NCBI GenBank assembly: GCA_045650805.1
Contig: JAZRRO010000059.1
Coordinates: forward strand, 1,472 to 65,471
DNA length: 64,000 bases
Reading direction: 5' to 3'
From: Akkermansia sp.
GTDB taxonomy: Bacteria > Verrucomicrobiota > Verrucomicrobiia > Verrucomicrobiales > Akkermansiaceae
The translations under genes were made by a program, and so were the position numbers. Below the pieces are notes generated by a model. It worked only from the letters and a program-made list of their open reading frames with translations, searched no databases and was not told the origin of the DNA. Of this stretch, positions 1 through 64,000 are shown in pieces. How positions within the stretch are numbered: the first letter of the stretch is position 1; every line of letters begins with the position of its first letter.

Positions 1-182
1 CGGTATTCAATCATACCGAGCTCCGCCAGACGGCGCATAGCCGCCGTGACGCTAGGTTTTTTGACCCCCAGCATCTCGGCAATGTCGCTCACCTGGGCAC
101 AGCCATTTTTATGGCACAAGTGGCCAATGGCTTCCAGGTAATCCTCTGCGCTGCTGCTCAGCCTGTGGGTGGATTCGCTCAT
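1..182 (-). CDS. DtxR/MntR-family metal-dependent transcriptional regulator, N-terminal part (runs off the window edge)
   Basis: Own translation from ATG at 182-180: MSESTHRLSSSAEDYLEAIGHLCHKNGCAQVSDIAEMLGVKKPSVTAAMRRLAELGMIEY, a DtxR-type winged-helix N-terminus. ATGA start/stop overlap with the upstream gene. Confidence 0.75.
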   Translation of the reverse strand, partial: MSESTHRLSSSAEDYLEAIGHLCHKNGCAQVSDIAEMLGVKKPSVTAAMRRLAELGMIEY

Positions 183-1399
183 GCTTTTTTGCGGAGAGTG
201 GCCACGCACTCCAGGTGCTTGGTTTGGGGGAAGAGGTCGAAGGGTTGCACTTCGATGACCTCGTATCCGGCTTTGTCGAACTCTGCCAAATCTCGAATCT
301 GGGTGGCAGGGTTGCAGGAGACGTAAACAACACGCTCCGGACCAAAGGCAAAGAGCTGGTTCAGGAAAGCCATATCGCAGCCCTTGCGGGGCGGGTCGAT
401 GACCACAGCGCTTTGTTCAGCGGGGAAATCCACCTGCTCAAAGATCGCCTCGGCGCTGGCGGCCAGGAAGCTGGCGTGGGTGATGTTGTTGGTGCGGGCG
501 TTGGCGCGTGCCCAGTCGGCGCTGGTTTCGCTGACTTCCACGCCAAGCACCTTTTCAAAGTGAGATGCGAGGGTGAGGGCGAAGAGACCGCTGCCGCAGT
601 AAGCATCCACCAGGTACTTGGCGCCACCGGCGCAAGCCTGGCGGGCAACGTAATCTGTGAAAGCCGGCAGAATGTAGGGATTGTTCTGGAAGAAATCACC
701 CGCGAGGAAGTTGAAGGTGAGGTCGCCCACGCGTTCGGTGCAGACAGCGTTGTTGTTGGTAATCACGCTGCCTTCACTTACGCGCATGAGCAGGGTAGCT
801 CCGCGCTTGTACTGGGAGGCAGCCTGTTGCACGGCCTTTCGCAGTGCAGGCAGGGCGGCATTGATGGGCTCCATGGCGATGGGGCATTGCTTTACATCGC
901 AAATTTCGCTGCGGGAGCCGGCTCGCAAGAAGCCGATGCTGCCCATGCGGGCGTCCTTGGGCTTCTGGAAGTGCGGGGTGATTTTGGAGCGGTAGTTGTA
1001 TGTCTCCGGTGAGGGAATGGCCGGCTTGACGGGAAGCTCCAACCCGGCTTGCAGGCGCAGCAGGTCTGCGACTTGGGCTGTTTTCCACTCCAGCTGGGCG
1101 GCGTAATCCAAATGCTGGTACTGGCAGCCACCGCAGTAGCCGAACACGGGGCATTGCGGCTTTACGCGGCGGGGGGAGGGTTCCAGCACTTCCACCAAAT
1201 CTGCCATGGAGCAATTTTTGTCATTGCGGTAGATGCGGGCGCGCACACGCTCGCCGGGCAGGGTGTAGGGTACGAACACAACCCAATTATCGATGCGGCC
1301 TACGCCGTCACCCATGTTGGAAAGATTATCAATGACCAGTTCTACCTCTTCGTGGTACGCGAACGGGGTAGGTACAAATTTGCGTGGGGGAGTATCCAT
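179..1399 (-). CDS. 23S rRNA (uracil-5-)-methyltransferase, RumA/RlmD family (TRAM + Fe-S + SAM methyltransferase)
   Basis: 406-aa ORF with Cys cluster CPVFGYCGGCQYQH, SAM motif VDAYCGSGLFAL and C-terminal VYVSCNPATQIRD. Confidence 0.85.
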   Translation of the reverse strand: MDTPPRKFVPTPFAYHEEVELVIDNLSNMGDGVGRIDNWVVFVPYTLPGERVRARIYRNDKNCSMADLVEVLEPSPRRVKPQCPVFGYCGGCQYQHLDYAAQLEWKTAQVADLLRLQAGLELPVKPAIPSPETYNYRSKITPHFQKPKDARMGSIGFLRAGSRSEICDVKQCPIAMEPINAALPALRKAVQQAASQYKRGATLLMRVSEGSVITNNNAVCTERVGDLTFNFLAGDFFQNNPYILPAFTDYVARQACAGGAKYLVDAYCGSGLFALTLASHFEKVLGVEVSETSADWARANARTNNITHASFLAASAEAIFEQVDFPAEQSAVVIDPPRKGCDMAFLNQLFAFGPERVVYVSCNPATQIRDLAEFDKAGYEVIEVQPFDLFPQTKHLECVATLRKKA

Positions 1400-1403
1400 A
1401 TTA

Positions 1404-2012
1404 TCAGTTGTTGCCTTCGCCTGTCAATTTGCCGTTGATATCCATAGGCAGTTTGGTGGGCAGTACGGGGGAGCGGAAGCCGTGGCGTTCTGCTCTGTTG
1501 GGGGTAAGGGCTTTTGCTTCGCCTGCGCTGGCAGCTTCTTCCGGCGGGGCATAGCGGTGCATGCGCAGCGAATTACGGCCGGGAATGCCCGATGTGTTGG
1601 GAATGGCATCCACCAACACTTCTTCCTGAGCTACCGGTTCGGGCAAGACATCGTGCGTGGTTGCGCTTGCCTCGCGGGACTTCGTTGCGAGGAGTTTAGC
1701 CGCAGCAGCCTGTTGCTCCGGTGTGGGAACGAGGTCAGAGACATCGCTGCTGCTCGTTGCGGCGGCTGTGCTTTCTTGTTGTGCTTTTTCCTTCGTTTTT
1801 CTGGGCTTAGGCTGTTCCTCGTCTTCGCCTTCGGTCGCTTCTTCCTCTGCAGATTCCTCTGCCGAAGCTTCATCTCCCGAAGTCTCATCTGTAGCCTCTT
1901 CTTCGCCGGGGACCGGAATGAAGTCCATTTGCTGGACGACTGACGAGCAGGATACCATCATCAGCCCCAACGTTGTGGCTATGCACGACCAGAAAATCTT
2001 CATGCGCGACAT
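1404..2012 (-). CDS. Acidic low-complexity lipoprotein, function unknown
   Basis: Start set at MSRMKIF (ATG 2012-2010) so it does not overlap lipA. Signal peptide with lipobox-like MMVSC, then an E/D/A/S-rich region. Confidence 0.5.
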   Translation of the reverse strand: MSRMKIFWSCIATTLGLMMVSCSSVVQQMDFIPVPGEEEATDETSGDEASAEESAEEEATEGEDEEQPKPRKTKEKAQQESTAAATSSSDVSDLVPTPEQQAAAAKLLATKSREASATTHDVLPEPVAQEEVLVDAIPNTSGIPGRNSLRMHRYAPPEEAASAGEAKALTPNRAERHGFRSPVLPTKLPMDINGKLTGEGNN

Positions 2013-2191
2013 GTTAGCACTCTTTGCCTTGGTATGCAAGCACAAACAGCCCGGCCGGGGGATTCCCCGAATACAGGTGAAAATCCGCGCATGATTCATG
2101 CGGTAAAGTGGTACAGATGGTAGGAATGTGTATGCTCTACATGTCTTTAGACTTGATTTTTCTAGAGATTTAAGGCATAACTGGTGCCGAC

Positions 2192-3115
2192 ATGTCGGAT
2201 GAGCACACACGCAAACCCTCGTGGTTAAAGGTAAAGCTGCCTAAGGGGCAGGTATTCAAGGATGTACAGAAATTGGTGAAGGGAAACTCCCTCGTAACTG
2301 TGTGTGAGGAGGCTATGTGCCCCAATCGTGGCGAATGCTGGAGCCACGGCACTGCTACATTCATGGTGTGTGGTGATGTTTGCACCCGCGCTTGTGGTTT
2401 TTGTGCCACGCGTACGGCCAAACCGAAGCCTCTTGACCCCGCAGAGCCTGCCAAGGTGGCAGATGCTGTGGCACGCATGAATCTGAACCACTCTGTGGTG
2501 ACGATGGTGACCCGCGATGACCTTGCAGATGGTGCAGCCGGCCACATTGCTGCCACGATTCGCGAGATTCGCAAGGCCAGCCCGCAGACGATTATCGAGG
2601 TGTTGACCTCTGATTTCAACGGCAAGGAGGAATCTCTGGCCAAGGTGATGGAGGCTCGCCCGCATATTTTCAACCACAATCTGGAGACGGTGGAACGCCT
2701 TTCTCCCCTGGTGCGTTTCCGCGCCAAGTACCGCGTGTCTTTGCAGATGCTGAAGCGTGCGCTTGAAATGGCTCCGGGTATGGTGGTCACCAAGAGTGGT
2801 ATCATGCTGGGGCTTGGTGAAACCCGAGATGAAATTGAGCGCACGATGGATGACCTGCGTGAGCATGGTGTGACGGTGCTGACCATGGGGCAGTACCTGC
2901 GCCCCTCTCCCCGCCATCTGCCGGTGATTGATTACATCCGCCCCGAGGTGTTCGATGAACTGCGCGAGGTGGCTTTGTCCAAGGGCTTCCGCCATGTGGC
3001 CAGTGGTCCGCTCATTCGTTCATCTCACCACGATGCCAATTTCCGCCCCGAGTTGGATATTCTGGATGCCATCAACGCAGATTTGCGTGCACGCGGCGAA
3101 ATTGCTGCTGAATAA
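2192..3115 (+). CDS. lipA: Lipoyl synthase
   Basis: 307 aa with CEEAMCPNRGECW and CTRACGFC cluster motifs typical of LipA. Confidence 0.95.
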   Translation: MSDEHTRKPSWLKVKLPKGQVFKDVQKLVKGNSLVTVCEEAMCPNRGECWSHGTATFMVCGDVCTRACGFCATRTAKPKPLDPAEPAKVADAVARMNLNHSVVTMVTRDDLADGAAGHIAATIREIRKASPQTIIEVLTSDFNGKEESLAKVMEARPHIFNHNLETVERLSPLVRFRAKYRVSLQMLKRALEMAPGMVVTKSGIMLGLGETRDEIERTMDDLREHGVTVLTMGQYLRPSPRHLPVIDYIRPEVFDELREVALSKGFRHVASGPLIRSSHHDANFRPELDILDAINADLRARGEIAAE

Positions 3116-3138
3116 AACTTTCCCACACAACATATTAT

Positions 3139-5244
3139 ATGCTGACTGACAACATAACCGATGCTGAAGCCACGCTTGAAGCCCGATATGGTTGCGATAC
3201 CTTCGGAATCAAGACGATGGAAAAGTACCTTTCCAAGAGCGCATTCAAGAAGATGATGCTCACCATCCAGAAAGGTGGCAAATTGGACATGGGTATTGCT
3301 GATGAGGTGGCTCAAGCCATGAAAGTGTGGGCTTTGTCCAAGGGTGCTACGCACTACACCCACTGGTTCCAGCCGCTGAGCGATGCTACGGCAGAAAAGC
3401 ACGATTCCTTTGTGGAGCCCGACCGCAAGGGCGGGATGATTTGCGAGTTTACCGGCAAGAATCTGATTCAGGCCGAGCCGGATGCCTCATCTTTCCCCAG
3501 CGGTGGTATTCGCGCCACGTTTGAAGCCCGTGGTTACACGGCGTGGGACCCCACATCTCCCGCATTCATCAAGCGCACGGCCAGCACGGCTACCCTGTGC
3601 ATTCCCACGGCATTCTGCTCCTATACCGGTGAGGCTCTGGACAAGAAGACGCCGCTTCTGCGCTCCATGGTTGCTGTGGCCAAGCAGACGACGCGCGTGC
3701 TGAACTGCTTTGGCATCGAGCCCAGCTGTGTGGAGACAAATCTGGGGGCAGAGCAGGAGTATTTCCTGATTGACCGCAATCTGTATCTCAAGCGCCCGGA
3801 CCTGATTGAGACCGGCCGCACGCTTTTCGGTTGCTTGCCGCCCAAGCATCAGCAGATGGAAGACCATTACTTCGGCTCCATCAAGGAACGCGTGCTGGAA
3901 TTTATGACCTCCGTGGACCACGCCCTGTGGGATTTGGGCGTGCCCTCCAAGACGCGTCACAACGAGGCTGCTCCCGGCCAGTTTGAAATCGCCCCCTTGT
4001 TCGAGGCTTGCAACGTGGCTGTAGACCACAACGTCATGATTATGGACGTGCTGGAGCGCCAGGCTCTCAAGTTCAACATGGTGTGTCTGCTGCACGAGAA
4101 GCCTTACACCTCCGTGAATGGCTCCGGTAAGCATAATAACTGGTCGCTTTCCACGCCGGAGATGGGCTCTCTCTTCTCCCCGGGCAAGACACCGCACAGC
4201 AACAAGCTCTTCCTTACCTTCCTGGCTTGCGTAATTCAGTGCATTGATAAGCATGCTGATTTGCTGCGTGCCTCCATCTCCAAGGCAGGGAATGATCACC
4301 GTCTCGGTGCGGCTGAAGCCCCGCCCGCTATCATCTCAATCTTCCTGGGTGATGAGCTGACGGACATCATCAACCAGATTAAGCATGGTGGCGCTCAGTG
4401 CTCTGCCTCCAAGACCACGATGGAATTGGGTGTGGATGTGTTGCCCGAGCTGCCCAAGGATACGGCAGACCGCAACCGTACGTCCCCGTTTGCTTTCACG
4501 GGCAATAAGTTCGAGTTCCGTGCCGTTGGCTCTTCTCAGACCTGCGCCTGGCCGATGACGGTGCTCAATACCATCATGGCTGAAGCCTTGGACGAAGTAG
4601 CTACGCTGCTGGAGCCTGTGGCCGGCACGCCCGATTTCAACAAGACCTTGCAGAACATCCTCAAGGATATGCTCACTGCGCATGACCGCGTGGTCTTCAA
4701 TGGTAATGGCTATTCCCAGGAATGGGTGGAAGAAGCTGCCCGCCGTGGCTTGCCGCATATCAAGACAACGCCCGAGGCGCTCGAAGTGCTTTCCCGCGAG
4801 GATTCCATTGCTCTGATGGAGAAGTACGGTGTGTTGTCTCGTGCTGAGCTGCTGGCTCGCAAGGAAATCCAGATGGAGAACTTTGAGAAGCTGATTGACA
4901 TTGAGGCGAAGACCTGCCTCAATATGCTTAATACGATTTACATGCCCGCTATCGCCGCGCAGATGACCGATATCTGCGGTACTGTGGCCTCCATTCAGGC
5001 TGCCGGTATTCAAGCCGGGTTGAAGGCTGCTGCCCAGCGTGCTGAAGCGATTGGCTCGTTGTATGATGAGCTTCCCGGCAAGGTGGAAGCGCTGTCTCAG
5101 GCCATTGCAGACGGAAATCCCGCTGACATGCGCGCTGCGATGGAAGCTGCTCGTGAAGTAGTGGATGCTCTGGAAGCTATTGTGGACGCCGACCTGTGGC
5201 CGGTACCCACCTATGCCCAGATGCTCAATATTCACAGCAAGTAA
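3139..5244 (+). CDS. glnN: Glutamine synthetase, type III
   Basis: 701-aa ORF; length and motifs (SFPSGGIRATFEARGYTAWD, KHNNWS) fit GSIII. Confidence 0.9.
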   Translation: MLTDNITDAEATLEARYGCDTFGIKTMEKYLSKSAFKKMMLTIQKGGKLDMGIADEVAQAMKVWALSKGATHYTHWFQPLSDATAEKHDSFVEPDRKGGMICEFTGKNLIQAEPDASSFPSGGIRATFEARGYTAWDPTSPAFIKRTASTATLCIPTAFCSYTGEALDKKTPLLRSMVAVAKQTTRVLNCFGIEPSCVETNLGAEQEYFLIDRNLYLKRPDLIETGRTLFGCLPPKHQQMEDHYFGSIKERVLEFMTSVDHALWDLGVPSKTRHNEAAPGQFEIAPLFEACNVAVDHNVMIMDVLERQALKFNMVCLLHEKPYTSVNGSGKHNNWSLSTPEMGSLFSPGKTPHSNKLFLTFLACVIQCIDKHADLLRASISKAGNDHRLGAAEAPPAIISIFLGDELTDIINQIKHGGAQCSASKTTMELGVDVLPELPKDTADRNRTSPFAFTGNKFEFRAVGSSQTCAWPMTVLNTIMAEALDEVATLLEPVAGTPDFNKTLQNILKDMLTAHDRVVFNGNGYSQEWVEEAARRGLPHIKTTPEALEVLSREDSIALMEKYGVLSRAELLARKEIQMENFEKLIDIEAKTCLNMLNTIYMPAIAAQMTDICGTVASIQAAGIQAGLKAAAQRAEAIGSLYDELPGKVEALSQAIADGNPADMRAAMEAAREVVDALEAIVDADLWPVPTYAQMLNIHSK

Positions 5245-5264
5245 GAAAAGCATACCAAAAAGTG

Positions 5265-5306
5265 GCAGCTATCTGACTGTTTTACGTCAGATAGCTGCTT
5301 TTCTTT
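5265..5306 (+). terminator. Rho-independent terminator after glnN
   Basis: 13-bp stem GCAGCTATCTGAC/GTCAGATAGCTGC with an 8-nt loop, followed by TTTTCTTTG. Confidence 0.8.
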
Positions 5307-5327
5307 GTCATAATGGCGAAATAGGGG

Positions 5328-5355
5328 TTGACGCGTTTTTTATACGTGTTAGAAT
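5328..5355 (+). promoter_or_regulatory. Sigma70-type promoter candidate for rpoD (TTGACG-N16-TAGAAT)
   Basis: Hexamers at 5328-5333 and 5350-5355. The TTG start in the ORF track at 5328 is the -35 element. Confidence 0.6.
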
Positions 5356-5429
5356 GCGCCCGCAATGTGTCGAAAAACTTGACAAATTGCGTAGTGGGTG
5401 GGGTATACCCTCAATTTTCTGTTCATATC

Positions 5430-8057
5430 ATGTCTACGCCAAAGAAAAAGCAGGATAAGAGTTCGAAAAAGTCTGTTGCTGAGGAAAAAGTAACAGAAAC
5501 TAAAACCAAAACCGCAGCTGGTAAGTCCACGGCCAAAAAGCCCGCCGCCAAGAAGCCCGAGGCTCCCGCTAAGGTAGAAGCCAAGAAGCCTACTGCCAAG
5601 AAGGCTGCCGCTCCCGTCAAGGAAGAGGCTAAGAAGCCCGCCGCGAAGAAGGCTGCTGCTCCTGCCAAGGAAGAAGCCAAAAAGCCTGCTGCCAAGAAGG
5701 CTGCCGCTCCTGCTAAGGAGGAAGCCAAGAAGCCCGCCGCGAAGAAGGCTGCCGCTCCTGCTAAGGAAGAGGTCAAGAAGCCCGCAGCGAAGAAGACTGC
5801 CGCTCCTGCTAAGGAAGAAGCCAAGAAGCCCGCCGCGAAGAAGGCTGCCGCCCCCGCCAAGGAAGAGGCTAAGAAGCCCGCCGCGAAGAAGGCTGAGACC
5901 CCCGCTAAGGAAGAAGCCAAGAAGCCCGCGGCCAAGAAGGCTGCTGCTCCTGCCAAGGAAGAGGCTAAGAAGCCCGCCGCGAAGAAGGCTGCCGCTCCTG
6001 CCAAGGAAGAGGCCAAGAAGCCCGCTGCGAAGAAGACTGCCGCTCCTGAGGATGAAGAACTTCCCCAGATTGAGGAGCCGATGGATGATGTGTTGCCCGT
6101 TGAAGAAACGAGCAGGCCCTCCAAGTCCAAGCGCAAGAATACCTTTACCGCACCCCGTGTGACCGCTAAGGATTTGCAGGATTATTTCCCGGATGATATC
6201 ACCCTGAAGAATGCTTTCAAGAATCTGCTCGCATTGGCTAAGAAGAATGGTGGCTATGTGACGGATGATGACATTTTCTCCTCTCTTCCCATGGAAGGCT
6301 ATGAGGAACAAGACACGGAGCGTCTTTTCGAGCGTTTGCATGCTCTTGGTGTGGAAGTGCGCGACGAATCCATCATCACGCCGCTTTCTTCTGCCGATTT
6401 GACCGGTGGGCGTCGCGGTGATTCTACAACCGGTAGCATTGTAGATACGCCCGGTGTGCAGGAAAAGGTGCGCGAGCTGATTGTGCTGGCCATGGACCAT
6501 GGCTATTTGACGTACGATGACATCAACGACGTGTTGCCCCGCGACATGATTAACCCCGCCGACCATGACGAAATCATGGAGCGTCTGCGTGGCATGAACT
6601 TTGATATCATCGATCCCTCCGATGTTGACAATTACACGGATCGCCAGCGCTTGGCAGTGACCGGCGATGAGGATGAGTCTGAAAAACTGGAGGCCAAGCT
6701 TGATATCCTGGATGACCCGGTGCGCATGTACCTGAAGCAGATGGGCCAGAAGGAATTGCTCAAGCGCGAGCAGGAAGTGATTCTTTCCCGCCGCATAGAC
6801 CAGGCTGAAAGCGAGCTGCAGACACGCCTGCACAAGTTTGGTGTGGTGGCCATGCTGTACTTGGAGACCGCTCAGCGCATTCTGCAGAACAAGGAACGCT
6901 TTGACCGCGTGGTGGCTGATAAGAACATCGACCACCGTGAGCAGTACTTCAAGGAGATGCAGCCCCTCATCAACAAGGTGTACGATTTGCATGATGATGC
7001 ACAGGCTGCCTACAACCAGCTGCGCAAGGCTCGCCGCCGCAAGAAGGGTGTGGAAGCCGCTGCAGAGGAATTCAACCGCCTGCTTGAGGAGCTGGATGTC
7101 CAGTACCGCCGCTTCTCCTTCAAGGGCAAGGTGTATGAGGACTTTGTTGCCAAGCTTCGCGAAATCCGCCAGCGTATCATCAAGCTGCGCCGCGTTCACG
7201 AAACCAACCCTGACAACAAGGAAAGCCAGGAGGCTTTGGCTGAGTTTGAAATGCAGCTCTGGATGCCCATTCCCGAGTTCCTGGAGAACTACAAGGCCAT
7301 GCGCGAAAGCATGAAGGAAGCCAAGGATGCCAAGAAGGAAATGATTGAGGCCAACCTGCGTCTCGTGATTTCCATTGCGAAGAAGTACACCAACCGTGGT
7401 TTGGCTTTCCTCGACCTTATCCAGGAAGGCAACATGGGCCTGATGAAGGCCGTGGAGAAGTTCGAGTACCGCCGCGGTTACAAGTTCTCTACCTATGCTA
7501 CATGGTGGATTCGCCAGGCTATCACTCGCTCCATTGCAGACCAGGCTCGTACCATTCGTATTCCTGTGCACATGATTGAGACCATCAACAAGCTGATGCG
7601 TGTGCAGAAGAAGCTGGTGCAGGACTTTGGCCGCGAACCCACGCCCGAAGAAATCTCCAACGAATGCGGCATGGCTGTGGAGCGCGTGCGCAGCGTGCTC
7701 AAGATGGCTCAGCAGCCCATCTCTATGCAGCAGCCTGTGGGTGATTCCGATGATACGTCCTTCGGTGACTTCCTGGAGGATAAGAGCGCAGAAAATCCCA
7801 TGGATGGTGCGGCGTTCAATTCCCTGCGCGAGAAGCTCTCCGGCGTTCTCAACACGCTCAACGAGCGCGAACGCGCTGTGATTGAACAGCGCTTCGGTCT
7901 CAAGGATGGTAATCCCCGCACGCTGGAAGAAGTGGGCCGCCAGTTCAACGTGACCCGCGAGCGTATCCGCCAGATTGAGGCCAAGGCGTTGCGCAAGCTG
8001 CGTCACCCAACGCGTATCGGCCAGATTAAGGGCTTCCTGGATTCGACCGTATCCTGA
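5430..8057 (+). CDS. rpoD: RNA polymerase primary sigma factor with a long N-terminal K/A/P repeat extension
   Basis: C-terminal sigma70 regions are present ([39 protein letters not shown]; [29 protein letters not shown]). Start moved to ATG 5430 (MSTPKKKQ), downstream of the promoter. Confidence 0.9.
5532..6059 (+). repeat. In-frame tandem repeat, 11 x 48 nt, encoding [16 protein letters not shown] units inside rpoD
   Basis: Counted directly in the translation: 6 units are identical at protein level and 5 are variants (e.g. [32 protein letters not shown]). Confidence 0.95.
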
Positions 8058-8100
8058 TGCCCTCCAAGCGGTGCCATGCGCGCCGCAGGCAAAGCTTTCC

Positions 8101-8140
8101 GGGTTGCATGTTGCAGAGCATGCAGCCCGTTTGCTTTATT
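8101..8140 (+). terminator. Rho-independent terminator after rpoD
   Basis: Stem GGGTTGCATG/CATGCAGCCC (one G-T pair) with an 8-nt loop, then GTTTGCTTTATT. Confidence 0.65.
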
Positions 8141-8169
8141 GCAAAGTGTTGCATGTGGAAAATCCCTGC

Positions 8170-8198
8170 TTGATATGCCAAGTCAGATGTGCTAGACT
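8170..8198 (+). promoter_or_regulatory. Sigma70-type promoter candidate (TTGATA-N17-TAGACT) for the hyp-gtrA-efp operon
   Basis: Hexamers at 8170-8175 and 8193-8198; TGC precedes the -10; 42-nt leader to ATG 8241. Confidence 0.6.
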
Positions 8199-8240
8199 TC
8201 GGGGCAGTACATAATATTCACCGTTTTACCCTTCATTCTC

Positions 8241-9038
8241 ATGTCAAACGCAACGGCTTTCCTGGGTGCCAGTACTATTCTTGGTCGCTATTGGACCAAG
8301 AGACGTTTTTTCGACTATCTGATTGATAAAGAGAATTTTCGTCTGACCTTTGGTCGTAGTTTCCGCATGATGGTGTATTTGGATAATGCCATTGCCAATG
8401 GGCCTGAGAATGTGCGCAAGAATGTGGAAGCAGATACGCAGGCCACGAATTATCTGATTAATCATCTGGCCGATATCAAGCCCGAGTTCACTGTTTTTGT
8501 GACAACGTGTGATATGCTGGCTGAGGATGCAGATGAAAATACGCCCACGCTGGAGCAGAGCGATGATGCATACGTGCAGAATCGCATCAACTTGTACACT
8601 GCGCTTAACCGCCAATATGGGCGCGTGCTCAATGTATACCTGCCGGAGCTTGTGTCTCCTGCATATCAGGGGTACAGCAAGTTGATGGATATCATCACGA
8701 ATCCTCCTGCCGGTAAGAAGGAACTGCCCCTGGCTCCGCTGGAAATGCACCAGCTCTATATTGCTGATCGTATCTTGGGTGATGTAGAACGCTGCATCCC
8801 GCTTGGCATTCCTGCTATCATTCCGGCCATGCCGCCGCTGACCACCATGGAAATTGTGGAAGCTCTGGCTCCCGAGTTGATGGATCGCCTCCCCGTGCAT
8901 AAGCCGGAAGACCCGCGTGGTTCTCTTCGCAAGTCTATCCACTCCTTCCAGTGGTTGGACCCCAAGGACGGTTATCTGGTGACCAAGGAAGACCAGCTGG
9001 AGTTGCTCAACTTCTATTTCGGTAAGAATCCTCTGTAA
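8241..9038 (+). CDS. Hypothetical cytoplasmic protein, 265 aa, no recognisable motif
   Basis: Clean ORF between promoter 8170 and gtrA. No signal peptide or TM segment is visible. Confidence 0.6.
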   Translation: MSNATAFLGASTILGRYWTKRRFFDYLIDKENFRLTFGRSFRMMVYLDNAIANGPENVRKNVEADTQATNYLINHLADIKPEFTVFVTTCDMLAEDADENTPTLEQSDDAYVQNRINLYTALNRQYGRVLNVYLPELVSPAYQGYSKLMDIITNPPAGKKELPLAPLEMHQLYIADRILGDVERCIPLGIPAIIPAMPPLTTMEIVEALAPELMDRLPVHKPEDPRGSLRKSIHSFQWLDPKDGYLVTKEDQLELLNFYFGKNPL

Positions 9039-9048
9039 GTCTGTGAAG

Positions 9049-9537
9049 ATGCTCTGGCAGAAGTTTGGCCCCCAGTTTATCCGCTTTTTTGTGGTGGGTG
9101 TGCTGGCTACGTTGGTGCATTGGGGCGTTTACGTTGGCCTCAATCAGCTGTTTGGCCTCGGTACGGAGGATGCCATGTGGCTGAGCGTGACGTACTCTGT
9201 CGGTTATATCGTAAGCTTTGTAGGCAACTATATTGCCTCCTTGCGCTGGACCTTCCGCACCAAAGGCAGCGTGGGGAAGGGTGCCGGTTTTGCTTTCAGC
9301 CATGCGGTGAATTACGGCATGCACCTGGCCTTGCTCAACCTTTTCCTGTATTTGGGGGTAGGGCAGTTGATGGTGCAGGGGCTCACCTGGCTTGTGCCAG
9401 CGCTGGTGCAGGCATTCCCCATCCTGTCATCTGCTGATGCGCTGTTGCCGTTGCCCGTCTTCTGCGTGGTTGTTCCCATCAATTTCCTGATGGTACGTTT
9501 CTTTTTGACGCGCGGAGACGAGAAAAAGCTTGACTAA
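9049..9537 (+). CDS. GtrA-family small integral membrane protein
   Basis: About 160 aa with 4 hydrophobic segments; N-terminus FIRFFVVGVLATLVHWGVY is typical of the GtrA family. A GTG at 9043 is an alternative start. Confidence 0.7.
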   Translation: MLWQKFGPQFIRFFVVGVLATLVHWGVYVGLNQLFGLGTEDAMWLSVTYSVGYIVSFVGNYIASLRWTFRTKGSVGKGAGFAFSHAVNYGMHLALLNLFLYLGVGQLMVQGLTWLVPALVQAFPILSSADALLPLPVFCVVVPINFLMVRFFLTRGDEKKLD

Positions 9538-9568
9538 AACAGGTTCCTCTGGTAGGCTCCGCCGCGCT

Positions 9569-10138
9569 ATGGCAAAAGTTCCCGTTATTCAGCTTCGCAA
9601 AGGTCACGCCGTGAATTACAACGGCGACATCTGTGTTGTGCGCGAAAGTCAGCTTAAGACTCCTCCCCGCATGGCTTCCTACGTGCAGATGACCATCCGC
9701 AGTATTGCTACCAAGAAGGACTACAACCTTCGTCTTACCTCCAATGACTTCCTTGAGGGCGTGATGCTCAGCCGCGAGGAAATGGAATTCTCCTATGTGG
9801 ACGGTATGGGCTACCACTTCCTGAACACGGAGACCTACGAGGACGTTTGCGTGAGCGAAGACATCGTGGAACCCGTGAAGGATTACCTCATCGAAGGTAA
9901 CACCTACATCCTCCTCTTCACCGATGAAATCGTGTGCTCCATCGAACTGCCCGCCGCTATCACCATGGAAGTGGCCGAGGCTCCCGAGGGCGTGAAGGGT
10001 AACTCCGCCAACAACGTGTACAAGAGCGCTACCATGACCACGGGTCTCGTGGTGCAGGTGCCCCTCTTCATCTCTGCCGGTCAGCGTATCTCCGTGAAGA
10101 CGGAAGATGGTACCTACCTCGGCCGCGTGAACAACTAA
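9569..10138 (+). CDS. efp: Elongation factor P (Arg at the loop tip, EfpL/YeiP-like loop)
   Basis: 189 aa from MAKVPVIQLRKG. Conserved FSYVDG and TTGLVVQVPLFI motifs. Loop is KTPPRMAS with R34 at the E. coli K34 position in a by-eye alignment. Confidence 0.9.
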   Translation: MAKVPVIQLRKGHAVNYNGDICVVRESQLKTPPRMASYVQMTIRSIATKKDYNLRLTSNDFLEGVMLSREEMEFSYVDGMGYHFLNTETYEDVCVSEDIVEPVKDYLIEGNTYILLFTDEIVCSIELPAAITMEVAEAPEGVKGNSANNVYKSATMTTGLVVQVPLFISAGQRISVKTEDGTYLGRVNN

Positions 10139-10167
10139 GAATTACCTTTTCAAAGGCTTTTATCGGG

Positions 10168-10200
10168 CAGGAGAGCGAACTCGCTCTCCTGTTCTGTTTT
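10168..10200 (+). terminator. Rho-independent terminator after efp
   Basis: Stem CAGGAGAGCGA/TCGCTCTCCTG with a 2-nt loop, then TTCTGTTTT. Confidence 0.8.
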
Positions 10201-10252
10201 ATGTTCGTGTCATTTTTTTCTACCTGTCAGGTGAGACTGTCGGAATCCCGGC

Positions 10253-10280
10253 TTGCAATTTTCGGCAGCTACGCTAAAAT
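10253..10280 (+). promoter_or_regulatory. Sigma70-type promoter candidate (TTGCAA-N16-TAAAAT)
   Basis: The -10 ends 10 nt before ATG 10291, which supports the shorter start. Confidence 0.55.
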
Positions 10281-10290
10281 AGCCACGGCT

Positions 10291-11184
10291 ATGAGTTGGA
10301 TGCTCCGAAGCACCGTTGCTGCAATGCTGTTGGGATTGAGTTTCCCCGCAGTGGCGGAGCCTGCGTCTGACGATAACGAAAAGCTTGGTCATGAAATGCT
10401 TAAAGTGACCAACGATATGTGGTTTTTGCTATCCGGTGTGGGTGATAAGCAAGCTGCGGATGCGGCGGCGCAGCGTTTCCATGAGCTGGTGAAAGAGAGT
10501 GAGCGCATTGGCGATAAGCTGTATGCCCAGCAAGCCTTGGATATTGAAGCGCTGGACATGATGCATTACCGCATTGCGGAGGTGTATGAATCCCTTAGCT
10601 ATGAGTTTGAAAGCTTGTGCCGCGCGCGCTGCTATGGCTCGCAGCGCTTGATTGGCGCTTTTCGTGCGGCCGTTACAGCAGGCATCTTTGACGATGAATG
10701 CATGCCGGGGCTGGAACAACCCAAGCCGCCCTTTACTGAAACAGAGGCCCGCCACGAGTTGGTGCGCATCCGCCGTTTGGTAGAGCCGGATAAGGCTGTG
10801 CTGACCGCCCTGCAAGAGGTGAAAGATGCCAATAGCGCCACCAAGGCTGCTGAGACCCTTTCGCTGCTGACCAGTCGCCTGCAGAAATTGCTTCCGGACA
10901 GCACCTTGGCCAATAGAACATTTGCAGATAAATCTGCCCCACATGTGCGAGCCGCTTTTGCCCCTATTGAGCCGTTGCTCTGGGGAATTCGCAGCGAAAT
11001 TGTGCGTATTGCCGCTTTGCCGGGGTACGATGATGAACCTTTTGATCATTTTTCGGATGCGCTGGATACCGTATTCCAGAGCTTGGGAGACACCCACAAC
11101 ACTTGGTTTGATGAAGTGTTTGATGAGTCATTCCGCTCAGATTTGGATGAAGCGCTCCATGAAAACGCAACCACTTCAAATTAA
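10291..11184 (+). CDS. Secreted hypothetical protein (signal peptide, predicted helical)
   Basis: Start at MSWMLRSTVAAMLLGLSFPAVAEP (signal peptide). No enzyme motif recognised. Confidence 0.6.
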   Translation: MSWMLRSTVAAMLLGLSFPAVAEPASDDNEKLGHEMLKVTNDMWFLLSGVGDKQAADAAAQRFHELVKESERIGDKLYAQQALDIEALDMMHYRIAEVYESLSYEFESLCRARCYGSQRLIGAFRAAVTAGIFDDECMPGLEQPKPPFTETEARHELVRIRRLVEPDKAVLTALQEVKDANSATKAAETLSLLTSRLQKLLPDSTLANRTFADKSAPHVRAAFAPIEPLLWGIRSEIVRIAALPGYDDEPFDHFSDALDTVFQSLGDTHNTWFDEVFDESFRSDLDEALHENATTSN

Positions 11185-11193
11185 CCTCTCACC

Positions 11194-12663
11194 ATGCCTG
11201 TATCAGACTACCTCGTAACCATCGGTCTGGAAGTACATTGCCAGATTAAGACCGCCACCAAGATGTTTTGCTCCTGCAAGGCAGGATTTGGCTATGAGCC
11301 CAACACCAACGTGTGCCCCACCTGCCTGGGTATGCCGGGTGCCATGCCTGTGTTGAATGAGTATGCCATCGAGCGTACGATTCTGACCGGCATGATGTTG
11401 GGCTGCAGCACGCCGCCTGTTTCCAAGTGGGACCGTAAGAATTATTTCTATGCAGACATGCCCAAAAACTACCAGACCAGCCAGCTTGATTTGCCGCTGT
11501 GCATTGGTGGTGAGGTGCCTTTGTATTCCTGGGCTTTCCCGGCAGACAGCAAGGTGAAAGCTGATGGTGCCGTGGTGCGCACGGTGAAGCTGGACCACAT
11601 CCACCTGGAGGAGGACGCCGCCAAGCTCACGCACTACGGTACGTATTCTCTGGTAGACTACAATCGTGGCGGTACACCGCTCATGGAAATTGTGTCGGCT
11701 CCGGATTTGACCAGCCCGGATGAAACATACGCCTATCTGAAGAGCTTGCAGCAAATCCTGGTGTGCGGTGGTATTTCCGATGCCGACATGGAAAAGGGCC
11801 AGATGCGCTGCGACGTGAATGTTTCCCTGCGTCCGAAGGGCCAGAAGGAGCTTGGGGCCAAGATAGAGATGAAGAACATCAACTCGATGTCTGCTGCTCG
11901 CCGTGCGCTTATCTATGAAATTGCTCGCCAGGCAGAGGAACTGGATATGGGTATTGCCCAGGTGCAGTCCACCCGCCGCTGGGATGATGATTTGGGGGAA
12001 AGCATCGTGATGCGCACCAAGGAAAATGCCCACGATTATCGCTATCACACCTGCCCGGATTTGGTGCCTGTGCACACAGCGGCCATGGTGGAAAAAGTGA
12101 AGCAGGAGATGCCCGAGCTACCGGATGCCCGACAGAAGCGCCTGATGGAGCAGTATGGCTTGCCCGTGGCCGATGCCAACACCTTGGTGGCTGATGCCGG
12201 TCTGTGCTCCTATTTTGAAACTGCTGCCGGTTGCTCCAAGTCTCCCCGCAAGGTGGCCAACTGGCTCATCAACATCTTGCCGCCTATCCTCACCGCTCAG
12301 GAAATGGATATCTCCGATTGCCCCGTGACTCCCGCCACGCTGGCCGGGCTTGTTGATGTGGTGGAGGAAGGCATTTGCTCTACCAACCAGGCTCGCGAAA
12401 TCCTGGAGGAAGATTTGTGGAGCGGCGATGAGCAGGATGCCGCTGCCGCTGCGGCCAAGCGCGGATACAAGAAAGCTGATTCCGGCGCATTGGAGGCTTT
12501 GGTGGAGCAGGTTATTGCCGAAAATCCCGACAAGGTTGCCTTGGTGAAGGGGGGCAATATGAAGCTTATCAACGCATTGACCGGGCAGGTGATGAAGAAT
12601 AGTAATCCCAAGCCTAATCCCAAGTTGGTCACAGAGATTCTGATGGCTAAGTTGGGCTTGTAA
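11194..12663 (+). CDS. gatB: Asp-tRNA(Asn)/Glu-tRNA(Gln) amidotransferase subunit B
   Basis: 489 aa; N-terminus IGLEVHCQIKT..KMFCSC and C-terminal GatB/YqeY-like tail. Confidence 0.95.
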   Translation: MPVSDYLVTIGLEVHCQIKTATKMFCSCKAGFGYEPNTNVCPTCLGMPGAMPVLNEYAIERTILTGMMLGCSTPPVSKWDRKNYFYADMPKNYQTSQLDLPLCIGGEVPLYSWAFPADSKVKADGAVVRTVKLDHIHLEEDAAKLTHYGTYSLVDYNRGGTPLMEIVSAPDLTSPDETYAYLKSLQQILVCGGISDADMEKGQMRCDVNVSLRPKGQKELGAKIEMKNINSMSAARRALIYEIARQAEELDMGIAQVQSTRRWDDDLGESIVMRTKENAHDYRYHTCPDLVPVHTAAMVEKVKQEMPELPDARQKRLMEQYGLPVADANTLVADAGLCSYFETAAGCSKSPRKVANWLINILPPILTAQEMDISDCPVTPATLAGLVDVVEEGICSTNQAREILEEDLWSGDEQDAAAAAAKRGYKKADSGALEALVEQVIAENPDKVALVKGGNMKLINALTGQVMKNSNPKPNPKLVTEILMAKLGL

Positions 12664-12684
12664 GGCTCAGCCACATCGGGCGAT

Positions 12685-13917
12685 ATGTACCTGCTGTTCG
12701 ACTGCAATAATTTTTTTGCCAGTTGTGAGCAGGTCTTTCGCCCGGATTGGCGCCAGCGCCCGCTTGTGGTCCTTTCCAACAACGATGGCTGCGTGATTTC
12801 TCGTAGCCCGGAAGCCAAAAAGATGGGTATCGCCATGGGCGAGCCCTATTTCAAGTGCCGCGAGCGACTGGAACAAGTCGGGGGTGTTGTTTGTTCCTCC
12901 AACTTTGCACTTTACGGAGATTTGTCCGACCGCATCATGCAGATACTGGAGGAATCCTTGCCCGAGGTTCACCAGTATAGCATTGATGAAGCCTTTGCTT
13001 CTGTGGGAAGCAGCGAACATTGCGACTGGGTGGCAGAGTGCCGCAAAATCCGCAATAAAATCCGCCGTTGGACTGGTATTACGGTCAGTGTGGGGATAGC
13101 CCCGACTAAAACGCTGGCAAAGCTAGCGAATGAGCGTGCCAAAAAGCACTCTGCCCACGGCGGTGTGCTGCAACTGACCGCCGATTGTGGCGATGTGTTG
13201 CAAAAAACACCGATTGAGGATATATGGGGGGTGGGCAGAAAATTGGCTCCCCAGCTTCATGGCATGGGCATACGTACTGCTGCGGGGCTTGCTTCAGCCC
13301 CCTTGGGCCGCCTGCGTCAGAAATTCGGTGTGCATGGTGAGCGCCTGGTGCTGGAGCTGCGTGGTATCTCTTGTCTGGAGGATGAGCCGGTAAGCTCCCG
13401 TTCCCAAATCATGGTATCGCGTTCATTGAAAGAGGGAATTGAGGATGCTCATTTATTGCGGGAAGCTCTTTGTGGGTTTGTGGAAAAAGCTGCGCGCAAC
13501 CTGCGCAAAGAGGGACTCATGGCCTCTCAGGTGCATGTTGTCTTGCGTACCTCTCGCTATGCTGAAAGTTCCGTCCTTTATGCAGCGCAGCAGGGGTGTC
13601 TTTTGCCGCATCCTACGGACGATACCAGAGTGTTTAACAGGGCAGCTACAGCGCTGTTGGAGGAGCTGTATCGCCCCGGTTATCCCTATCGCAAAATCGG
13701 TGTCTTGTTGGCGGATTTGCAGGAAGCTGACAGCGTGCAACCAACTTTCGACCACCCGAATGTGGCACCCAATCCGCTGATGCAGGTGCTGGACAAATTG
13801 CAGCAAGCCGGGCACCGCATACAGTTTGCCAATAAATCGGCAGAGCCGCTCTGGCGTTGCTCCAAATCCTCCCCATGTTATACGACCCGCTGGGAAGATA
13901 TTCCCGAGGCTCGTTAA
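12685..13917 (+). CDS. umuC: Y-family translesion DNA polymerase, UmuC-like
   Basis: N-terminus MYLLFDCNNFFASCEQVFRPD..VVLSNNDGCVISRS..YSIDEAF closely parallels E. coli UmuC (recalled). Starts 21 nt after the gatB stop. Confidence 0.85.
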   Translation: MYLLFDCNNFFASCEQVFRPDWRQRPLVVLSNNDGCVISRSPEAKKMGIAMGEPYFKCRERLEQVGGVVCSSNFALYGDLSDRIMQILEESLPEVHQYSIDEAFASVGSSEHCDWVAECRKIRNKIRRWTGITVSVGIAPTKTLAKLANERAKKHSAHGGVLQLTADCGDVLQKTPIEDIWGVGRKLAPQLHGMGIRTAAGLASAPLGRLRQKFGVHGERLVLELRGISCLEDEPVSSRSQIMVSRSLKEGIEDAHLLREALCGFVEKAARNLRKEGLMASQVHVVLRTSRYAESSVLYAAQQGCLLPHPTDDTRVFNRAATALLEELYRPGYPYRKIGVLLADLQEADSVQPTFDHPNVAPNPLMQVLDKLQQAGHRIQFANKSAEPLWRCSKSSPCYTTRWEDIPEAR

Positions 13918-13976
13918 TTTCTTCCACTCTGCGTGTCATCATGCCATTGAAAGCCCGTTCATAAGGGACATTTGGC

Positions 13977-14005
13977 TTGCTAAAGCATGGGGTGGGTGGT
14001 AGAAT
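13977..14005 (+). promoter_or_regulatory. Sigma70-type promoter candidate for secA (TTGCTA-N17-TAGAAT)
   Basis: Hexamers at 13977-13982 and 14000-14005, with TG at -15/-14. Overlaps the ORF-track start at 13987. Confidence 0.55.
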
Positions 14006-14064
14006 GGCGAACCGCGTTTCAGACGCGTGTGTGCCGAACTGTCAATTTTTATAGCTACTGCATC

Positions 14065-17000
14065 ATGATTAAGTGGATACTCAATAAAATCGTCGGGTCC
14101 AAGAACCAGCGCGAGGTGAAGAAACTCAAGCCCGTCGTTAAGAGAATTATTGATATTGAGAAGGAATGGAGCGACAAAGATCAGGAGTTCCTGAAAGGTA
14201 AAACACGCGAATGGCAAGCCTATCTGCATCGTTTCACTCCCTTGGATTTGCCTTCTCGTGGCGTGATTCTGACGGCTGATGAGGAACAACTTGCTCAGTA
14301 TGCTGCTGTTCTCAATACCCGTTTTGAACAGCTGAAAGATCTCTTCCCCCGTCTGCCCAAGGTGGAGGCCAATGCCGAATCTATCGAAGAAGCCAAGAAG
14401 GCCTTTGCTGAGATTGAGCCCAAGTTTGACCGCCTGCGCGCCAAGTATCTGGAAACGATTCTTCCGGAGGCGTTTGCTGTGGTGAAATGCGCTGCTCGCC
14501 TGATGTGCGGCAACGATATTGATGTATGTGGCACTCCCGTAAGATGGGATATGGTGCATTTCGATGTGCAGCTGCTGGGCGGTATTGCCTTGCATCGCGG
14601 TTTCATTGCAGAAATGGCTACGGGTGAGGGCAAGACCCTGGTGGCAACACTGCCTGTGTACCTGAATGCGCTGACCGGCCTTGGTGTGCATGTTGTGACC
14701 GTGAATGATTACCTGGCACGCCGTGACTCCATGTGGATGGGCGCCCTCTTCGGCTTCCTGGGCCTGACGGTAGGTTGCATTCAGAGCATGATGCCCAATG
14801 ATGCTCGCCGCGAACAATACGCCCGCGATATCACATACGGCACCAATGCCGAGTTCGGTTTCGACTACCTGCGTGACAATGGTATGGCCGGTACGCGCGA
14901 AGCTCAGGTGCAGCGCGGACACTATTTTGCTATTATTGACGAAGTGGACTCCATCCTCATCGATGAAGCCCGCACGCCGCTCATCATCTCCGGCCCTGCC
15001 GTGGTGGAACGCGAGCAGAAGTATGATGAGCTCAAGCCCCTCATTGAAAAGGTGGTCAAGAAGCAGGCAGCCCTGTGCGATGACCTCATGAAAAAGGTGA
15101 AGGAGTATGCCGCCGCCGGGGATTTGACCTCTGCCGGTCGCTGCCTGTACAAGGTGAAGCTTGGCATGCCCCGCAATGCTGCCTACATGCTTTCTCAGCA
15201 GGATCCTGAGTTCCGCCGCATGGTAGAGAAATATGAGCTGTTCCTTTACCAGGACCCCCGCAAGATTGAGCTCTTCAAGCTCAAGGAGGAACTTTACTTC
15301 TGCCTGGATGAAAAGACCCACGATGCAGACCTCATGGAGAAGGGCCGCGAGCTGATCAGCCCCGGTCATCCGGAGGATTTCGTGCTGCCTGATATCGGCA
15401 CGGAATTTGTCAACATTGATGAGGATGAAACCCTGACAGAGCGCGAACGTGAGGCTCGCAAGACAATGCTCATGCGCAAGCTGGATGAAACAGGCGCTCG
15501 CTTGCACACCACCAGCCAGCTGCTCAAGGCTTACACCATTTATGAGCGCGATAAGGAATACGTGGTGAAGGAAAACAAGGTTGTCATCATCGACCAGAAT
15601 ACCGGCCGTGAAATGCCCGGTCGCCGCTGGAGCGATGGCTTGCACCAGGCCGTGGAAGCCAAGGAAGGTGTGGAGATCGAGGCCGAAAACAAGACCTACG
15701 CCACCATCACTATCCAGAACTATTTCCGCTTGTATGCTCGCCTGGCCGGTATGACCGGTACGGCAGAAACGGAAGCTGCTGAGTTCCACGATATTTATCG
15801 TCTGGATGTGCTGCCTATCCCCACTAACAAGCCCTGCATCCGCGAGGATTCCAATGACCTCATCTTCAAGAGCGCTCGCGAGAAATACAATGCAGTGACG
15901 CTTAAGATTCAGGAGCTTCACAAGAAGGGACAGCCCGTGCTTGTGGGTACGGCCAGCGTGAGCGCCTCCGAGTTCTTGTCCCGCATGCTTCAGCGTGCAG
16001 GCATTCCGCACGAAGTGCTCAACGCCAAGAACCACCAGCGTGAAGCTGAAATCATTGCCCGTGCTGGTCAGCGTGGTGCCGTGACCGTTTCCACCAACAT
16101 GGCCGGCCGTGGTACTGACATTAAGCTGGGGCAGGGTGTTGCAGAATTGGGTGGTTTGTTCGTGCTGGGTACCGAGCGTTATGAATCCCGCCGTATCGAC
16201 CGCCAGCTGCGTGGCCGTTGCTCTCGCCAGGGTGACCCGGGTGCTTCCCAGTTCTTCCTGTCCTTTGAAGATGACCTGATGCGCAATTTCGGTGGTAGTG
16301 AGCGCATGACCAAGATGATGGACCGCTTTGGCATGGCCGAAGGTGAAGCAGTGGAAAACAGCCTCATGAACAAGATTATCGAGGGTGCTCAGAAGCGAGT
16401 GGAGCAGCGCAACTACATGTGGCGTAAGCATGTGCTGGATTACGATGACGTGATGAACCAGCAGCGCGCCATCGTGTACGGCATGCGCAATGAAGCTCTG
16501 CTGTGCGAGGAACCCCGCATGATGATTTATGATGTGTTGGAGGAAGGAGCCCGCTTCAAGTGCGACCTCTATCTCAACAAGGACAACACCGGGTCTATTC
16601 AGCGTTCTGACCTCCTGCAGTGGGTGAATTCCACATTCCCCATGGGCTGGGGTGAGGAAGATGTTGATTTCGACAACATGACTCCCGATGATGTGGCTGA
16701 TAAGATTATTGCCCGCGTCCGCGAGATGTACGAGAAGAAGGTGGAAGGCGAGCGCGCCGACCGCGTGGAGCAGATGGAACGCTCCATCATGCTGCAGGCT
16801 ATCGACAAGCTGTGGCAGCAGCATATCACGGATATGGATGCTCTGCGTGAAGGTGTGCGCCTGCGTGCCCAGGGCCAGCGCGATCCGCTCGTGGAATACA
16901 AGCGCGAAGCCTATGAGCTTTTCGAATCTCTCATGCACAACATCCAGCTGGAAATCCTCAACGGTCTTTTCCGCAGCACAACCAGCCTGGATGCATTCGA

Positions 17001-17436
17001 AGAATTCCTGGCCTCTCTTCCCGGCAGCAATGCTGATGATGAAGACAGCGATGTGACCGATATCCTGGGCAATGGCGACTTGCTCTCCGCTCTGCGTGAG
17101 CAGATGGAGTTCCTGCAGCGCCGCCAGCAGGAGATGGCCGCCCGCCAGCAGCAAGCTCCCGCAGAGGAAACCTTGCCCGCCCCCGCTCTGGATTTGGACG
17201 AGGAGATGCCCATGAATGAATCGTTGAGCGGTGCCGGTGTGCCCGATATGCCCATCGTCCCGGAGAAGAAGTTGGTTCTGCCTCGTAAAAAGGTGACATT
17301 CAATCCCAAGCGTAAGGAAACACTTGCACCTGTGGTGATGCCCGAGGAAGCATTGGCTCCCGAAGGCGAAGGCCTGACCATGGGCAGCATTGATTCCGGT
17401 AATCTCTTTGAAGAACCCACTGTGGAAGAGAAATAA
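14065..17436 (+). CDS. secA: Preprotein translocase ATPase SecA (long form, 1123 aa)
   Basis: Start at MIKWILNKIVGSKNQREVKK; motifs MATGEGKT, DEVDSILIDEARTPLIISG, TNMAGRGTDI. The C-terminus lacks a Cys-rich zinc motif. Confidence 0.95.
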   Translation: MIKWILNKIVGSKNQREVKKLKPVVKRIIDIEKEWSDKDQEFLKGKTREWQAYLHRFTPLDLPSRGVILTADEEQLAQYAAVLNTRFEQLKDLFPRLPKVEANAESIEEAKKAFAEIEPKFDRLRAKYLETILPEAFAVVKCAARLMCGNDIDVCGTPVRWDMVHFDVQLLGGIALHRGFIAEMATGEGKTLVATLPVYLNALTGLGVHVVTVNDYLARRDSMWMGALFGFLGLTVGCIQSMMPNDARREQYARDITYGTNAEFGFDYLRDNGMAGTREAQVQRGHYFAIIDEVDSILIDEARTPLIISGPAVVEREQKYDELKPLIEKVVKKQAALCDDLMKKVKEYAAAGDLTSAGRCLYKVKLGMPRNAAYMLSQQDPEFRRMVEKYELFLYQDPRKIELFKLKEELYFCLDEKTHDADLMEKGRELISPGHPEDFVLPDIGTEFVNIDEDETLTEREREARKTMLMRKLDETGARLHTTSQLLKAYTIYERDKEYVVKENKVVIIDQNTGREMPGRRWSDGLHQAVEAKEGVEIEAENKTYATITIQNYFRLYARLAGMTGTAETEAAEFHDIYRLDVLPIPTNKPCIREDSNDLIFKSAREKYNAVTLKIQELHKKGQPVLVGTASVSASEFLSRMLQRAGIPHEVLNAKNHQREAEIIARAGQRGAVTVSTNMAGRGTDIKLGQGVAELGGLFVLGTERYESRRIDRQLRGRCSRQGDPGASQFFLSFEDDLMRNFGGSERMTKMMDRFGMAEGEAVENSLMNKIIEGAQKRVEQRNYMWRKHVLDYDDVMNQQRAIVYGMRNEALLCEEPRMMIYDVLEEGARFKCDLYLNKDNTGSIQRSDLLQWVNSTFPMGWGEEDVDFDNMTPDDVADKIIARVREMYEKKVEGERADRVEQMERSIMLQAIDKLWQQHITDMDALREGVRLRAQGQRDPLVEYKREAYELFESLMHNIQLEILNGLFRSTTSLDAFEEFLASLPGSNADDEDSDVTDILGNGDLLSALREQMEFLQRRQQEMAARQQQAPAEETLPAPALDLDEEMPMNESLSGAGVPDMPIVPEKKLVLPRKKVTFNPKRKETLAPVVMPEEALAPEGEGLTMGSIDSGNLFEEPTVEEK

Positions 17437-17459
17437 TTCGCTTTTCCAGCCGTCAATCC

Positions 17460-18524
17460 ATGAATGTTCGTTCGGCACTGGAGTATGTACCCTATTTCCG
17501 GGGACGCCTGTTCGTTGTACACATCGCACAGGAACTCTTAGCTGCCGACGAACTGGTGGACGCTCTGCTGGATGTCGATGCTCTTCACGAGGTTGGCGTG
17601 CGGTTGGTTTTGGTAGCAGAAGGGCATGATACGGCGGCCTTGGCTCGCCGTGCCGGTACGTGTGAATTGCATGCTGCGGTGGCGGAGCTGCCACTGAGTG
17701 AAGGTGCCGCGTCTCAGGAACGCGTACGAGAGATTGTGGAGCGCCGCCAAGTTGCCTTGGTGGCTTCCGGTTCAATCGGTCGATTTGATGAGGGAAGTGT
17801 CTCTCTCGCCGTGGCCATGGGCGCTTCCAAGTATATTTGCCTGTGGGCCGGTGGCGTACCTTACCGCAGTGGCCAGCCCATTTTTGCCATACGCGAAAGC
17901 GATGTGGAGTTCTGCACGGATTGTTCATACCCGGAAGCTTTGCAAGCAGCTGCATCTGTTTGTCGCCGTGGGATAGCCCGTGTACACATGCTTAACGGTA
18001 CGCGCCGCGGCGTGCTGCTGGATGAGCTTTTCTCCGAGGAAGGCGTGGGAACCATGGTTCACACGGACTCCTATCGCGATGTGCGTCCCTTGCAGGAAGA
18101 GGATATCCCAGAGCTGCTTTCCATGATTGGCCGCTGCGTGGTGGATGAAAAGTTAGTGCCGCGCACATACGAGTCCATCCGTGATGATTTGCAGAGCTAC
18201 TACGTGTACACGCTGGATGATACCATTGTGGGGTGTGTAGCCATTTATCCCTACCCGGAGAACTCCTGTGCCGAGTTGGGCTGTCTCTTCATCAAGAAAA
18301 ACTACGAGGGCCACGGCTATGGCCGCGCCATGTGCCGTTTTGTAGAGCAAAAAGCACGCGATATGGGCTTCGAGTGGATTTTTGCTATCTCACAGAGTGC
18401 CGTCACTTATTTCCGGGATCGTTTGCACTACGCGCCCTTGTCTCGCGATGTGCTGCCGGAAGCCCGCAGGACGGCGCTGGAACAAAGTGGCCGCAGCTCC
18501 GAGGTGTTCGGTTGCCGCCTTTGA
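17460..18524 (+). CDS. Amino-acid N-acetyltransferase, ArgA-like (amino-acid-kinase-like domain + GNAT domain)
   Basis: 354 aa; N-terminal half resembles the AAK fold (FVVHI..LVLV..) and the C-terminal half has a GNAT motif (IKKNYEGHGYGRAM). Confidence 0.65.
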   Translation: MNVRSALEYVPYFRGRLFVVHIAQELLAADELVDALLDVDALHEVGVRLVLVAEGHDTAALARRAGTCELHAAVAELPLSEGAASQERVREIVERRQVALVASGSIGRFDEGSVSLAVAMGASKYICLWAGGVPYRSGQPIFAIRESDVEFCTDCSYPEALQAAASVCRRGIARVHMLNGTRRGVLLDELFSEEGVGTMVHTDSYRDVRPLQEEDIPELLSMIGRCVVDEKLVPRTYESIRDDLQSYYVYTLDDTIVGCVAIYPYPENSCAELGCLFIKKNYEGHGYGRAMCRFVEQKARDMGFEWIFAISQSAVTYFRDRLHYAPLSRDVLPEARRTALEQSGRSSEVFGCRL

Positions 18525-18549
18525 TGCCAAAAAAAGTCGAAATCTGCAC

Positions 18550-18577
18550 TTGACACTTTGGGATGTCATGGTAGACT
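18550..18577 (+). promoter_or_regulatory. Sigma70-type promoter candidate for rtcB (TTGACA-N16-TAGACT)
   Basis: Hexamers at 18550-18555 and 18572-18577; leaves a leader of about 150 nt. Confidence 0.55.
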
Positions 18578-18732
18578 CCCGCTGCACACTTGTTGGTTTG
18601 GTGTGCGAATTTGTGACCTATTTACCCGAGCAGGAAACGTTGCAGCCTGCCGGTACTCAAGGAAAACAGAGGTGCATTCTGTCGTGAGACAGAAAACAGA
18701 TAACCTGATCTATATTAAACATAACTGACGAT

Positions 18733-19926
18733 ATGAATCTGAAAATTTACACCGATACGGTGGATGATCTGGCGCGAAAACAAATTTCGCGATTGCTGGC
18801 GCAACCCGCTTTTGCAGAAGCAAAAGTGCGTATTATGCCCGATGTGCATGCAGGTAAAGGCTGTGTGATAGGGTTTACCGCAGATTTGGGAGATAAAGTT
18901 ATCCCGAACATTGTGGGCGTGGATATTGGTTGTGGTATGCTTACGGTTAATTTAGGTAAGAAAAAGCCTGATTTTGCTGAGCTGGATGCCATCATGCACC
19001 GAAACATTCCCAGCGGCATGTATGTACACGGTGAGGCAGTGGAGGCTTTTGACGAGATTGAATCTCTGCATTGCCTGCCGCAGCTGAAAAAGGTAAACCG
19101 CTTGCTTTGTTCGTTAGGAACACTGGGTGGTGGTAACCATTTCGTGGAGGTCGATGTCGATTCCAAGGGCAACTACTATCTGATTATTCATTCCGGTTCG
19201 CGAAATCTCGGAAAGCAGGTATGCGATGTGTATCAGAGTCTGGCTGTAGATGTTCATGCCGGGCGTGCCAATATCAATGAAATCATTGAGGAATTGAAAG
19301 CTCAAGGCCGATTCACCGAGATTCAGCCGACCATCAAAGCATTGCATCAGGCTCAGCCTTCTATCCCGGCAGAGCTTTGTTACCTGGAGGGCGAACAACG
19401 AGCTCATTACCTGCATGATATGCGCATTTGCCAGCAGTTCGCCTTGCGAAACCGTGAGGTGATGGCAGACATTATTGTGCGCCGACTCGGGCTCGCTGTG
19501 GAAGATATGTTCCATACAACGCATAACTACATTGACCATGAGAGCAACATTGTGCGTAAGGGGGCCATTTCTGCCCGCGCCGGCGAAAAATTGCTCATCC
19601 CGATTAACATGAGGGATGGTTGTATCTTCGGTACAGGTAAGGGTAATGAGGATTGGAATCAATCTGCACCTCATGGTGCGGGGCGTATCATGAGCCGTAC
19701 CCAGGCTTTCAAGCAGCTGTCCGTGGATGCGTTCCGAAAGCAGATGGAGGGTATTTATACCACCTCTGTGAATGCGCGTACGCTGGATGAATCACCCATG
19801 GTGTATAAAGGGCTGGATGATATCCTGCAGCATATCGGTCCTACGGTAGATGTGGCGGATATCTTTAAGCCGCTCTACAATTTCAAGGCCGAGGAGGCTG
19901 AGCCTTCGTTCAAACGCAAAAAGTAA
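18733..19926 (+). CDS. rtcB: RNA-splicing ligase RtcB family protein
   Basis: 397 aa; MPDVHAGKGCVIG, GVDIGCGM, GGGNHFVEV and SAPHGAGR motifs. Confidence 0.9.
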   Translation: MNLKIYTDTVDDLARKQISRLLAQPAFAEAKVRIMPDVHAGKGCVIGFTADLGDKVIPNIVGVDIGCGMLTVNLGKKKPDFAELDAIMHRNIPSGMYVHGEAVEAFDEIESLHCLPQLKKVNRLLCSLGTLGGGNHFVEVDVDSKGNYYLIIHSGSRNLGKQVCDVYQSLAVDVHAGRANINEIIEELKAQGRFTEIQPTIKALHQAQPSIPAELCYLEGEQRAHYLHDMRICQQFALRNREVMADIIVRRLGLAVEDMFHTTHNYIDHESNIVRKGAISARAGEKLLIPINMRDGCIFGTGKGNEDWNQSAPHGAGRIMSRTQAFKQLSVDAFRKQMEGIYTTSVNARTLDESPMVYKGLDDILQHIGPTVDVADIFKPLYNFKAEEAEPSFKRKK

Positions 19927-19951
19927 ATAAAGAAGATAGGCTGCTGCCGGG

Positions 19952-22900
19952 TTATAGAAGTTCGGCGGCAGCTTCCATTTTTTTGGCCGAGGCTCTCCCT
20001 TTGATGGCCTGAGCCGGGGCGAAGACGGAGAGCCTGTATTCTGCGACCATGAGACCGTACTCCAGCCAGGCGGCAGAGTGCGGATGGTGGCTATACTTTT
20101 CGTAGAAATCCGGGTGGATAGCGGCCGTAAAGCTTTCGATTCGGTCCAATTCGCGGATGGCCGGTTGCTCTTTAATGCGGCGCAGACGTTCCTGGAAGCC
20201 TCGGATGTAGCGCAGCAGGTCATTGTGGCGCTCCGGTGGGGTGGTGCTGAGGAATGAGGCACGGGTGAGCCATTGCCATTCGCGCTGCAAATCCTCTGCG
20301 ATACGGCTCGCATAGCGGTCGCGGCTTGCTGTGAGACAGTATTCTCGCAACGGCGTGTGAGCTGCAGCCAGTTGCTCCCAGATGCGGGTGTAGGTGCCGA
20401 CAATCGCATCATACAAGCCTTCACGCATGCGCTGGCAGGCGGCTGCAAATTGCTCTGCTGTGCGCGGAAGTGGAGCCAAGGTGGCATCCATGGCTGCATA
20501 GACTGTATCGAGAACATTCTGAGCCGGTTGCGCACCAATGGTGCTGAGAGCCAGCTTGGCATCCATGCTGCTGATGGGGATTTTTTTGCGGATGCTGTTG
20601 ATAAAATCGCCATGTTTGCAGAGAGCCAATCGGCGAATACCCAAGCGGTGTGCAAATTGTGCTTCTGCCTGGTTGAGGAAGACGCGAATGCTCACTCGGG
20701 TGCCATCATCCTGCAAGGCCGGGTAGCCGATGCCAGAGCCCACATCAACACTGTCCGGCAGATTGCCGCAATCCCACCGCGACATGGGGGTGGAGGAGAA
20801 GGTGCGCGCTGCTTTTTTGTGGAATCGCTTTTCCCGGTAACCGGCTAAGCGCTCACGCAGCTCATCGGCATGTGTGCCGGTGGCCAGTTCATCCCCGTTG
20901 TCATTGCAAACCCATATTTTGGTGATGAGATCAGCAGGCAGACGTGAGAAATCAAATTGCTGGGCATTGCAGAACTTGCCGCTGCGCTGCATGACGTACT
21001 CTGCCAGAGCATGGGAGAGGGGCCTGTCAGGTGTACGTGGCTCCCACATGTCGGCAAAGGTATCTGCGGCTTCGGCAATGGGCATGATGAAGTTGCGCAC
21101 ATCCTTGGGCAGGGTTCGCAGCAATATCTCCACGCGTTCGGCCAGGTGGGCCGGTACGCCCCATTCCGGCAGCCAGTCAGGGAATGCGTCCAACTGGTCA
21201 ATGTGGACACCGATGGTCACACCATCGTCTGCCTCTCCGGGATTGTGTGCATAATAAATGGGGTATTCTGCACCATCTACATGCCATTCATCCGGATACA
21301 GCTCGGCAGGGGCGTCATCTTCCCCTTGGTAGACGCATTCAGAGTAGGGGATGAAAAGCTTTTTCGGGTTCTTCTCTTCTTCTTTTTGCCGCCAGCGGTG
21401 CAGAGCCTTTTCGCTGCAACAATCTGCCGGGAGCAGGGAGTCAAAAAAGCGGAATACGCTTTCTTCGCACCAGATGAGGTCTCTGCGGCGCAGTTTTGCT
21501 TCCGTCTCGCTGACTTTTTCCCGCATTTCCTCCAGATGGGCCAAGAATGGGGGTACATTTTTCAGCTGCATGGCGAGAATGCCCTCGCGAATCATGATTT
21601 CTCGTGCACCGGCCGGATTGCAGCGGGCGTAGCTGGTGCGGCGGCCATCGATGATGGTGAGTCCGCCGCAGGTTACTCGCTCTTTGGCAAAAACTTGTCC
21701 GCTGGCTTTATCCCAGGCGGCATCGTACGCATGGTGAGAACAGAGCTGGGGTGCTATCTGCTCAATCCAGATGGGGTCGAGAATGGCGGTGCGGCGCATC
21801 CACAAGCGGGTGGTTTCCACCAATTCCGCGCCCATAATCCATTCCGGGCGCTTATTGCGGCGGAAGAGCCCCGACCCCGGGAAAATGGCAAAGTCTCGCC
21901 CGCCCGCACCGCGGTACACTTTGTCCTCGGGGCGCCAGATGCCGAATTGCAACGGTGTGCCGGCCAGAATGGCGCGGTGTACCATGGGGGCGGTTGCTTG
22001 CTTGTCTTCGCTCTCCAGGTCAGGAATGCGCCATTTCATGGTATCTGCCAGCGTACTGGACAGGTCCTGTACCAAGTTGTGCCATTCAATGACGCGCAGG
22101 AAGTTGACGTAATTCTTACTGCACCATTTGCGCAGTTGGTTGCGGTTCCACTTGCGCTTATCGCGGAACTCCAGTGTGGCGCGCCACAGCTTGAGCATGG
22201 AGAGGAAGTCGCTGTCGGTATCTTTCCACTGGGCGTGGGCCTGGTCTGCCTGGGTGGCGGCATCGCTCGGGCGCTCGCGTGGGTCCATGATGCTGAGCCC
22301 GGCCACGATGACCAGCATTTCCGGCAAGCTGTGTTCTTTTTCTGCCTCCAGGAGCATGCGTCCCAGACGCGGATCCAAGGGCAGGCGTGCCAGATTGCGG
22401 CCGGTGGGGGTGAGGTGCTTGCGGCGGTCGATGGCGCCAATTTCTCTCAGTGTGCGGTAGCCTTCGTTGATGAGTCGGGCGCTGGGCGGGTCGGGCAGGG
22501 GGAACTCGCCCAACGGGGGAAGACGTAAATCAGCCATGCGCAGGATGACTCCCGCCAGCGAGCTGCGCTTGATTTCCGGGTCGGTGTAGGCATCACGTGT
22601 CTCGAAATCGCTTTCTGCATACAGACGAATGCACACACCTTCTGTCACGCGGCCGCAGCGGCCTGCTCGTTGGCGTGCGCTGGCCTGGGAAATGGCTTCG
22701 ATTTGCAGCCGTTGAATCTGGCGGCCCGGCAGGTAGCGTGAGATGCGGGCCAAGCCACTATCAATCACATAAATGATGCCCGGGATGGTAAGTGATGTTT
22801 CTGCAACATTGGTTGCCAGGACAATGCGGCGGGTACGCCCGTTGGGGTGAAAAATACGCTGCTGTTCCCCCAATCCCATGCGGGCAAAGAGCGGCAAAAT

Positions 22901-23668
22901 GTCTGTGCGGGGCAGGTTCAAGGCCTCCAGCGTTTCGGCACAGTCGCGGATTTCCCGTTCGCCGGGCAGGAACACGAGCACATCACCCTTTTCATCGTAC
23001 TCGGAGAGCCATTCCACGGCTCGCGCCACATGGTCCGGGAGTTCTTCCTCGCTGTTTCTCGGGGGCATGTAGTGCATGTCCACGTGGTAGGTGCGACCCT
23101 CCACATTGATGACCGGGGCCCCACCGAAGAAATCGGAGAATGCGGCGGCATCCATGGTGGCAGAGGAGATGATAAGCTTCAAATCCTTGCGGCGCGCCAG
23201 CAACAATTTCATGTACCCCAGCAGGAAATCGATATTGAGGCTTCGCTCATGAGCCTCGTCGATGATGATGGTGTGGTATTGCCGTAAATCGCGGTCATTC
23301 TGTGTTTCGGCCAGCAAAATACCGTCCGTCATCAGTTTCAGACGAGTATCGGCGCTTGTTTTATCATCAAATCGCACCTGGTAGCCCACATAGCCGCCGG
23401 GTTCGCAGCCCACTTCTTCTGCAATGCGGCGGGCAACCGCTACGGCTGCCAATCGGCGAGGCTGGGTACAGCCGAGTTTACCCCGACGATTGCCTGCTAC
23501 TTCCAGCGCGATCTTGGGCAACTGGGTTGTTTTGCCGCTGCCGGTTTCACCCACCACTACGATTACCTGGTGTTTTCGCAACGCATCAGCAATTTCCTTG
23601 CGTCTGCGGGAAATCGGTAAATCCGGGTAGCGGAATGTTTTGCGTGCTGTGGGGGCTTCTTCCGGCAT
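19952..23668 (-). CDS. hrpA: ATP-dependent RNA helicase HrpA (DEAH-box)
   Basis: 1238 aa; GETGSGKTTQLP, IIIDEAHERS and the helicase-associated/OB C-terminal region. Confidence 0.9.
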   Translation of the reverse strand: MPEEAPTARKTFRYPDLPISRRRKEIADALRKHQVIVVVGETGSGKTTQLPKIALEVAGNRRGKLGCTQPRRLAAVAVARRIAEEVGCEPGGYVGYQVRFDDKTSADTRLKLMTDGILLAETQNDRDLRQYHTIIIDEAHERSLNIDFLLGYMKLLLARRKDLKLIISSATMDAAAFSDFFGGAPVINVEGRTYHVDMHYMPPRNSEEELPDHVARAVEWLSEYDEKGDVLVFLPGEREIRDCAETLEALNLPRTDILPLFARMGLGEQQRIFHPNGRTRRIVLATNVAETSLTIPGIIYVIDSGLARISRYLPGRQIQRLQIEAISQASARQRAGRCGRVTEGVCIRLYAESDFETRDAYTDPEIKRSSLAGVILRMADLRLPPLGEFPLPDPPSARLINEGYRTLREIGAIDRRKHLTPTGRNLARLPLDPRLGRMLLEAEKEHSLPEMLVIVAGLSIMDPRERPSDAATQADQAHAQWKDTDSDFLSMLKLWRATLEFRDKRKWNRNQLRKWCSKNYVNFLRVIEWHNLVQDLSSTLADTMKWRIPDLESEDKQATAPMVHRAILAGTPLQFGIWRPEDKVYRGAGGRDFAIFPGSGLFRRNKRPEWIMGAELVETTRLWMRRTAILDPIWIEQIAPQLCSHHAYDAAWDKASGQVFAKERVTCGGLTIIDGRRTSYARCNPAGAREIMIREGILAMQLKNVPPFLAHLEEMREKVSETEAKLRRRDLIWCEESVFRFFDSLLPADCCSEKALHRWRQKEEEKNPKKLFIPYSECVYQGEDDAPAELYPDEWHVDGAEYPIYYAHNPGEADDGVTIGVHIDQLDAFPDWLPEWGVPAHLAERVEILLRTLPKDVRNFIMPIAEAADTFADMWEPRTPDRPLSHALAEYVMQRSGKFCNAQQFDFSRLPADLITKIWVCNDNGDELATGTHADELRERLAGYREKRFHKKAARTFSSTPMSRWDCGNLPDSVDVGSGIGYPALQDDGTRVSIRVFLNQAEAQFAHRLGIRRLALCKHGDFINSIRKKIPISSMDAKLALSTIGAQPAQNVLDTVYAAMDATLAPLPRTAEQFAAACQRMREGLYDAIVGTYTRIWEQLAAAHTPLREYCLTASRDRYASRIAEDLQREWQWLTRASFLSTTPPERHNDLLRYIRGFQERLRRIKEQPAIRELDRIESFTAAIHPDFYEKYSHHPHSAAWLEYGLMVAEYRLSVFAPAQAIKGRASAKKMEAAAELL

Positions 23669-23685
23669 GGGGGCTGAGGAACGTG

Positions 23686-24993
23686 TTACCAGGGCAACAT
23701 GGCACCACCCTGCAAGCGCGACTGCTCTGCTAGGAACACCATGCGGTGGCCGGTAATGCTGTCTTCCAATGTGGGGCAGCCGGGAGATGTGCGTTCCCCA
23801 CGCAGCAGGGCTACGAAATCCAGCACGATGCTGCGATCTCCACCGCCATGGGCATCTCCTTGCTGGAAGTCAGACATGTCAAGCGTGCGCTCGGTATAGC
23901 CGCCGGGTGCTGCCGGATCTATTTGGCGTACGCGGAAACTTTCGCTCTCGAAATCGCCCAATATCTCGCCTCGCGTGCCGGTCACGTGTATGATGCGCCG
24001 CGGGGTGCTGGCGCCGCCGTTCATCGTGAAGGTGCCGGTTGCGCCATCGCGGAAGTGGATGAGCACGGATTGGTGGTCCACAATGCTGATATCGCAGCGG
24101 TGAACACAGCGACTGAAAGGATTATCCGGGCGTCGGAGAATTTCTTCTTTCTCCTCATCCGTGGTGGGGTTGCTGTGCGTATCATGCCACACATTGTTGG
24201 CCCAGCGCATAGGATGCTCGATGTACAGTCTGCGAGCAGAGAAGGGGCAATCGCGCTCCAGTTGGCAGTCATTCAGACAGTGCGTGCCTGCGCCTTCGGG
24301 GGCTTTTTCTTCCTTGAATTGGAAGACACCGCCCACGCTGGAGATGGATACCGGCACGTTGTCGCCCATGAGCCAAGACATGATGTCCAAGTCATGGCTG
24401 CATTTGGTGAGCAGCATGCCGGAGCCGCATATTTCGGCGCGGGCGTACTTGCCTCGCACAAAGGATACGGATTCATGCAGATATCCCACCTGGTTGGCCA
24501 TGTGTATGTTAATGACTTCGCCCACTACGCCGTTGACAATCACGCGGCGCAAGGCTCGGTAGAACGGTGTATAGCGCAGGACGTGGCACACCATGACCTT
24601 GCGACCCGTCTCCCGCACACAGTCAATCAGCTGCTGCCCCTCCTCATCATTGAGAGCATAGGGCTTTTCCAACAGCATGTCGTAACCATGCCGGAGCAGG
24701 GGGATAGAGGTACTCACATGCAGCCTATCCATGGTGCAGTTGAGAATAGCATCGGCCAGCTTGGGCTGTGCCAGAAGCTCCTCCACCGTTGAAAAACAAT
24801 GCTCATCGGCCAATCCAAACATCACGCGAGCTTGCTCCACGCGCTCCGGATTCACATCAACCACGCCTTCCACCTTCAGCAATTCCGGATTGGTGAGCGC
24901 AACGGTAGAGTAGATGGAAGCGCGGGCTCCCATCCCTACGATGATAACGCTCATCGGCTGCGGCGTGTCTGTTGCTGATGTGTCGGCGCTCAT
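23686..24993 (-). CDS. Gfo/Idh/MocA-family NAD(P)-dependent oxidoreductase
   Basis: Rossmann N-terminus VIIVGMGARASIY plus a family-typical C-terminal domain. Start set at ATG 24993, which avoids overlap with aguB. Confidence 0.75.
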   Translation of the reverse strand: MSADTSATDTPQPMSVIIVGMGARASIYSTVALTNPELLKVEGVVDVNPERVEQARVMFGLADEHCFSTVEELLAQPKLADAILNCTMDRLHVSTSIPLLRHGYDMLLEKPYALNDEEGQQLIDCVRETGRKVMVCHVLRYTPFYRALRRVIVNGVVGEVINIHMANQVGYLHESVSFVRGKYARAEICGSGMLLTKCSHDLDIMSWLMGDNVPVSISSVGGVFQFKEEKAPEGAGTHCLNDCQLERDCPFSARRLYIEHPMRWANNVWHDTHSNPTTDEEKEEILRRPDNPFSRCVHRCDISIVDHQSVLIHFRDGATGTFTMNGGASTPRRIIHVTGTRGEILGDFESESFRVRQIDPAAPGGYTERTLDMSDFQQGDAHGGGDRSIVLDFVALLRGERTSPGCPTLEDSITGHRMVFLAEQSRLQGGAMLPW

Positions 24994-24998
24994 GATGT

Positions 24999-25853
24999 TT
25001 ATTTGCCCCAACGCTGGGTAATGCCGCTGTAGGAATCGATGCGGCGGTCGCGGAAGAATGGCCAGATGCGGCGGTGGGCTTCCAGCGCAGCCAGGTCCAA
25101 ATCAGCGTAGAGAATGCTGCGCTCTTTTACCGGGGCTTTCGCTACGATTTGGCCACAGTAGTCTGCTACAAAGGACTGCCCCCAGAAGGTTGTTTCGCCT
25201 TCGGTGCCGCAGCGGTTGACGGCGCATACATAGCAGCCGTTTGCTACGGCATGCCCGCGCTGTACGGTCTCCCATGCGCAATGTTGGGCTGTGTACAGTT
25301 CTTCCTCCCCGGGAATCCAGCCAATGGCCGTGGGGTAGAAGATGATTTCTGCGCCCTCCATGGCGGTGAGACGCGCAGCTTCGGGGTACCATTGATCCCA
25401 GCAAATCAAAACGCCAATGCGACCGAATCGCGTATCAAAGCATTTGTACCCCAAATCGCCGGGGGTGAAATAAAACTTTTCCTCGAATCCCGGGTCCTGG
25501 GGGATGTGCATCTTGCGATATTGACCCAAGAACTTGCCATCTGCGTCAATCACCCAGGCGGTATTGTGGTAGAGACCGGTAGCGCGTTTTTCAAAGCCAG
25601 CGGCCACGATGACCACACCCAGCTCTTTTGCGAGCTCACAGAGCTCGTCTGTCCACGGCCCGGGAATGGGGTCGGCAGTGTCAAACAAATCGCAATCCTG
25701 AGTGCGGCAGAAGTAGAGCGTGGTGCACATTTCTTGTGTGCAGATAATCTGGGCTCCACCTGCGGCGGCTTCGCGGATAGCCTCCATTTGCAGACGCTTG
25801 TTTTCTGCGGGGGAAGCTACTGCTTCTTGCTGGATGAGTGCGATTTTCGGCAT
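24999..25853 (-). CDS. aguB: N-carbamoylputrescine amidase (carbon-nitrogen hydrolase)
   Basis: Start at MPKIALIQQ; catalytic-Cys motif GVLICWDQWYPEAAR is typical of AguB. Confidence 0.8.
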   Translation of the reverse strand: MPKIALIQQEAVASPAENKRLQMEAIREAAAGGAQIICTQEMCTTLYFCRTQDCDLFDTADPIPGPWTDELCELAKELGVVIVAAGFEKRATGLYHNTAWVIDADGKFLGQYRKMHIPQDPGFEEKFYFTPGDLGYKCFDTRFGRIGVLICWDQWYPEAARLTAMEGAEIIFYPTAIGWIPGEEELYTAQHCAWETVQRGHAVANGCYVCAVNRCGTEGETTFWGQSFVADYCGQIVAKAPVKERSILYADLDLAALEAHRRIWPFFRDRRIDSYSGITQRWGK

Positions 25854-25858
25854 GCCGC

Positions 25859-25887
25859 AGTTTAGCATATTTTGCGGGACTTGGCAA
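25859..25887 (-). promoter_or_regulatory. Sigma70-type promoter candidate (TTGCCA-N17-TAAACT) abutting the aguB start
   Basis: Read on the minus strand; the -10 ends 5 nt before ATG 25853, so the transcript is likely leaderless. Confidence 0.5.
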
Positions 25888-25997
25888 GGGCTCCCCCGCA
25901 AAATTGCGACATCATACGAGTTGGGGCATACTCGGAGGCGGCGATGGCGGGGCGCTGAACACACGATGGCATGGCAAGCCTGTTCATGGCTGTATGT

Positions 25998-26030
25998 AAA
26001 AAAAGGGGCGCAGTGTTGATACTGCGGCCC
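25998..26030 (-). terminator. Rho-independent terminator after the 3D-domain gene (hairpin flanked by A7 and T4, bidirectional shape)
   Basis: Stem GGGGCGCAGT/ACTGCGGCCC with one mismatch; on the minus strand it is followed by TTTTTTT. Confidence 0.7.
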
Positions 26031-26053
26031 TTTTGAATCTTGGGAATAAAATC

Positions 26054-26671
26054 TTAGTTTTTAGCACTTTCTGCATTGCGGGTCTGCTCCTGCAGCGCGG
26101 CCATCATGCGTGCGCAGTGGCGGTAGCGGGTGCGACCTGCAAGGTAATCCATGCTGCGCTTGGTGGAACCCCATTGAATGATTTGAATTTCCACCACGCG
26201 GCGACCCCACTTGCGCATAAGTGCGCGGGAAGGCTGGTAAATATCAATGGTGCCGGTGCCAACGAGGGCACTGCCGTAGTCATCCACCTCGTAGATATAG
26301 GGCTCACCCTTAATCTTGAAGCGGGTGCCGAGGGGGTAGACAGACCAGTCTGCAGCGGCGCTGCGAACCTGTTCATTGTACTTCAGACGGGTACCCACTG
26401 CGTTGCGGGGACCGTAGGCAAGGTGGTCGCTCTCAGAGTGCGTGTAAGCGGTGGTACGCACCACGCGATTGAGCTGCTTGGGATGATAGAACGGCATGCC
26501 GTGCTTATCGCGCCCCATGTTGGGAAGATCAGGGTTGGGACGAGCGTCCGGAGACGGAGCTGCAGGCATGATGAAACCTTTGCTGACCGTCGGGGCGGCC
26601 TGTGTATTCAGGGCTCCGAAGGTGAGGATTGCTACGCTGGCCAAGATGCTGCGAAAAAGGGCTTTTGTCAT
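26054..26671 (-). CDS. Secreted 3D-domain (MltA/RlpA-like) protein
   Basis: Start at MTKALFRSILASVAILTFGALNTQA (signal peptide); the TAYTHSE..VAADWSVYPLGT..VDDYG..IDIY pattern marks a 3D domain. Confidence 0.7.
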   Translation of the reverse strand: MTKALFRSILASVAILTFGALNTQAAPTVSKGFIMPAAPSPDARPNPDLPNMGRDKHGMPFYHPKQLNRVVRTTAYTHSESDHLAYGPRNAVGTRLKYNEQVRSAAADWSVYPLGTRFKIKGEPYIYEVDDYGSALVGTGTIDIYQPSRALMRKWGRRVVEIQIIQWGSTKRSMDYLAGRTRYRHCARMMAALQEQTRNAESAKN

Positions 26672-26750
26672 AGTCAGTGTATGGTGTTTGAGGGTAGATT
26701 TTAGGTGTATGATATGCATGCTACCAGCTATCAGCGGGTAGTGCGGCGCA

Positions 26751-26779
26751 AGTCTATCATATCGGATGCCATCTGGCAA
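26751..26779 (-). promoter_or_regulatory. Sigma70-type promoter candidate (TTGCCA-N17-TAGACT) for the 3D-domain gene
   Basis: Minus-strand hexamers at 26779-26774 and 26756-26751; leader of about 80 nt. Confidence 0.55.
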
Positions 26780-26803
26780 GCATTTTTCCCGTAATCAATA
26801 GTA

Positions 26804-26847
26804 AGAAAAATTTTGCAGCACAGCATATAGTATGCCGTGCTGCAAAA
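26804..26847 (-). terminator. Rho-independent terminator after the Sel1-repeat gene
   Basis: 17-bp near-perfect palindrome TTTTGCAGCACAGCATA/TATGCCGTGCTGCAAAA with a 3-nt loop; T-run on the minus strand. Confidence 0.8.
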
Positions 26848-26908
26848 TTGTGCGATATTGTGTATGGACGCTAAACTACAGTGGCCAGTTTCTATTAAGA
26901 GAGCTGAA

Positions 26909-28444
26909 TTATGGGTGCGGTTCCCATTTACCTTCGCTCATGAGCTTATCGTAGAGTTGCTGAGCTTTATCTCCCATATCGAGCGAAGCCATGCGAACAT
27001 AGTTTTCCGCCAGCTGGGGATTGGCTTTCAGGTTGGTGCCGCCTTTGGCCGTAATGTATGCCAGGAAGACGTATGCTTCGGGCATTTTGCGGACAGCGGC
27101 ATCATTGAGATATTCTTCTGCCTTGGAGGCATCGGGGGAACCATCGAATCCGGCGTATTCTGCGTGCGCAAGCAACACGCAAGCGTGAGCATAGCCGGCG
27201 TTGGCTGCCAGGTTGAGCAGGGATGTGCCACGCGCTGTGTCTTGTTTGACGCCCTCGCCCTTGAGCAGCAGATAGCCTTCTGCCGCGGCTCCGGCAATGT
27301 TGCGTGCACTGCGGGCCACAGCATAGTGGCGGTACGCTTTTTCTGCATCCTTGGGCAGGCCGAAGGTTCCGTCATAGTATGCATGCCCCAGCGCCATGTT
27401 GGATTGGGAGTTACCAATCATGGCTGCCAGTCGCACTAGGTGGATGCCGGACTTTTCATCTTTGGTGATACCAGCCTCCTGGGTGAATTTGTTGTTGGGG
27501 TCGGGGTCCGCCAGGGCAGTGCCCAGCACAAACATGGCGGCGGGACTGTGCAACTTAACGGCCTCTTGCAGCAGAACGTAACTATCCTTGGGTTTAATGC
27601 GGGAGGAAAGGGATGAGAGCGTGAACAGCGCTTCGGCGTTGCCTTGTTCTGCAGCCTTGCGCAGCCATTCCACTTGCGTGGGGGAATCCGGAGCATAGGA
27701 GCTCAGGTAGTACATAATGTGGTGGTTACCACGTTCTATTTCGGATTTGACCTCCGGGCGGTCCTTGTCATCAAACTTGTTGAGACGACCGGTCAGTTGC
27801 AGCCATTTGAAGCGTGTTTCGAAGCTGCCACCTTTGCAGGCTTGCAGAAGCTGAGCATTGGCTGCTGCTTCATTTTTAGCCGTGCCAATGCCATGGCGCA
27901 GGCAGATGCTTACATCTACCCCGGCCGGGTCATATCCTTTGTCTGCTGCGGCTTTGGCCAGTCTGTATGCTTGAATGGTGGCTGGATCTTGCAGTTTGTC
28001 TCCCGGTACATGGCTCAAGACGCGACCTGCCACATAGCTTTGCGCTGCTGCATAGCCTTCATTGGCTGCATGTTGCATCCATTCCAGCGCAGCCCACTCA
28101 TCCCCGGTTGTTTCCAGCACAATCTGCAGCGCAGGGCAGTAGTCCAAGCTATCATTTTTGGCTTGCTCATCCAGTTTTTCCAAGAAAAGCTTGTATTTCT
28201 CTGCCATTTCAGGCGGCAGCGGTTTTACATCGATTTTGGCGGGAGCCTCAGAAACAACTTTGTTTGCCGTCGGAGCGGTTGTTTCGGTTGCTTTAGCCGA
28301 GGAGGATTTGGAAGATGTTTTTCTGCTGGTGCTGCGGTGTGTGCTTGTTTTGCGGCCGGATTTTTTTGCGGAGGCAGCCAAGGCCACGGGTGTCAGTACA
28401 AGCGCAGAGATGAGACCAAGTGCGATGGTGGGGAGCAGACGCAT
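26909..28444 (-). CDS. Secreted Sel1-like (TPR-type) repeat protein
   Basis: Signal peptide MRLLPTIALGLISALVLTPVALA, a basic Ser/Thr/Lys linker, then repeated A..GY..A...LG..Y..G motifs. Confidence 0.8.
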   Translation of the reverse strand: MRLLPTIALGLISALVLTPVALAASAKKSGRKTSTHRSTSRKTSSKSSSAKATETTAPTANKVVSEAPAKIDVKPLPPEMAEKYKLFLEKLDEQAKNDSLDYCPALQIVLETTGDEWAALEWMQHAANEGYAAAQSYVAGRVLSHVPGDKLQDPATIQAYRLAKAAADKGYDPAGVDVSICLRHGIGTAKNEAAANAQLLQACKGGSFETRFKWLQLTGRLNKFDDKDRPEVKSEIERGNHHIMYYLSSYAPDSPTQVEWLRKAAEQGNAEALFTLSSLSSRIKPKDSYVLLQEAVKLHSPAAMFVLGTALADPDPNNKFTQEAGITKDEKSGIHLVRLAAMIGNSQSNMALGHAYYDGTFGLPKDAEKAYRHYAVARSARNIAGAAAEGYLLLKGEGVKQDTARGTSLLNLAANAGYAHACVLLAHAEYAGFDGSPDASKAEEYLNDAAVRKMPEAYVFLAYITAKGGTNLKANPQLAENYVRMASLDMGDKAQQLYDKLMSEGKWEPHP

Positions 28445-28472
28445 GATATGAACAGGGTGAGATATTCTCCTT

Positions 28473-28500
28473 ATTCTACCTGTTCAAACGCTTCTTTCAA
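28473..28500 (-). promoter_or_regulatory. Sigma70-type promoter candidate (TTGAAA-N16-TAGAAT) for the Sel1 gene
   Basis: Minus-strand hexamers at 28500-28495 and 28478-28473. Confidence 0.55.
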
Positions 28501-28537
28501 GCGGTAATTTTGTCACAATGGCTCCGGTTGGCGAAAA

Positions 28538-29632
28538 TTACATGAAGCCTACCACAATTTCATCTGCCAGCAAGCGACCTTTGCGGGTTAGCAGCAGCCC
28601 GTGCGCTTCTGAATAGGTAGCAAGTCCCTCCTGGCAGAGTGATGCAATGTATGCCCTGTCTGTTGCGCGCAGATAGACTGGGGGCAGGGGGATATCCGTG
28701 CGAAGCCAGAGCCCCAAGAGCTCGGTTCGTTTGTCTGCTTCGCTTAGGCTTTCGCTTTCATGGGGCGGTAATTGGCCTTGGAGCAAGGTCTGGATGTATG
28801 CCGGGGTGTTCTCCGCATTGGAGTAGCGCGTGTGGCCGATGGTGGCACAGGCCCCGGGGCCAAGTCCGTAGTAGTCTTTACCTTGCCAGCAAGCCAGATT
28901 ATGCAGGGAAATGCAGCCATCCTTTGCGTAGTTGGAAATTTCATAGTGGCGGAAACCTGCTGTGGTGAGCAAGTCATCTGTCAGCTGAAACATGGCCTCA
29001 TCCGTTTCTTCATCCACCATCTTATCTCCATACATCTGGTGAAAGGGAGTGCCTTCTTCGTAGGTAAGGTTGTATGTGGAGATGTGGTTTGGCTCCAGTT
29101 CCAAAGTGCGCTCCAATGTGTCCTGCCATTGGCTTAGTGTCTGCCCCGGCAGGCTGAACATGAGGTCGATGTTCACCTGCGGCATGCCCACTTCTCGCAG
29201 GATTGCTACGCTCTGGCGCACTTGCTCGGGCGTGTGTTCTCTCCCCAGCATTTGGAGTGTATCTGCGCTCATGCTTTGTACCCCCAGGGAGATGCGCGTG
29301 ATGCCCAGTCTCAGCCATTGTTCCACTTTTGCCGGGGTAAATGTGGCCGGGTTTGCTTCAAAACTCCATTCCTGCAACTGGGTGAGGTCAGCCACTTCTC
29401 GCAGGTGCCCTACCAGTGTCTCCAAATGAGTGGGGGAGAGCATGCTGGGCGTGCCGCCGCCAAAATAAAGGGTTGTGGGGGTAAAACCCTGTGGCAGTCG
29501 CAGTCTGGCCTCGGTACCCACCGCCCGCACAAAACCGCGCAAATCCGTATCGCTGGGGGTGTGCTTAAAAAACGCGCAATACGGGCAAATGCGGTGGCAG
29601 AACGGGATGTGGATGTAGAGGTGTTGGCTCAT
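28538..29632 (-). CDS. hemW: Radical SAM heme chaperone HemW (HemN-like, oxygen-independent coproporphyrinogen oxidase family)
   Basis: N-terminus LYIHIPFCHRICPYCAF (CxxxCxxC) plus an HemN C-terminal domain; 364 aa. Confidence 0.85.
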   Translation of the reverse strand: MSQHLYIHIPFCHRICPYCAFFKHTPSDTDLRGFVRAVGTEARLRLPQGFTPTTLYFGGGTPSMLSPTHLETLVGHLREVADLTQLQEWSFEANPATFTPAKVEQWLRLGITRISLGVQSMSADTLQMLGREHTPEQVRQSVAILREVGMPQVNIDLMFSLPGQTLSQWQDTLERTLELEPNHISTYNLTYEEGTPFHQMYGDKMVDEETDEAMFQLTDDLLTTAGFRHYEISNYAKDGCISLHNLACWQGKDYYGLGPGACATIGHTRYSNAENTPAYIQTLLQGQLPPHESESLSEADKRTELLGLWLRTDIPLPPVYLRATDRAYIASLCQEGLATYSEAHGLLLTRKGRLLADEIVVGFM

Positions 29633-29647
29633 TGCCGAGAATGCAAA

Positions 29648-29671
29648 GAGCCGGGGCTTGCACCCCGGCTC
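29648..29671 (-). terminator. Hairpin downstream of nagB (possible attenuating terminator before hemW)
   Basis: 9-bp GC-rich stem GAGCCGGGG/CCCCGGCTC; only a weak T tract (TTTGCATTCT) follows on the minus strand. Confidence 0.4.
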
Positions 29672-29718
29672 GTGTTTGTGTTGTTGGGGGTAGCTATATT
29701 GCTGCCCTTGGTGAAGAT

Positions 29719-30462
29719 TTACAGCTCAGCAGCGGCCGGAGCGTCAAGGAAGTACTTGGCGTCGGCGTGGTTCTGCAGGTAGGAAGCGGCCACATCGATG
29801 GTCACGGGACCCTGGATAGCCTTCTTCACGATGGAAGCCTTCTTGTCGCCCCAAGCCATCAGGCGCACCTTCTTGGCACCCATGATGGTGGCCACACCCA
29901 TGGTGATAGCGGTGTTGGGCACGTTTTCGAAACCACCGAAAGCGGGAGCTGCGTCGGTCTTGGTGAGGTCATCGAGGTGTACCTGGCGGGTGATGGTGGT
30001 GTCATCAGAGCCGGGTTCATTGAAGCCGATGTGGCCGGTGCGGCCGATGCCGAGAATCTGCAGGTCCAGACCACCGCAAGCCTTGATTTTGTCCTCGTAA
30101 GCCTGGCAGTGAGCGGGGATTTCCTCGGGAGCGAGGGTGCCGCAGGGCAGGTTGATGTTTTCGGCGGGGATGTCGATGTGGTTGAAGAGGTTAGTGTGCA
30201 TGAAGTACCAGTAGGATTCCACGTGTTCGTGGGGCAGACCGGTGTATTCATCCAGGTTGAACGTGGTCACGTTCTTGAAGGACAGACCCTCTTCCTTGTG
30301 AAGACGAATCAGCTCAGCGTAGAAAGGCAGAGGGGTAGCACCCGTGGCCAGACCAAGGACAACGCCCTTGCCCTCAGCGGCGCGGCTGCGGATGAGCTCT
30401 GCAACTTCTGCTGCCAACTTCTTGGCTGCAGCTTCCTTCGTTTCGAAAACTTCGTATGTCAT
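29719..30462 (-). CDS. nagB: Glucosamine-6-phosphate deaminase
   Basis: 247 aa; LGLATGATP, NLDEY and GIGRTGHIGFNEPGS motifs. Confidence 0.95.
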   Translation of the reverse strand: MTYEVFETKEAAAKKLAAEVAELIRSRAAEGKGVVLGLATGATPLPFYAELIRLHKEEGLSFKNVTTFNLDEYTGLPHEHVESYWYFMHTNLFNHIDIPAENINLPCGTLAPEEIPAHCQAYEDKIKACGGLDLQILGIGRTGHIGFNEPGSDDTTITRQVHLDDLTKTDAAPAFGGFENVPNTAITMGVATIMGAKKVRLMAWGDKKASIVKKAIQGPVTIDVAASYLQNHADAKYFLDAPAAAEL

Positions 30463-30471
30463 AGCGCCTTT

Positions 30472-30499
30472 ATTCTATACATTCCACCCCCGATTTCAA
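30472..30499 (-). promoter_or_regulatory. Sigma70-type promoter candidate (TTGAAA-N16-TAGAAT) for nagB
   Basis: The -10 ends 9 nt before ATG 30462. Confidence 0.55.
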
Positions 30500-30550
30500 C
30501 CCTAAAATGTACTCATCTCCCAAAAAAGATGCCAAATCATCAGTTTTCTG

Positions 30551-30579
30551 TTGCATTGGCTCCAAAATCAAGGTAGAAT
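30551..30579 (+). promoter_or_regulatory. Sigma70-type promoter candidate (TTGCAT-N17-TAGAAT) for fucO
   Basis: The -10 ends 6 nt before ATG 30586, so the transcript is likely leaderless. Confidence 0.6.
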
Positions 30580-30585
30580 TCAAGC

Positions 30586-31755
30586 ATGTCCGCAAAACGC
30601 TTTATTCTGAACGAGACGAGTTACCACGGCGCCGGCGCCGTGCGTGAGATTGTGACCGAGGTGAAGAACCGTGGCTTCCAGAAGGCCCTGATTGTGACCG
30701 ATGCCGACTTGGTGCGCTTTGGCGTGGTGGCAAAGGTGACGACCCTGCTGGACGAGGCCGGTTGCGCCTATGAGATTTATGACCAGGTAAAAGCTAACCC
30801 CAGCGTAGCTGTGGTGGAAGCCGGTGTGGCTGCATTCAAGGCTGCTGCTGCTGATTACATGATTGCCATCGGTGGTGGTTCTCCCCAGGACACGGCCAAG
30901 GCCATTGGTATCATCATCAACAACCCCGAGTTCTCTGATGTGGTATCCCTGGAAGGTTTGGCTCCCACCAAGAACAAGGCTGTGCCCATGATTGCTGTGG
31001 CTACAACGGCCGGTACGGCTGCTGAAACCACCATCAACTACGTGATTACGGATGAAGCCAAGCGCCGCAAGTTCGTGTGCGTTGACCCCCACGATATCCC
31101 CGTGGTGGCCGTGGTTGACCCCGAAATGATGTCCTCCATGCCCAAGGGACTCACCGCTGCTACCGGTATGGATGCCCTGACCCACGCCATCGAAGGCTAC
31201 ACCACGCTGGCCGCTTGGGAATTGGCTGATACGCTCAACATCAAGGCAGTAGAACTCATCGCCAAGAATCTGCGCGCTGCTGTGGAGAATGACCCCGCCG
31301 GCCGCGAAGGCATGGCCCTTGGTCAGTACATGACCGGTATGGCTTTCTCCAACGTGGGCCTCGGTGTGGTACACGGCATGGCTCACCCCCTCAGCGCTTT
31401 CTACAACACCCCCCACGGTGTGGCCAACGCTGTGCTGCTTCCCTATGTGATGGAGTACAACGCTGAGTACACCGGCGAGAAATTCCGCGAAATTGCCCGC
31501 GCCATGGGCGTGCAGGGTGTGGATGCCATGTCTCAGGAGGAATACCGCAAGGCCGCTATTCAGGCTGTATGCCAGCTTTCCTCAGACGTCAACATTCCCC
31601 AGACGCTTGCTGAAATCGGCGTGAAGGAAGAAGACCTGGAAGCTCTGACCGATGCCGCTATGGCTGACGTTTGCACCGGTGGCAATCCCCGTCCGTGCGT
31701 GCGCGAAGAGATTCTTGCCGTATACCGCACGGCCTACACCGGCTGGGCCAAGTAA
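30586..31755 (+). CDS. fucO: Iron-containing alcohol dehydrogenase, lactaldehyde reductase-like
   Basis: 389 aa; GGGSPQDTAK and the His-rich metal site (HAIEGY, HGMAHPL). N-terminus resembles FucO. Substrate assignment is inferred. Confidence 0.75.
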   Translation: MSAKRFILNETSYHGAGAVREIVTEVKNRGFQKALIVTDADLVRFGVVAKVTTLLDEAGCAYEIYDQVKANPSVAVVEAGVAAFKAAAADYMIAIGGGSPQDTAKAIGIIINNPEFSDVVSLEGLAPTKNKAVPMIAVATTAGTAAETTINYVITDEAKRRKFVCVDPHDIPVVAVVDPEMMSSMPKGLTAATGMDALTHAIEGYTTLAAWELADTLNIKAVELIAKNLRAAVENDPAGREGMALGQYMTGMAFSNVGLGVVHGMAHPLSAFYNTPHGVANAVLLPYVMEYNAEYTGEKFREIARAMGVQGVDAMSQEEYRKAAIQAVCQLSSDVNIPQTLAEIGVKEEDLEALTDAAMADVCTGGNPRPCVREEILAVYRTAYTGWAK

Positions 31756-31784
31756 TTCTGGCTTTTAGACCCAAATATATCTGC

Positions 31785-31821
31785 CGCACCGGCTTTCTGC
31801 TGGGTGCGCCAGTCTTTTTTT
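31785..31821 (+). terminator. Possible Rho-independent terminator after fucO
   Basis: 6-bp stem CGCACC/GGTGCG with a 12-nt loop, then a T7 run at 31815-31821. Confidence 0.45.
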
Positions 31822-31831
31822 GCTATTAAAC

Positions 31832-31860
31832 TTGACGCCACAGCCTATTGCAGGTATACC
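31832..31860 (+). promoter_or_regulatory. Promoter candidate (TTGACG-N17-TATACC) for coaD
   Basis: The -10 lacks the final T, so it is weaker. It ends 7 nt before ATG 31868. Confidence 0.4.
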
Positions 31861-31867
31861 CATAGGC

Positions 31868-32359
31868 ATGAAACGCACCGCAGTATATGCAGGCAGCTTT
31901 GATCCGCCTACCAATGGCCACCTCTGGATGATTCAGCAGGGGGCTGCACTCTTTGATGAATTGGTGGTTGCTCTGGCGGTGAATCCGGATAAACCCGGCT
32001 TTTTCAGCAGGGAGGAGCGTCTGGCTGTACTGCGTGAGATGCTGGCAGATTTGCCCGGCAATGTGCGTGTGGAGGCGGTGAGTCAAGGCTTCTTGGTGGA
32101 TTTTGCCAAGGAAGTGGGTGCCAACTACCTGCTGCGAGGAATGCGCAACACCATAGATTTTGAATATGAAAAGCCCATGGCCCGTATGAATGCCCGCATG
32201 GAACCGGAGATTCAGTCTGTGTTCCTTATGCCGCCCAGCGAGCTGGAGGAAGTCTCTTCCTCTTATGTTCGTGGATTTGTGGGCGTATCCGGCTGGGAAC
32301 GCTGGGTGAAAGCATGCGTTCCCCCTTGTGTGTACCGTCTCATTGCCTCTCGTGCCTGA
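31868..32359 (+). CDS. coaD: Pantetheine-phosphate adenylyltransferase
   Basis: Start at MKRTAVYAGSFDPPTNGHLWM (T/HxGH motif); 163 aa. Confidence 0.9.
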   Translation: MKRTAVYAGSFDPPTNGHLWMIQQGAALFDELVVALAVNPDKPGFFSREERLAVLREMLADLPGNVRVEAVSQGFLVDFAKEVGANYLLRGMRNTIDFEYEKPMARMNARMEPEIQSVFLMPPSELEEVSSSYVRGFVGVSGWERWVKACVPPCVYRLIASRA

Positions 32360-32370
32360 GAGGTCGGGGT

Positions 32371-33048
32371 TTACTTTTCGTATGTGCCCGGAGCCGGTTC
32401 GTGGCATTGTTCTGTGTGCTGCCAACCGGGGAGTAGGAGCTGCCAGAAATCATAGTGAGGGTTCGTTGCTTCTTCCTTCATGCGTTCAGACGTCATGCGG
32501 AAGGGATATACCTGTACAGGTACACGGGGTTGCCCGGCCTTAAAGGCCTCGTTCACCATGGTGTAGATTTCTTCAATCCCGGCATCTGTCATCGCAAAGC
32601 AGCCGATGGAGACATCGCTCCCATGTATCATGATATAGGAGCCGGTGCGGCCCTGCGACACATCGAAGGCATTGGGATAGCCGATGTTGAAAGATAGATG
32701 ATACATGCTGCGCGGATTGAGGCCACGTGGTGTGGCTTCGTAAAATCCCTCCGGCGCCTGGCAATCTCCTTCTGCGGTTTTGGGCCCCAGTTCACCGCTC
32801 ATGCCGGCAATCTCGTATGTTTTGAGGATGCTCCATTGCCCATTGTTTTTGGTCCACAATTCCAGTTCCCAATCCTCCTTGATGATGCGGATAAACACAG
32901 GCTGCCCGAAGTGCGCCCCCAGCTCCGGAGCCACATGTTTGCGGGCTTGCACCACCCGGTCGGGCTCTGTTGGCGGGTGAGGTGCGGCTTGAGTCTTCAT
33001 TGCCGGGAGTATGGCCAAAACCATCAGGAGGAGAGTGAATCTTTTCAT
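32371..33048 (-). CDS. L,D-transpeptidase family protein (YkuD/YafK-like), secreted
   Basis: Signal peptide, and active-site motif IMIHGSDVSIGCFAM (His...Gly-Cys). Confidence 0.8.
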   Translation of the reverse strand: MKRFTLLLMVLAILPAMKTQAAPHPPTEPDRVVQARKHVAPELGAHFGQPVFIRIIKEDWELELWTKNNGQWSILKTYEIAGMSGELGPKTAEGDCQAPEGFYEATPRGLNPRSMYHLSFNIGYPNAFDVSQGRTGSYIMIHGSDVSIGCFAMTDAGIEEIYTMVNEAFKAGQPRVPVQVYPFRMTSERMKEEATNPHYDFWQLLLPGWQHTEQCHEPAPGTYEK

Positions 33049-33752
33049 GCTTCGGCAGGAGCTTCTTCCTGCGCCTTATTGGTGTTTTTCTCAATCAATC
33101 GGCGAGGAATAAGAGCCTCAAACACAGCGATGAAGAAGGTGTAAAGGAACATGAATAGAACCGGCAGAATGGCTGTACACCAGCGCACCGTTTTGAACTG
33201 TGCCAGCAAATCCGGGAAGAATGGCTCTTTCATGTTCTCCCACAAATAGGCGATGCCTTGGCATGCGTAGGCAAGCAAAAGAGAAATGATGAAATTGAGG
33301 CAGCATGCAACGGTGATGCTGCGGAAAGCATTGGTGCACAAACCACCAAGAATCCACAGCAGCGGAATGAAGAAGATGGTGACCGGGTAATCAGTAGGCA
33401 CGCTCAACAGCGATTTTGCTCCGGGAATGGCCCAGATGGCAGAGGGGAGGATGACGTCCCCGGCATCACTCAGGAGGATAATTTCCAGAATCCACAACGT
33501 GGTTGCGCAGCAGTATAAGATGTTCCACACCAATGTCATACCGCGCACACACGCTACCACCAGCATAATGATTGCTGCCATCAGGAAATACGGATTGCTC
33601 AGGACCTCCAGACAGCGCTCTGCCATGCTATCTAAATATGCGGCCAGGCGAATCCCCTGTGCCCCCATGGTGTACAGCACCACCAAATAAATGATGGGCA
33701 GGAGGCAAAGATATTTCAGCAGATGTCGCGGAAGCCAATTCATGTCTGCCAT
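33045..33752 (-). CDS. Polytopic membrane protein, function unknown
   Basis: 235 aa with about 6 hydrophobic segments. ATGA stop/start overlap with the L,D-transpeptidase gene. Confidence 0.6.
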   Translation of the reverse strand: MADMNWLPRHLLKYLCLLPIIYLVVLYTMGAQGIRLAAYLDSMAERCLEVLSNPYFLMAAIIMLVVACVRGMTLVWNILYCCATTLWILEIILLSDAGDVILPSAIWAIPGAKSLLSVPTDYPVTIFFIPLLWILGGLCTNAFRSITVACCLNFIISLLLAYACQGIAYLWENMKEPFFPDLLAQFKTVRWCTAILPVLFMFLYTFFIAVFEALIPRRLIEKNTNKAQEEAPAEA

Positions 33753-33799
33753 TCTAGTGCGTGAAGCCCCTGCCTGTCAAGGTTAAAACCTGTCGCGCT

Positions 33800-34930
33800 T
33801 CATACGCACCCCCTGATTGTCTGCCCATTTTCGGGGGCGGGGAAGCGTGTGGACGGGATGTTGGCGCGCTGGAGTGCCGCTGCGAGGTCTTGCAGCGTTT
33901 CTTCGTAGCCTTCATTGGCCAACTGCCAGGTACCGAAGTGGCATGCAATGGCAAAGGGGGCGCGGAGAGCCCGGAATGCGTTCACGGCATCGGCCGGGTT
34001 TGTATGGTTGTTGCGAATCCACTCGGGACGATAGGCTCCGATGGGCAGGAGCGCCACATCCGGTGCGCCGAGGCGCTTGCCGATGGTGGCAAACCACGTG
34101 GTACGGGCAGTATCCCCGGCAAAGTAGATGGAGGGACCACCCGAAGGTGCTTTGAGGTAGAATCCACACCAGAGCGAGCGGTTGGAGCTTTCTGTAGTGC
34201 GGTAGCGCTTGCTCCAGTGGCGGGCGGGGACAACATGGATGCTCAGCCCCTGCTGGGTGATGTGTTGCCACCAATCCAGCTCGCTGATGCGGAGCCCAGT
34301 GCCGCAGTGGTATTCAAGCAGGCTTTTGAGCCCGAGTGGCACGATGAAATGCGGGTGGTCTCGCTGTTCAAGCTTTTGAAGGGTGTTGACATCAAAATGA
34401 TCATAATGATCGTGGGAAATAAGGCAGACATCGATACGGGGCAGCTCATCCCATACGATGCCGACAGGGCGTGTGCGGCGGGGGCCAAAGCCTTGAACAG
34501 GGCTTGTATAATCGCTCCAGACGGGATCGGTAAGGATATTGAGCCCGTGCATGCGAATCAGCATGGTGGAGTGGTTCACCATGGTAACTTCCCAATTTTT
34601 GCCGGTGACGTGCGGAGCCAGCTCGGGGGTGTATGTATTGCGCTCAATCGTGGGGTAATATCCCTTGGATTTGCGATCGGTGAGCCAGCGCAGGGCCTCG
34701 CGTGTGCCCATGGGAAGTTGCGGCTCCGGGTTGTAGAAGTAGGTGCCGTCAAAATGATCGGTGATGGGACCATGCCATTCACCGGCGCGGCAAAGGGTGC
34801 GCGGCAGGAGCCAGTCGACACCCTTTCCCGCTGCGGCCAGAGCTCCAACGCCTAACAACCCCTTAAGAAACCAGCGGCGGCTGCGCTTGGGGGGCTGGGG
34901 CAAGTGTTGCTCTGGTGCATCGTGGCTCAT
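33800..34930 (-). CDS. TAT-exported MBL-fold metallo-hydrolase
   Basis: Twin-arginine signal SRRWFLKGLLGVGALAAAG; metal motif ISHDHYDHFD. Confidence 0.75.
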   Translation of the reverse strand: MSHDAPEQHLPQPPKRSRRWFLKGLLGVGALAAAGKGVDWLLPRTLCRAGEWHGPITDHFDGTYFYNPEPQLPMGTREALRWLTDRKSKGYYPTIERNTYTPELAPHVTGKNWEVTMVNHSTMLIRMHGLNILTDPVWSDYTSPVQGFGPRRTRPVGIVWDELPRIDVCLISHDHYDHFDVNTLQKLEQRDHPHFIVPLGLKSLLEYHCGTGLRISELDWWQHITQQGLSIHVVPARHWSKRYRTTESSNRSLWCGFYLKAPSGGPSIYFAGDTARTTWFATIGKRLGAPDVALLPIGAYRPEWIRNNHTNPADAVNAFRALRAPFAIACHFGTWQLANEGYEETLQDLAAALQRANIPSTRFPAPENGQTIRGCV

Positions 34931-37185
34931 TCAGCCTCTTCCTCGGTTTCGGGTTCGGCTTCTTCTACAGCTGCGTCAGCTGCGGCTTCATCGTCCATTT
35001 CTCCTTCATCCTCGTGTGCTTCTTCTTCTTCACCGGTAGAGACATCAGCCAGACGGGGGGTGAGGAATTCCATGAGGTTGCCGGGGGTGAGCAGCTCGGG
35101 GGTGATGGCAGGCTCAGCTCCGGGGATGTACAGGACGTTCACCGGTACAGAGGTGCGGCCCAGTTTGTGCATTTCGGCATCGATGTCGGCGTTCTTTTCT
35201 GTGGCATCTGCACGCATCAGAACCACACCGGCTCGGTTGAACTCGGCGTACACTTCGTCAGTATAGGCGGTCATCTTGTTGTACTGGCAAGTAGCGCACC
35301 ACTTGGCGGTGAAATCCACGTAGACCGGGTGGCCCTCTTGCAGGGCTTCCTGCATGGCGGAGGGGGTCCAGTTCTGCCACTCGGCCGTTGTGGCGGTGTT
35401 TTCTTTTTCCGTGGCAGGCATGCCGCCCCAGATGCCGAGCACGGCCAAGATGATGGCCACAATCAAGCCAATGATGCGGCTCTTACGGCTGCGGTACATG
35501 GGGCACCAGCGTCCGTATACCCAGAATGCCGAGCAGAAGACCACCAGAGATACCAGGATGAACATGACGGCCAGCGGGTCTTCCTCCGGGGCGAAAGAAA
35601 GGTACACCGAAAGCAACCATGCGGCGGCCAGGAAGAGACAGAAGGACAAGCCCTGTCGCAGGGATTCCATCCAAGCGCCGGGGCGCGGCAGCTTGCTGAC
35701 GAGTGAGGGGAAGAATCCCAGGACGATGTACGGGAATGCCAGGCCCAGTGCCATGAAGGTGAGGGCTACCACCATCCACACGCCCGGCAGAGCCATGGCT
35801 GCGGGCATGGCTGCACCCAGGAAGGGGGCGGAGCAGGGGGTAGCCACAACGGTGATGAAGAGCCCCTGGAAGAAGGAGCCGGTAAGACCGCCCTTGTTCT
35901 GCAGTTTCTGGCCGGCGCCGGTGGCCGATACGGCGATTTCAAAGACGCCGTACATGCTCAGGCCTACGACGGTGAGCAGCAGGGTGATGGCGTAGATAAC
36001 CCAGGGATTCTGCATCCACACAGCCCATTTGCGGGATTCAGAGCCGGCATCTGCCCAGAGAGTTTGCAGCCAATCGGTCCAGGGCGTGTCTGCCAGAGCA
36101 GGAGCGTTGGAAAGTACGATGAGCATGATACCCAGCACCCAGAAAGAGATGAGGATACCCAGCACAAATGCAAGAGAATGCAGCATGACCTTGGCTCGGC
36201 TGCCGCCACCCAGTTCCACGAAGCTCATGATCTTGAGGCCGATGACGGGGAAGACGCAGGGCATGAGGTTCAGAATCAACCCACCCAGGAACAAATACAG
36301 GATGATGCCGCCAAAACCGGCAGGAACGCCGCTGACGCTTTCTTTCTGAGGCTCAATCTGGATGGTGGTGTGTTTGCCACCAAAGGTGAGGATGCCGCTC
36401 AGGGTGGGCAGGGGCTTGCCCACGGTCTCAGGATTGGCCGGGGCATACATGTCATTCGTACCCTTGTTGCGGGGCAGGGTCAGGGTGTAGGTGTTGCCAT
36501 CGCGGGTGAGCGTCTGGGCTGCGGCGGGGTCGATGCTGTTGTCTTCCGAGAAGAAGTATGCTTCTTTGAGGTCCTCTTGCCAGTCGAACTTGAGCTGCAC
36601 TGCATCTTTGGTCTGCGTGGCGCTCACTTCTATGGGGGTGTCGCCCAGCACTTCAACAGTCTGCTCCTTGTTGTTCCAATCTGCAGAGGTTGCGCCATCA
36701 CCGGCATTCAGTACCACGGTTGCCGTAGAGTTTTCGGGCGTTCCGCACTGGCCTTCCTTGCAGGCCTGGGCTGTGGTGTCGATGCTGATAACGGCTTCAC
36801 CCGTGGCTTGAGTCGTGGGGGTCACTTTCCAAACGGCTACGGCATCAGAGTAGGCGTAGGCCACGCTCACACTGTCTTCCATGCGATGCGGCGGCTGCCA
36901 GTAGGGGCCTTCTGCCTGGAATCCTGCGGGTACCTTCAGCTGTGCAGAAATCGGCATGCCCATGGTGCCCGGATTGCGGAAATAGGTGTGCCAGGGAGAT
37001 TCCGCACTGGCGGTAAGGCTCACATAAAAGGCTTCGCCCGGCTTGTAGCTGGTGACGCTGGCCTTTGCACTGGTGGTGACCAATGCCGGCTGATCATCGC
37101 CAAATCCAAAATCCATGCCAAACTGTGCCGTCGCCATTTGCGTCGCGCACGCGAGCGCGAGTAATGTTGTGCGGAAGATGTTCAT
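34927..37185 (-). CDS. dsbD: Thiol:disulfide interchange protein DsbD family (N-terminal domain + CcdA-like TM core + thioredoxin)
   Basis: Start at MNIFRTTLLALACA (signal peptide); TM cysteines in LMPCVFPV and ATPCSAPF; C-terminal thioredoxin WCATC; acidic tail. ATGA overlap with the MBL gene. Confidence 0.85.
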   Translation of the reverse strand: MNIFRTTLLALACATQMATAQFGMDFGFGDDQPALVTTSAKASVTSYKPGEAFYVSLTASAESPWHTYFRNPGTMGMPISAQLKVPAGFQAEGPYWQPPHRMEDSVSVAYAYSDAVAVWKVTPTTQATGEAVISIDTTAQACKEGQCGTPENSTATVVLNAGDGATSADWNNKEQTVEVLGDTPIEVSATQTKDAVQLKFDWQEDLKEAYFFSEDNSIDPAAAQTLTRDGNTYTLTLPRNKGTNDMYAPANPETVGKPLPTLSGILTFGGKHTTIQIEPQKESVSGVPAGFGGIILYLFLGGLILNLMPCVFPVIGLKIMSFVELGGGSRAKVMLHSLAFVLGILISFWVLGIMLIVLSNAPALADTPWTDWLQTLWADAGSESRKWAVWMQNPWVIYAITLLLTVVGLSMYGVFEIAVSATGAGQKLQNKGGLTGSFFQGLFITVVATPCSAPFLGAAMPAAMALPGVWMVVALTFMALGLAFPYIVLGFFPSLVSKLPRPGAWMESLRQGLSFCLFLAAAWLLSVYLSFAPEEDPLAVMFILVSLVVFCSAFWVYGRWCPMYRSRKSRIIGLIVAIILAVLGIWGGMPATEKENTATTAEWQNWTPSAMQEALQEGHPVYVDFTAKWCATCQYNKMTAYTDEVYAEFNRAGVVLMRADATEKNADIDAEMHKLGRTSVPVNVLYIPGAEPAITPELLTPGNLMEFLTPRLADVSTGEEEEAHEDEGEMDDEAAADAAVEEAEPETEEEAE

Positions 37186-37271
37186 GCGGGGCAATATACC
37201 ACAAAAGGCATATACCCGCAAGGCTAATAGCTGAACGCCTTGCATTTTTTGTCTTGCTCACTCGCAATGTA

Positions 37272-37335
37272 TTCGAATCCCGGAAAACAGAAAAGCTCCT
37301 CGGATGAGGAGCTTGAAGAGCGGGCGATGGGATTC
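37272..37335 (-). repeat. Direct repeat copy 1 (64 nt): terminator plus the 3'-terminal 17 nt of tRNA-Gly
   Basis: 61/64 identical to 37444-37507, offset 172 nt. Confidence 0.9.
37283..37314 (-). terminator. Rho-independent terminator (second copy, after the tRNA-derived segment)
   Basis: Minus strand reads AAGCTCCTC-ATCC-GAGGAGCTT followed by TTCTGTTTTCC. Confidence 0.75.
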
Positions 37336-37453
37336 TACCCGCTCCACCAAGCTCTGCCTGGCGGCAGAGTGCCCTCGCAGCGGTGACTGCTCGGCTTGGT
37401 GGCAAGTTGCTCGCATACTCGCACCTTGCCCACTCGTCGTGGGTTCGAATCCC
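37336..37453. pseudogene. GC-rich structured segment built from decayed tRNA-Gly pieces (not a foldable tRNA)
   Basis: 37437-37453 is a 17/17 inverted copy of tRNA-Gly TCGTGGGTTCGAATCCC, and 37421-37430 resembles the anticodon arm. Stems include CCACCAAG/CTTGGTGG and CTCTGCC/GGCAGAG. Confidence 0.5.
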
Positions 37454-37507
37454 TGAAAACAGAAAAGCTCCTCGAGTGAGGAGCTTGAAGAGCGGGCGAT
37501 GGGATTC
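37444..37507 (-). repeat. Direct repeat copy 2 (64 nt): terminator plus the 3' end of the functional tRNA-Gly copy
   Basis: See 37272-37335. Confidence 0.9.
37455..37486 (-). terminator. Rho-independent terminator after the tRNA-Gly array
   Basis: Minus strand reads AAGCTCCTC-ACTC-GAGGAGCTT followed by TTCTGTTTTC. Confidence 0.8.
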
Positions 37508-37562
37508 GAACCCACGACATCAACCTTGGCAAGGTTGCGCTCTACCACTGAGCTACGCCCGC
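37491..37562 (-). tRNA. tRNA-Gly (anticodon GCC), copy 1
   Basis: Reverse complement reads GCGGGCGTAGCTCAGTGGTAGAGCGCAACCTTGCCAAGGTTGATGTCGTGGGTTCGAATCCCATCGCCCGCT. Full cloverleaf with anticodon loop TTGCCAA; CCA is not encoded. Confidence 0.95.
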
Positions 37563-37602
37563 ATGTCATTGGCTTGCAATATGCGGAGCCGACATCTTGG
37601 AG

Positions 37603-37674
37603 AGCGGGCGATGGGATTCGAACCCACGACATCAACCTTGGCAAGGTTGCGCTCTACCACTGAGCTACGCCCGC
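37603..37674 (-). tRNA. tRNA-Gly (anticodon GCC), copy 2
   Basis: Identical 72-nt sequence, 40-nt spacer. Confidence 0.95.
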
Positions 37675-37717
37675 ATGTCATCGGAACGTTTGGTGTACGT
37701 CCGGCTGGTTTTTTGAG

Positions 37718-37789
37718 AGCGGGCGATGGGATTCGAACCCACGACATCAACCTTGGCAAGGTTGCGCTCTACCACTGAGCTACGCCCGC
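37718..37789 (-). tRNA. tRNA-Gly (anticodon GCC), copy 3
   Basis: Identical 72-nt sequence, 43-nt spacer. Confidence 0.95.
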
Positions 37790-37834
37790 ATGTCATTTCC
37801 TTCAACTGTTCGCTTTCGGAATGAGTGCGGGCTC

Positions 37835-37862
37835 ATTATACGCAAATCGGAACGGGAATCAA
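37835..37862 (-). promoter_or_regulatory. Sigma70-type promoter (TTGATT-N16-TATAAT) for the tRNA-Gly array
   Basis: Minus-strand hexamers at 37862-37857 and 37840-37835; an A/T-rich UP-like tract lies upstream (37866-37900). Confidence 0.7.
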
Positions 37863-37985
37863 GCCTTTTTTTTAATTTTTTTGAAATAATTTCATGCCGG
37901 GAATGCTTTTTTGTTTATTTTCAGTTGCTTGGTCCGTAAAAATTCTTTTCACGAAAAAAATCGTGTATGGTAACATGCTTTTTGC

Positions 37986-38014
37986 TTTTCAAAAGGGGTG
38001 TAAACTGCTAGAAT
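37986..38014 (+). promoter_or_regulatory. Promoter candidate for the mmd operon (extended -10 TGCTAGAAT, weak -35 TTTTCA)
   Basis: TAGAAT at 38009-38014 is preceded by TGC. A second TAGAAT lies at 38024-38029. Confidence 0.35.
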
Positions 38015-38099
38015 GGCGCTGCGTAGAATGAGCATGCGGTAGAGTTGTCTCTACAGTGTTCATTTTTCTTACCCATATACCCAAAGAGAAAGATAAACT

Positions 38100-39665
38100 A
38101 TGGCTATTGACCCTAAATTACTTGAGGAACTGGAGAATCGCCGCAAGAAGGTGATTCTTTCTGGTGGCCAGGAGAAGATTGAGCAGCGCCACGCCAAGGG
38201 CGACTGGACTGCGCGCGAACGCGTGGATTGCTTGTATGATGCTGGTTCCTTCACGGAAATTGGTATGCACACGCGGCATCATTGCAGCAATTTCGGCATG
38301 CTGGACAAGTATATTCCCGGTGAGGGTATCGTATCCGGTTTTGGTTTGGTAGATGGCCGACCCGTGGCTGCAGTATCCGCAGATTTCATGGCTCAGGGTG
38401 GTTCCCTGGGGTATATGCATGCCCAGAAGATTTGTGATGCTCAGCAGTATGCACTCAAGGCCGGTATGCCCATCATTCAGATGAATGACTCCGGTGGTGC
38501 CCGTCTTCAGGAAGGTGTGGACTCCCTCACCGGTTTCGCCAATGTTTTCTACAACAACGTGGCTGCCAGCGGCGTCGTGCCTCAGATTTCTCTTATCCTT
38601 GGCCCCTGCGCAGGCGGTGCTGCTTATTCTCCCGCCCTGACAGACTTCATCATCATCCGCAAGGGTGGTGCAGCCGGTATGTACATCACGGGTCCCAAGG
38701 TGATTGAGCAGGTGACGTACGAAAAGTGCACAATGGAAGAAATTGGCGGTGCCGCCGTGCATTCCTCTGTTTCCGGCAATGCCCACTTTGTCGCCGAAAC
38801 GGATGAGGACGCTATTAATATAGCCAAGCGTTTGCTCACCTACCTGCCGTCCAACAACACGCAGGATCCTCCCCACGATCTTTCTCAGCCTCTTGATATT
38901 GCTGATGATGAGGGTATGAATGATATCATCCCCGAGAGCAACAATACCCCGCTCGATATGCAGAAGGTGATTGCTCGCCTGGTGGATGAGGGCTCCTTCA
39001 TGGAAGTGCATGCCAACTTTGCCGGCAATGTGATTGTGGGCTTTGGTCGCATTTGCGGTATGGTTGTCGGTATCATCGCCAACCAGCCTGCGGTGAAGGC
39101 CGGTTGCCTGGATATTGATGCTTCCGACAAGGCCGCCCGCTTCATCCGCTGCTGTGATTCCTTCAACATTCCCGTGGTGAACCTGGTGGACGTGCCCGGT
39201 TTCTTGCCCGGCAAGCAGCAGGAACGCGGTGGTATCATCCGCCACGGCGCTAAGATGATTTTTGCATACTCCGCAGCTACTGTTCCCAAGGTGACCATGA
39301 TTCTGCGCAAGGCCTATGGCGGTGCCTACATCGCCATGTGCTGCAAGGGCCTGGGTGCCGATGCCGTGTTTGCATGGCCCTGCGCTGAGATTGCTGTGAT
39401 GGGCGCTCAGGGTGCTGTACCCGTGCTTTATGGCCGCGAACTCAAGGCCATTGAGGACGATGAAGCCCGCGAAACCCGCCGCAAGGAACTGCTGGATGAA
39501 TACACCGCTGCGTTCTACAACCCCTATGCTGCCGCTGCCTCCGACCAGGTGACAGAAGTCATCAACCCCAAGGAGACACGCGCCCGCATCGCACTCACGC
39601 TCCGCACGCTTCTCAGCAAGCGCGAAACGCGCCCTGCCAAGAAGCACGGCAATATGCCTCTCTGA
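38100..39665 (+). CDS. mmdA: Methylmalonyl-CoA decarboxylase alpha subunit (acyl-CoA carboxyltransferase)
   Basis: 521 aa of the carboxyltransferase family (FMAQGGSLG, LILGPCAGGAAYSPA), followed by the membrane decarboxylase subunits. Confidence 0.9.
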   Translation: MAIDPKLLEELENRRKKVILSGGQEKIEQRHAKGDWTARERVDCLYDAGSFTEIGMHTRHHCSNFGMLDKYIPGEGIVSGFGLVDGRPVAAVSADFMAQGGSLGYMHAQKICDAQQYALKAGMPIIQMNDSGGARLQEGVDSLTGFANVFYNNVAASGVVPQISLILGPCAGGAAYSPALTDFIIIRKGGAAGMYITGPKVIEQVTYEKCTMEEIGGAAVHSSVSGNAHFVAETDEDAINIAKRLLTYLPSNNTQDPPHDLSQPLDIADDEGMNDIIPESNNTPLDMQKVIARLVDEGSFMEVHANFAGNVIVGFGRICGMVVGIIANQPAVKAGCLDIDASDKAARFIRCCDSFNIPVVNLVDVPGFLPGKQQERGGIIRHGAKMIFAYSAATVPKVTMILRKAYGGAYIAMCCKGLGADAVFAWPCAEIAVMGAQGAVPVLYGRELKAIEDDEARETRRKELLDEYTAAFYNPYAAAASDQVTEVINPKETRARIALTLRTLLSKRETRPAKKHGNMPL

Positions 39666-39683
39666 TAAACCAATACAAACAAC

Positions 39684-40136
39684 ATGATAACATCCCTACA
39701 GACACTCGCTGCAGGTTTGGATATGGATGCGGTGACCTACCAGGCCACCGGTATGATTGTGGTGTTTACCTGCCTGATCTTCCTGAGCCTGATACTGACC
39801 GTATCGGGCTCGGTGGCAGTGCGTCTGGAATCCGCCCGCAAGGCGAAGGAAGACGCAGCCAAGGCCGCCTTGGCCGCGCAGGCACCTGCACCCGTCGCCG
39901 TAGCCACACCTGTTGCGCCTGAGCCGACGCCGGCTGAGGTTGCTGCTCTGGCCGCCGGTATCTATGATGCCGCAGCCTCCAGCATCACTCCGCAAGTGGT
40001 GGCAGCCATCGCAGCTGCCGTCAAGGTGACCGTGGGCAACGAAGCCCGCATCCTGGACATCAAGCCCATTGATGGCAGCTATGGTCAGAATGGCCGCATC
40101 TCCATCATGAATTCTCATTTCCCCACCCGCCGCTGA
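39684..40136 (+). CDS. mmdD: Decarboxylase small membrane subunit (OadG/MmdD-like) with an Ala/Pro-rich linker
   Basis: One N-terminal TM segment (GMIVVFTCLIFLSLILTV) and operon position. Confidence 0.7.
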   Translation: MITSLQTLAAGLDMDAVTYQATGMIVVFTCLIFLSLILTVSGSVAVRLESARKAKEDAAKAALAAQAPAPVAVATPVAPEPTPAEVAALAAGIYDAAASSITPQVVAAIAAAVKVTVGNEARILDIKPIDGSYGQNGRISIMNSHFPTRR

Positions 40137-40198
40137 TAGTCAGTGGCACCCCTTATCTTAATTATCTTAAAAATCAAACCAAATAGAAACACAATACA

Positions 40199-40597
40199 AT
40201 GAAACAGCTCCGTATTACCGTTGCCGGCCAGACCTTTGATGTAACCGTAGAGACCCTTGGTGGTTCCTGCGCAGCTCCCGCTCCCGCCCCCGTGGCAGCT
40301 CCCGCTCCTGTGGTGGCTGCTCCCGTAGCAGCTCCCGCTCCTGTGGCCGCTCCCGCCCCCGCTCCTGCTCCCGCTGCTGGCGCCGGCACTCCCATCTCCA
40401 GCCCCCTTGCTGGCAAGGTTGTGTCTCTGGACGTGCAGCCCGGTACAGCTGTGAAGGAAGGTGACCAGGTGCTTACGCTGGAAGCTATGAAGATGAACAC
40501 CGTCATCTACGCTCCCGCCAACGGTACTGTTGCTTCCTTCGCTGTGAAGCCCGGTGACACCGTGGCTGAAGGTCAGGCTCTCGCATACCTCGGTTAA
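40199..40597 (+). CDS. mmdC: Biotin carboxyl carrier subunit
   Basis: Ala/Pro linker plus a biotinyl domain with the EAMKM motif. Confidence 0.9.
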   Translation: MKQLRITVAGQTFDVTVETLGGSCAAPAPAPVAAPAPVVAAPVAAPAPVAAPAPAPAPAAGAGTPISSPLAGKVVSLDVQPGTAVKEGDQVLTLEAMKMNTVIYAPANGTVASFAVKPGDTVAEGQALAYLG

Positions 40598-40674
40598 GCC
40601 GCGTCGCGGCAAGTTGTACCCTGCGCCGGTTGCGCAGGGGCAATCTCTGCAAGATATCGTAAAACCTTTGCAAT

Positions 40675-42093
40675 ATGCAAGAACTCATTCAATCCTTCGC
40701 AAATTTCATCTCCGGCATGGGGATTTTCTCCATGACCTGGCAGATGTATTGCATGTGGGGCATTGTGGCGATTCTGCTGTTCCTGGGTGTGGCAAAGCAG
40801 TTTGAACCGCTGCTTCTTGTGCCGATTGCTTTCGGCGCACTCATTGCCAACATCCCCGATAACGGCATGGTCATCACTCAAGCCCAGCGCGAGGTAGTCG
40901 CCATCGAAAATGGTAAGGTGGAAACCACCATGATGAACGATGTCGGCTTCCTCTCCGCCCAGATTGCCCGTTTTGAAGACCCCGGTATCACCATCCAGAG
41001 CACCGATGGCCTTTCCCCCGAAGATAAGGCTAAGTACGAAGCTGCCATGGAATCTCCCATGGTGGTGACGGAAGCCAAGGACGCCAATGGCAATGTCCAG
41101 AAGGGTAAGGTTGTGGTGCAGGGCCAGAAGCCTGAGAAGGTCATGTTCATGAAGTTCGAGGGTGGTCTGTTCGACTGGATTGGCCTCGGCATCAAGTGTG
41201 AGATTTTCCCCGCCATCATCTTCATGGGCGTGGGTGCTCTCACGGACTTCGGCCCGCTGTTGGCTTCTCCCAAGGCTCTGCTTCTGGGTGCTGCTGCTCA
41301 GGGTGGTGTGGCATTCACCTTCCTGGCTGCTATGGCTCTTGGCTTCACCAAGGGTGAGGCTTCTGCCATCGGCATTATCGGTGGTGCAGACGGCCCGACC
41401 TCCATCTTCCTGGCCGGCAAGCTGGCTCCCCACCTGTTGGGTGCCATCGCCGTGGCAGCCTACACATACATGGCTCTGGTGCCGCTGATTCAGCCTCCGT
41501 TCATGAAGCTGTTCACCACCGAGGCTCAGCGCAAGATCAAGATGAAGAGCCTGCGCCAGGTTTCCAAGGGCGAGAAGCTGTTCTTCTGCTTCGTTGTGAC
41601 ACTGGTGACGATTCTGCTCTGCCCGGATGCAGCACCGCTGCTGGGTATGCTCATGCTGGGTAACTTCCTGCGTGAGTGTAAGGTGACGGAGCGTCTGGTG
41701 ACCTGCGCACAGAACGAGCTGATGAACATCACCACCATTCTTCTTGGTGTGTCCGTGGGTCTCACTATGCAGGGCGTTCGCTTCCTGCAGCCCGAGACGC
41801 TGCTCATCATCGGTCTGGGTGTGGTCGCATTCGCTGTGGCTACTATTTGCGGCCTTCTCTGCGCTCAGTTGATGAATCTTGTGCCCGGCTGGCGCAAGAC
41901 GCCCATCAACCCCCTCATTGGCTCCGCCGGTGTGTCCGCCGTGCCGATGGCTGCCCGTGTGTCTCACAATGTGGGTCAGCAGGCTGATCGCACAAACTTC
42001 CTGCTCATGCACGCTATGGGCCCCAATGTGGCCGGTGTGATTGGTACCGCTGTGATTGCCGGTTACTACATCACCACGCTCAGCGGGCACTAA
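40675..42093 (+). CDS. mmdB: Na+-translocating decarboxylase beta subunit (OadB/MmdB family) with an enlarged soluble loop
   Basis: 472 aa, polytopic; motifs FMGVGALTDFGPLL and GSAGVSAVPMAAR. Confidence 0.9.
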   Translation: MQELIQSFANFISGMGIFSMTWQMYCMWGIVAILLFLGVAKQFEPLLLVPIAFGALIANIPDNGMVITQAQREVVAIENGKVETTMMNDVGFLSAQIARFEDPGITIQSTDGLSPEDKAKYEAAMESPMVVTEAKDANGNVQKGKVVVQGQKPEKVMFMKFEGGLFDWIGLGIKCEIFPAIIFMGVGALTDFGPLLASPKALLLGAAAQGGVAFTFLAAMALGFTKGEASAIGIIGGADGPTSIFLAGKLAPHLLGAIAVAAYTYMALVPLIQPPFMKLFTTEAQRKIKMKSLRQVSKGEKLFFCFVVTLVTILLCPDAAPLLGMLMLGNFLRECKVTERLVTCAQNELMNITTILLGVSVGLTMQGVRFLQPETLLIIGLGVVAFAVATICGLLCAQLMNLVPGWRKTPINPLIGSAGVSAVPMAARVSHNVGQQADRTNFLLMHAMGPNVAGVIGTAVIAGYYITTLSGH

Positions 42094-42125
42094 AGAGACT
42101 GCGACACAATCTGATTTATATCCTG

Positions 42126-42165
42126 CACCCGAATCGCCAAGCAGCGGTTCGGGTGTTGCTTTTTG
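42126..42165 (+). terminator. Rho-independent terminator after mmdB
   Basis: Stem CACCCGAA/TTCGGGTG, then TGCTTTTTGG. Confidence 0.7.
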
Positions 42166-42249
42166 GTGCCGGTGGTTTGCCGTTCGGTCTTGACCTGTCC
42201 CTGGAAATATGCTACAAGTCACCCGCCCGTTGTTGCTGTATAACAAAAG

Positions 42250-42945
42250 ATGACTTGGGAAGAAGCACAGAATTTTTGTCCGCGATGCGGTGAGCTGGTA
42301 CCGTTGGGTGCTGCTCGCTGTCCGCATTGCGCGCGTATTTTCCATCCGGAACGCAAAGGGTGGATTCCCTTGTATTGGCAATGCTGGCGCTTGGGATTTA
42401 CTTTTAGCGGCCGCGCTCCGTTGAAGGAGTTTTATGCATTCGCTATACCGCATACTCTTTTGCTGTTGTGGGCGTTTTGCTACATGGTGAATGGTGCTGG
42501 GGTGAGCTTGTTCGGCAACAAATTATATTTATGCTCTCGTATGTGGAATGTGCTTTGCGCAGATAAGATCCTGCAGGGAATTGCCATCTTTTTCTTGCTG
42601 GCACTTGTGCCTTCGCTGGCTCTGTTGGTGCGCCGCGTTCATGATTTTGGCTTTGGCATGGATGAACTGCATGATGAAGCCGCTATCGAGCAGGACGAAT
42701 CAGATGACGATTGGTGGACGATATGGCGTCGCTGGCGTTGGCGGGTCTCCATGCTTCTTATCGGTCCCCTGGGGTGGCTCATTTTGCTGATAGAGCGTTA
42801 TTTTGGTGGACATATCGGGGTGTTGCTTTTCTTGCCTATTCGAGCATGGCATGAGGATTCCATACCCGGTCCGAATGAACACGGCCCCGGGACTCGCTAT
42901 CCGAGATTTACTGATGCGCCCGTGGGTTCCGATCCATTCAATTAA
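42250..42945 (+). CDS. Zinc-ribbon + DUF805-like membrane protein
   Basis: N-terminal CPRCG...CPHC zinc ribbon, then a GRAPLKEFYAF motif and TM segments typical of DUF805. Confidence 0.65.
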   Translation: MTWEEAQNFCPRCGELVPLGAARCPHCARIFHPERKGWIPLYWQCWRLGFTFSGRAPLKEFYAFAIPHTLLLLWAFCYMVNGAGVSLFGNKLYLCSRMWNVLCADKILQGIAIFFLLALVPSLALLVRRVHDFGFGMDELHDEAAIEQDESDDDWWTIWRRWRWRVSMLLIGPLGWLILLIERYFGGHIGVLLFLPIRAWHEDSIPGPNEHGPGTRYPRFTDAPVGSDPFN

Positions 42946-42960
42946 AGTCCCTGTTCGTTC

Positions 42961-42989
42961 TTGCAAATAGCGGGTGGATTTGATAGAAT
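42961..42989 (+). promoter_or_regulatory. Sigma70-type promoter candidate (TTGCAA-N17-TAGAAT) for aroK
   Basis: Overlaps the ORF-track GTG start at 42974, so the start was moved to ATG 43040. Confidence 0.6.
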
Positions 42990-43039
42990 CAGCCCCGACA
43001 TCAGCAGCTCGTGTGCTGGTAGTGCATCATTCTGATTCG

Positions 43040-43612
43040 ATGGAAGCTCTCCCCTCACTCAATACACATGGCCGCCCTATCATCCTGATAGGGCTCATGG
43101 GCTGCGGCAAGACTACCGTGGGTAAGGAGCTGAGCAAGCAGACCGGTATGCCGCTCCTGGATATGGATATGGTCATCGAGGAGCAAATTGGCAAACCTAT
43201 TGCCGATATCTTCCGCGATGAGGGTGAAGCTCATTTCCGAGCGCTGGAAACGGCCTTGTTGCGCTATCTGGAGACAGATGCCGGTGCGGCTTTTTGCAAA
43301 AACTCCATCATTTCTACCGGTGGTGGTGTGGTGATGCGCCCGGAAAACCGTGAGATATTGCGTCGTCTGGGCTTTACGGTGTGGCTGAGCGTGGATGTGG
43401 ATATTCTGATTAGCCGCACATCTCGCAACAACAATCGTCCCTTGCTTCGCCAGCCAAACAGGGAAGAAATCCTTACCAATTTACTGGCGCTCCGCGGCCC
43501 GCTGTATCAGGAAACAGCGCATCTGACGCTCGATAGCTCCGATTTGGATATCCCCGCCGTGGTGCGCGCCGTTCATCTGGCTGCGCAGGATTATTTCTCT
43601 ACAGTTGCCTGA
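43040..43612 (+). CDS. aroK: Shikimate kinase
   Basis: P-loop LIGLMGCGKTTVGK and the DMDMVIEEQIG..IADIF motif. Confidence 0.85.
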   Translation: MEALPSLNTHGRPIILIGLMGCGKTTVGKELSKQTGMPLLDMDMVIEEQIGKPIADIFRDEGEAHFRALETALLRYLETDAGAAFCKNSIISTGGGVVMRPENREILRRLGFTVWLSVDVDILISRTSRNNNRPLLRQPNREEILTNLLALRGPLYQETAHLTLDSSDLDIPAVVRAVHLAAQDYFSTVA

Positions 43613-43641
43613 AACGGTCCCCCCGCACCATCACTAACAAG

Positions 43642-43676
43642 AAAGCCACCCCGTAATGAGGTGGCTTTGTTTGTAT
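43642..43676. terminator. Terminator hairpin between convergent aroK and rho
   Basis: Stem AAAGCCACC/GGTGGCTTT with a 9-nt loop; GTTTGT tail on the plus strand. Confidence 0.65.
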
Positions 43677-43696
43677 CAAGAATCTGTTGAGCCTGC

Positions 43697-45586
43697 TCAG
43701 ATGACAAGACCGCGCAGCAGAAGCTCGGCATTGTTTTGCGTGCGTGCGATATTTTTTAGCAGCGCTTCCAAGGCCTCCCAACCGGGCTGTGCTGCGAGTT
43801 GGCGGCGCAGTTGCAGAATGCGCGTCATTTCATCGGGGTGATACAGGCGGTCATCATTGCGCGTGCCACTCTGGGGAATGGAGATAGCAGGGTAGATGCG
43901 GCGCTCTGCCAGCTCACGGTCAAGTCGAATCTCCATGTTACCTGTGCCCTTGAACTCCTCGAAGATGATTTCATCCATGCGGGATTCCGTATCGACCAAG
44001 CACGTGGCCACGATGGTGAGGCTACCGCCTTCTTCCACATTGCGGGCCGCGCCAAAGAACTTGCGGGGCTTCTCCAGGGCATTGGAACCCAAACCACCGG
44101 ACATCACTCGGCCTCCGCTCTGGTTTGCATTGTAGCCGCGGGAAAGGCGGGTGAGCGAATCCAGCATGATGATGACATCTTTCCCTTGTTCTACCAGGCG
44201 GCGGGCGCGTTCCAGTACCAAATCACTCAGCTGCGCATGGCGGCGGGAGGGTTCATCAAAGGTCGAGGCGTATACCGGTGCATCCACCGTCTCTTCAAAA
44301 TCAGTCACTTCTTCGGGGCGCTCATCCAACAGAAGAATCAACAGCTGCGCCTCCGGGTAATTTGCGCGTATGCAGCGCGCCATCGTTTTAAGCAATACAG
44401 TCTTGCCACCGCGGGGAGGGGCGACCACCAATGCTCGTTGGCCCATGCCGAGCGGCGTGATGAGATCCAACACGCGCATGGCAGGAGATTTGATGTCGGC
44501 ATTCTCAAGAATCAGGCGTTCGCGTGGGAAGAGCGGGGTGAGCTTGTCGAACTCTTTCTTCTGCACGTAGTCAGCTGCGGGTACACCCTCAATCTCCAAC
44601 ACCTCTGCGGCCCCTATGTAGCGTTCCGGTCGCCCCTTATCCGGGCGCAGCGCCACCTTGATTTGGTTGCCTGGGCGCAGTTCATATCGACGAATCAAGT
44701 CGGAAGACATGTATATATCATCCGCACCTGGTCGGAAACTGCGGGCTTCATCTCGCAGCAGCGAGAAACCTTCTGGATTCACCTCCAGAACACCTGTCAC
44801 CTGCACCTGGCTGCCTTCTGCAAGATAGCTGCGGGCCATTTCAGCCACCAGCTCGGCGCGCGTGAGATTGCCACTTGCCTGGTGAGAAAGCGCGGTGGCG
44901 CGCTTTTGCAATTCATTGAGGGGCAGGGCGCGCAGCTCATTCAGGTTGATGATGATAGAGCGAGCGTGCATTACCTTGGCGTCCTTGGCCAACTCGGCAT
45001 CATAGAACATCTGCACTTGTTGGCGCAGGCTTTCCTGCGTGCTTTCGTTCCAGAACACCACATCGGCTCGGTCAATCTTCTCCTGCGTGGGCATCTGCGC
45101 TGCCATCATGGCCACGGCCTCATCGCGGGTAAAGCCATTGCGCTCTGCCATGCGTGCAATCTGAGTCTCCGGCGAGGCTGCCACCACGCACACCTTATCA
45201 GCGCCGAACTCCACGGGGCTTTCGTAGTAAAGGGGAATATCAACAAGGAACGTGTGTACATCATTGCGGCGTCGAGCCTCCGATTGGGCTGCCAAGCACA
45301 TTTGTGCCAGCTTAGGATGCGTGATTTCCTCCAAACGATGGCGACCGGCTGCATCATTCTGCACAATGGAACGCAGGTAATCTTTGTTGACAGCGCCTTC
45401 GGCATCCAAAGCATCCGCCCCGAATGCGGCCACTAAATCACGGGAAAGACGACCATTACGCTGCAATTCGGCCACAGCTTTGTCGCAATCAAAAAGCTCC
45501 ACGCCTTCTCCTCCCATTTCTGCAAGCATTTGCACCACGGTCGATTTGCCGGATGCTATGCCACCTGTCACTACGATTACCTTCAC
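43697..45586 (-). CDS. rho: Single ORF fusing dephospho-CoA kinase (aa 1-~200) to a complete transcription termination factor Rho (aa 206-629)
   Basis: GTG start; CoaE P-loop [11 protein letters not shown]. Rho part starts at M206 (codon 44971-44969): [41 protein letters not shown]. No stop codon lies between the domains. Confidence 0.85.
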
Positions 45587-45593
45587 GGGGCTT

Positions 45594-45622
45594 ATACTAG
45601 CATGTTATCCTGCTTGTAGCAA
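45594..45622 (-). promoter_or_regulatory. Sigma70-type promoter candidate (TTGCTA-N17-TAGTAT) abutting the coaE-rho GTG start
   Basis: The -10 ends 7 nt before the GTG at 45586-45584. Confidence 0.55.
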
Positions 45623-45648
45623 GCGGAAAGCGTGTACTCCTCCGCACT

Positions 45649-45739
45649 CCGAAGCCGCAACGCGGCAGAGATTTCATCTGAACAGATTTCACCGGCTTGC
45701 CAGAGCCGATTTCACCCGAGCGCAGCGAGGATTTCACAT
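45649..45739 (+). repeat. Arm A, copy 1 (91 nt, four direct GATTTCA heptamers)
   Basis: 90/91 identical to 45844-45934. Heptamers at 45670, 45685, 45708 and 45730. Confidence 0.95.
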
Positions 45740-45744
45740 TATCA

Positions 45745-45858
45745 TTCAGCAGTGAAACTTCGCCCTGCGGGCTCAATGAAATCTGGCGGTGAAACCCTGC
45801 GGATGAAATCCTCCATCTCTGCGAGATGTCGGGTCCATGACCACCGAAGCCGCAACGC
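45745..45858 (+). repeat. Arm B, copy 1 (114 nt, four TGAAA(T/C)C heptamers, complementary to the arm A motif)
   Basis: 111/114 identical to 46355-46468. Heptamers at 45753, 45777, 45790 and 45804. Confidence 0.95.
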
Positions 45859-45934
45859 GGCAGAGATTTCATCTGAATAGATTTCACCGGCTTGCCAGAG
45901 CCGATTTCACCCGAGCGCAGCGAGGATTTCACAT
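45844..45934 (+). repeat. Arm A, copy 2
   Basis: See 45649-45739. Its first 15 nt are shared with the end of arm B copy 1. Confidence 0.95.
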
Positions 45935-45972
45935 CTACAGATGAAGATAAAGCTGGTAATGACGAAAGAAAA

Positions 45973-46350
45973 ATGTACAATAACAATATGGGCGAGCAGA
46001 AGAAAGGGAAACTTATCCGTTTATCCATCGCATTCTCTGTCAAGGTGATTGCATTGCACGATAGAATCAATCAAAAAGGATTCTTAAAGAACCAGCTTGC
46101 TCGTGCTGCAACTGCAATTGGTGCAAATATTCATGAGGCTGATTATGCTGAAAGTCGGAGTGACTTTATTCATAAACTCAAAATTGCGCTCAAAGAATGT
46201 CACGAGTCTGAATATTGGCTCATGGTGTTAGCCGAAAGCTGTCCTGAATTGGCAGAAGAGGCTCATATGCTCAGACATGATGCCGGAGGTATACGCTATA
46301 TGTTGATAGCTAGTATCAATACATGTCTTCAAGGTGAGAAGTATTCATAA
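45973..46350 (+). CDS. Four-helix-bundle protein (23S rRNA intervening-sequence protein / Avd-like family)
   Basis: 125 aa; LARAATAIGANIHEADYAESRSDFIHKLKIALKECHESEYWL matches the family pattern Q..RAa.SI.aNIaEg..r.s..dF...l.iA.gS..E. Alternative start at 45988. Confidence 0.75.
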   Translation: MYNNNMGEQKKGKLIRLSIAFSVKVIALHDRINQKGFLKNQLARAATAIGANIHEADYAESRSDFIHKLKIALKECHESEYWLMVLAESCPELAEEAHMLRHDAGGIRYMLIASINTCLQGEKYS

Positions 46351-46354
46351 CTGT

Positions 46355-46468
46355 TTCAGCAGTGAAACTTCGCCCTGCGAGCTCAATGAAATCTGGCGGT
46401 GAAACCCTGCGGATGAAATCCTCCATCTCTGCGAGATGTCGGGTCCATGGTCACCGAAGCCGCAACGC
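46355..46468 (+). repeat. Arm B, copy 2
   Basis: Ends exactly at the stop codon of the transglutaminase-like gene (46469-46471). Confidence 0.95.
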
Positions 46469-47410
46469 TTACTCTTCCATCTCCGCGCGCAGGCGCAAGA
46501 TTTGCACAGGCGCCGCCGTGGCTTGGACGCGGCGCTGGCGTTGGCTGCCTTGCAAGCGCAGGAAGTAGGTGCCACCATGGGGAAGATTGAGCGGTGACAT
46601 GCGTCGCATGTCATCGCGCTTGGTGGGCAGCGTGGCGCGTGCTATTTCTTGTCCATCAGCATCTTCCAGGTGGATGTTGATAGCTTCCGCCGGTCGGGGG
46701 TGAATATCCAGCATGAGTCGCTGGCAGCCCTGCGGCAGCCCTTTCTTTTCATACCATTGGCGAGAAAGCTCCAGATAGCGCTCTGTCACATCTTCTGCAG
46801 CAATGTGAGCCCAGGGATTCCACACGGCGGGGAAGAAGCCATCCCCCGAAGCCGGCGAAACGGCATAAACACGTTGCAGGGGATAATGCGGGCGCAGCAT
46901 GCCCAGATATTCCATCACCCATCCCGTGTTGAAATCCTTCTCGTTGAACTCAATCATGTGCCATTCGCCATCGAACCACGCCTCGCACCATGTGTGATTG
47001 CCGCGGATATGCCCCCACGAGCCAACGCCCACAGCGCGCGCCGGAATGCCGATGGAGCGCAACGCACACACCAGCAAGATGCTTTGCCCCGTGCAGGATA
47101 CTTTTTTCTCATCGAGCGCTTCCAGCGGATTCATGGCCGGGTGTCGGCGCTCGGTAGAGTAATACACACCCGTGGCTTTTGTCATATTGGCCGCGACGGT
47201 GAGCACAGCCTCGCGCGCCGTGCGGCAATCCTTCACCATGGGGCGGAAAATAGCCTCCAATGCTGCTCGCCAATCGCAGGGTACTTCATCCAGCACAGCA
47301 TTGGGCACCAATGCCGCCTGTTCGATGTGCCGGGGAAGCGGCTCACTCCACGGCAGCTGAGCCCACGCCGTGGAGATGAATAAGCACAACGCTGGCAAAA
47401 AACGCTTCAT
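46469..47410 (-). CDS. Secreted transglutaminase-like cysteine protease superfamily protein
   Basis: Signal peptide; core motifs VSCTGQSILLVCALRSIGIPAR and NHTWCEAWFDGEWHMIE (Cys-His-Asp/Glu). Confidence 0.75.
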   Translation of the reverse strand: MKRFLPALCLFISTAWAQLPWSEPLPRHIEQAALVPNAVLDEVPCDWRAALEAIFRPMVKDCRTAREAVLTVAANMTKATGVYYSTERRHPAMNPLEALDEKKVSCTGQSILLVCALRSIGIPARAVGVGSWGHIRGNHTWCEAWFDGEWHMIEFNEKDFNTGWVMEYLGMLRPHYPLQRVYAVSPASGDGFFPAVWNPWAHIAAEDVTERYLELSRQWYEKKGLPQGCQRLMLDIHPRPAEAINIHLEDADGQEIARATLPTKRDDMRRMSPLNLPHGGTYFLRLQGSQRQRRVQATAAPVQILRLRAEMEE

Positions 47411-48765
47411 TCCACATCACCATACAGAGTGAACCCGGTGCATTCGGTGATGCGCACCGGCACAATGCTGCCGACTTCTGCCGTGCCGCCTTCGATGATG
47501 ACCGGCTTGTTCTGCGAGGTTCGTCCCTGCAATCGACTTTCGTTGTTCTTGCTCGGCCCTTCCACCAGAATCGTTTGCAATGAGCCCACCAAGGCCTGAT
47601 TACGGGCAATCGCAATGCGGTTCACCGTCTCAAGTAGGTCGTGGTTGCGTTCTTCTTTCACGCGCAGGCAAATCTGGTTGTCCATGGCGGCAGCCACCGT
47701 GTCGCGGCGGGGGGAGTATTGGAAAATGAATGCGTTGTCGAACTGTATGCGCTCAACGGCTGCTTTGGTCTCCTGGTAGTCCTCGTCCGTTTCGCCGGGG
47801 AAGCCCACGATGATATCCGTGGTGATGGCCAAGTCAGGGCGAGCCTCGCGCATGGCTTCACACAAACGCAGGTACTTTTCATTCTTGTAGGGACGCCGCA
47901 TCAACTGCAGGATGCGGTCACTGCCACTCTGCATGGGGAAATGAATGTGGCTGCACAACTTGGGCAGGTAGGTATAGGCATTCACCAAATCCTCGCGGAA
48001 GCCGATGGGATGCGGGCTGGTGAAGCGAATGCGCTCCAACCCATCCATTTCGTTCAGCTCCTCCAGCAGGCGCACAAAGGCTGAGCGGCCATTGATGATC
48101 GGCTCCTCGCGCCCGTAGCGGTTTACAATTTGACCCAGCAGCGTCACCTCCTTCACGCCTCGGTCTACAAGCTCACGCACCTCCTGCAAGATATCTGCTG
48201 CAGGGCGGCTGCATTCGTTGCCGCGCGTGCTGGGCACGATGCAGTAGGAGCAGCGCATCTCGCAGCCCTGCATGATGGATACGAATGCCGTGCAGTTCCC
48301 GGCGGGGGGCAGGTGATCGCGGATAGCATTCTGGAACCCATCCTCCTGCTGTGTGCGGCAAATATGTGCACCGCGGCGGAACGGCTCGGTGATGTTTTGC
48401 CCCAGTCGGCTTCGCAGCAAGCGGTTGCATATCTCATACACATGGTGGTATTGCTGCGTGCCTGTCACCACGTCCAGACGCGGCACATCGCGGAACAAAC
48501 TCGCTGCGCGGCTTTGACACATACAACCCATGAACCCATACACCACCCAAGGCTTGGCGGTGGGGCGAGAGCAAAGCAACCCCATCTTGCCCAGTGCCTT
48601 CAGCTCGGCTTTCTCGCGCACAGAGCACGTATTGATGAGAATCACATCCGCCTCGGCTTCATCCTTGGTGAGGCTGTAGCCCCCATTCAGGAACATGCTT
48701 GCCACTTGTTCAGAGTCTCGCTCATTCATCTGGCAACCGTAGGTTTTAATCAGGACGCTGGGCAT
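47407..48765 (-). CDS. miaB: tRNA-i6A37 methylthiotransferase MiaB
   Basis: N-terminus IKTYGCQMNERDSE, radical-SAM CSYC motif and a TRAM C-terminus. 4-nt overlap with the downstream gene. Confidence 0.9.
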   Translation of the reverse strand: MPSVLIKTYGCQMNERDSEQVASMFLNGGYSLTKDEAEADVILINTCSVREKAELKALGKMGLLCSRPTAKPWVVYGFMGCMCQSRAASLFRDVPRLDVVTGTQQYHHVYEICNRLLRSRLGQNITEPFRRGAHICRTQQEDGFQNAIRDHLPPAGNCTAFVSIMQGCEMRCSYCIVPSTRGNECSRPAADILQEVRELVDRGVKEVTLLGQIVNRYGREEPIINGRSAFVRLLEELNEMDGLERIRFTSPHPIGFREDLVNAYTYLPKLCSHIHFPMQSGSDRILQLMRRPYKNEKYLRLCEAMREARPDLAITTDIIVGFPGETDEDYQETKAAVERIQFDNAFIFQYSPRRDTVAAAMDNQICLRVKEERNHDLLETVNRIAIARNQALVGSLQTILVEGPSKNNESRLQGRTSQNKPVIIEGGTAEVGSIVPVRITECTGFTLYGDVE

Positions 48766-48884
48766 GGTGTTATTGTGTATGTCTGTGCTGGTTCTTGTCC
48801 GTTGAGCGTACCAGCTATACCGCCGCCTTGCAAGCTTAAATCAGGTGCGTATCCGCAAATCTATGCCAGCTGATAAACAAAGCA

Positions 48885-49762
48885 GTGAAGCGCGAGGATG
48901 CGGAGAGATTGGGGATTGTGACGGCGACTCAGGAGAGGGCTGAGGAGATGCTGCGCGGTAAGTATGAGATGATTGGCAGTTACCCGGATTTGGTGGCGCA
49001 GACGCAGATGTGGGATGGCAAGACGGCGGCTGTGGCCGCTGGTACGTTTATGAAGGCGCCGAACGGGAAGGCTACGAACTTGACGGAGCTGCAGTGGTTG
49101 CTGGTGCGCACGGCGGCGTTCAATCGCTGGTTTGGAGAATGGGAGCGTGCGGCAGAGTTGACATTTGATGGAAAGGAGTATGATAATTAAACATGCCTTG
49201 CAATGCTTATTGCTGACGCCGCTACACCATTTGTGAATGATGAGACTGGGATTCATGCTGAGATTAACAATAGGCAGCGAGGAACGCGCCAATAGACCGT
49301 CTACTTAAATGAGATTACAAAAAAGGCGAGCGGTAAGGCGTTGCACCCGACTTCGTTCTCGAAGAATTTCACTCGCACAGAAAGCGTAAATCTGATTTGT
49401 GCTTTTATCAAGAAAAATTACGCAGAGGACGCAAAAAAGATAGTTCAAAAAGATGCGCAAGTCAAAGCAAGGACTTGTTGCGCCGAATGGAAAGCCTAGT
49501 CATTTGAGCCCGGAGTTGTGGGGTGCAGTTCGCTTAAAGTCATTTAAGGATTGGTTTGGCGATTGGGAGAATGCCCCTGCTAATGCAAGCAAGGTGTATA
49601 TGCACCGATGCTTACACCGGGAAGATGCCGCCGGTGATGTACCGCAAGAAGAATGATGATGAGGCGGCAAAAGCGTTTAGTGTACAGCAAGTACACGTCA
49701 GTAGTACTGGAAGACTTGAGTTTCAAGCGGAAAGGACAAAGAAAAACCCCGCAAGTGGTTAA
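48885..49762 (+). pseudogene. Decayed fragments of a large mobile-element-type (polyvalent-protein-like) gene
   Basis: Two short ORFs (48885-49190 and 49453-49656) each carry APNGK...L....W..VR...F..WFG(E/D)WE. Stops and frame changes lie between them, and GC is lower. Confidence 0.5.
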
Positions 49763-49775
49763 CTTACGGGGTTTT
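49737..49775 (-). terminator. Terminator hairpin after tRNA-Ser (bidirectional shape)
   Basis: Stem AAAACCCCG/CGGGGTTTT; on the minus strand it is followed by TTTTTCTTTG. Confidence 0.7.
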
Positions 49776-49779
49776 GGAG

Positions 49780-49867
49780 CGGACAGGGAGGGATTCGAAC
49801 CCTCGGTACGCTTTTGACGTACACACGATTTCCAATCGTGCTCTTTCGACCACTCAGACACCTGCCC
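49780..49867 (-). tRNA. tRNA-Ser (anticodon GGA)
   Basis: Reverse complement reads GGGCAGGTGTCTGAGTGGTCGAAAGAGCACGATTGGAAATCGTGTGTACGTCAAAAGCGTACCGAGGGTTCGAATCCCTCCCTGTCCG. Long variable arm, anticodon loop TTGGAAA; CCA is not encoded. Confidence 0.9.
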
Positions 49868-49908
49868 AGGTGCTGTTCCGTTCTTCCGCGTGGAAGGGGT
49901 GCGGGCGA

Positions 49909-49937
49909 AGTATACGCTAGATTGATGGCTTTTGCAA
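49909..49937 (-). promoter_or_regulatory. Sigma70-type promoter candidate (TTGCAA-N17-TATACT) for tRNA-Ser
   Basis: Minus-strand hexamers at 49937-49932 and 49914-49909. Confidence 0.6.
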
Positions 49938-49993
49938 GCTAAATTTTCGAATTTATGTAATTTTTCCGAAATAAAAGGCAAAAAACGGGAAAA

Positions 49994-51478
49994 TCAGGGA
50001 GCGTATGGGGCAGCCGGGAGTTTATTTTCGTTCACCAGGTTGGGTTCGAGGTAGGTAGCCCAGGCGTAACGGACACCGGCAGCCTGTTTCACCTCGGGGG
50101 CGGTGAGCTTGAGCTTATTGCCATGAATGGTAACAGTAGCCGGGTAGAACTTGCCATCTTTGCCGGCCAGCTCGAAGTGGCGAGCGGGTTTGCCATCGGT
50201 GGTGGAGAGTTCTTTGGCGTTGGCGAAGCGCACAAAGGCCGTCTTGCCGTGGTAGCGCACCTCCGAGATGACGGGGCTGAGGGCAGGGTCATCCTTTTGG
50301 GCGTACACGGTAGCGGCAGCCAGATGAGCGAGACGCTCACCGACTTCCAGCTTGCGGGGAGGATGCACATCGCTGTTGTTGGAGCCCAAATCCGTAGTTA
50401 CAATGTAGTCCACGCCGGGCAAAGCCTTGGCAACGTTGTGCTGCACCTGGCGGAACTCCGGCCAATAGGCGCGCAGGGGGGAATTGTCCTTGATACGGGG
50501 GAGCTGCACCATCAGGAAAGGCAAGGCCGGGTTGGCAAACTCGGCGCGCCAGCCCTGAATCAAATCCGTGAGGAGCTTGGTGTTCTGCTCCTGATCCTGA
50601 ATTTCAGCATCGGATTCACCCTGATACCAGATGACACCGGCGATGGGAAAATTCACCCACGGCTCGATGCCTGTCTTGTACAGGTACGTGGGCTGGTAGG
50701 GGTGGGGAGCGGTGATATCACCCTTGTTGTTGAACTTGGCGCGACCACGCACCCAGGCAGACATGTACTTGCTTTCCAGCCACTGCGGAGTGAGGCAGTC
50801 GCTGTATTTTTCCTGTGTCGTGCGGGTGGGCATCCAGGCCATCATCTCAGAGCCTCCCAGAGAAGAGTGGATGATGCCGACAGGGACGCCAAGCGTTTCC
50901 TGCAATTTGCGGCCGAAGTAGAAGCCAACAGCCGACATGCGGGGGCAGGTCTGCGGTGTGCTGGCAGCCCAGGAACCTACAAACATCTTACCATCCACCA
51001 ATTTCTGCTTTTCCGCATCGGTATAATGGCGGGGGGAGGTGTGAATCTGCGGCTCGTTGTGGAAGTATCGCAGATTCGGGATGTCGGCTTCGGCCATAGC
51101 CTTGCGGTCCCCCGTCTGGTTGAGACGCCAGAGCATATTGGACTGGCCGGAAGCCAGCCAGACCTCGCCCACAAGGATGTTATTCAGCGCAATAGTCTGT
51201 TCGCCCTGTGTCACCGTCAGAGTGCGGCCTTCTGCCGAAGCGGCGAGCGGCTGGAGCTCAGCTCTCCAGCTATCGCCCGTGATGCTTGCCGTCACATGCT
51301 GCCCGGCAAAGCTCACACTGATGGAATCTGTGGTGTTTCCTGTGACTTTACCTGTCACAGGAATGATTTTTCCCTGCTGCAAGACCATGTCGGACGCAAA
51401 AATCGGGTCGACAGTCACTTCTGCGGCAAGCGTGCCGACGCTGAGGAGGAGGAGTGAAAGAAAATGCTTGATTTTCAT
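49994..51478 (-). CDS. Sialate O-acetylesterase (SASA/DUF303 family), secreted
   Basis: Signal peptide; nucleophile motif VWLASGQSNM; WYQGESD motif. Confidence 0.8.
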   Translation of the reverse strand: MKIKHFLSLLLLSVGTLAAEVTVDPIFASDMVLQQGKIIPVTGKVTGNTTDSISVSFAGQHVTASITGDSWRAELQPLAASAEGRTLTVTQGEQTIALNNILVGEVWLASGQSNMLWRLNQTGDRKAMAEADIPNLRYFHNEPQIHTSPRHYTDAEKQKLVDGKMFVGSWAASTPQTCPRMSAVGFYFGRKLQETLGVPVGIIHSSLGGSEMMAWMPTRTTQEKYSDCLTPQWLESKYMSAWVRGRAKFNNKGDITAPHPYQPTYLYKTGIEPWVNFPIAGVIWYQGESDAEIQDQEQNTKLLTDLIQGWRAEFANPALPFLMVQLPRIKDNSPLRAYWPEFRQVQHNVAKALPGVDYIVTTDLGSNNSDVHPPRKLEVGERLAHLAAATVYAQKDDPALSPVISEVRYHGKTAFVRFANAKELSTTDGKPARHFELAGKDGKFYPATVTIHGNKLKLTAPEVKQAAGVRYAWATYLEPNLVNENKLPAAPYAP

Positions 51479-51506
51479 GGTTTGAGCGGGAGTTTGGGTT
51501 AGGGTG

Positions 51507-52301
51507 TTACATGCCTACGATTTCGTAGCCGCCGTCCACATAGAGAATCTGGCCGGTCATGCTGGCTGCGCCATCGCTGGCGAGGTAGGTGGCGGTGGCA
51601 CCCAGTTCTTCCAGCGTGCAAGAGCGCTGCAGCGGGCTCTTTTCTTCGTACACCTTGAACATGCCGGTGAAACCGGATACACCACGAGCGGCCAGCGTCT
51701 GCACGGGGCCGGCAGAGATGCAGTTCACGCGGATGGGTGCTTCGTGGCGGCCCAGGTCAAAGGCCAGGTACTTGCAGCAGGTTTCCAGCGCAGCCTTGGA
51801 AACAGCCATGAGGTTGTAGTTGGGAACCACCTTCTGGCTGGCGTAGTAGGTCAGGGCAGTGATGGAGCCGCCGTTGGTCATGAGCGGAGCCACGGCGCGG
51901 GAAAGGGCGATGAGGGAGTAGGCAGAGACCTGCAGAGAGATGTTCCAGGCATCGCGGGGGATGTCGGAGAAGTGACCTTCCAGGGTGCCGGGAGCCTTGG
52001 GAGCAAAGGCAATGGAGTGCAGCAGCATGTCCACACGATCAGTGTGCTGGGACACAAAAGTGAAGAAGTCCTCGATGGACTGGTCATCCGTCACATCCAG
52101 ATTGCAGACAGGGGTGTCTTCGCCGAAGCTTTCCTTCACCAGCTTGATGACGCCGTCTTTCATGCGCTCGCCCTGATAGTTGAAGATGAGCTTGGCGCCG
52201 GCTTCGTGCCAGGCCTTGGCGATACCATAAGCAATACTGCGCTTGTTTGCGACGCCGGTGACGATACCGACCTTGCCTTCTAAGGGACGTGTAATAGACA
52301 T
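51507..52301 (-). CDS. fabI: Enoyl-[acyl-carrier-protein] reductase (NADH)
   Basis: Start at MSITRPLEGKVGIVTGVANKRSIAYGIA; the Y..M....K active-site region is present. Confidence 0.9.
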   Translation of the reverse strand: MSITRPLEGKVGIVTGVANKRSIAYGIAKAWHEAGAKLIFNYQGERMKDGVIKLVKESFGEDTPVCNLDVTDDQSIEDFFTFVSQHTDRVDMLLHSIAFAPKAPGTLEGHFSDIPRDAWNISLQVSAYSLIALSRAVAPLMTNGGSITALTYYASQKVVPNYNLMAVSKAALETCCKYLAFDLGRHEAPIRVNCISAGPVQTLAARGVSGFTGMFKVYEEKSPLQRSCTLEELGATATYLASDGAASMTGQILYVDGGYEIVGM

Positions 52302-52338
52302 AATATTAGTAGTTTGGGTGTTGTGGAAGTTTGATGAA

Positions 52339-52794
52339 TCAGATGGTGGGGAATTCCTGAGCAATGATGCGGGCGTAAGTCATCGACATGCGCACCCCCA
52401 TGTTTTCCATGTATTCAATGCGCTTGCGGATGTCTTCGGGCGTCATGTCGGGGTTATCTACCACAAACTTGAGACGGTAGTATACCAGACCACCTTCCAT
52501 ATCCAGCAGGAGCTGGCCTTCGGGCAGATTGGCGTTGAGGGTAAGCAGCAGCATGCTCAGCTCCTGGCGGTCTTCTTTGGCAATACGGGAGCCAAAGTGA
52601 ACGTCAAATACCAGACTGCAGGGCTCGTGCAGTTCCGTGAACATGAACGTGCAGGGCATGCCCGTCGTGTCGATGGGCAGGTAGGCGAGCCCGATTTTTT
52701 CGCTATCATGGCCCATTGTAACCCACTGATAATCTTCTCCGCGGGAAATGAGATGCTGGCGAACTTGTGCCAATAAATTAGGTTGGTTTGACAT
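52339..52794 (-). CDS. YbjN-domain protein (putative chaperone/sensory-regulator fold)
   Basis: 151 aa from MSNQPNLL. The assignment rests on general resemblance only. Confidence 0.5.
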   Translation of the reverse strand: MSNQPNLLAQVRQHLISRGEDYQWVTMGHDSEKIGLAYLPIDTTGMPCTFMFTELHEPCSLVFDVHFGSRIAKEDRQELSMLLLTLNANLPEGQLLLDMEGGLVYYRLKFVVDNPDMTPEDIRKRIEYMENMGVRMSMTYARIIAQEFPTI

Positions 52795-52912
52795 GTCAGA
52801 AGGGGAATGTTTGTGGTTTGTCCGTGGGGTAGCTAGGCCCACTTGCTTGGGTGCATAATAGCACGATAGCTGGAGTTAAGTCAAGCTTTAGTTTCCGGGA
52901 GTCGCAGTGGAT

Positions 52913-53398
52913 TTATGATTTCTTTTGCGTATAATAGGCGTTAATTAACTTATCAACAATGTTTTCTAATGTTGATAAATCTGCAGGAGAGAGGACAGAA
53001 AGACTCTTTTCCAGCTCCATGGCCACGTGGGAACGTGTGGCTTGGATGAAATCCGCACCGTCCTCCGACAAGCGGATGCACACCGCGCGGCGGTCATAGG
53101 GGTTGGGGTTGCGCTCCAGGAAACCTTTATTCACCATATTTTCCACCAGAAGCGAGGTGGCCGGCACCGTCATCTGCAATGTTTGTGCAAGTGTTTTGAG
53201 GGCAATGCCTTGCGGTTCGTTGCGGGTGAGCATTTCCACATTCACCAATGCGGAGGTTTGGCGCATGGTCAGCCCCATCACGCGTTTTTGCTGGGTGGGC
53301 GGCGTCTTGGCAAAACTTTCGCGGCGCACCTCGTCCATATACTGGAACAAGTTGAAGAGCGTTGAAATGCCCGTCTTCTCTGTCGGTTCTGTTGTCAT
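52913..53398 (-). CDS. MarR-family transcriptional regulator
   Basis: 161 aa; winged-helix core LTMRQTSALVNV...LAQTLQMTVPATSLLVENMVNKGFLER..NPYDRR. Confidence 0.85.
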   Translation of the reverse strand: MTTEPTEKTGISTLFNLFQYMDEVRRESFAKTPPTQQKRVMGLTMRQTSALVNVEMLTRNEPQGIALKTLAQTLQMTVPATSLLVENMVNKGFLERNPNPYDRRAVCIRLSEDGADFIQATRSHVAMELEKSLSVLSPADLSTLENIVDKLINAYYTQKKS

Positions 53399-53407
53399 CT
53401 TGATTGT

Positions 53408-53435
53408 ATAATATGCTAAATTGTTTTAATGTCGA
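53408..53435 (-). promoter_or_regulatory. Sigma70-type promoter candidate (TCGACA-N16-TATTAT) for marR
   Basis: The -10 ends 9 nt before ATG 53398. Confidence 0.5.
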
Positions 53436-53475
53436 GAAAATAATTCAAAAAGTGTAATTATTATAGCTTTTCTGC

Positions 53476-53504
53476 TTGCTAGAGAGAGTATGCGGTGATA
53501 GAGT
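53476..53504 (+). promoter_or_regulatory. Sigma70-type promoter candidate (TTGCTA-N17-TAGAGT) for alr
   Basis: The -10 ends 6 nt before ATG 53511, so the transcript is likely leaderless. Confidence 0.55.
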
Positions 53505-53510
53505 AGGGGC

Positions 53511-54614
53511 ATGCAGCACGAAAGCCCACCGCGCGCCTGGGTCGATGTCGATTTGGAAGCCATTGCGCACAATCTGGACATCGCACGGCAAGCATTGCCT
53601 GATACACAGTTGATGCCGGTTGTCAAAGCCGGTGCCTACGGGCATGGCTTGGAGCCGGTGGCACGGCGCTTGGATAAAGATGGTATTGCCTTTTTCGGCG
53701 TAGCCAACGCAGGAGAGGCGCGGCGTCTCAGCCAAGCCGGCATCCGCACCAAGCCTTTCATCCTCGGGCCCACTTTCCCGGAGGAACGAGAGGAAATTGT
53801 GCTCAACAACTGGTGCGCCACCGTTTCTACGGCTGAGGAGGCCCAGCATTTTCAATCTCTGGCAGCGCTGTACGATAAAACATTCCTTGTGCACCTGGCG
53901 CTGGATACCGGCATGGGGCGAGAAGGCGTGCTGCCTGCGGAGATGAATGATATGATTGCTGCGCTCAAGCAGATGCCCAATCTGGTGGTGGATGGCGCTA
54001 TGTCTCACTTCCCCAGCGCGGATGAGGATGTGCCCTACACACAGGATGAAATTACCCTTTTCTCTGATTGCGTGGCTGAGCTCAAGCAACACTTCCGCCT
54101 GCGCTTCTGCCACATTGCAGCCAGCGCCGGTGAGTTGGGGTATGAAATCCCCGTGGCCAATCTGGCGCGCCCGGGCCTGCTGCTGTATGGCGTGGCTCCC
54201 ATGGCCTCTATCTATGATGGTGTGCTGCGTCCCACGCTCAAGCTCAGCTCGCGTGTCTCTCTGGTGCGTACGCTGCCGGCCGGTCACGGTGTATCCTATG
54301 GCCGCACCTATTGCACCGCAGAACCCACCCGCGTGGCCACCATTGGTATCGGGTATGCCGATGGCTGGAGCCGACACCTCTCAGGCAAAGGAGCCCGTGT
54401 CTACATCAACGGCCATTATTGTCCCATGCTCGGCCGTGTTACCATGGATCAAATCATGGCAGATGTGACCCATGTGCCGTTCATCGCCCCCGGGGATGAG
54501 GTAGAACTGATTGGCCCCCATATCCCAGTTACTGAAATTGCCCGCCGCGCTGAAACCATCGTCTGGGAAATCTTTACAGGACTGGGGCCCCGCCTACCGC
54601 GCCTGTACCATTGA
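53511..54614 (+). CDS. alr: Alanine racemase
   Basis: PLP-lysine motif MPVVKAGAYGHG; 367 aa. Confidence 0.9.
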   Translation: MQHESPPRAWVDVDLEAIAHNLDIARQALPDTQLMPVVKAGAYGHGLEPVARRLDKDGIAFFGVANAGEARRLSQAGIRTKPFILGPTFPEEREEIVLNNWCATVSTAEEAQHFQSLAALYDKTFLVHLALDTGMGREGVLPAEMNDMIAALKQMPNLVVDGAMSHFPSADEDVPYTQDEITLFSDCVAELKQHFRLRFCHIAASAGELGYEIPVANLARPGLLLYGVAPMASIYDGVLRPTLKLSSRVSLVRTLPAGHGVSYGRTYCTAEPTRVATIGIGYADGWSRHLSGKGARVYINGHYCPMLGRVTMDQIMADVTHVPFIAPGDEVELIGPHIPVTEIARRAETIVWEIFTGLGPRLPRLYH

Positions 54615-54682
54615 GCCCCGGTGGGGGAACCAGGGCTTCCTGTAAAAAACGGCGCGCTATGCCCGCCGCGGGCGCTTCTTGC

Positions 54683-54711
54683 TTGCCAAAACCTCCGCAG
54701 GATGGTAGGAT
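54683..54711 (+). promoter_or_regulatory. Sigma70-type promoter candidate (TTGCCA-N17-TAGGAT) for the GH20 gene
   Basis: The -10 ends 8 nt before ATG 54720, which supports the MKKLTVFSLL start. Confidence 0.5.
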
Positions 54712-54719
54712 TTCAGCGT

Positions 54720-56993
54720 ATGAAAAAACTTACTGTTTTCTCCCTGCTTACAGCCTTGGCAACAGCCCCGCTGATGGCACAAAGCTTGCAGCAGATTGCT
54801 GACCATTTAACGGTATCACCCAGAGTTGAAGGCTCCACCTTGCAGATTCCCAGCGTGCCCGGTGCGGAAGTTCGGCTTCTGGGCGCTGATTATGAACAAA
54901 TTATTTTGCCTGATGGCCACATTTTGAAGCCCCTGACGGACACGCGCGTGAAAGTCAGTTTCGTGGTGAGCAAAGATGGCAAGCAAGCCATTTCCAAGGA
55001 TTACGATGTAGTGGTGCCCGGTATGGTCACACCGGCAGCCGGTGCGAATGCTCGCCCCCTCGTGTTCCCGGAATTGCTCAACTGGGTAGGCGGCGAGGGA
55101 ACATACCAGCTGGGGAAAACTGTTCGCATTGCTTGTGACGTTGCTGAGCTGGCCTCCATTCTGGGTGCTGAACTGACGGAGCTTCTCGGCAGCCGAGTGG
55201 AAGTGGTGCCGTCCGATGCTCCGGCTGATATCCGCCTTGCCATCTGCAACAACGCTCAGTTAGGTGACGAGGGCTATACGCTTGATATTTGTGGCAAAAA
55301 CGGTATCGCCATCGCCGCCACCACGCAGACCGGTTTGTTCTGGGGCACGCGTTCCGTCTTGCAGATGCTCAGTCAGGGCAAGGGGAGCATTCCCTGTGGC
55401 CGCGCGCTTGATATCCCCCGCTACAAGGTGCGCGGGTTTTTGCTGGATGTCGGTCGCTTGCCTATCCCGCTCAGTTACCTGAAAGAGGTGGTGAAGTACA
55501 TGGCTTGGTACAAGATGAATGACTTGCACATTCACCTGAATGACAACTTCATCTTCCTGGAGGATTATGTCAAAGCCAAGAAAGACCCCCTCGCCGAGGC
55601 TTATTCCGCATTCCGTCTGGAATCGGATGTTGTTGGTACCAACGGCCAACCGCTGACGGCGACGGATCTGCACTACACCAAGAAAGAATTCAGCGATTTC
55701 ATTGCTTTTGCTCGCTCCTACGGTATCAATATCATCCCTGAGTTTGACACCCCCGCCCATGCCTTGGCTTTCACCAAGGTGCGTCCCGACCTCATCTACA
55801 AGAGCCACAACCTGCGCGGTGCTGAAATGTTGGATGCCACCAACCCCGAAACGCGTAAGTTTGTTGAATCTGTGTTTGATGAGTACCTGTTGCCCCGCAA
55901 GGGCGAGAAGCCTGTATTCGATGGCTGCTCCGTCATGCATGTCGGCGCCGATGAATTCCATGGAGATGCCGAACATTATCGTTCATACGCAGCCTGGATC
56001 TTGGGTATGGTGCAAAGCAAGGGCTACACACCGCGTATTTGGGGTAGCCTGAATGAGAAAAAGGGCAAGACCCCGGTTCCGGGTAAAGGCGCACAGATGA
56101 ACTTGTGGAATGGCACCTGGGCCAAGGCCTGGGATTCCATCGAGCAAGGCTTCGATGTCATCAACACGACTGACGGTGCTCTCTACATTGTGCCCTTTGC
56201 TCCCTATTATCGCATGGATTTCCGCCAGGGTGGCATCTATGCCCACTGGCGCGTGAATGAAATTGCCGGTACGGTGGTGCCCTCCGGGCATCCTCAGATG
56301 CTGGGTGCTGCCTTTGGTATTTGGAATGATATGATTGACCTGCGCTACGTAGGCTATGGTTCATACGATATCTGGCACATGTTCAGCAGCTCCGTCGATG
56401 TCCTTGCCGGCAAATTGTGGGGCTGCGATGTGCCCGATGTCGGCTACGATGCCCACTTGAAACGCTTGCCGCAGATTGGCGCGGTGCCGGGTATTAACCC
56501 TCAGTTCCGCTGGAAAGATGGCGCTGTATATGTTTGCACGCCGTCGGCCTTGCCTTGCAACATCGCCCAGCCTTCCATGGGACCGGACTACACCCTCACC
56601 ATGGAGCTGATGCTCAAGGAGACTCCCGTTGCCGGGGAAGAGCAAATCCTGCTGAAATCTCCTGAAGGGGTGCTCTGTGCAGCCCTGAAAGACGGTACCA
56701 TCGGGTTCAGACGCAGTGACAGCATGGAGTTTTCCTACAACTGCAAGCTTCCCGTTGGCGAAAAAGTCACCTTGCAGCTGATTGGTAAGCCCGGCAGCAC
56801 GCAGTTGCTCTTGAATGGCAAGCCCGCGGGACAGTGCACACTCACCCGCTTCCATCGCAACCCCGAGGGTATTATCAATACCTTTGTTCTTCCCTTGGAT
56901 GAATTGGGCACCTCCTTCAAAGGAACCATTTACCGCCTTGAAGTGAAGCATACGGCCCCGGCCGGTCCTACACCCGACCCCAACCGCAAGTAA
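54720..56993 (+). CDS. Secreted beta-N-acetylhexosaminidase (GH20)
   Basis: Signal peptide MKKLTVFSLLTALATAPLMA; catalytic-region motifs RGFLLDVGR, HIHLNDN and HVGADEF. Confidence 0.85.
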   Translation: MKKLTVFSLLTALATAPLMAQSLQQIADHLTVSPRVEGSTLQIPSVPGAEVRLLGADYEQIILPDGHILKPLTDTRVKVSFVVSKDGKQAISKDYDVVVPGMVTPAAGANARPLVFPELLNWVGGEGTYQLGKTVRIACDVAELASILGAELTELLGSRVEVVPSDAPADIRLAICNNAQLGDEGYTLDICGKNGIAIAATTQTGLFWGTRSVLQMLSQGKGSIPCGRALDIPRYKVRGFLLDVGRLPIPLSYLKEVVKYMAWYKMNDLHIHLNDNFIFLEDYVKAKKDPLAEAYSAFRLESDVVGTNGQPLTATDLHYTKKEFSDFIAFARSYGINIIPEFDTPAHALAFTKVRPDLIYKSHNLRGAEMLDATNPETRKFVESVFDEYLLPRKGEKPVFDGCSVMHVGADEFHGDAEHYRSYAAWILGMVQSKGYTPRIWGSLNEKKGKTPVPGKGAQMNLWNGTWAKAWDSIEQGFDVINTTDGALYIVPFAPYYRMDFRQGGIYAHWRVNEIAGTVVPSGHPQMLGAAFGIWNDMIDLRYVGYGSYDIWHMFSSSVDVLAGKLWGCDVPDVGYDAHLKRLPQIGAVPGINPQFRWKDGAVYVCTPSALPCNIAQPSMGPDYTLTMELMLKETPVAGEEQILLKSPEGVLCAALKDGTIGFRRSDSMEFSYNCKLPVGEKVTLQLIGKPGSTQLLLNGKPAGQCTLTRFHRNPEGIINTFVLPLDELGTSFKGTIYRLEVKHTAPAGPTPDPNRK

Positions 56994-57022
56994 TCCTCAC
57001 CCGCATTCATCGAATGTGTAAG

Positions 57023-57057
57023 GCTGCACGGTCACGCGACTGTGCAGCTTTATTTTT
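57023..57057 (+). terminator. Rho-independent terminator after the GH20 gene
   Basis: Stem GCTGCACGGTC/GACTGTGCAGC (one G-T pair) with a 4-nt loop, then TTTATTTTTG. Confidence 0.75.
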
Positions 57058-57065
57058 GTATACAT

Positions 57066-57932
57066 TTACGCTTTGCAGGCGAAATCGCGGAGTTTAGCGG
57101 CTGCGTGGGCAGGGGAGATATTGCGAAAATGGAGGTGGAGAGAATCTTGCTGCAACTTGGATGAGACGTTGAAATGGACACGTTTGATAAGGCGAGGTGT
57201 CCAGAAATCGGCGAAGAGAACAAATCGCGAGGGCGCGAGGGTGCAGGCGAGCATGGTGATGAGGCGCGCGAGCATTTCTTCCACGAGTGTGTGGTCGCTG
57301 TAATCCAGCGTGAGCCAGCTGGCGGGCAGGGGGAGGAGCCCCAGGGGGCCGCTGTGGATGTGAGACCCACCACGGCGCAACGTGCAGACCGGGTTCTGCC
57401 CCTGTTGGATGTAGAGCGTCAGCGTGTCTTCCTCATGATCTGCCAGGGCATCCGCCGTGTTGAGAATGCGCGCGGGACAATGATAGCGCGATTCAAGGTG
57501 CGTTTCCACCCCCGCCGGAAGAATATCCGGCGGTATTTCCAGAGAGATGCGGTGCAGCTTGTGGGAAATGCGGCGGGAATCCAGCCATGCGTCCAGACTT
57601 TCTTTGCCCAGATAAGCAAACTCAGCCTGATAGGCGTGCAGACAAGTGCCGTTTAAATCACAAACTTCCAGAGATACGCTGATGAGCGAGCCCTTGCGCT
57701 CTGCTTTGAAATAGGCTGTGTAGGCGTAGCGGGCATTCAGGCGGTATTGCAGCACCGGCCGCCCCCCACCGGAAGGGATGATGCCCATCTCTTGCGCCTC
57801 TCCCAGTCGGCACAGTTCGGCCATGGCCTGATTGCAACTGACCAGACTCAACCCTGTGGCTGCTGCCAGTTGGGGGCGCGTGGCTTCCCCCAATTCCCGC
57901 AGGGCGGCGCGTACTTTGTCGATGGCTTTCAT
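57066..57932 (-). CDS. ROK-repressor-like transcriptional regulator (winged helix N-terminus, short C-terminal domain)
   Basis: N-terminus LRELGEATRPQLAAATGLSLVSCNQAMAELCRLG...GGGRPVLQYRLN resembles the ROK/NagC HTH. Sugar-kinase motifs are not evident. Confidence 0.55.
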   Translation of the reverse strand: MKAIDKVRAALRELGEATRPQLAAATGLSLVSCNQAMAELCRLGEAQEMGIIPSGGGRPVLQYRLNARYAYTAYFKAERKGSLISVSLEVCDLNGTCLHAYQAEFAYLGKESLDAWLDSRRISHKLHRISLEIPPDILPAGVETHLESRYHCPARILNTADALADHEEDTLTLYIQQGQNPVCTLRRGGSHIHSGPLGLLPLPASWLTLDYSDHTLVEEMLARLITMLACTLAPSRFVLFADFWTPRLIKRVHFNVSSKLQQDSLHLHFRNISPAHAAAKLRDFACKA

Positions 57933-57959
57933 GGGTAACTTTATAAATAAGCTTTAGAA

Positions 57960-57988
57960 AGTCTAAAGGATTTTTTAAGAAAAAGCAA
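57960..57988 (-). promoter_or_regulatory. Sigma70-type promoter candidate (TTGCTT-N17-TAGACT) for the ROK-like regulator
   Basis: Minus-strand hexamers at 57988-57983 and 57965-57960. Confidence 0.55.
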
Positions 57989-58080
57989 GCACAATTTTAA
58001 GTTATTGACCTACAGATAGTTAATCTGCGGCTATGTGGTGAATTTACGGGGTGAAGAAAAATCGTTCTGACGCAAAAAAC

Positions 58081-58109
58081 TCGACAACTGGATGGAAAAC
58101 TGCTAGACT
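58081..58109 (+). promoter_or_regulatory. Sigma70-type promoter candidate (TCGACA-N17-TAGACT) for pyrG
   Basis: Lies inside the ORF-track N-terminal extension and supports ATG 58138. Confidence 0.55.
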
Positions 58110-58137
58110 ATCGGCAACAACCAAGGAAAGCACACCT

Positions 58138-59751
58138 ATGAAGTACATTTTTGTGACAGGCGGCGTTGTATCCTCCCTCGGCAAAGGTTTGGCAGCAGCC
58201 TCTATCGGCACCTTGCTGGAGCACTGCGGGTTGGATGTAACCATGCAGAAGTTTGACCCCTATCTGAACATTGACCCCGGCACGATGAGCCCCTACCAGC
58301 ATGGTGAGGTGTATGTGCTGAATGACGGCGCTGAGACCGACTTGGACCTGGGCCACTACGAACGCTTTATTCACTGCGAACTTTCCCGCTTGAACAACCT
58401 GACGAGCGGTAAGGTTTTTGAGCGCGTGCTGGAGAAAGAACGCCGCGGCGATTACCTGGGCAAGACGGTGCAGTACATCCCCCACGTGACGGATGAAATC
58501 AAGCAGCGTCTTTATGACCTGACGGAGAAGAACAAGAACTGCGACGTGATTATCACGGAAATCGGTGGCACGGTAGGTGACATCGAAGGTTACTTGTTCT
58601 TGGAAGCCCTGCGCCAGTTTGCGCTGGAGGTGGGCCGCCAGAATTGCTGCTTCATCCACGTGACGCTGCTGCCGTACATCAAGGCTGCCGGTGAAACCAA
58701 GACCAAGCCCACGCAGCAGAGCGTGGCCAAGCTTCGCGAAATCGGTATCCAGCCCGACATCATCGTGTGCCGTACAGAAATGGACAACCTGACGGATGAA
58801 GAGAAGCGCAAGATTGGTATGTTCTGTAATGTGCCCCCGCGCAACGTGGTAGCCTTCTGCGACGTGAAGCACTCCATCTATGAATGCCCGATTGACCTGG
58901 GTCGCGACCGTGTGGACCGCATTGTGACCGAGGTGCTGGGTATCACCGTGCCCAAGCCCAAGATGGATGATTGGCAGAAGTTTGTGGGTCGCGTGATTCA
59001 CCCCGCACACAGCGTGCGTATTGCTGTGGTGGGTAAGTACATCTCCCTGCAGGACGCATACAAGTCCATCTACGAAAGCTTCACCCACGCCGGTGCTGCC
59101 AATGACTGCCGCGTAGAAATCGTGCGTGTTGATGCAGAGGCGCTGGAAAGCAGCACCTGCGAGGCCATGATTGGCGATGTGGACGGCATTCTTGTTCCCG
59201 GTGGCTTCGGTGAGCGCGGTGTGGAAGGTAAGGTTATGGCTGTGCAGTATGCTCGTGAGAAGGGTATTCCGTTCTTCGGTATCTGCCTCGGCATGCAGGT
59301 GGCTGTCATCGAGTTCGCCCGCAACGTGCTGGGCCTGAAGGATGCCAACTCCACCGAGTTCGACAAGGACACCAAGGCTCCCGTTATCTGCCTGCAGGAG
59401 GAACAGAAGCACATCGAGAACATGGGCGCAACCATGCGCCTGGGTGCTTATCCCGCACACATTTCTGCCGGTACCCTGTGCAGCAAGCTGTACGGCGGAC
59501 AGGAGGTTATTTCCGAGCGTCACCGCCACCGCTATGAGTTCAACGCTGATTTCCGCGAGGCTTGCGAGAAGGCCGGTATGGTCATCTCCGCTGTGAACGA
59601 TGAGCATGGCCTGGTGGAAGTGGTGGAATTGCCCGGCCATCCCTACTTCATCGCTTGCCAGTATCATCCTGAGTTCCAGAGCCGCCCGACAGCACCCCAC
59701 CCGCTGTTCTCCGGCTTGGTGGCTGCCGCGCTGGAATACAAGCAGGCCTGA
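58138..59751 (+). CDS. pyrG: CTP synthase
   Basis: Start at [17 protein letters not shown]; glutamine amidotransferase motif GICLGMQ. Confidence 0.95.
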
Positions 59752-59769
59752 TTTACATATTATTTAACC

Positions 59770-59815
59770 GCATCGGCGGCAGGACGTTCCGACACCTGCC
59801 GCCGATGCCTTTTAT
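59770..59815 (+). terminator. Rho-independent terminator after pyrG
   Basis: 14-bp stem GCATCGGCGGCAGG/CCTGCCGCCGATGC with an 11-nt loop, then CTTTTAT. Confidence 0.8.
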
Positions 59816-59821
59816 ACTGAT

Positions 59822-61399
59822 ATGATAGATATAATCGTCATTGCCGCGTATTTCTTCGCCATCTTCGGCATCGGTCTCTATGTGGGCCGCAAGCAGGAGA
59901 GCTTGGAAAGCTACGCCCTTGGCAACCGTAATTTGCCCTGGTGGGCCATTCTGGCATCCATTCTGGCGGCAGAAATCAGCGCAGCCACCTTCCTGGGCGC
60001 TCCCGGAGAGGGCTTTGCGCTGCGTAATTTCACCTATGTCCAGCTGGCTATTGGTACGATTCTTGGGCGCATTATTGTGGGTAGACTCTTCCTGCAGCCT
60101 TATTATCAATATAATGTAGTCTCTATTTACGAATATCTGGAGAAGCGTTTCGGGTTGACAACCCGCCGCTGGGCAAGCGCAACCTTCCTCATCAGCCGCG
60201 TGTTGGCAAGCGGTACGCGCCTGTTCTTTGCCGGTATTTTGCTGGTGATAGCCTACATGATGCTCACGGGCCAGGATAGTGCCGGGCAGATGGAAACGGT
60301 GGTGATTTACATTGCTGCACTCACTTTTATCACCATCGCCACAGCCATTTATACCACGTTGGGTGGTCTCAAGGCTGTGGTGTGGACGGATGTGTTGCAG
60401 GCGTCCATTCTGGCCATTTCTCTCATGACAACCATTGGCGTGTTGCTGTTCAGCATCAAAGCCGGTGGCAGTTGGGCAGCTGCGTGGGACAGCATCTGTT
60501 TCCACCTTGGCAACAAAGATTATAATCCTTGTAAGATTGAGAATCTGAAACCCTGGGCTCTGTTTGACAGCGGGCTCACAGGGCAGGGGCTTATTGCCGA
60601 TATCAAGAACATTCTGGGCAGTGAATACACGCTTTGGAGCGCCGTACTGGGTTCTACTTTCATCACCATGGCCACACATGGCACCGACCAGGACATGGTG
60701 CAGCGCATGCTTGCCGCGCCTGACAGTAAGAAGGGTGCCCGCGCCGTGATTCTCTCCGGTCTCATGGATATGCCCATTGTGCTGGTGTTTGTTTCCTGTG
60801 GTATGCTGCTGTTCGTGTACTTTGCACAGCAAGGCATTACTCCTCCTGAAAAGCAGATTGAGATATTCCCCTGGTTTATCATTCATTGCTTGCCGGCAGG
60901 GGTGCGTGGTCTGCTGGTTGCTGCGTTGCTGGCTACGGCCATGGGCTCGCTGTCTACGGCGCTCAACGCGTTGGCCACCACCGCTACCAAGGACTGGTAC
61001 GTGGATGTATTCCGCCCCAAAGCTTCTGCAAATGAACAACTTAGCGCTGTGCGCTGGCTTACGGTATTCTTTGCGGCTCTGTTGATTGTGGTGGGCGCCG
61101 GTACGGCTTGGCTCACGGTGATGGATCCCACCGTGCGTATCTTGCCTATTGCCTTGGGTATTTTTGGCTACACATACGGCTCGCTGCTGGGCGTCTTCTT
61201 GTTGGGGATGCTGACCAAGGGCAGGGGCAATGATATGGGCAATGTCATCGCCATGCTTGCGGGCTTTGCTGTGGTGATTTCGCTGGAATTGGCCGGGCGC
61301 AACGATTTGATTCCTCATATTGCGTTCCCGTGGCGTGTTACTATCGGCACGATTGCTACCTTCCTGGTGGGCGCTTGTTTCTCTACCAAACGCTCCTGA
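59822..61399 (+). CDS. Sodium:solute symporter family transporter
   Basis: 525 aa with about 13 TM segments; the N-terminus YALGNRNLPWWAILASILAAEISAATFLGAPG is typical of the SSF family. Confidence 0.8.
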   Translation: MIDIIVIAAYFFAIFGIGLYVGRKQESLESYALGNRNLPWWAILASILAAEISAATFLGAPGEGFALRNFTYVQLAIGTILGRIIVGRLFLQPYYQYNVVSIYEYLEKRFGLTTRRWASATFLISRVLASGTRLFFAGILLVIAYMMLTGQDSAGQMETVVIYIAALTFITIATAIYTTLGGLKAVVWTDVLQASILAISLMTTIGVLLFSIKAGGSWAAAWDSICFHLGNKDYNPCKIENLKPWALFDSGLTGQGLIADIKNILGSEYTLWSAVLGSTFITMATHGTDQDMVQRMLAAPDSKKGARAVILSGLMDMPIVLVFVSCGMLLFVYFAQQGITPPEKQIEIFPWFIIHCLPAGVRGLLVAALLATAMGSLSTALNALATTATKDWYVDVFRPKASANEQLSAVRWLTVFFAALLIVVGAGTAWLTVMDPTVRILPIALGIFGYTYGSLLGVFLLGMLTKGRGNDMGNVIAMLAGFAVVISLELAGRNDLIPHIAFPWRVTIGTIATFLVGACFSTKRS

Positions 61400-61463
61400 A
61401 GCTCCATTTGAAGCTTTTTATCGGGGTTTTGCGGCATAATTGCTGTAAAATCCCGATTTTTTC

Positions 61464-61492
61464 TTGACTAGAACTGCGTTTTGCTGTTTAAT
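61464..61492 (+). promoter_or_regulatory. Sigma70-type promoter candidate (TTGACT-N17-TTTAAT) for tRNA-Leu
   Basis: The -10 ends 22 nt before the tRNA 5' end. Confidence 0.5.
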
Positions 61493-61514
61493 CCACCCGA
61501 GCACTCGTGTTCAT

Positions 61515-61594
61515 GCCAGCTTGGCGGAATTGGTAGACGCGCTCGACTCAAAATCGAGTTCGAAAGAGTGTGGGTTCGAGTCCCACAGCTGGTA
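61515..61594 (+). tRNA. tRNA-Leu (anticodon CAA)
   Basis: GCCAGCTTGGCGGAATTGGTAGACGCGCTCGACTCAAAATCGAG...GTGGGTTCGAGTCCCACAGCTGGTA. Anticodon loop CTCAAAA, extra arm, G1-U72 wobble; CCA is not encoded. Confidence 0.85.
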
Positions 61595-61600
61595 GCTCAG

Positions 61601-61638
61601 AAGAGCGGTAGTTCCAAAACTACCGCTCTTTCTTTTTT
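61601..61638 (+). terminator. Rho-independent terminator after tRNA-Leu
   Basis: 13-bp stem AAGAGCGGTAGTT/AACTACCGCTCTT with a 4-nt loop, then TCTTTTTT. Confidence 0.85.
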
Positions 61639-61691
61639 ATGCAGCTCAAGCAATAGGTTCAACAACTCATCTGCGCCTGATTAATTTAGCA

Positions 61692-61737
61692 AGAACCCGC
61701 CAGTCAGCTGAGGTCAGCTTGGCGGGTTCTTTTTTTT
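61692..61737 (+). terminator. Second plus-oriented intrinsic terminator
   Basis: 11-bp stem AGAACCCGCCA/TGGCGGGTTCT followed by a T7 run. Confidence 0.7.
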
Positions 61738-61770
61738 GCCTGGTTTGCAGATGAACAGTATAAAGACTTT

Positions 61771-62787
61771 TTATCTGCGGATAGATGGCTTTAAGTTATT
61801 GAAATAGCTATGTATGCGTTTCTTTGCATTCTCGCGGATATTGTAATAATACAGGCGGAAATCACAGCTGTGTAGGGCTTGTTCACCGATTCCTTTGTCA
61901 CATGCCGGCTGTTCTGAAGTGCCGACCACCAGCACTTCGTATTGGCGAGCCGGGTCGTACTTAACCTGTGCAGAGAAGCGTTCACGCGTATCTAAAGCAC
62001 CCAGATTGCGGGGGTCTCCGGCCTCTGTCTTTTCGTTGTTGCGGCTCCATGACACGGGGTTGATGGATAATGCTCCCTTGTGACACACCAGATTGCAGGA
62101 GCCAAACTTGCCGTCCTTCATGAACTCGCAGTTCCATGATATGATGACTCGGGTATCGGTCTCTCCTTCAGCGAATTTCAGATGAGGATTTACCTGGAAG
62201 TATTGATGAGAGTATGAGTAACCCAGTGCGTAGGCTGCCACCATGCGGCTATAAACTTCCGGGTGTTTCGCCATGTACTCTGATAAGAGGAACTTAAGTA
62301 CATTGGAGCCTTGGGAATGGCCGGCCAGAATGAACGGGCGACCGTTGTTGAAATGGATCAGGTAGTATTCAAACGCCGCCAAGGCATCGTGATACGGTAC
62401 ACCGGCCACCAGCTTTTCTTGCTCATCAAGTGAGCAGCTGAGCGATTTCATGGCATTAAGTTGTCGGTAGTAAGGGACATAGATATTCGCCACACCCTCA
62501 AAGCATGATGCCTGCTCGGCATACACTCCGGAGGCTTGCTCTCGCATGGACTTGTTCTTTATCGTGTTCACCATCCCATCCGCTTCTGTCGGTAGCCAGC
62601 AGGTGGGGTAAAGGTAAAACACATCCACTTTCTTGCCAGTATCAGAAACCTTCAGCCAGTTGTCAGCGTCAGCATAGTTGATTGCGTACGAATGAAACGC
62701 CGATGCTTCATTATCTGCAAGTCCCATGCCGCCCATACCCATCACCGCAATGATAAGCAACTTTGCGAATATTTTCATTGTCTTCAT
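61771..62787 (-). CDS. Secreted alpha/beta-hydrolase, DUF3089-like (lipase-type GHSQG nucleophile elbow)
   Basis: Start at MKTMKIFAKLLIIAVMGMGG (signal peptide); FILAGHSQGS motif; GC is visibly lower than in the flanks. Confidence 0.65.
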   Translation of the reverse strand: MKTMKIFAKLLIIAVMGMGGMGLADNEASAFHSYAINYADADNWLKVSDTGKKVDVFYLYPTCWLPTEADGMVNTIKNKSMREQASGVYAEQASCFEGVANIYVPYYRQLNAMKSLSCSLDEQEKLVAGVPYHDALAAFEYYLIHFNNGRPFILAGHSQGSNVLKFLLSEYMAKHPEVYSRMVAAYALGYSYSHQYFQVNPHLKFAEGETDTRVIISWNCEFMKDGKFGSCNLVCHKGALSINPVSWSRNNEKTEAGDPRNLGALDTRERFSAQVKYDPARQYEVLVVGTSEQPACDKGIGEQALHSCDFRLYYYNIRENAKKRIHSYFNNLKPSIRR

Positions 62788-63149
62788 TTTGACGCTTAAC
62801 ATCCTAGTGTATCTCTTTACGCAACTTATCCTATCAACTTTATTCTGCTAATTCAAGTAACAAGACGAATACACGTGATTTTTATTTCATGTGTGACACT
62901 CGCACGCGCGTGTGTGCGCTTATATCGTCTACAATGTGTGCTGCTGGTTGGGGTGCTACATCCTGCAAGAATCTCAAATTTGCGCGCGTGTGTATTTCTG
63001 TATGGCTAGAAAGCATTCTCGGACCCATTTATGCATACTTTTGATTTTGCATTACATGTATTATGCGAAGTCGTAAATTTATCTTTTGTGGAGATGCCTG
63101 CACTTTCTCGCTTGACGGGTGAAGTCTGATAGCGTAATATGCTGCTGAT

Positions 63150-63557
63150 ATGGTGAAATGTACAGTGAAATATCTGGGTGGATTGCATTGTGAATTGGCT
63201 CACGGGCCTTCCGGCGCAATGGTATGTAGTGATGCCCCCGTAGACAATCGCGGCAAAGGCGAATCCTTTTCACCGACAGATTTGATGTGTTCGGCCATGG
63301 CAGCATGTATGGCCACGATTATGGGCATCTACGCCGAAGATAATGGTCTGGATTTGAATGGCGCTGAAATCAGTGTAGAAAAGGAGATGAGTGCCAATCC
63401 GCGCCGTATTGCACGCATCACCACCGTGATTACATTGCCCCTGCCCGCAGACACTCCGCACAAGGCCGCTTTGGAAGACTGCGTGCTGGGTAGCCCCGCC
63501 ATGCGCAGCCTGCATCCCGATATCGAGGTGCCGATTACCTGGAATTGGGTGGGTTAA
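63150..63557 (+). CDS. OsmC/Ohr-family peroxiredoxin-like protein
   Basis: 135 aa with the two conserved Cys contexts (SPTDLMCSAMAACMAT and ALEDCVLGSP). Confidence 0.8.
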   Translation: MVKCTVKYLGGLHCELAHGPSGAMVCSDAPVDNRGKGESFSPTDLMCSAMAACMATIMGIYAEDNGLDLNGAEISVEKEMSANPRRIARITTVITLPLPADTPHKAALEDCVLGSPAMRSLHPDIEVPITWNWVG

Positions 63558-63575
63558 ATTTTGTAAAACACTCAC

Positions 63576-64000
63576 ATGCAACGTGTTGCTTACATATATC
63601 GCATTGTGCCGCTGATGGTGGCATTGAGCTGCGGCAAGCTGTTGGAAGGCTTGCTTGGCGGCACAGGTGCGTTGATTGCCGGAATGGCCATCGTGTTGGC
63701 AGCATGGGGCGTTGTATGGTTCCGCTTGTATGGGATGCGCCGCCTGCGTCCTGAGTTTGCCGTATTGACCATACTGCCTCAGGCTCTGTATTTTATACTG
63801 AAAGCATGCAGTGCGGACGTGCTGGCCGCCTTTTCAACGCCCGCATGGCAAAACATGTACTTTGTGGCCTGGTTGGCTGCCATGGGTACGCTTATTTTCT
63901 CCCTTCGTCCCGGCTATCAGGATGATCGCCGCCGCGTCAAACAAGACCCGATGTTCATTATGATGACCATCCTTACCATTGTGTACGGCGTGACAACCTG
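63576..64000 (+). CDS. Membrane protein, function unknown (5' part, runs off the window edge)
   Basis: Own translation from ATG 63576 (MQRVAYIYRIVPLMVALSCGKLLEG...) has no stop up to position 64000 and shows several hydrophobic segments. It is not in the ORF track because it is open-ended. Confidence 0.5.
   Translation, partial: MQRVAYIYRIVPLMVALSCGKLLEGLLGGTGALIAGMAIVLAAWGVVWFRLYGMRRLRPEFAVLTILPQALYFILKACSADVLAAFSTPAWQNMYFVAWLAAMGTLIFSLRPGYQDDRRRVKQDPMFIMMTILTIVYGVTT

Follow-up and report, generated by a model that had tools for sequence, protein, structure and literature searches.

Tandem heptamer-array units around a four-helix-bundle gene in Akkermansia and their relation to Gut-1 RNA and 23S rRNA intervening sequences

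Gut-1 (RF01706) was described as a free-standing sRNA candidate from human-gut metagenomes only, for which neither a host nor a partner gene nor a function was given (Weinberg et al., 2010, PMC2864571). The intervening sequences (IVSs) of 23S rRNA that carry an S23p/IVP ORF in Leptospira, Coxiella and Brucella are regarded in PMC4990558 as selfish and horizontally transferred, their origin and function being unclear; the same paper presents IVS stems as RNase III substrates, relatives of the protein family as homopentameric toroids, and the Coxiella S23p as apparently not produced in vivo. The Avd pentamer of DGR systems binds a defined RNA element (bioRxiv 10.1101/2023.10.23.563531), and DGR targets require a DNA hairpin that is rich in GC and has a GRNA loop (PMC3240598). 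The heptameric tandem repeats GGGAATC of Xanthomonas and GGGGA(T/C)T of Nostoc were studied as G-quadruplex-forming simple sequence repeats of unknown function with no protein partner proposed, and in Xanthomonas convergent inverted pairs of such repeats are common (PMC4692102). No paper was found that links Gut-1 or heptamer repeats to PF05635/TIGR02436 proteins.

The locus analysed here lies in a 64,000-nt stretch of Akkermansia sp. DNA, referred to as the window, and consists of the following features.

43697..45586, − strand: coaE-rho fusion gene, left neighbour (context, outside the module)
45649..45739, + strand: arm A1, 91 nt, starting with the 15-mer (repeat family D2; heptamer map)
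45740..45744, no strand: 5-nt loop TATCA between A1 and B1, at the position held by the ORF in unit 2
45745..45858, + strand: arm B1, 114 nt, with four (G/A)TGAAA(C/T) heptamers (repeat family D1)
45844..45934, + strand: arm A2, 99% identical to A1 and immediately 5′ of the ORF
45973..46350, + strand: four-helix-bundle protein gene, 125 aa, matching PF05635 and TIGR02436
46355..46468, + strand: arm B2, a 97% copy of B1 terminating in the third 15-mer
45649..45663, 45844-45858 and 46454-46468, + strand: 15-mer CCGAAGCCGCAACGC, bounding the whole array and both units
46469..47410, − strand: transglutaminase-like gene, right neighbour (PF01841 at 8.8e-12; context)

A repeat search reproduced the two arms A and the two arms B with the identities and gaps given in the initial annotation: 99% identity over 91 nt for A1 and A2, 97% over 114 nt for B1 and B2, and A separated from B by 5 nt in the first unit and by 420 nt in the second. 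Heptamer mapping also confirmed the 16 heptamers, four per arm, at the spacings reported there. On the + strand, GATTTCA starts at 45670, 45685, 45708 and 45730 in the first arm A and at 45865, 45880, 45903 and 45925 in the second; its complement starts at 45777 and 45804 in B1 and at 46387 and 46414 in B2, and the variant GTGAAAC at 45752 and 45789 (B1) and at 46362 and 46399 (B2). Triple runs of GATTTCA were found at this locus only within the 64 kb, where shuffled sequences led us to expect 0, and CCGAAGCCGCAACGC has exactly three exact copies against 0.24 expected, starting at 45649, 45844 and 46454 and thus marking all three unit boundaries as had been claimed. Such a direct repeat may merely mark the phase of the tandem repeat. 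The array, previously said to end at the stop codon of the next gene, stops one base short of the transglutaminase-like gene's stop codon.

The arms have a GC content of 0.55, the same as the window (0.55). Short hairpins separate the four GATTTCA(C/T) heptamers of A1, and the heptamers of the window lie 13-24 nt apart with hairpins between them, so the head-to-tail period of 7 nt known from STRR and GGGAATC repeats is absent here. The hairpins are partly degenerate: arm A contains CGGCT-TGCCAG-AGCCG and GCGCAGC, and arm B contains GCCC-TGC-GGGC and CATCTC-TGC-GAGATG, the latter in a linker that follows the B1 heptamers and leads to the terminal 15-mer common to B1 and A2. The description of A and B as a long imperfect inverted repeat was right in that the arms are complementary, 28 nt of heptamer pairing closing a stem round the ORF or the 5-nt loop; it missed the actual grammar of the arms, which is four heptamers plus local hairpins. 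An independent metagenome assembly from a related strain (L001) has the same A-B-A-ORF-B order with 31 differences in 1140 nt and another sequence in the A1-B1 loop, and hence the array of the window is not an assembly artefact.

The ORF had been assigned to the 23S-IVS/Avd-like four-helix-bundle family, and profile searches bore this out: PF05635 matched it at 3.5e-16, with 59.8 bits over a cut-off of 33.8, TIGR02436 matched it at 2.7e-20, with 72.6 bits over a cut-off of 24, and its GC is 0.40 as against 0.55 for the arms and the window. The protein also matched PDB entry 2rld at 5.9e-19; this entry and 2gsc contain five chains each. An alternative start at 45988, the one called in L001, would give 120 aa. 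The protein has 3563 homologues, and its invariant residues are N52, H54, E55, E75, E78, E80, W82 and R108. The pI of the proteins ranges from 6.3 to 9.0 (7.8 for that of the window), which is mildly basic only. A HEPN-type RNase was ruled out by the absence of an Rx4-6H motif.

The arms, first described as an imperfect-palindromic element, turned out to be diverged copies of a described Rfam motif. A1 matched Gut-1 at 45666-45739 on the − strand with 39.5 bits (E 7.4e-6) and A2 at 45861-45934 on the − strand with 36.2 bits (E 5.1e-5), both significant by E-value; the + strand match of B1 at 45750-45814 is weak (20.0 bits, E 0.62), and that of B2 at 46360-46424 is not significant alone (16.2 bits, E 5.8). 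All four arms score below the Rfam gathering score of 50 bits, and judging from these matches they are diverged relatives of Gut-1 and not members at the Rfam threshold. They nevertheless carry the four UGAAAU-type heptamers with three intervening hairpins, just as the motif has four (G/A)UGAAAU heptamers with three short GC-rich hairpins between, and motif and module share the habitat of gut bacteria. The difference is that the copies found here are paired in inverted orientation, go with a PF05635 gene and come from identified genomes of Akkermansia and Clostridia. Gut-1 matches of 50-77 bits flank homologues of the gene in both groups; in 25 of the 40 Clostridial loci a match above the Rfam threshold lies directly upstream, and further Akkermansia loci are laid out as Gut-1(−), ORF and Gut-1(+) with matches of 31-45 bits.

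Compared with the 23S rRNA IVSs, as PMC4990558 describes them, the module has an ORF of the same family with GC below that of the host, and complementary sequences bracket this ORF and form a stem, an arrangement that is present at the window locus. It differs in its location, the window containing no rRNA match and thus no 23S rRNA helix 9, 25 or 45; the module of the window lies between protein genes, and its relatives lie after tRNA genes or inside operons. Its arms consist of four repeated heptamers, a possible further difference, and it has ORF-less units and tandem arrays. DGRs share with it the pentameric four-helix-bundle barrel of Avd, a protein that binds a specific RNA element (bioRxiv 10.1101/2023.10.23.563531), and a hairpin target that is rich in GC, varies in its stem sequence and has a conserved G..A loop specific to one strand (PMC3240598). 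However, no reverse transcriptase, TR/VR pair or IMH was found near the window ORF or the related modules examined, the search for reverse transcriptase and TR/VR covering ±2.5 kb flanks of the inspected related loci; in addition, the hairpins of the module belong to arrays that also contain heptamers, and most hairpin loops are GNA of 3 nt instead of the 4-nt GRNA of DGRs.

REP/BIME-RAYT systems and REPINs resemble the module in having one protein gene between inverted short structured repeats and many protein-less intergenic copies, which are single, inverted-paired or clustered. The module protein, however, is a helical bundle of 115-125 aa without HUH/Y1 motifs, no PF01797 (Y1) gene is present at the window locus, and the repeat is an array of four heptamers where REP is a GTAG-plus-palindrome unit. 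With MITEs, unit 1 of the window shares short length, lack of an ORF, inverted arms and a position next to a loaded relative; the 15-mer bounds the array, which is the only such locus in the 64 kb. Unlike MITEs, the unit has no transposase, its arms are internally repetitive and the 15-mer is ambiguous as a target-site duplication.

To see how far the layout recurs, 80 genome loci found via the protein were compared with 240 control windows. A hexamer repeated at least three times on each strand was found beside the ORF in 69/80 loci and 6/240 controls, and at least four times on each strand in 41/80 loci and 0/240 controls. Matched heptamer arms stand at fixed short distances on both sides of the ORF in at least six phyla. 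In Akkermansia, Clostridia, Bacteroides, Xanthomonas and Nostoc the heptamer varies, but each arm keeps roughly four copies of it and the arms stay inverted. At least eight heptamer types occur among the examined loci, such as ATTTCAC, TTATATC, TCTTCAC and ATATCGT across Akkermansia lineages, AATTGAC (four copies plus four of the complement) in Bacteroides and Anaerolineae, and AATTCGC versus AATTCGT in two Nostoc paralogues that are 70% identical. Nostoc and Planktothrix genes are flanked by arrays of four heptamers, and arrays with a period of 7 nt flank homologous genes in Bacteroides, Nostoc and Xanthomonas. From the published repeats (PMC4692102) it was predicted, and then confirmed, that the Xanthomonas gene in accB-accC is surrounded by exactly GGGAATC, four copies and four inverted; the subtype of the window differs from these repeats by the hairpins between its heptamers. 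The protein had been regarded as cargo. Instead, its gene is a signature gene, found together with heptamer arrays in different phyla, the heptamers being lineage-specific.

Within one arm the four heptamers are alike and the intervening hairpins diverge, which indicates that the heptamer sequence itself is under selection. As far as can be read from these comparisons, the heptamer changes together with the encoded protein. When protein columns that track heptamer type were sought, the signal was confounded by phylogeny, with too few independent lineages; co-inheritance of arms and ORF alone would yield a lineage correlation between heptamer and protein. Type III toxin-antitoxin systems (ToxIN-like) and CRISPR-like arrays were rejected as candidates, since the repeats are inverted pairs of four heptamers and not direct repeats of 30-40 nt, and a nuclease-like partner is absent.

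The window contains a two-unit tandem (one unit ORF-less, one loaded) of a widespread and compact module. In the reading that we prefer, and to which we give slightly less than even confidence, this is a relocating element of IVS type, and its protein, as an oligomer, recognises the heptamer arrays of the module. The module consists of a PF05635 four-helix-bundle (4HB) gene and two inverted arms of about four lineage-specific heptamers, and the arms of the window are of the Gut-1 subtype with ATTTCAC/GTGAAAT heptamers and small GC-rich hairpins between them. The toroidal 4HB oligomer may read the heptamers sequence-specifically on single-stranded nucleic acid with the hairpins looped out; pairing of the arms would insulate the cassette, or excise it, from host transcripts, as 23S rRNA IVSs are cut by RNase III; and ORF-less units may be non-autonomous copies served in trans by the protein, much as in REP/RAYT or MITE/transposon pairs. 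We lean towards RNA as the functional strand where the stem and insulation are concerned, and the hairpin loops, which resemble stable DNA mini-hairpins, may matter for relocation. No recombinase, nuclease or RT domain could be recognised in the module. Four heptamers per arm stand against the pentameric state of the solved relatives.

The same arms could also be a pure RNA element, either Gut-1 sRNAs or an IVS-like processing stem that folds in the transcript and is cut by RNase III or stabilises the mRNA, with the protein unrelated and the heptamers a structural or slippage by-product; we consider this unlikely, although several observations fit it. Rfam classes Gut-1 as a structured RNA with covariation, and folding of the A-B RNA, which had been proposed as a check, gave a predicted −88.9 kcal/mol for the A1-B1 unit (z = −4.5). 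[quoted passage not shown] A processing stem, on the other hand, needs complementarity and not four identical heptamers, yet it is the heptamers that are identical and the spacers that diverge, and the heptamer type switches with the protein lineage. The earlier proposal of an ORF in the loop of a processed stem may hold for loci such as the window, where arms close a stem round the ORF; it is not universal, because the two arms of Clostridial loci are both found upstream of the promoter that belongs to the ORF, just past a terminator, which also speaks against a pure RNA element.

The hairpins themselves give conflicting strand signals. An alignment of 55 arms with MAFFT slipped register as hairpin lengths vary, and stems, loops and wobbles were counted directly instead. 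A perfect stem of at least 4 bp is present in 73% of 305 spacers and in 8.5% of shuffles. On the ATTTCAC strand, the loops are of the G..A type in 125/222 hairpins and of the T..C type in 4/222, a C-G pair closes 187/222, and internal wobbles favour this strand by 11:0; nearest-neighbour RNA energies favour the opposite (Rfam, GUGAAAU) strand in 75/96 arms. Loops and wobbles thus point to one strand and RNA energies, in support of a pure RNA element, to the Rfam sense. The loop polarity argues against the Rfam strand assignment, or complicates it; it follows heptamer orientation in both arms, so that in one transcript only one arm would have the favoured loops, a further point against RNA alone.

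The module that we favour was also found to behave as a discrete relocating unit elsewhere, as the initial annotation had suspected of a mobile module. Copies that are 85-89% identical, with sharp boundaries that include the ORF, were found after tRNA-Arg, Gln, Ser, Met, or Val, Trp, Tyr, with unrelated downstream flanks. A position directly after a tRNA/tmRNA gene on the same strand is taken in 41/80 loci, and insertions inside operons were found as well. The cargo-less unit beside a loaded one, noted before at the window, is recurrent, being present also in L016, L019, L145, L142 and Nostoc L245. The recurrence, in many phyla, of a small 4HB gene between inverted arrays of about four heptamers points to an undescribed relocating gene module, and such a module may account for the intervening sequences of 23S rRNA as well as for heptamer repeats in bacteria.

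Tandem arrays with ORF-less units would also fit generic REP/BIME/STRR-type repeats made and spread by another activity, such as RAYT (Y1) or slippage, between which a 4HB gene merely tends to land or survive, and we regard this explanation as improbable. A Y1_Tnp gene adjoins the L016 array, solo arrays without a nearby 4HB gene were found (L046 and L091, the only real arrays among the matches listed in a scan for three spaced TTTCAC, the rest being giant-virus or AT-rich repeat noise), and about 186 arrays per Xanthomonas genome far exceed its number of 4HB genes (PMC4692102). But the Y1_Tnp gene has its own, different inverted repeats, and no Y1 gene was found in the other loci examined. 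Generic repeats would also leave the excess over controls given above, the matching heptamers at fixed short distances on both sides of the ORF and the sharp boundaries enclosing it unaccounted for.

Still less credence is given to the heptamers being duplex sites, that is, a dsDNA operator through which the 4HB protein or a host factor autoregulates the adjacent promoter. The ATTTCAC-sense arm does always lie directly 5′ of the ORF, and the final heptamer in Clostridial loci adjoins a −35 or extended −10 element of a good sigma-70 promoter (TTGAAA-17-TATAAT, TGnTATAAT). The sites, however, are spaced by 7 bp or by about 21 bp depending on the lineage, which is incompatible with one fold binding duplex DNA; only extrusion of the hairpins would reconcile the two periods. 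The second arm lies downstream of the ORF in Akkermansia, Bacteroides, Xanthomonas and Nostoc, and an operator explains neither the ORF-less units and long tandem arrays nor the palindromic spacers with strand-specific loops. We also know of no DNA-binding motif in the four-helix-bundle fold. Chance similarity or an assembly artefact is counted as refuted by the repeat statistics, by the same structure in L001 and by the recurrence of the architecture in hundreds of kilobases of unrelated genomes.

A broader proposal, which we put forward only tentatively, is that bacterial heptamer arrays are read sequence-specifically, and possibly mobilised, by cognate 4HB proteins of PF05635, and that proteins and arrays form a new class that would unite Gut-1, ORF-containing IVSs, cyanobacterial STRR repeats and Xanthomonas GGGAATC. 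The class would comprise autonomous and non-autonomous elements, with specificity evolving by co-variation of protein and heptamer. Gut-1, without host, partner or function since 2010, would become open to direct tests that need a single protein and a handful of oligonucleotides. The same would hold for IVSs, whose origin, mobility and ORF function have been a question for more than 30 years (PMC4990558 calls their functionality and origin unclear), and for the reason, so far lacking, for the over-representation of heptameric repeats in many bacterial genomes (PMC4692102). If the protein does read its own array, this would be a protein-nucleic-acid recognition system that is novel, very small and already diversified by nature in its specificities. 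It would also be a new kind of selfish module, one that occupies sites after tRNA genes, in operons and in rRNA and leaves these functional. Annotation is affected as well, since the "four helix bundle protein" genes and the Gut-1 matches of gut genomes, hundreds in number, are parts of one unit.

Regarding the surroundings of the window locus, the neighbouring ORFs up to about 2 kb away are shikimate kinase-like, coaE-rho, transglutaminase-like and MiaB-like, and the ORF of the module is antisense to both of its neighbours. Consensus scans gave no promoter or terminator at the locus and no sigma-70-like site in 45500-46600, so that the coaE-rho −35 element was not recovered; the same scans also miss an obvious extended −10 promoter and a bidirectional terminator in L161. 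The insertion sites used elsewhere in Akkermansia (pgk, sufD/GH20) are absent from the window. A metagenome scan with CoaE yielded two relatives, L222 (88% aa identity) and L223 (73%), neither syntenic on the far side, and in both the array upstream of coaE-rho is absent. Homology of the left flank with L222 stops about 2 nt before the first copy of the 15-mer, and this places the left boundary of the array.

A repeat search recovered two copies of arm A (99% identical) and two of arm B (97% identical) in the window, and a motif map placed the GATTTCA heptamers and their complements as the initial annotation had them, so that its observation is confirmed. The locus and its surroundings are composed as follows (L-numbers below denote loci or contigs compared with the window).

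37491-37789 (-): three tandem tRNA genes at intervals of about 112 nt, each scoring 74.1 bits in Rfam
43697-45586 (-): coaE-rho fusion, the left neighbour
45649-45739: arm A of the ORF-less unit
45745-45858: arm B of the ORF-less unit
45844-45934: arm A of the loaded unit
45973-46350 (+): 125-aa ORF of the loaded unit
46355-46468: arm B of the loaded unit

Three GATTTCA heptamers in a run occur at this locus only within the 64 kb, where chance would give none, and exactly three copies of the 15-mer CCGAAGCCGCAACGC were found. The 420-nt insert of the second unit is indeed lower in GC (0.40, against 0.55 in the arms and the window), and a profile search placed its ORF in the four-helix-bundle (4HB) family, as had been proposed (PF05635, 3.5e-16; TIGR02436, 2.7e-20); the protein also matched the solved structure 2rld. 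The array ends, as annotated, at the stop codon of the right-hand neighbour, a transglutaminase-like gene; this codon is directly adjacent to the third 15-mer. The same A-B-A-ORF-B layout was observed in a related-strain metagenome contig (L001; 31 differences in 1140 nt). By the names of its homologues, the window belongs to Akkermansia. The coaE-rho gene is a single 629-aa ORF with a complete dephospho-CoA kinase (CoaE) domain N-terminal to a full-length Rho termination factor; its CoaE part is 88% conserved in L222 and 73% in L223.

The arms had been described as an imperfect-palindromic element; they are diverged copies of a known motif, the Gut-1 RNA (RF01706), below its gathering score of 50 bits in the window. 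In the Rfam scan the window A arms scored 39.5 and 36.2 bits on the minus strand and the B arms 20 and 16 bits, and arms in L153, L145, L144, L161, L168, L016, L010 and L165 reached 50-77 bits; no Gut-1 match lay beside the three tandem tRNA genes of the window. The 2010 description of Gut-1 (PMC2864571) was based on 43 sequences from human-gut metagenomes; it calls the motif "not in any sequenced organism" and proposes neither a function nor a partner gene. At other Akkermansia loci with homologues of 60-72% identity (after pgk; between sufD and a GH20 gene), about four RTTTCAC lie upstream and four GTGAAAY downstream. The inverted heptamers had been described correctly, and what had escaped notice was the grammar of the arm: in the cleanest examples (L016, L019, L020 and Butyricicoccus L010) the repeat unit joins one heptamer to a small GC-rich hairpin whose sequence varies from unit to unit. 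Of 305 distinct inter-heptamer spacers, 73% form a perfect stem 4 bp or more in length, compared with 8.5% of shuffles. The heptamers of one arm remain similar although the intervening hairpins diverge, so homogenisation is excluded, and it is the heptamer sequence that is selected.

A genome-collection scan was seeded with the 4HB protein alone and yielded 80 loci, which belong to Akkermansia, to many Clostridia, to Phascolarctobacterium and to some MAGs with a Bacteroides label. A hexamer present three or more times per strand was found in the ORF flanks of 69 of the 80 loci but in only 6 of 240 control windows drawn from the same loci, and one present four or more times per strand in 41 of 80 against 0 of 240. 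Among 40 further Clostridial loci, 25 carried Gut-1 matches at the Rfam threshold directly upstream of the ORF. The arm-protein link is therefore strong and general, and the protein, which had been regarded as cargo, is a constant partner of the arms. The earlier reading of a stem-plus-ORF element in empty and loaded form, possibly mobile, was partly right; it missed the identity of the arms, their grammar and the role of the protein. The window element is an Akkermansia member of a 4HB/heptamer-array class. Literature searches found no paper describing this class as a whole or the link by which it joins Gut-1, 23S rRNA intervening-sequence (IVS) ORFs and heptameric repeats.

Loci missed by the first regular expression carried other heptamers in an unchanged grammar: TTATATC in L142/L143, the closest relatives of the window protein in that scan, and further TCTTCAC, ATATCGT and ATTTCAA. 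In more distant homologues the inverted arrays lack hairpins and are plain repeats of period 7: (AATTGAC)4 ... (GTCAATT)4 on either side of 4HB genes in Bacteroides and Anaerolineae, CCCCAAT/CGTAAAT in Planktothrix, TTAGTGA in Bernardetia, GGAAAGN in Treponema, and (AATTCGC)5/4 and (AATTCGT)4/4 at two 70%-identical paralogues on a Nostoc plasmid. Heptamer and protein thus change together from lineage to lineage, and do so even for the two paralogues of a single plasmid. For Xanthomonas, Rehm et al. (PMC4692102) report about 186 arrays of the GGGAATC heptamer per genome, many of them in convergent inverted pairs; GGGAATC flanks were therefore predicted for the Xanthomonas homologue (XCC0516 / 2gsc family), and the arrangement found was accB-(GGGAATC-type x4)-ORF-(complement x4)-accC. 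On the Nostoc flagelliforme plasmid pNFSY06 (L245, regions 17523-25194 and 35433-45475), where each paralogue has its own heptamer, 9 of 10 period-7 arrays detected in 50 kb had exactly four or five copies. An unusually long array, about 25 GGAAAGN-type heptamers followed by the complement, lies upstream of the 4HB gene of a Treponema saccharophilum plasmid (L238, ~440-700), with about 10 complement copies downstream (~1055-1140).

In Clostridia a tRNA gene with a CCA end is usually followed by a bidirectional terminator; next come arm B with its 4-5 heptamers, a centre some 17 nt long and arm A with 4 heptamers, and then a good sigma-70 promoter that precedes the RBS and the ORF. A same-strand tRNA or tmRNA gene, with many different anticodons among the tRNAs, was present in 41 of 80 loci and ended a median of 262 nt before the ORF match. 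At the tRNA junction (L161, L169, L172, L187, L209, L153, L165, L010, L091) the module begins 0-2 nt after the CCA end, with an A-run/hairpin/T-run bidirectional terminator. In L161, L168, L172, L187, L221 and L157 the sequence of the centre copies the 3' half of arm B's first hairpin, with which it co-varies, so arm B could be enclosed in full by an alternative pairing. One arm on each side of the ORF was found in Akkermansia, L178, Bacteroides, Xanthomonas and Nostoc; such two-sided modules often lie within operons, co-oriented with the host operon (module sites: araD/araA, aminotransferase/DAHP synthase, hsdS/hsdR, V-ATPase A/B, ybaB/recR and accB/accC). Invariably, the ORF is directly preceded on its 5' side by an arm of "ATTTCAC-type" sense. 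Tandem arrays that include ORF-less members, arranged as in the window, recur in Akkermansia (L016, L019, L145, L142), and the Nostoc plasmid has an ORF-less pair, (AATTCGC)4-146 nt-(GCGAATT)4, 0.8 kb from a loaded copy. Solo or ORF-less Gut-1 arrays were also seen on IMG/VR contigs (L046, 5000-5177; L091, 9792-9884), in one case right behind a terminator, where tRNA genes are numerous.

Several findings are evidence that the module relocates. Modules of about 580 nt, measured from the terminator to the stop codon of the ORF, with 85-89% identity to one another follow different tRNA genes, in one set Arg(acg), Gln(ttg), Ser(cga) and Met and in another Val, Trp and Tyr; alignments of the flanks downstream of these modules do not exceed the random level, and the same terminator stem accompanies the module at different tRNA genes. 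An identical 121-aa protein (P0018) was found in at least three contexts, and the array is absent upstream of coaE-rho in relatives of that window gene (L222, L223). The 4HB protein is the only module-encoded product, apart from a variable second gene in about 20 of 80 loci, Clostridial, whose ATG overlaps the 4HB stop codon (AAATGA). These second genes (in L164, L172, L179, L181, L187, L196, L202, L203, L209, L218 and L221, among others) include GNAT acetyltransferases, NUDIX, P-loop kinase, DMP19-like and DUF6678 proteins, lipoproteins and unknowns, which looks like cassette capture or translational coupling.

What we say of the function of the module we infer throughout. Its own 4HB protein would be the sequence-specific reader of the heptamers, because these are kept within an arm while the hairpins diverge, and because the heptamer changes with lineage or paralogue together with the protein. 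Solved 4HB relatives are described as homopentameric toroids (PMC4990558), and the 2rld and 2gsc entries have five chains each; the DGR (diversity-generating retroelement) relative Avd binds a defined RNA element (bioRxiv 10.1101/2023.10.23.563531). Heptamer number is equal at 7-nt and ~21-nt spacing, which agrees with single-strand binding in which the hairpins are looped out, but agrees poorly with binding to a duplex. The two arms of a module are mutually complementary; therefore a stem would close around the ORF on any single strand, much as IVS arms are described to close a stem before RNase III cleavage (PMC4990558).

On whether that strand is RNA or DNA, the signals conflict. On the ATTTCAC strand, loops of 222 hairpins were G..A in 125 and T..C in 4, the closing pair was C-G in 187, and internal wobbles favoured this strand 11:0. 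Triloops (GAA, GCA, GTA) were commoner than tetraloops, and half of the G..A tetraloops were not GNRA. Such features are those of the very stable d(C-GNA-G) DNA mini-hairpins and count for DNA. Module hairpins also resemble the GC-rich, GRNA-looped DNA hairpin that a DGR target needs (PMC3240598). Loop polarity tracks heptamer orientation in both arms; hence no single transcript has the favoured loops in both. For 75 of 96 arms, however, nearest-neighbour RNA energies favoured the Rfam strand, the opposite one, partly because each stem is lengthened into the heptamers by U.G/A-U pairs. Co-orientation with host transcription, promoter-less insertion within operons and the rRNA IVS precedent all agree with a role at the RNA level.

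A terascale CRISPR clustering study (PMC10910872) counts "23S rRNA IVP" among the proteins that it newly links to CRISPR adaptation modules or arrays, an association that might be caused by, or related to, heptamer repeat arrays. A complete B-A-ORF module is carried by a putative phage contig from human faeces (L242; MT835590, unverified). In L016 (2559-3339) a Gut-1 array is bordered by a Y1_Tnp (PF01797) gene that lies between inverted repeats of about 70 nt, both with sub-threshold Rfam matches to Acido-Lenti-1, and in L002 (997-1042) an Acido-Lenti-1 match exceeds the gathering score; an IS200/RAYT-like element may have Acido-Lenti-1 as its end structure. Finally, two assemblies of the same V-ATPase A/B insertion (L236 and L237) differ in that the 3' end of the ORF, together with the 3' arm, is partially duplicated, which suggests arm-mediated rearrangement.
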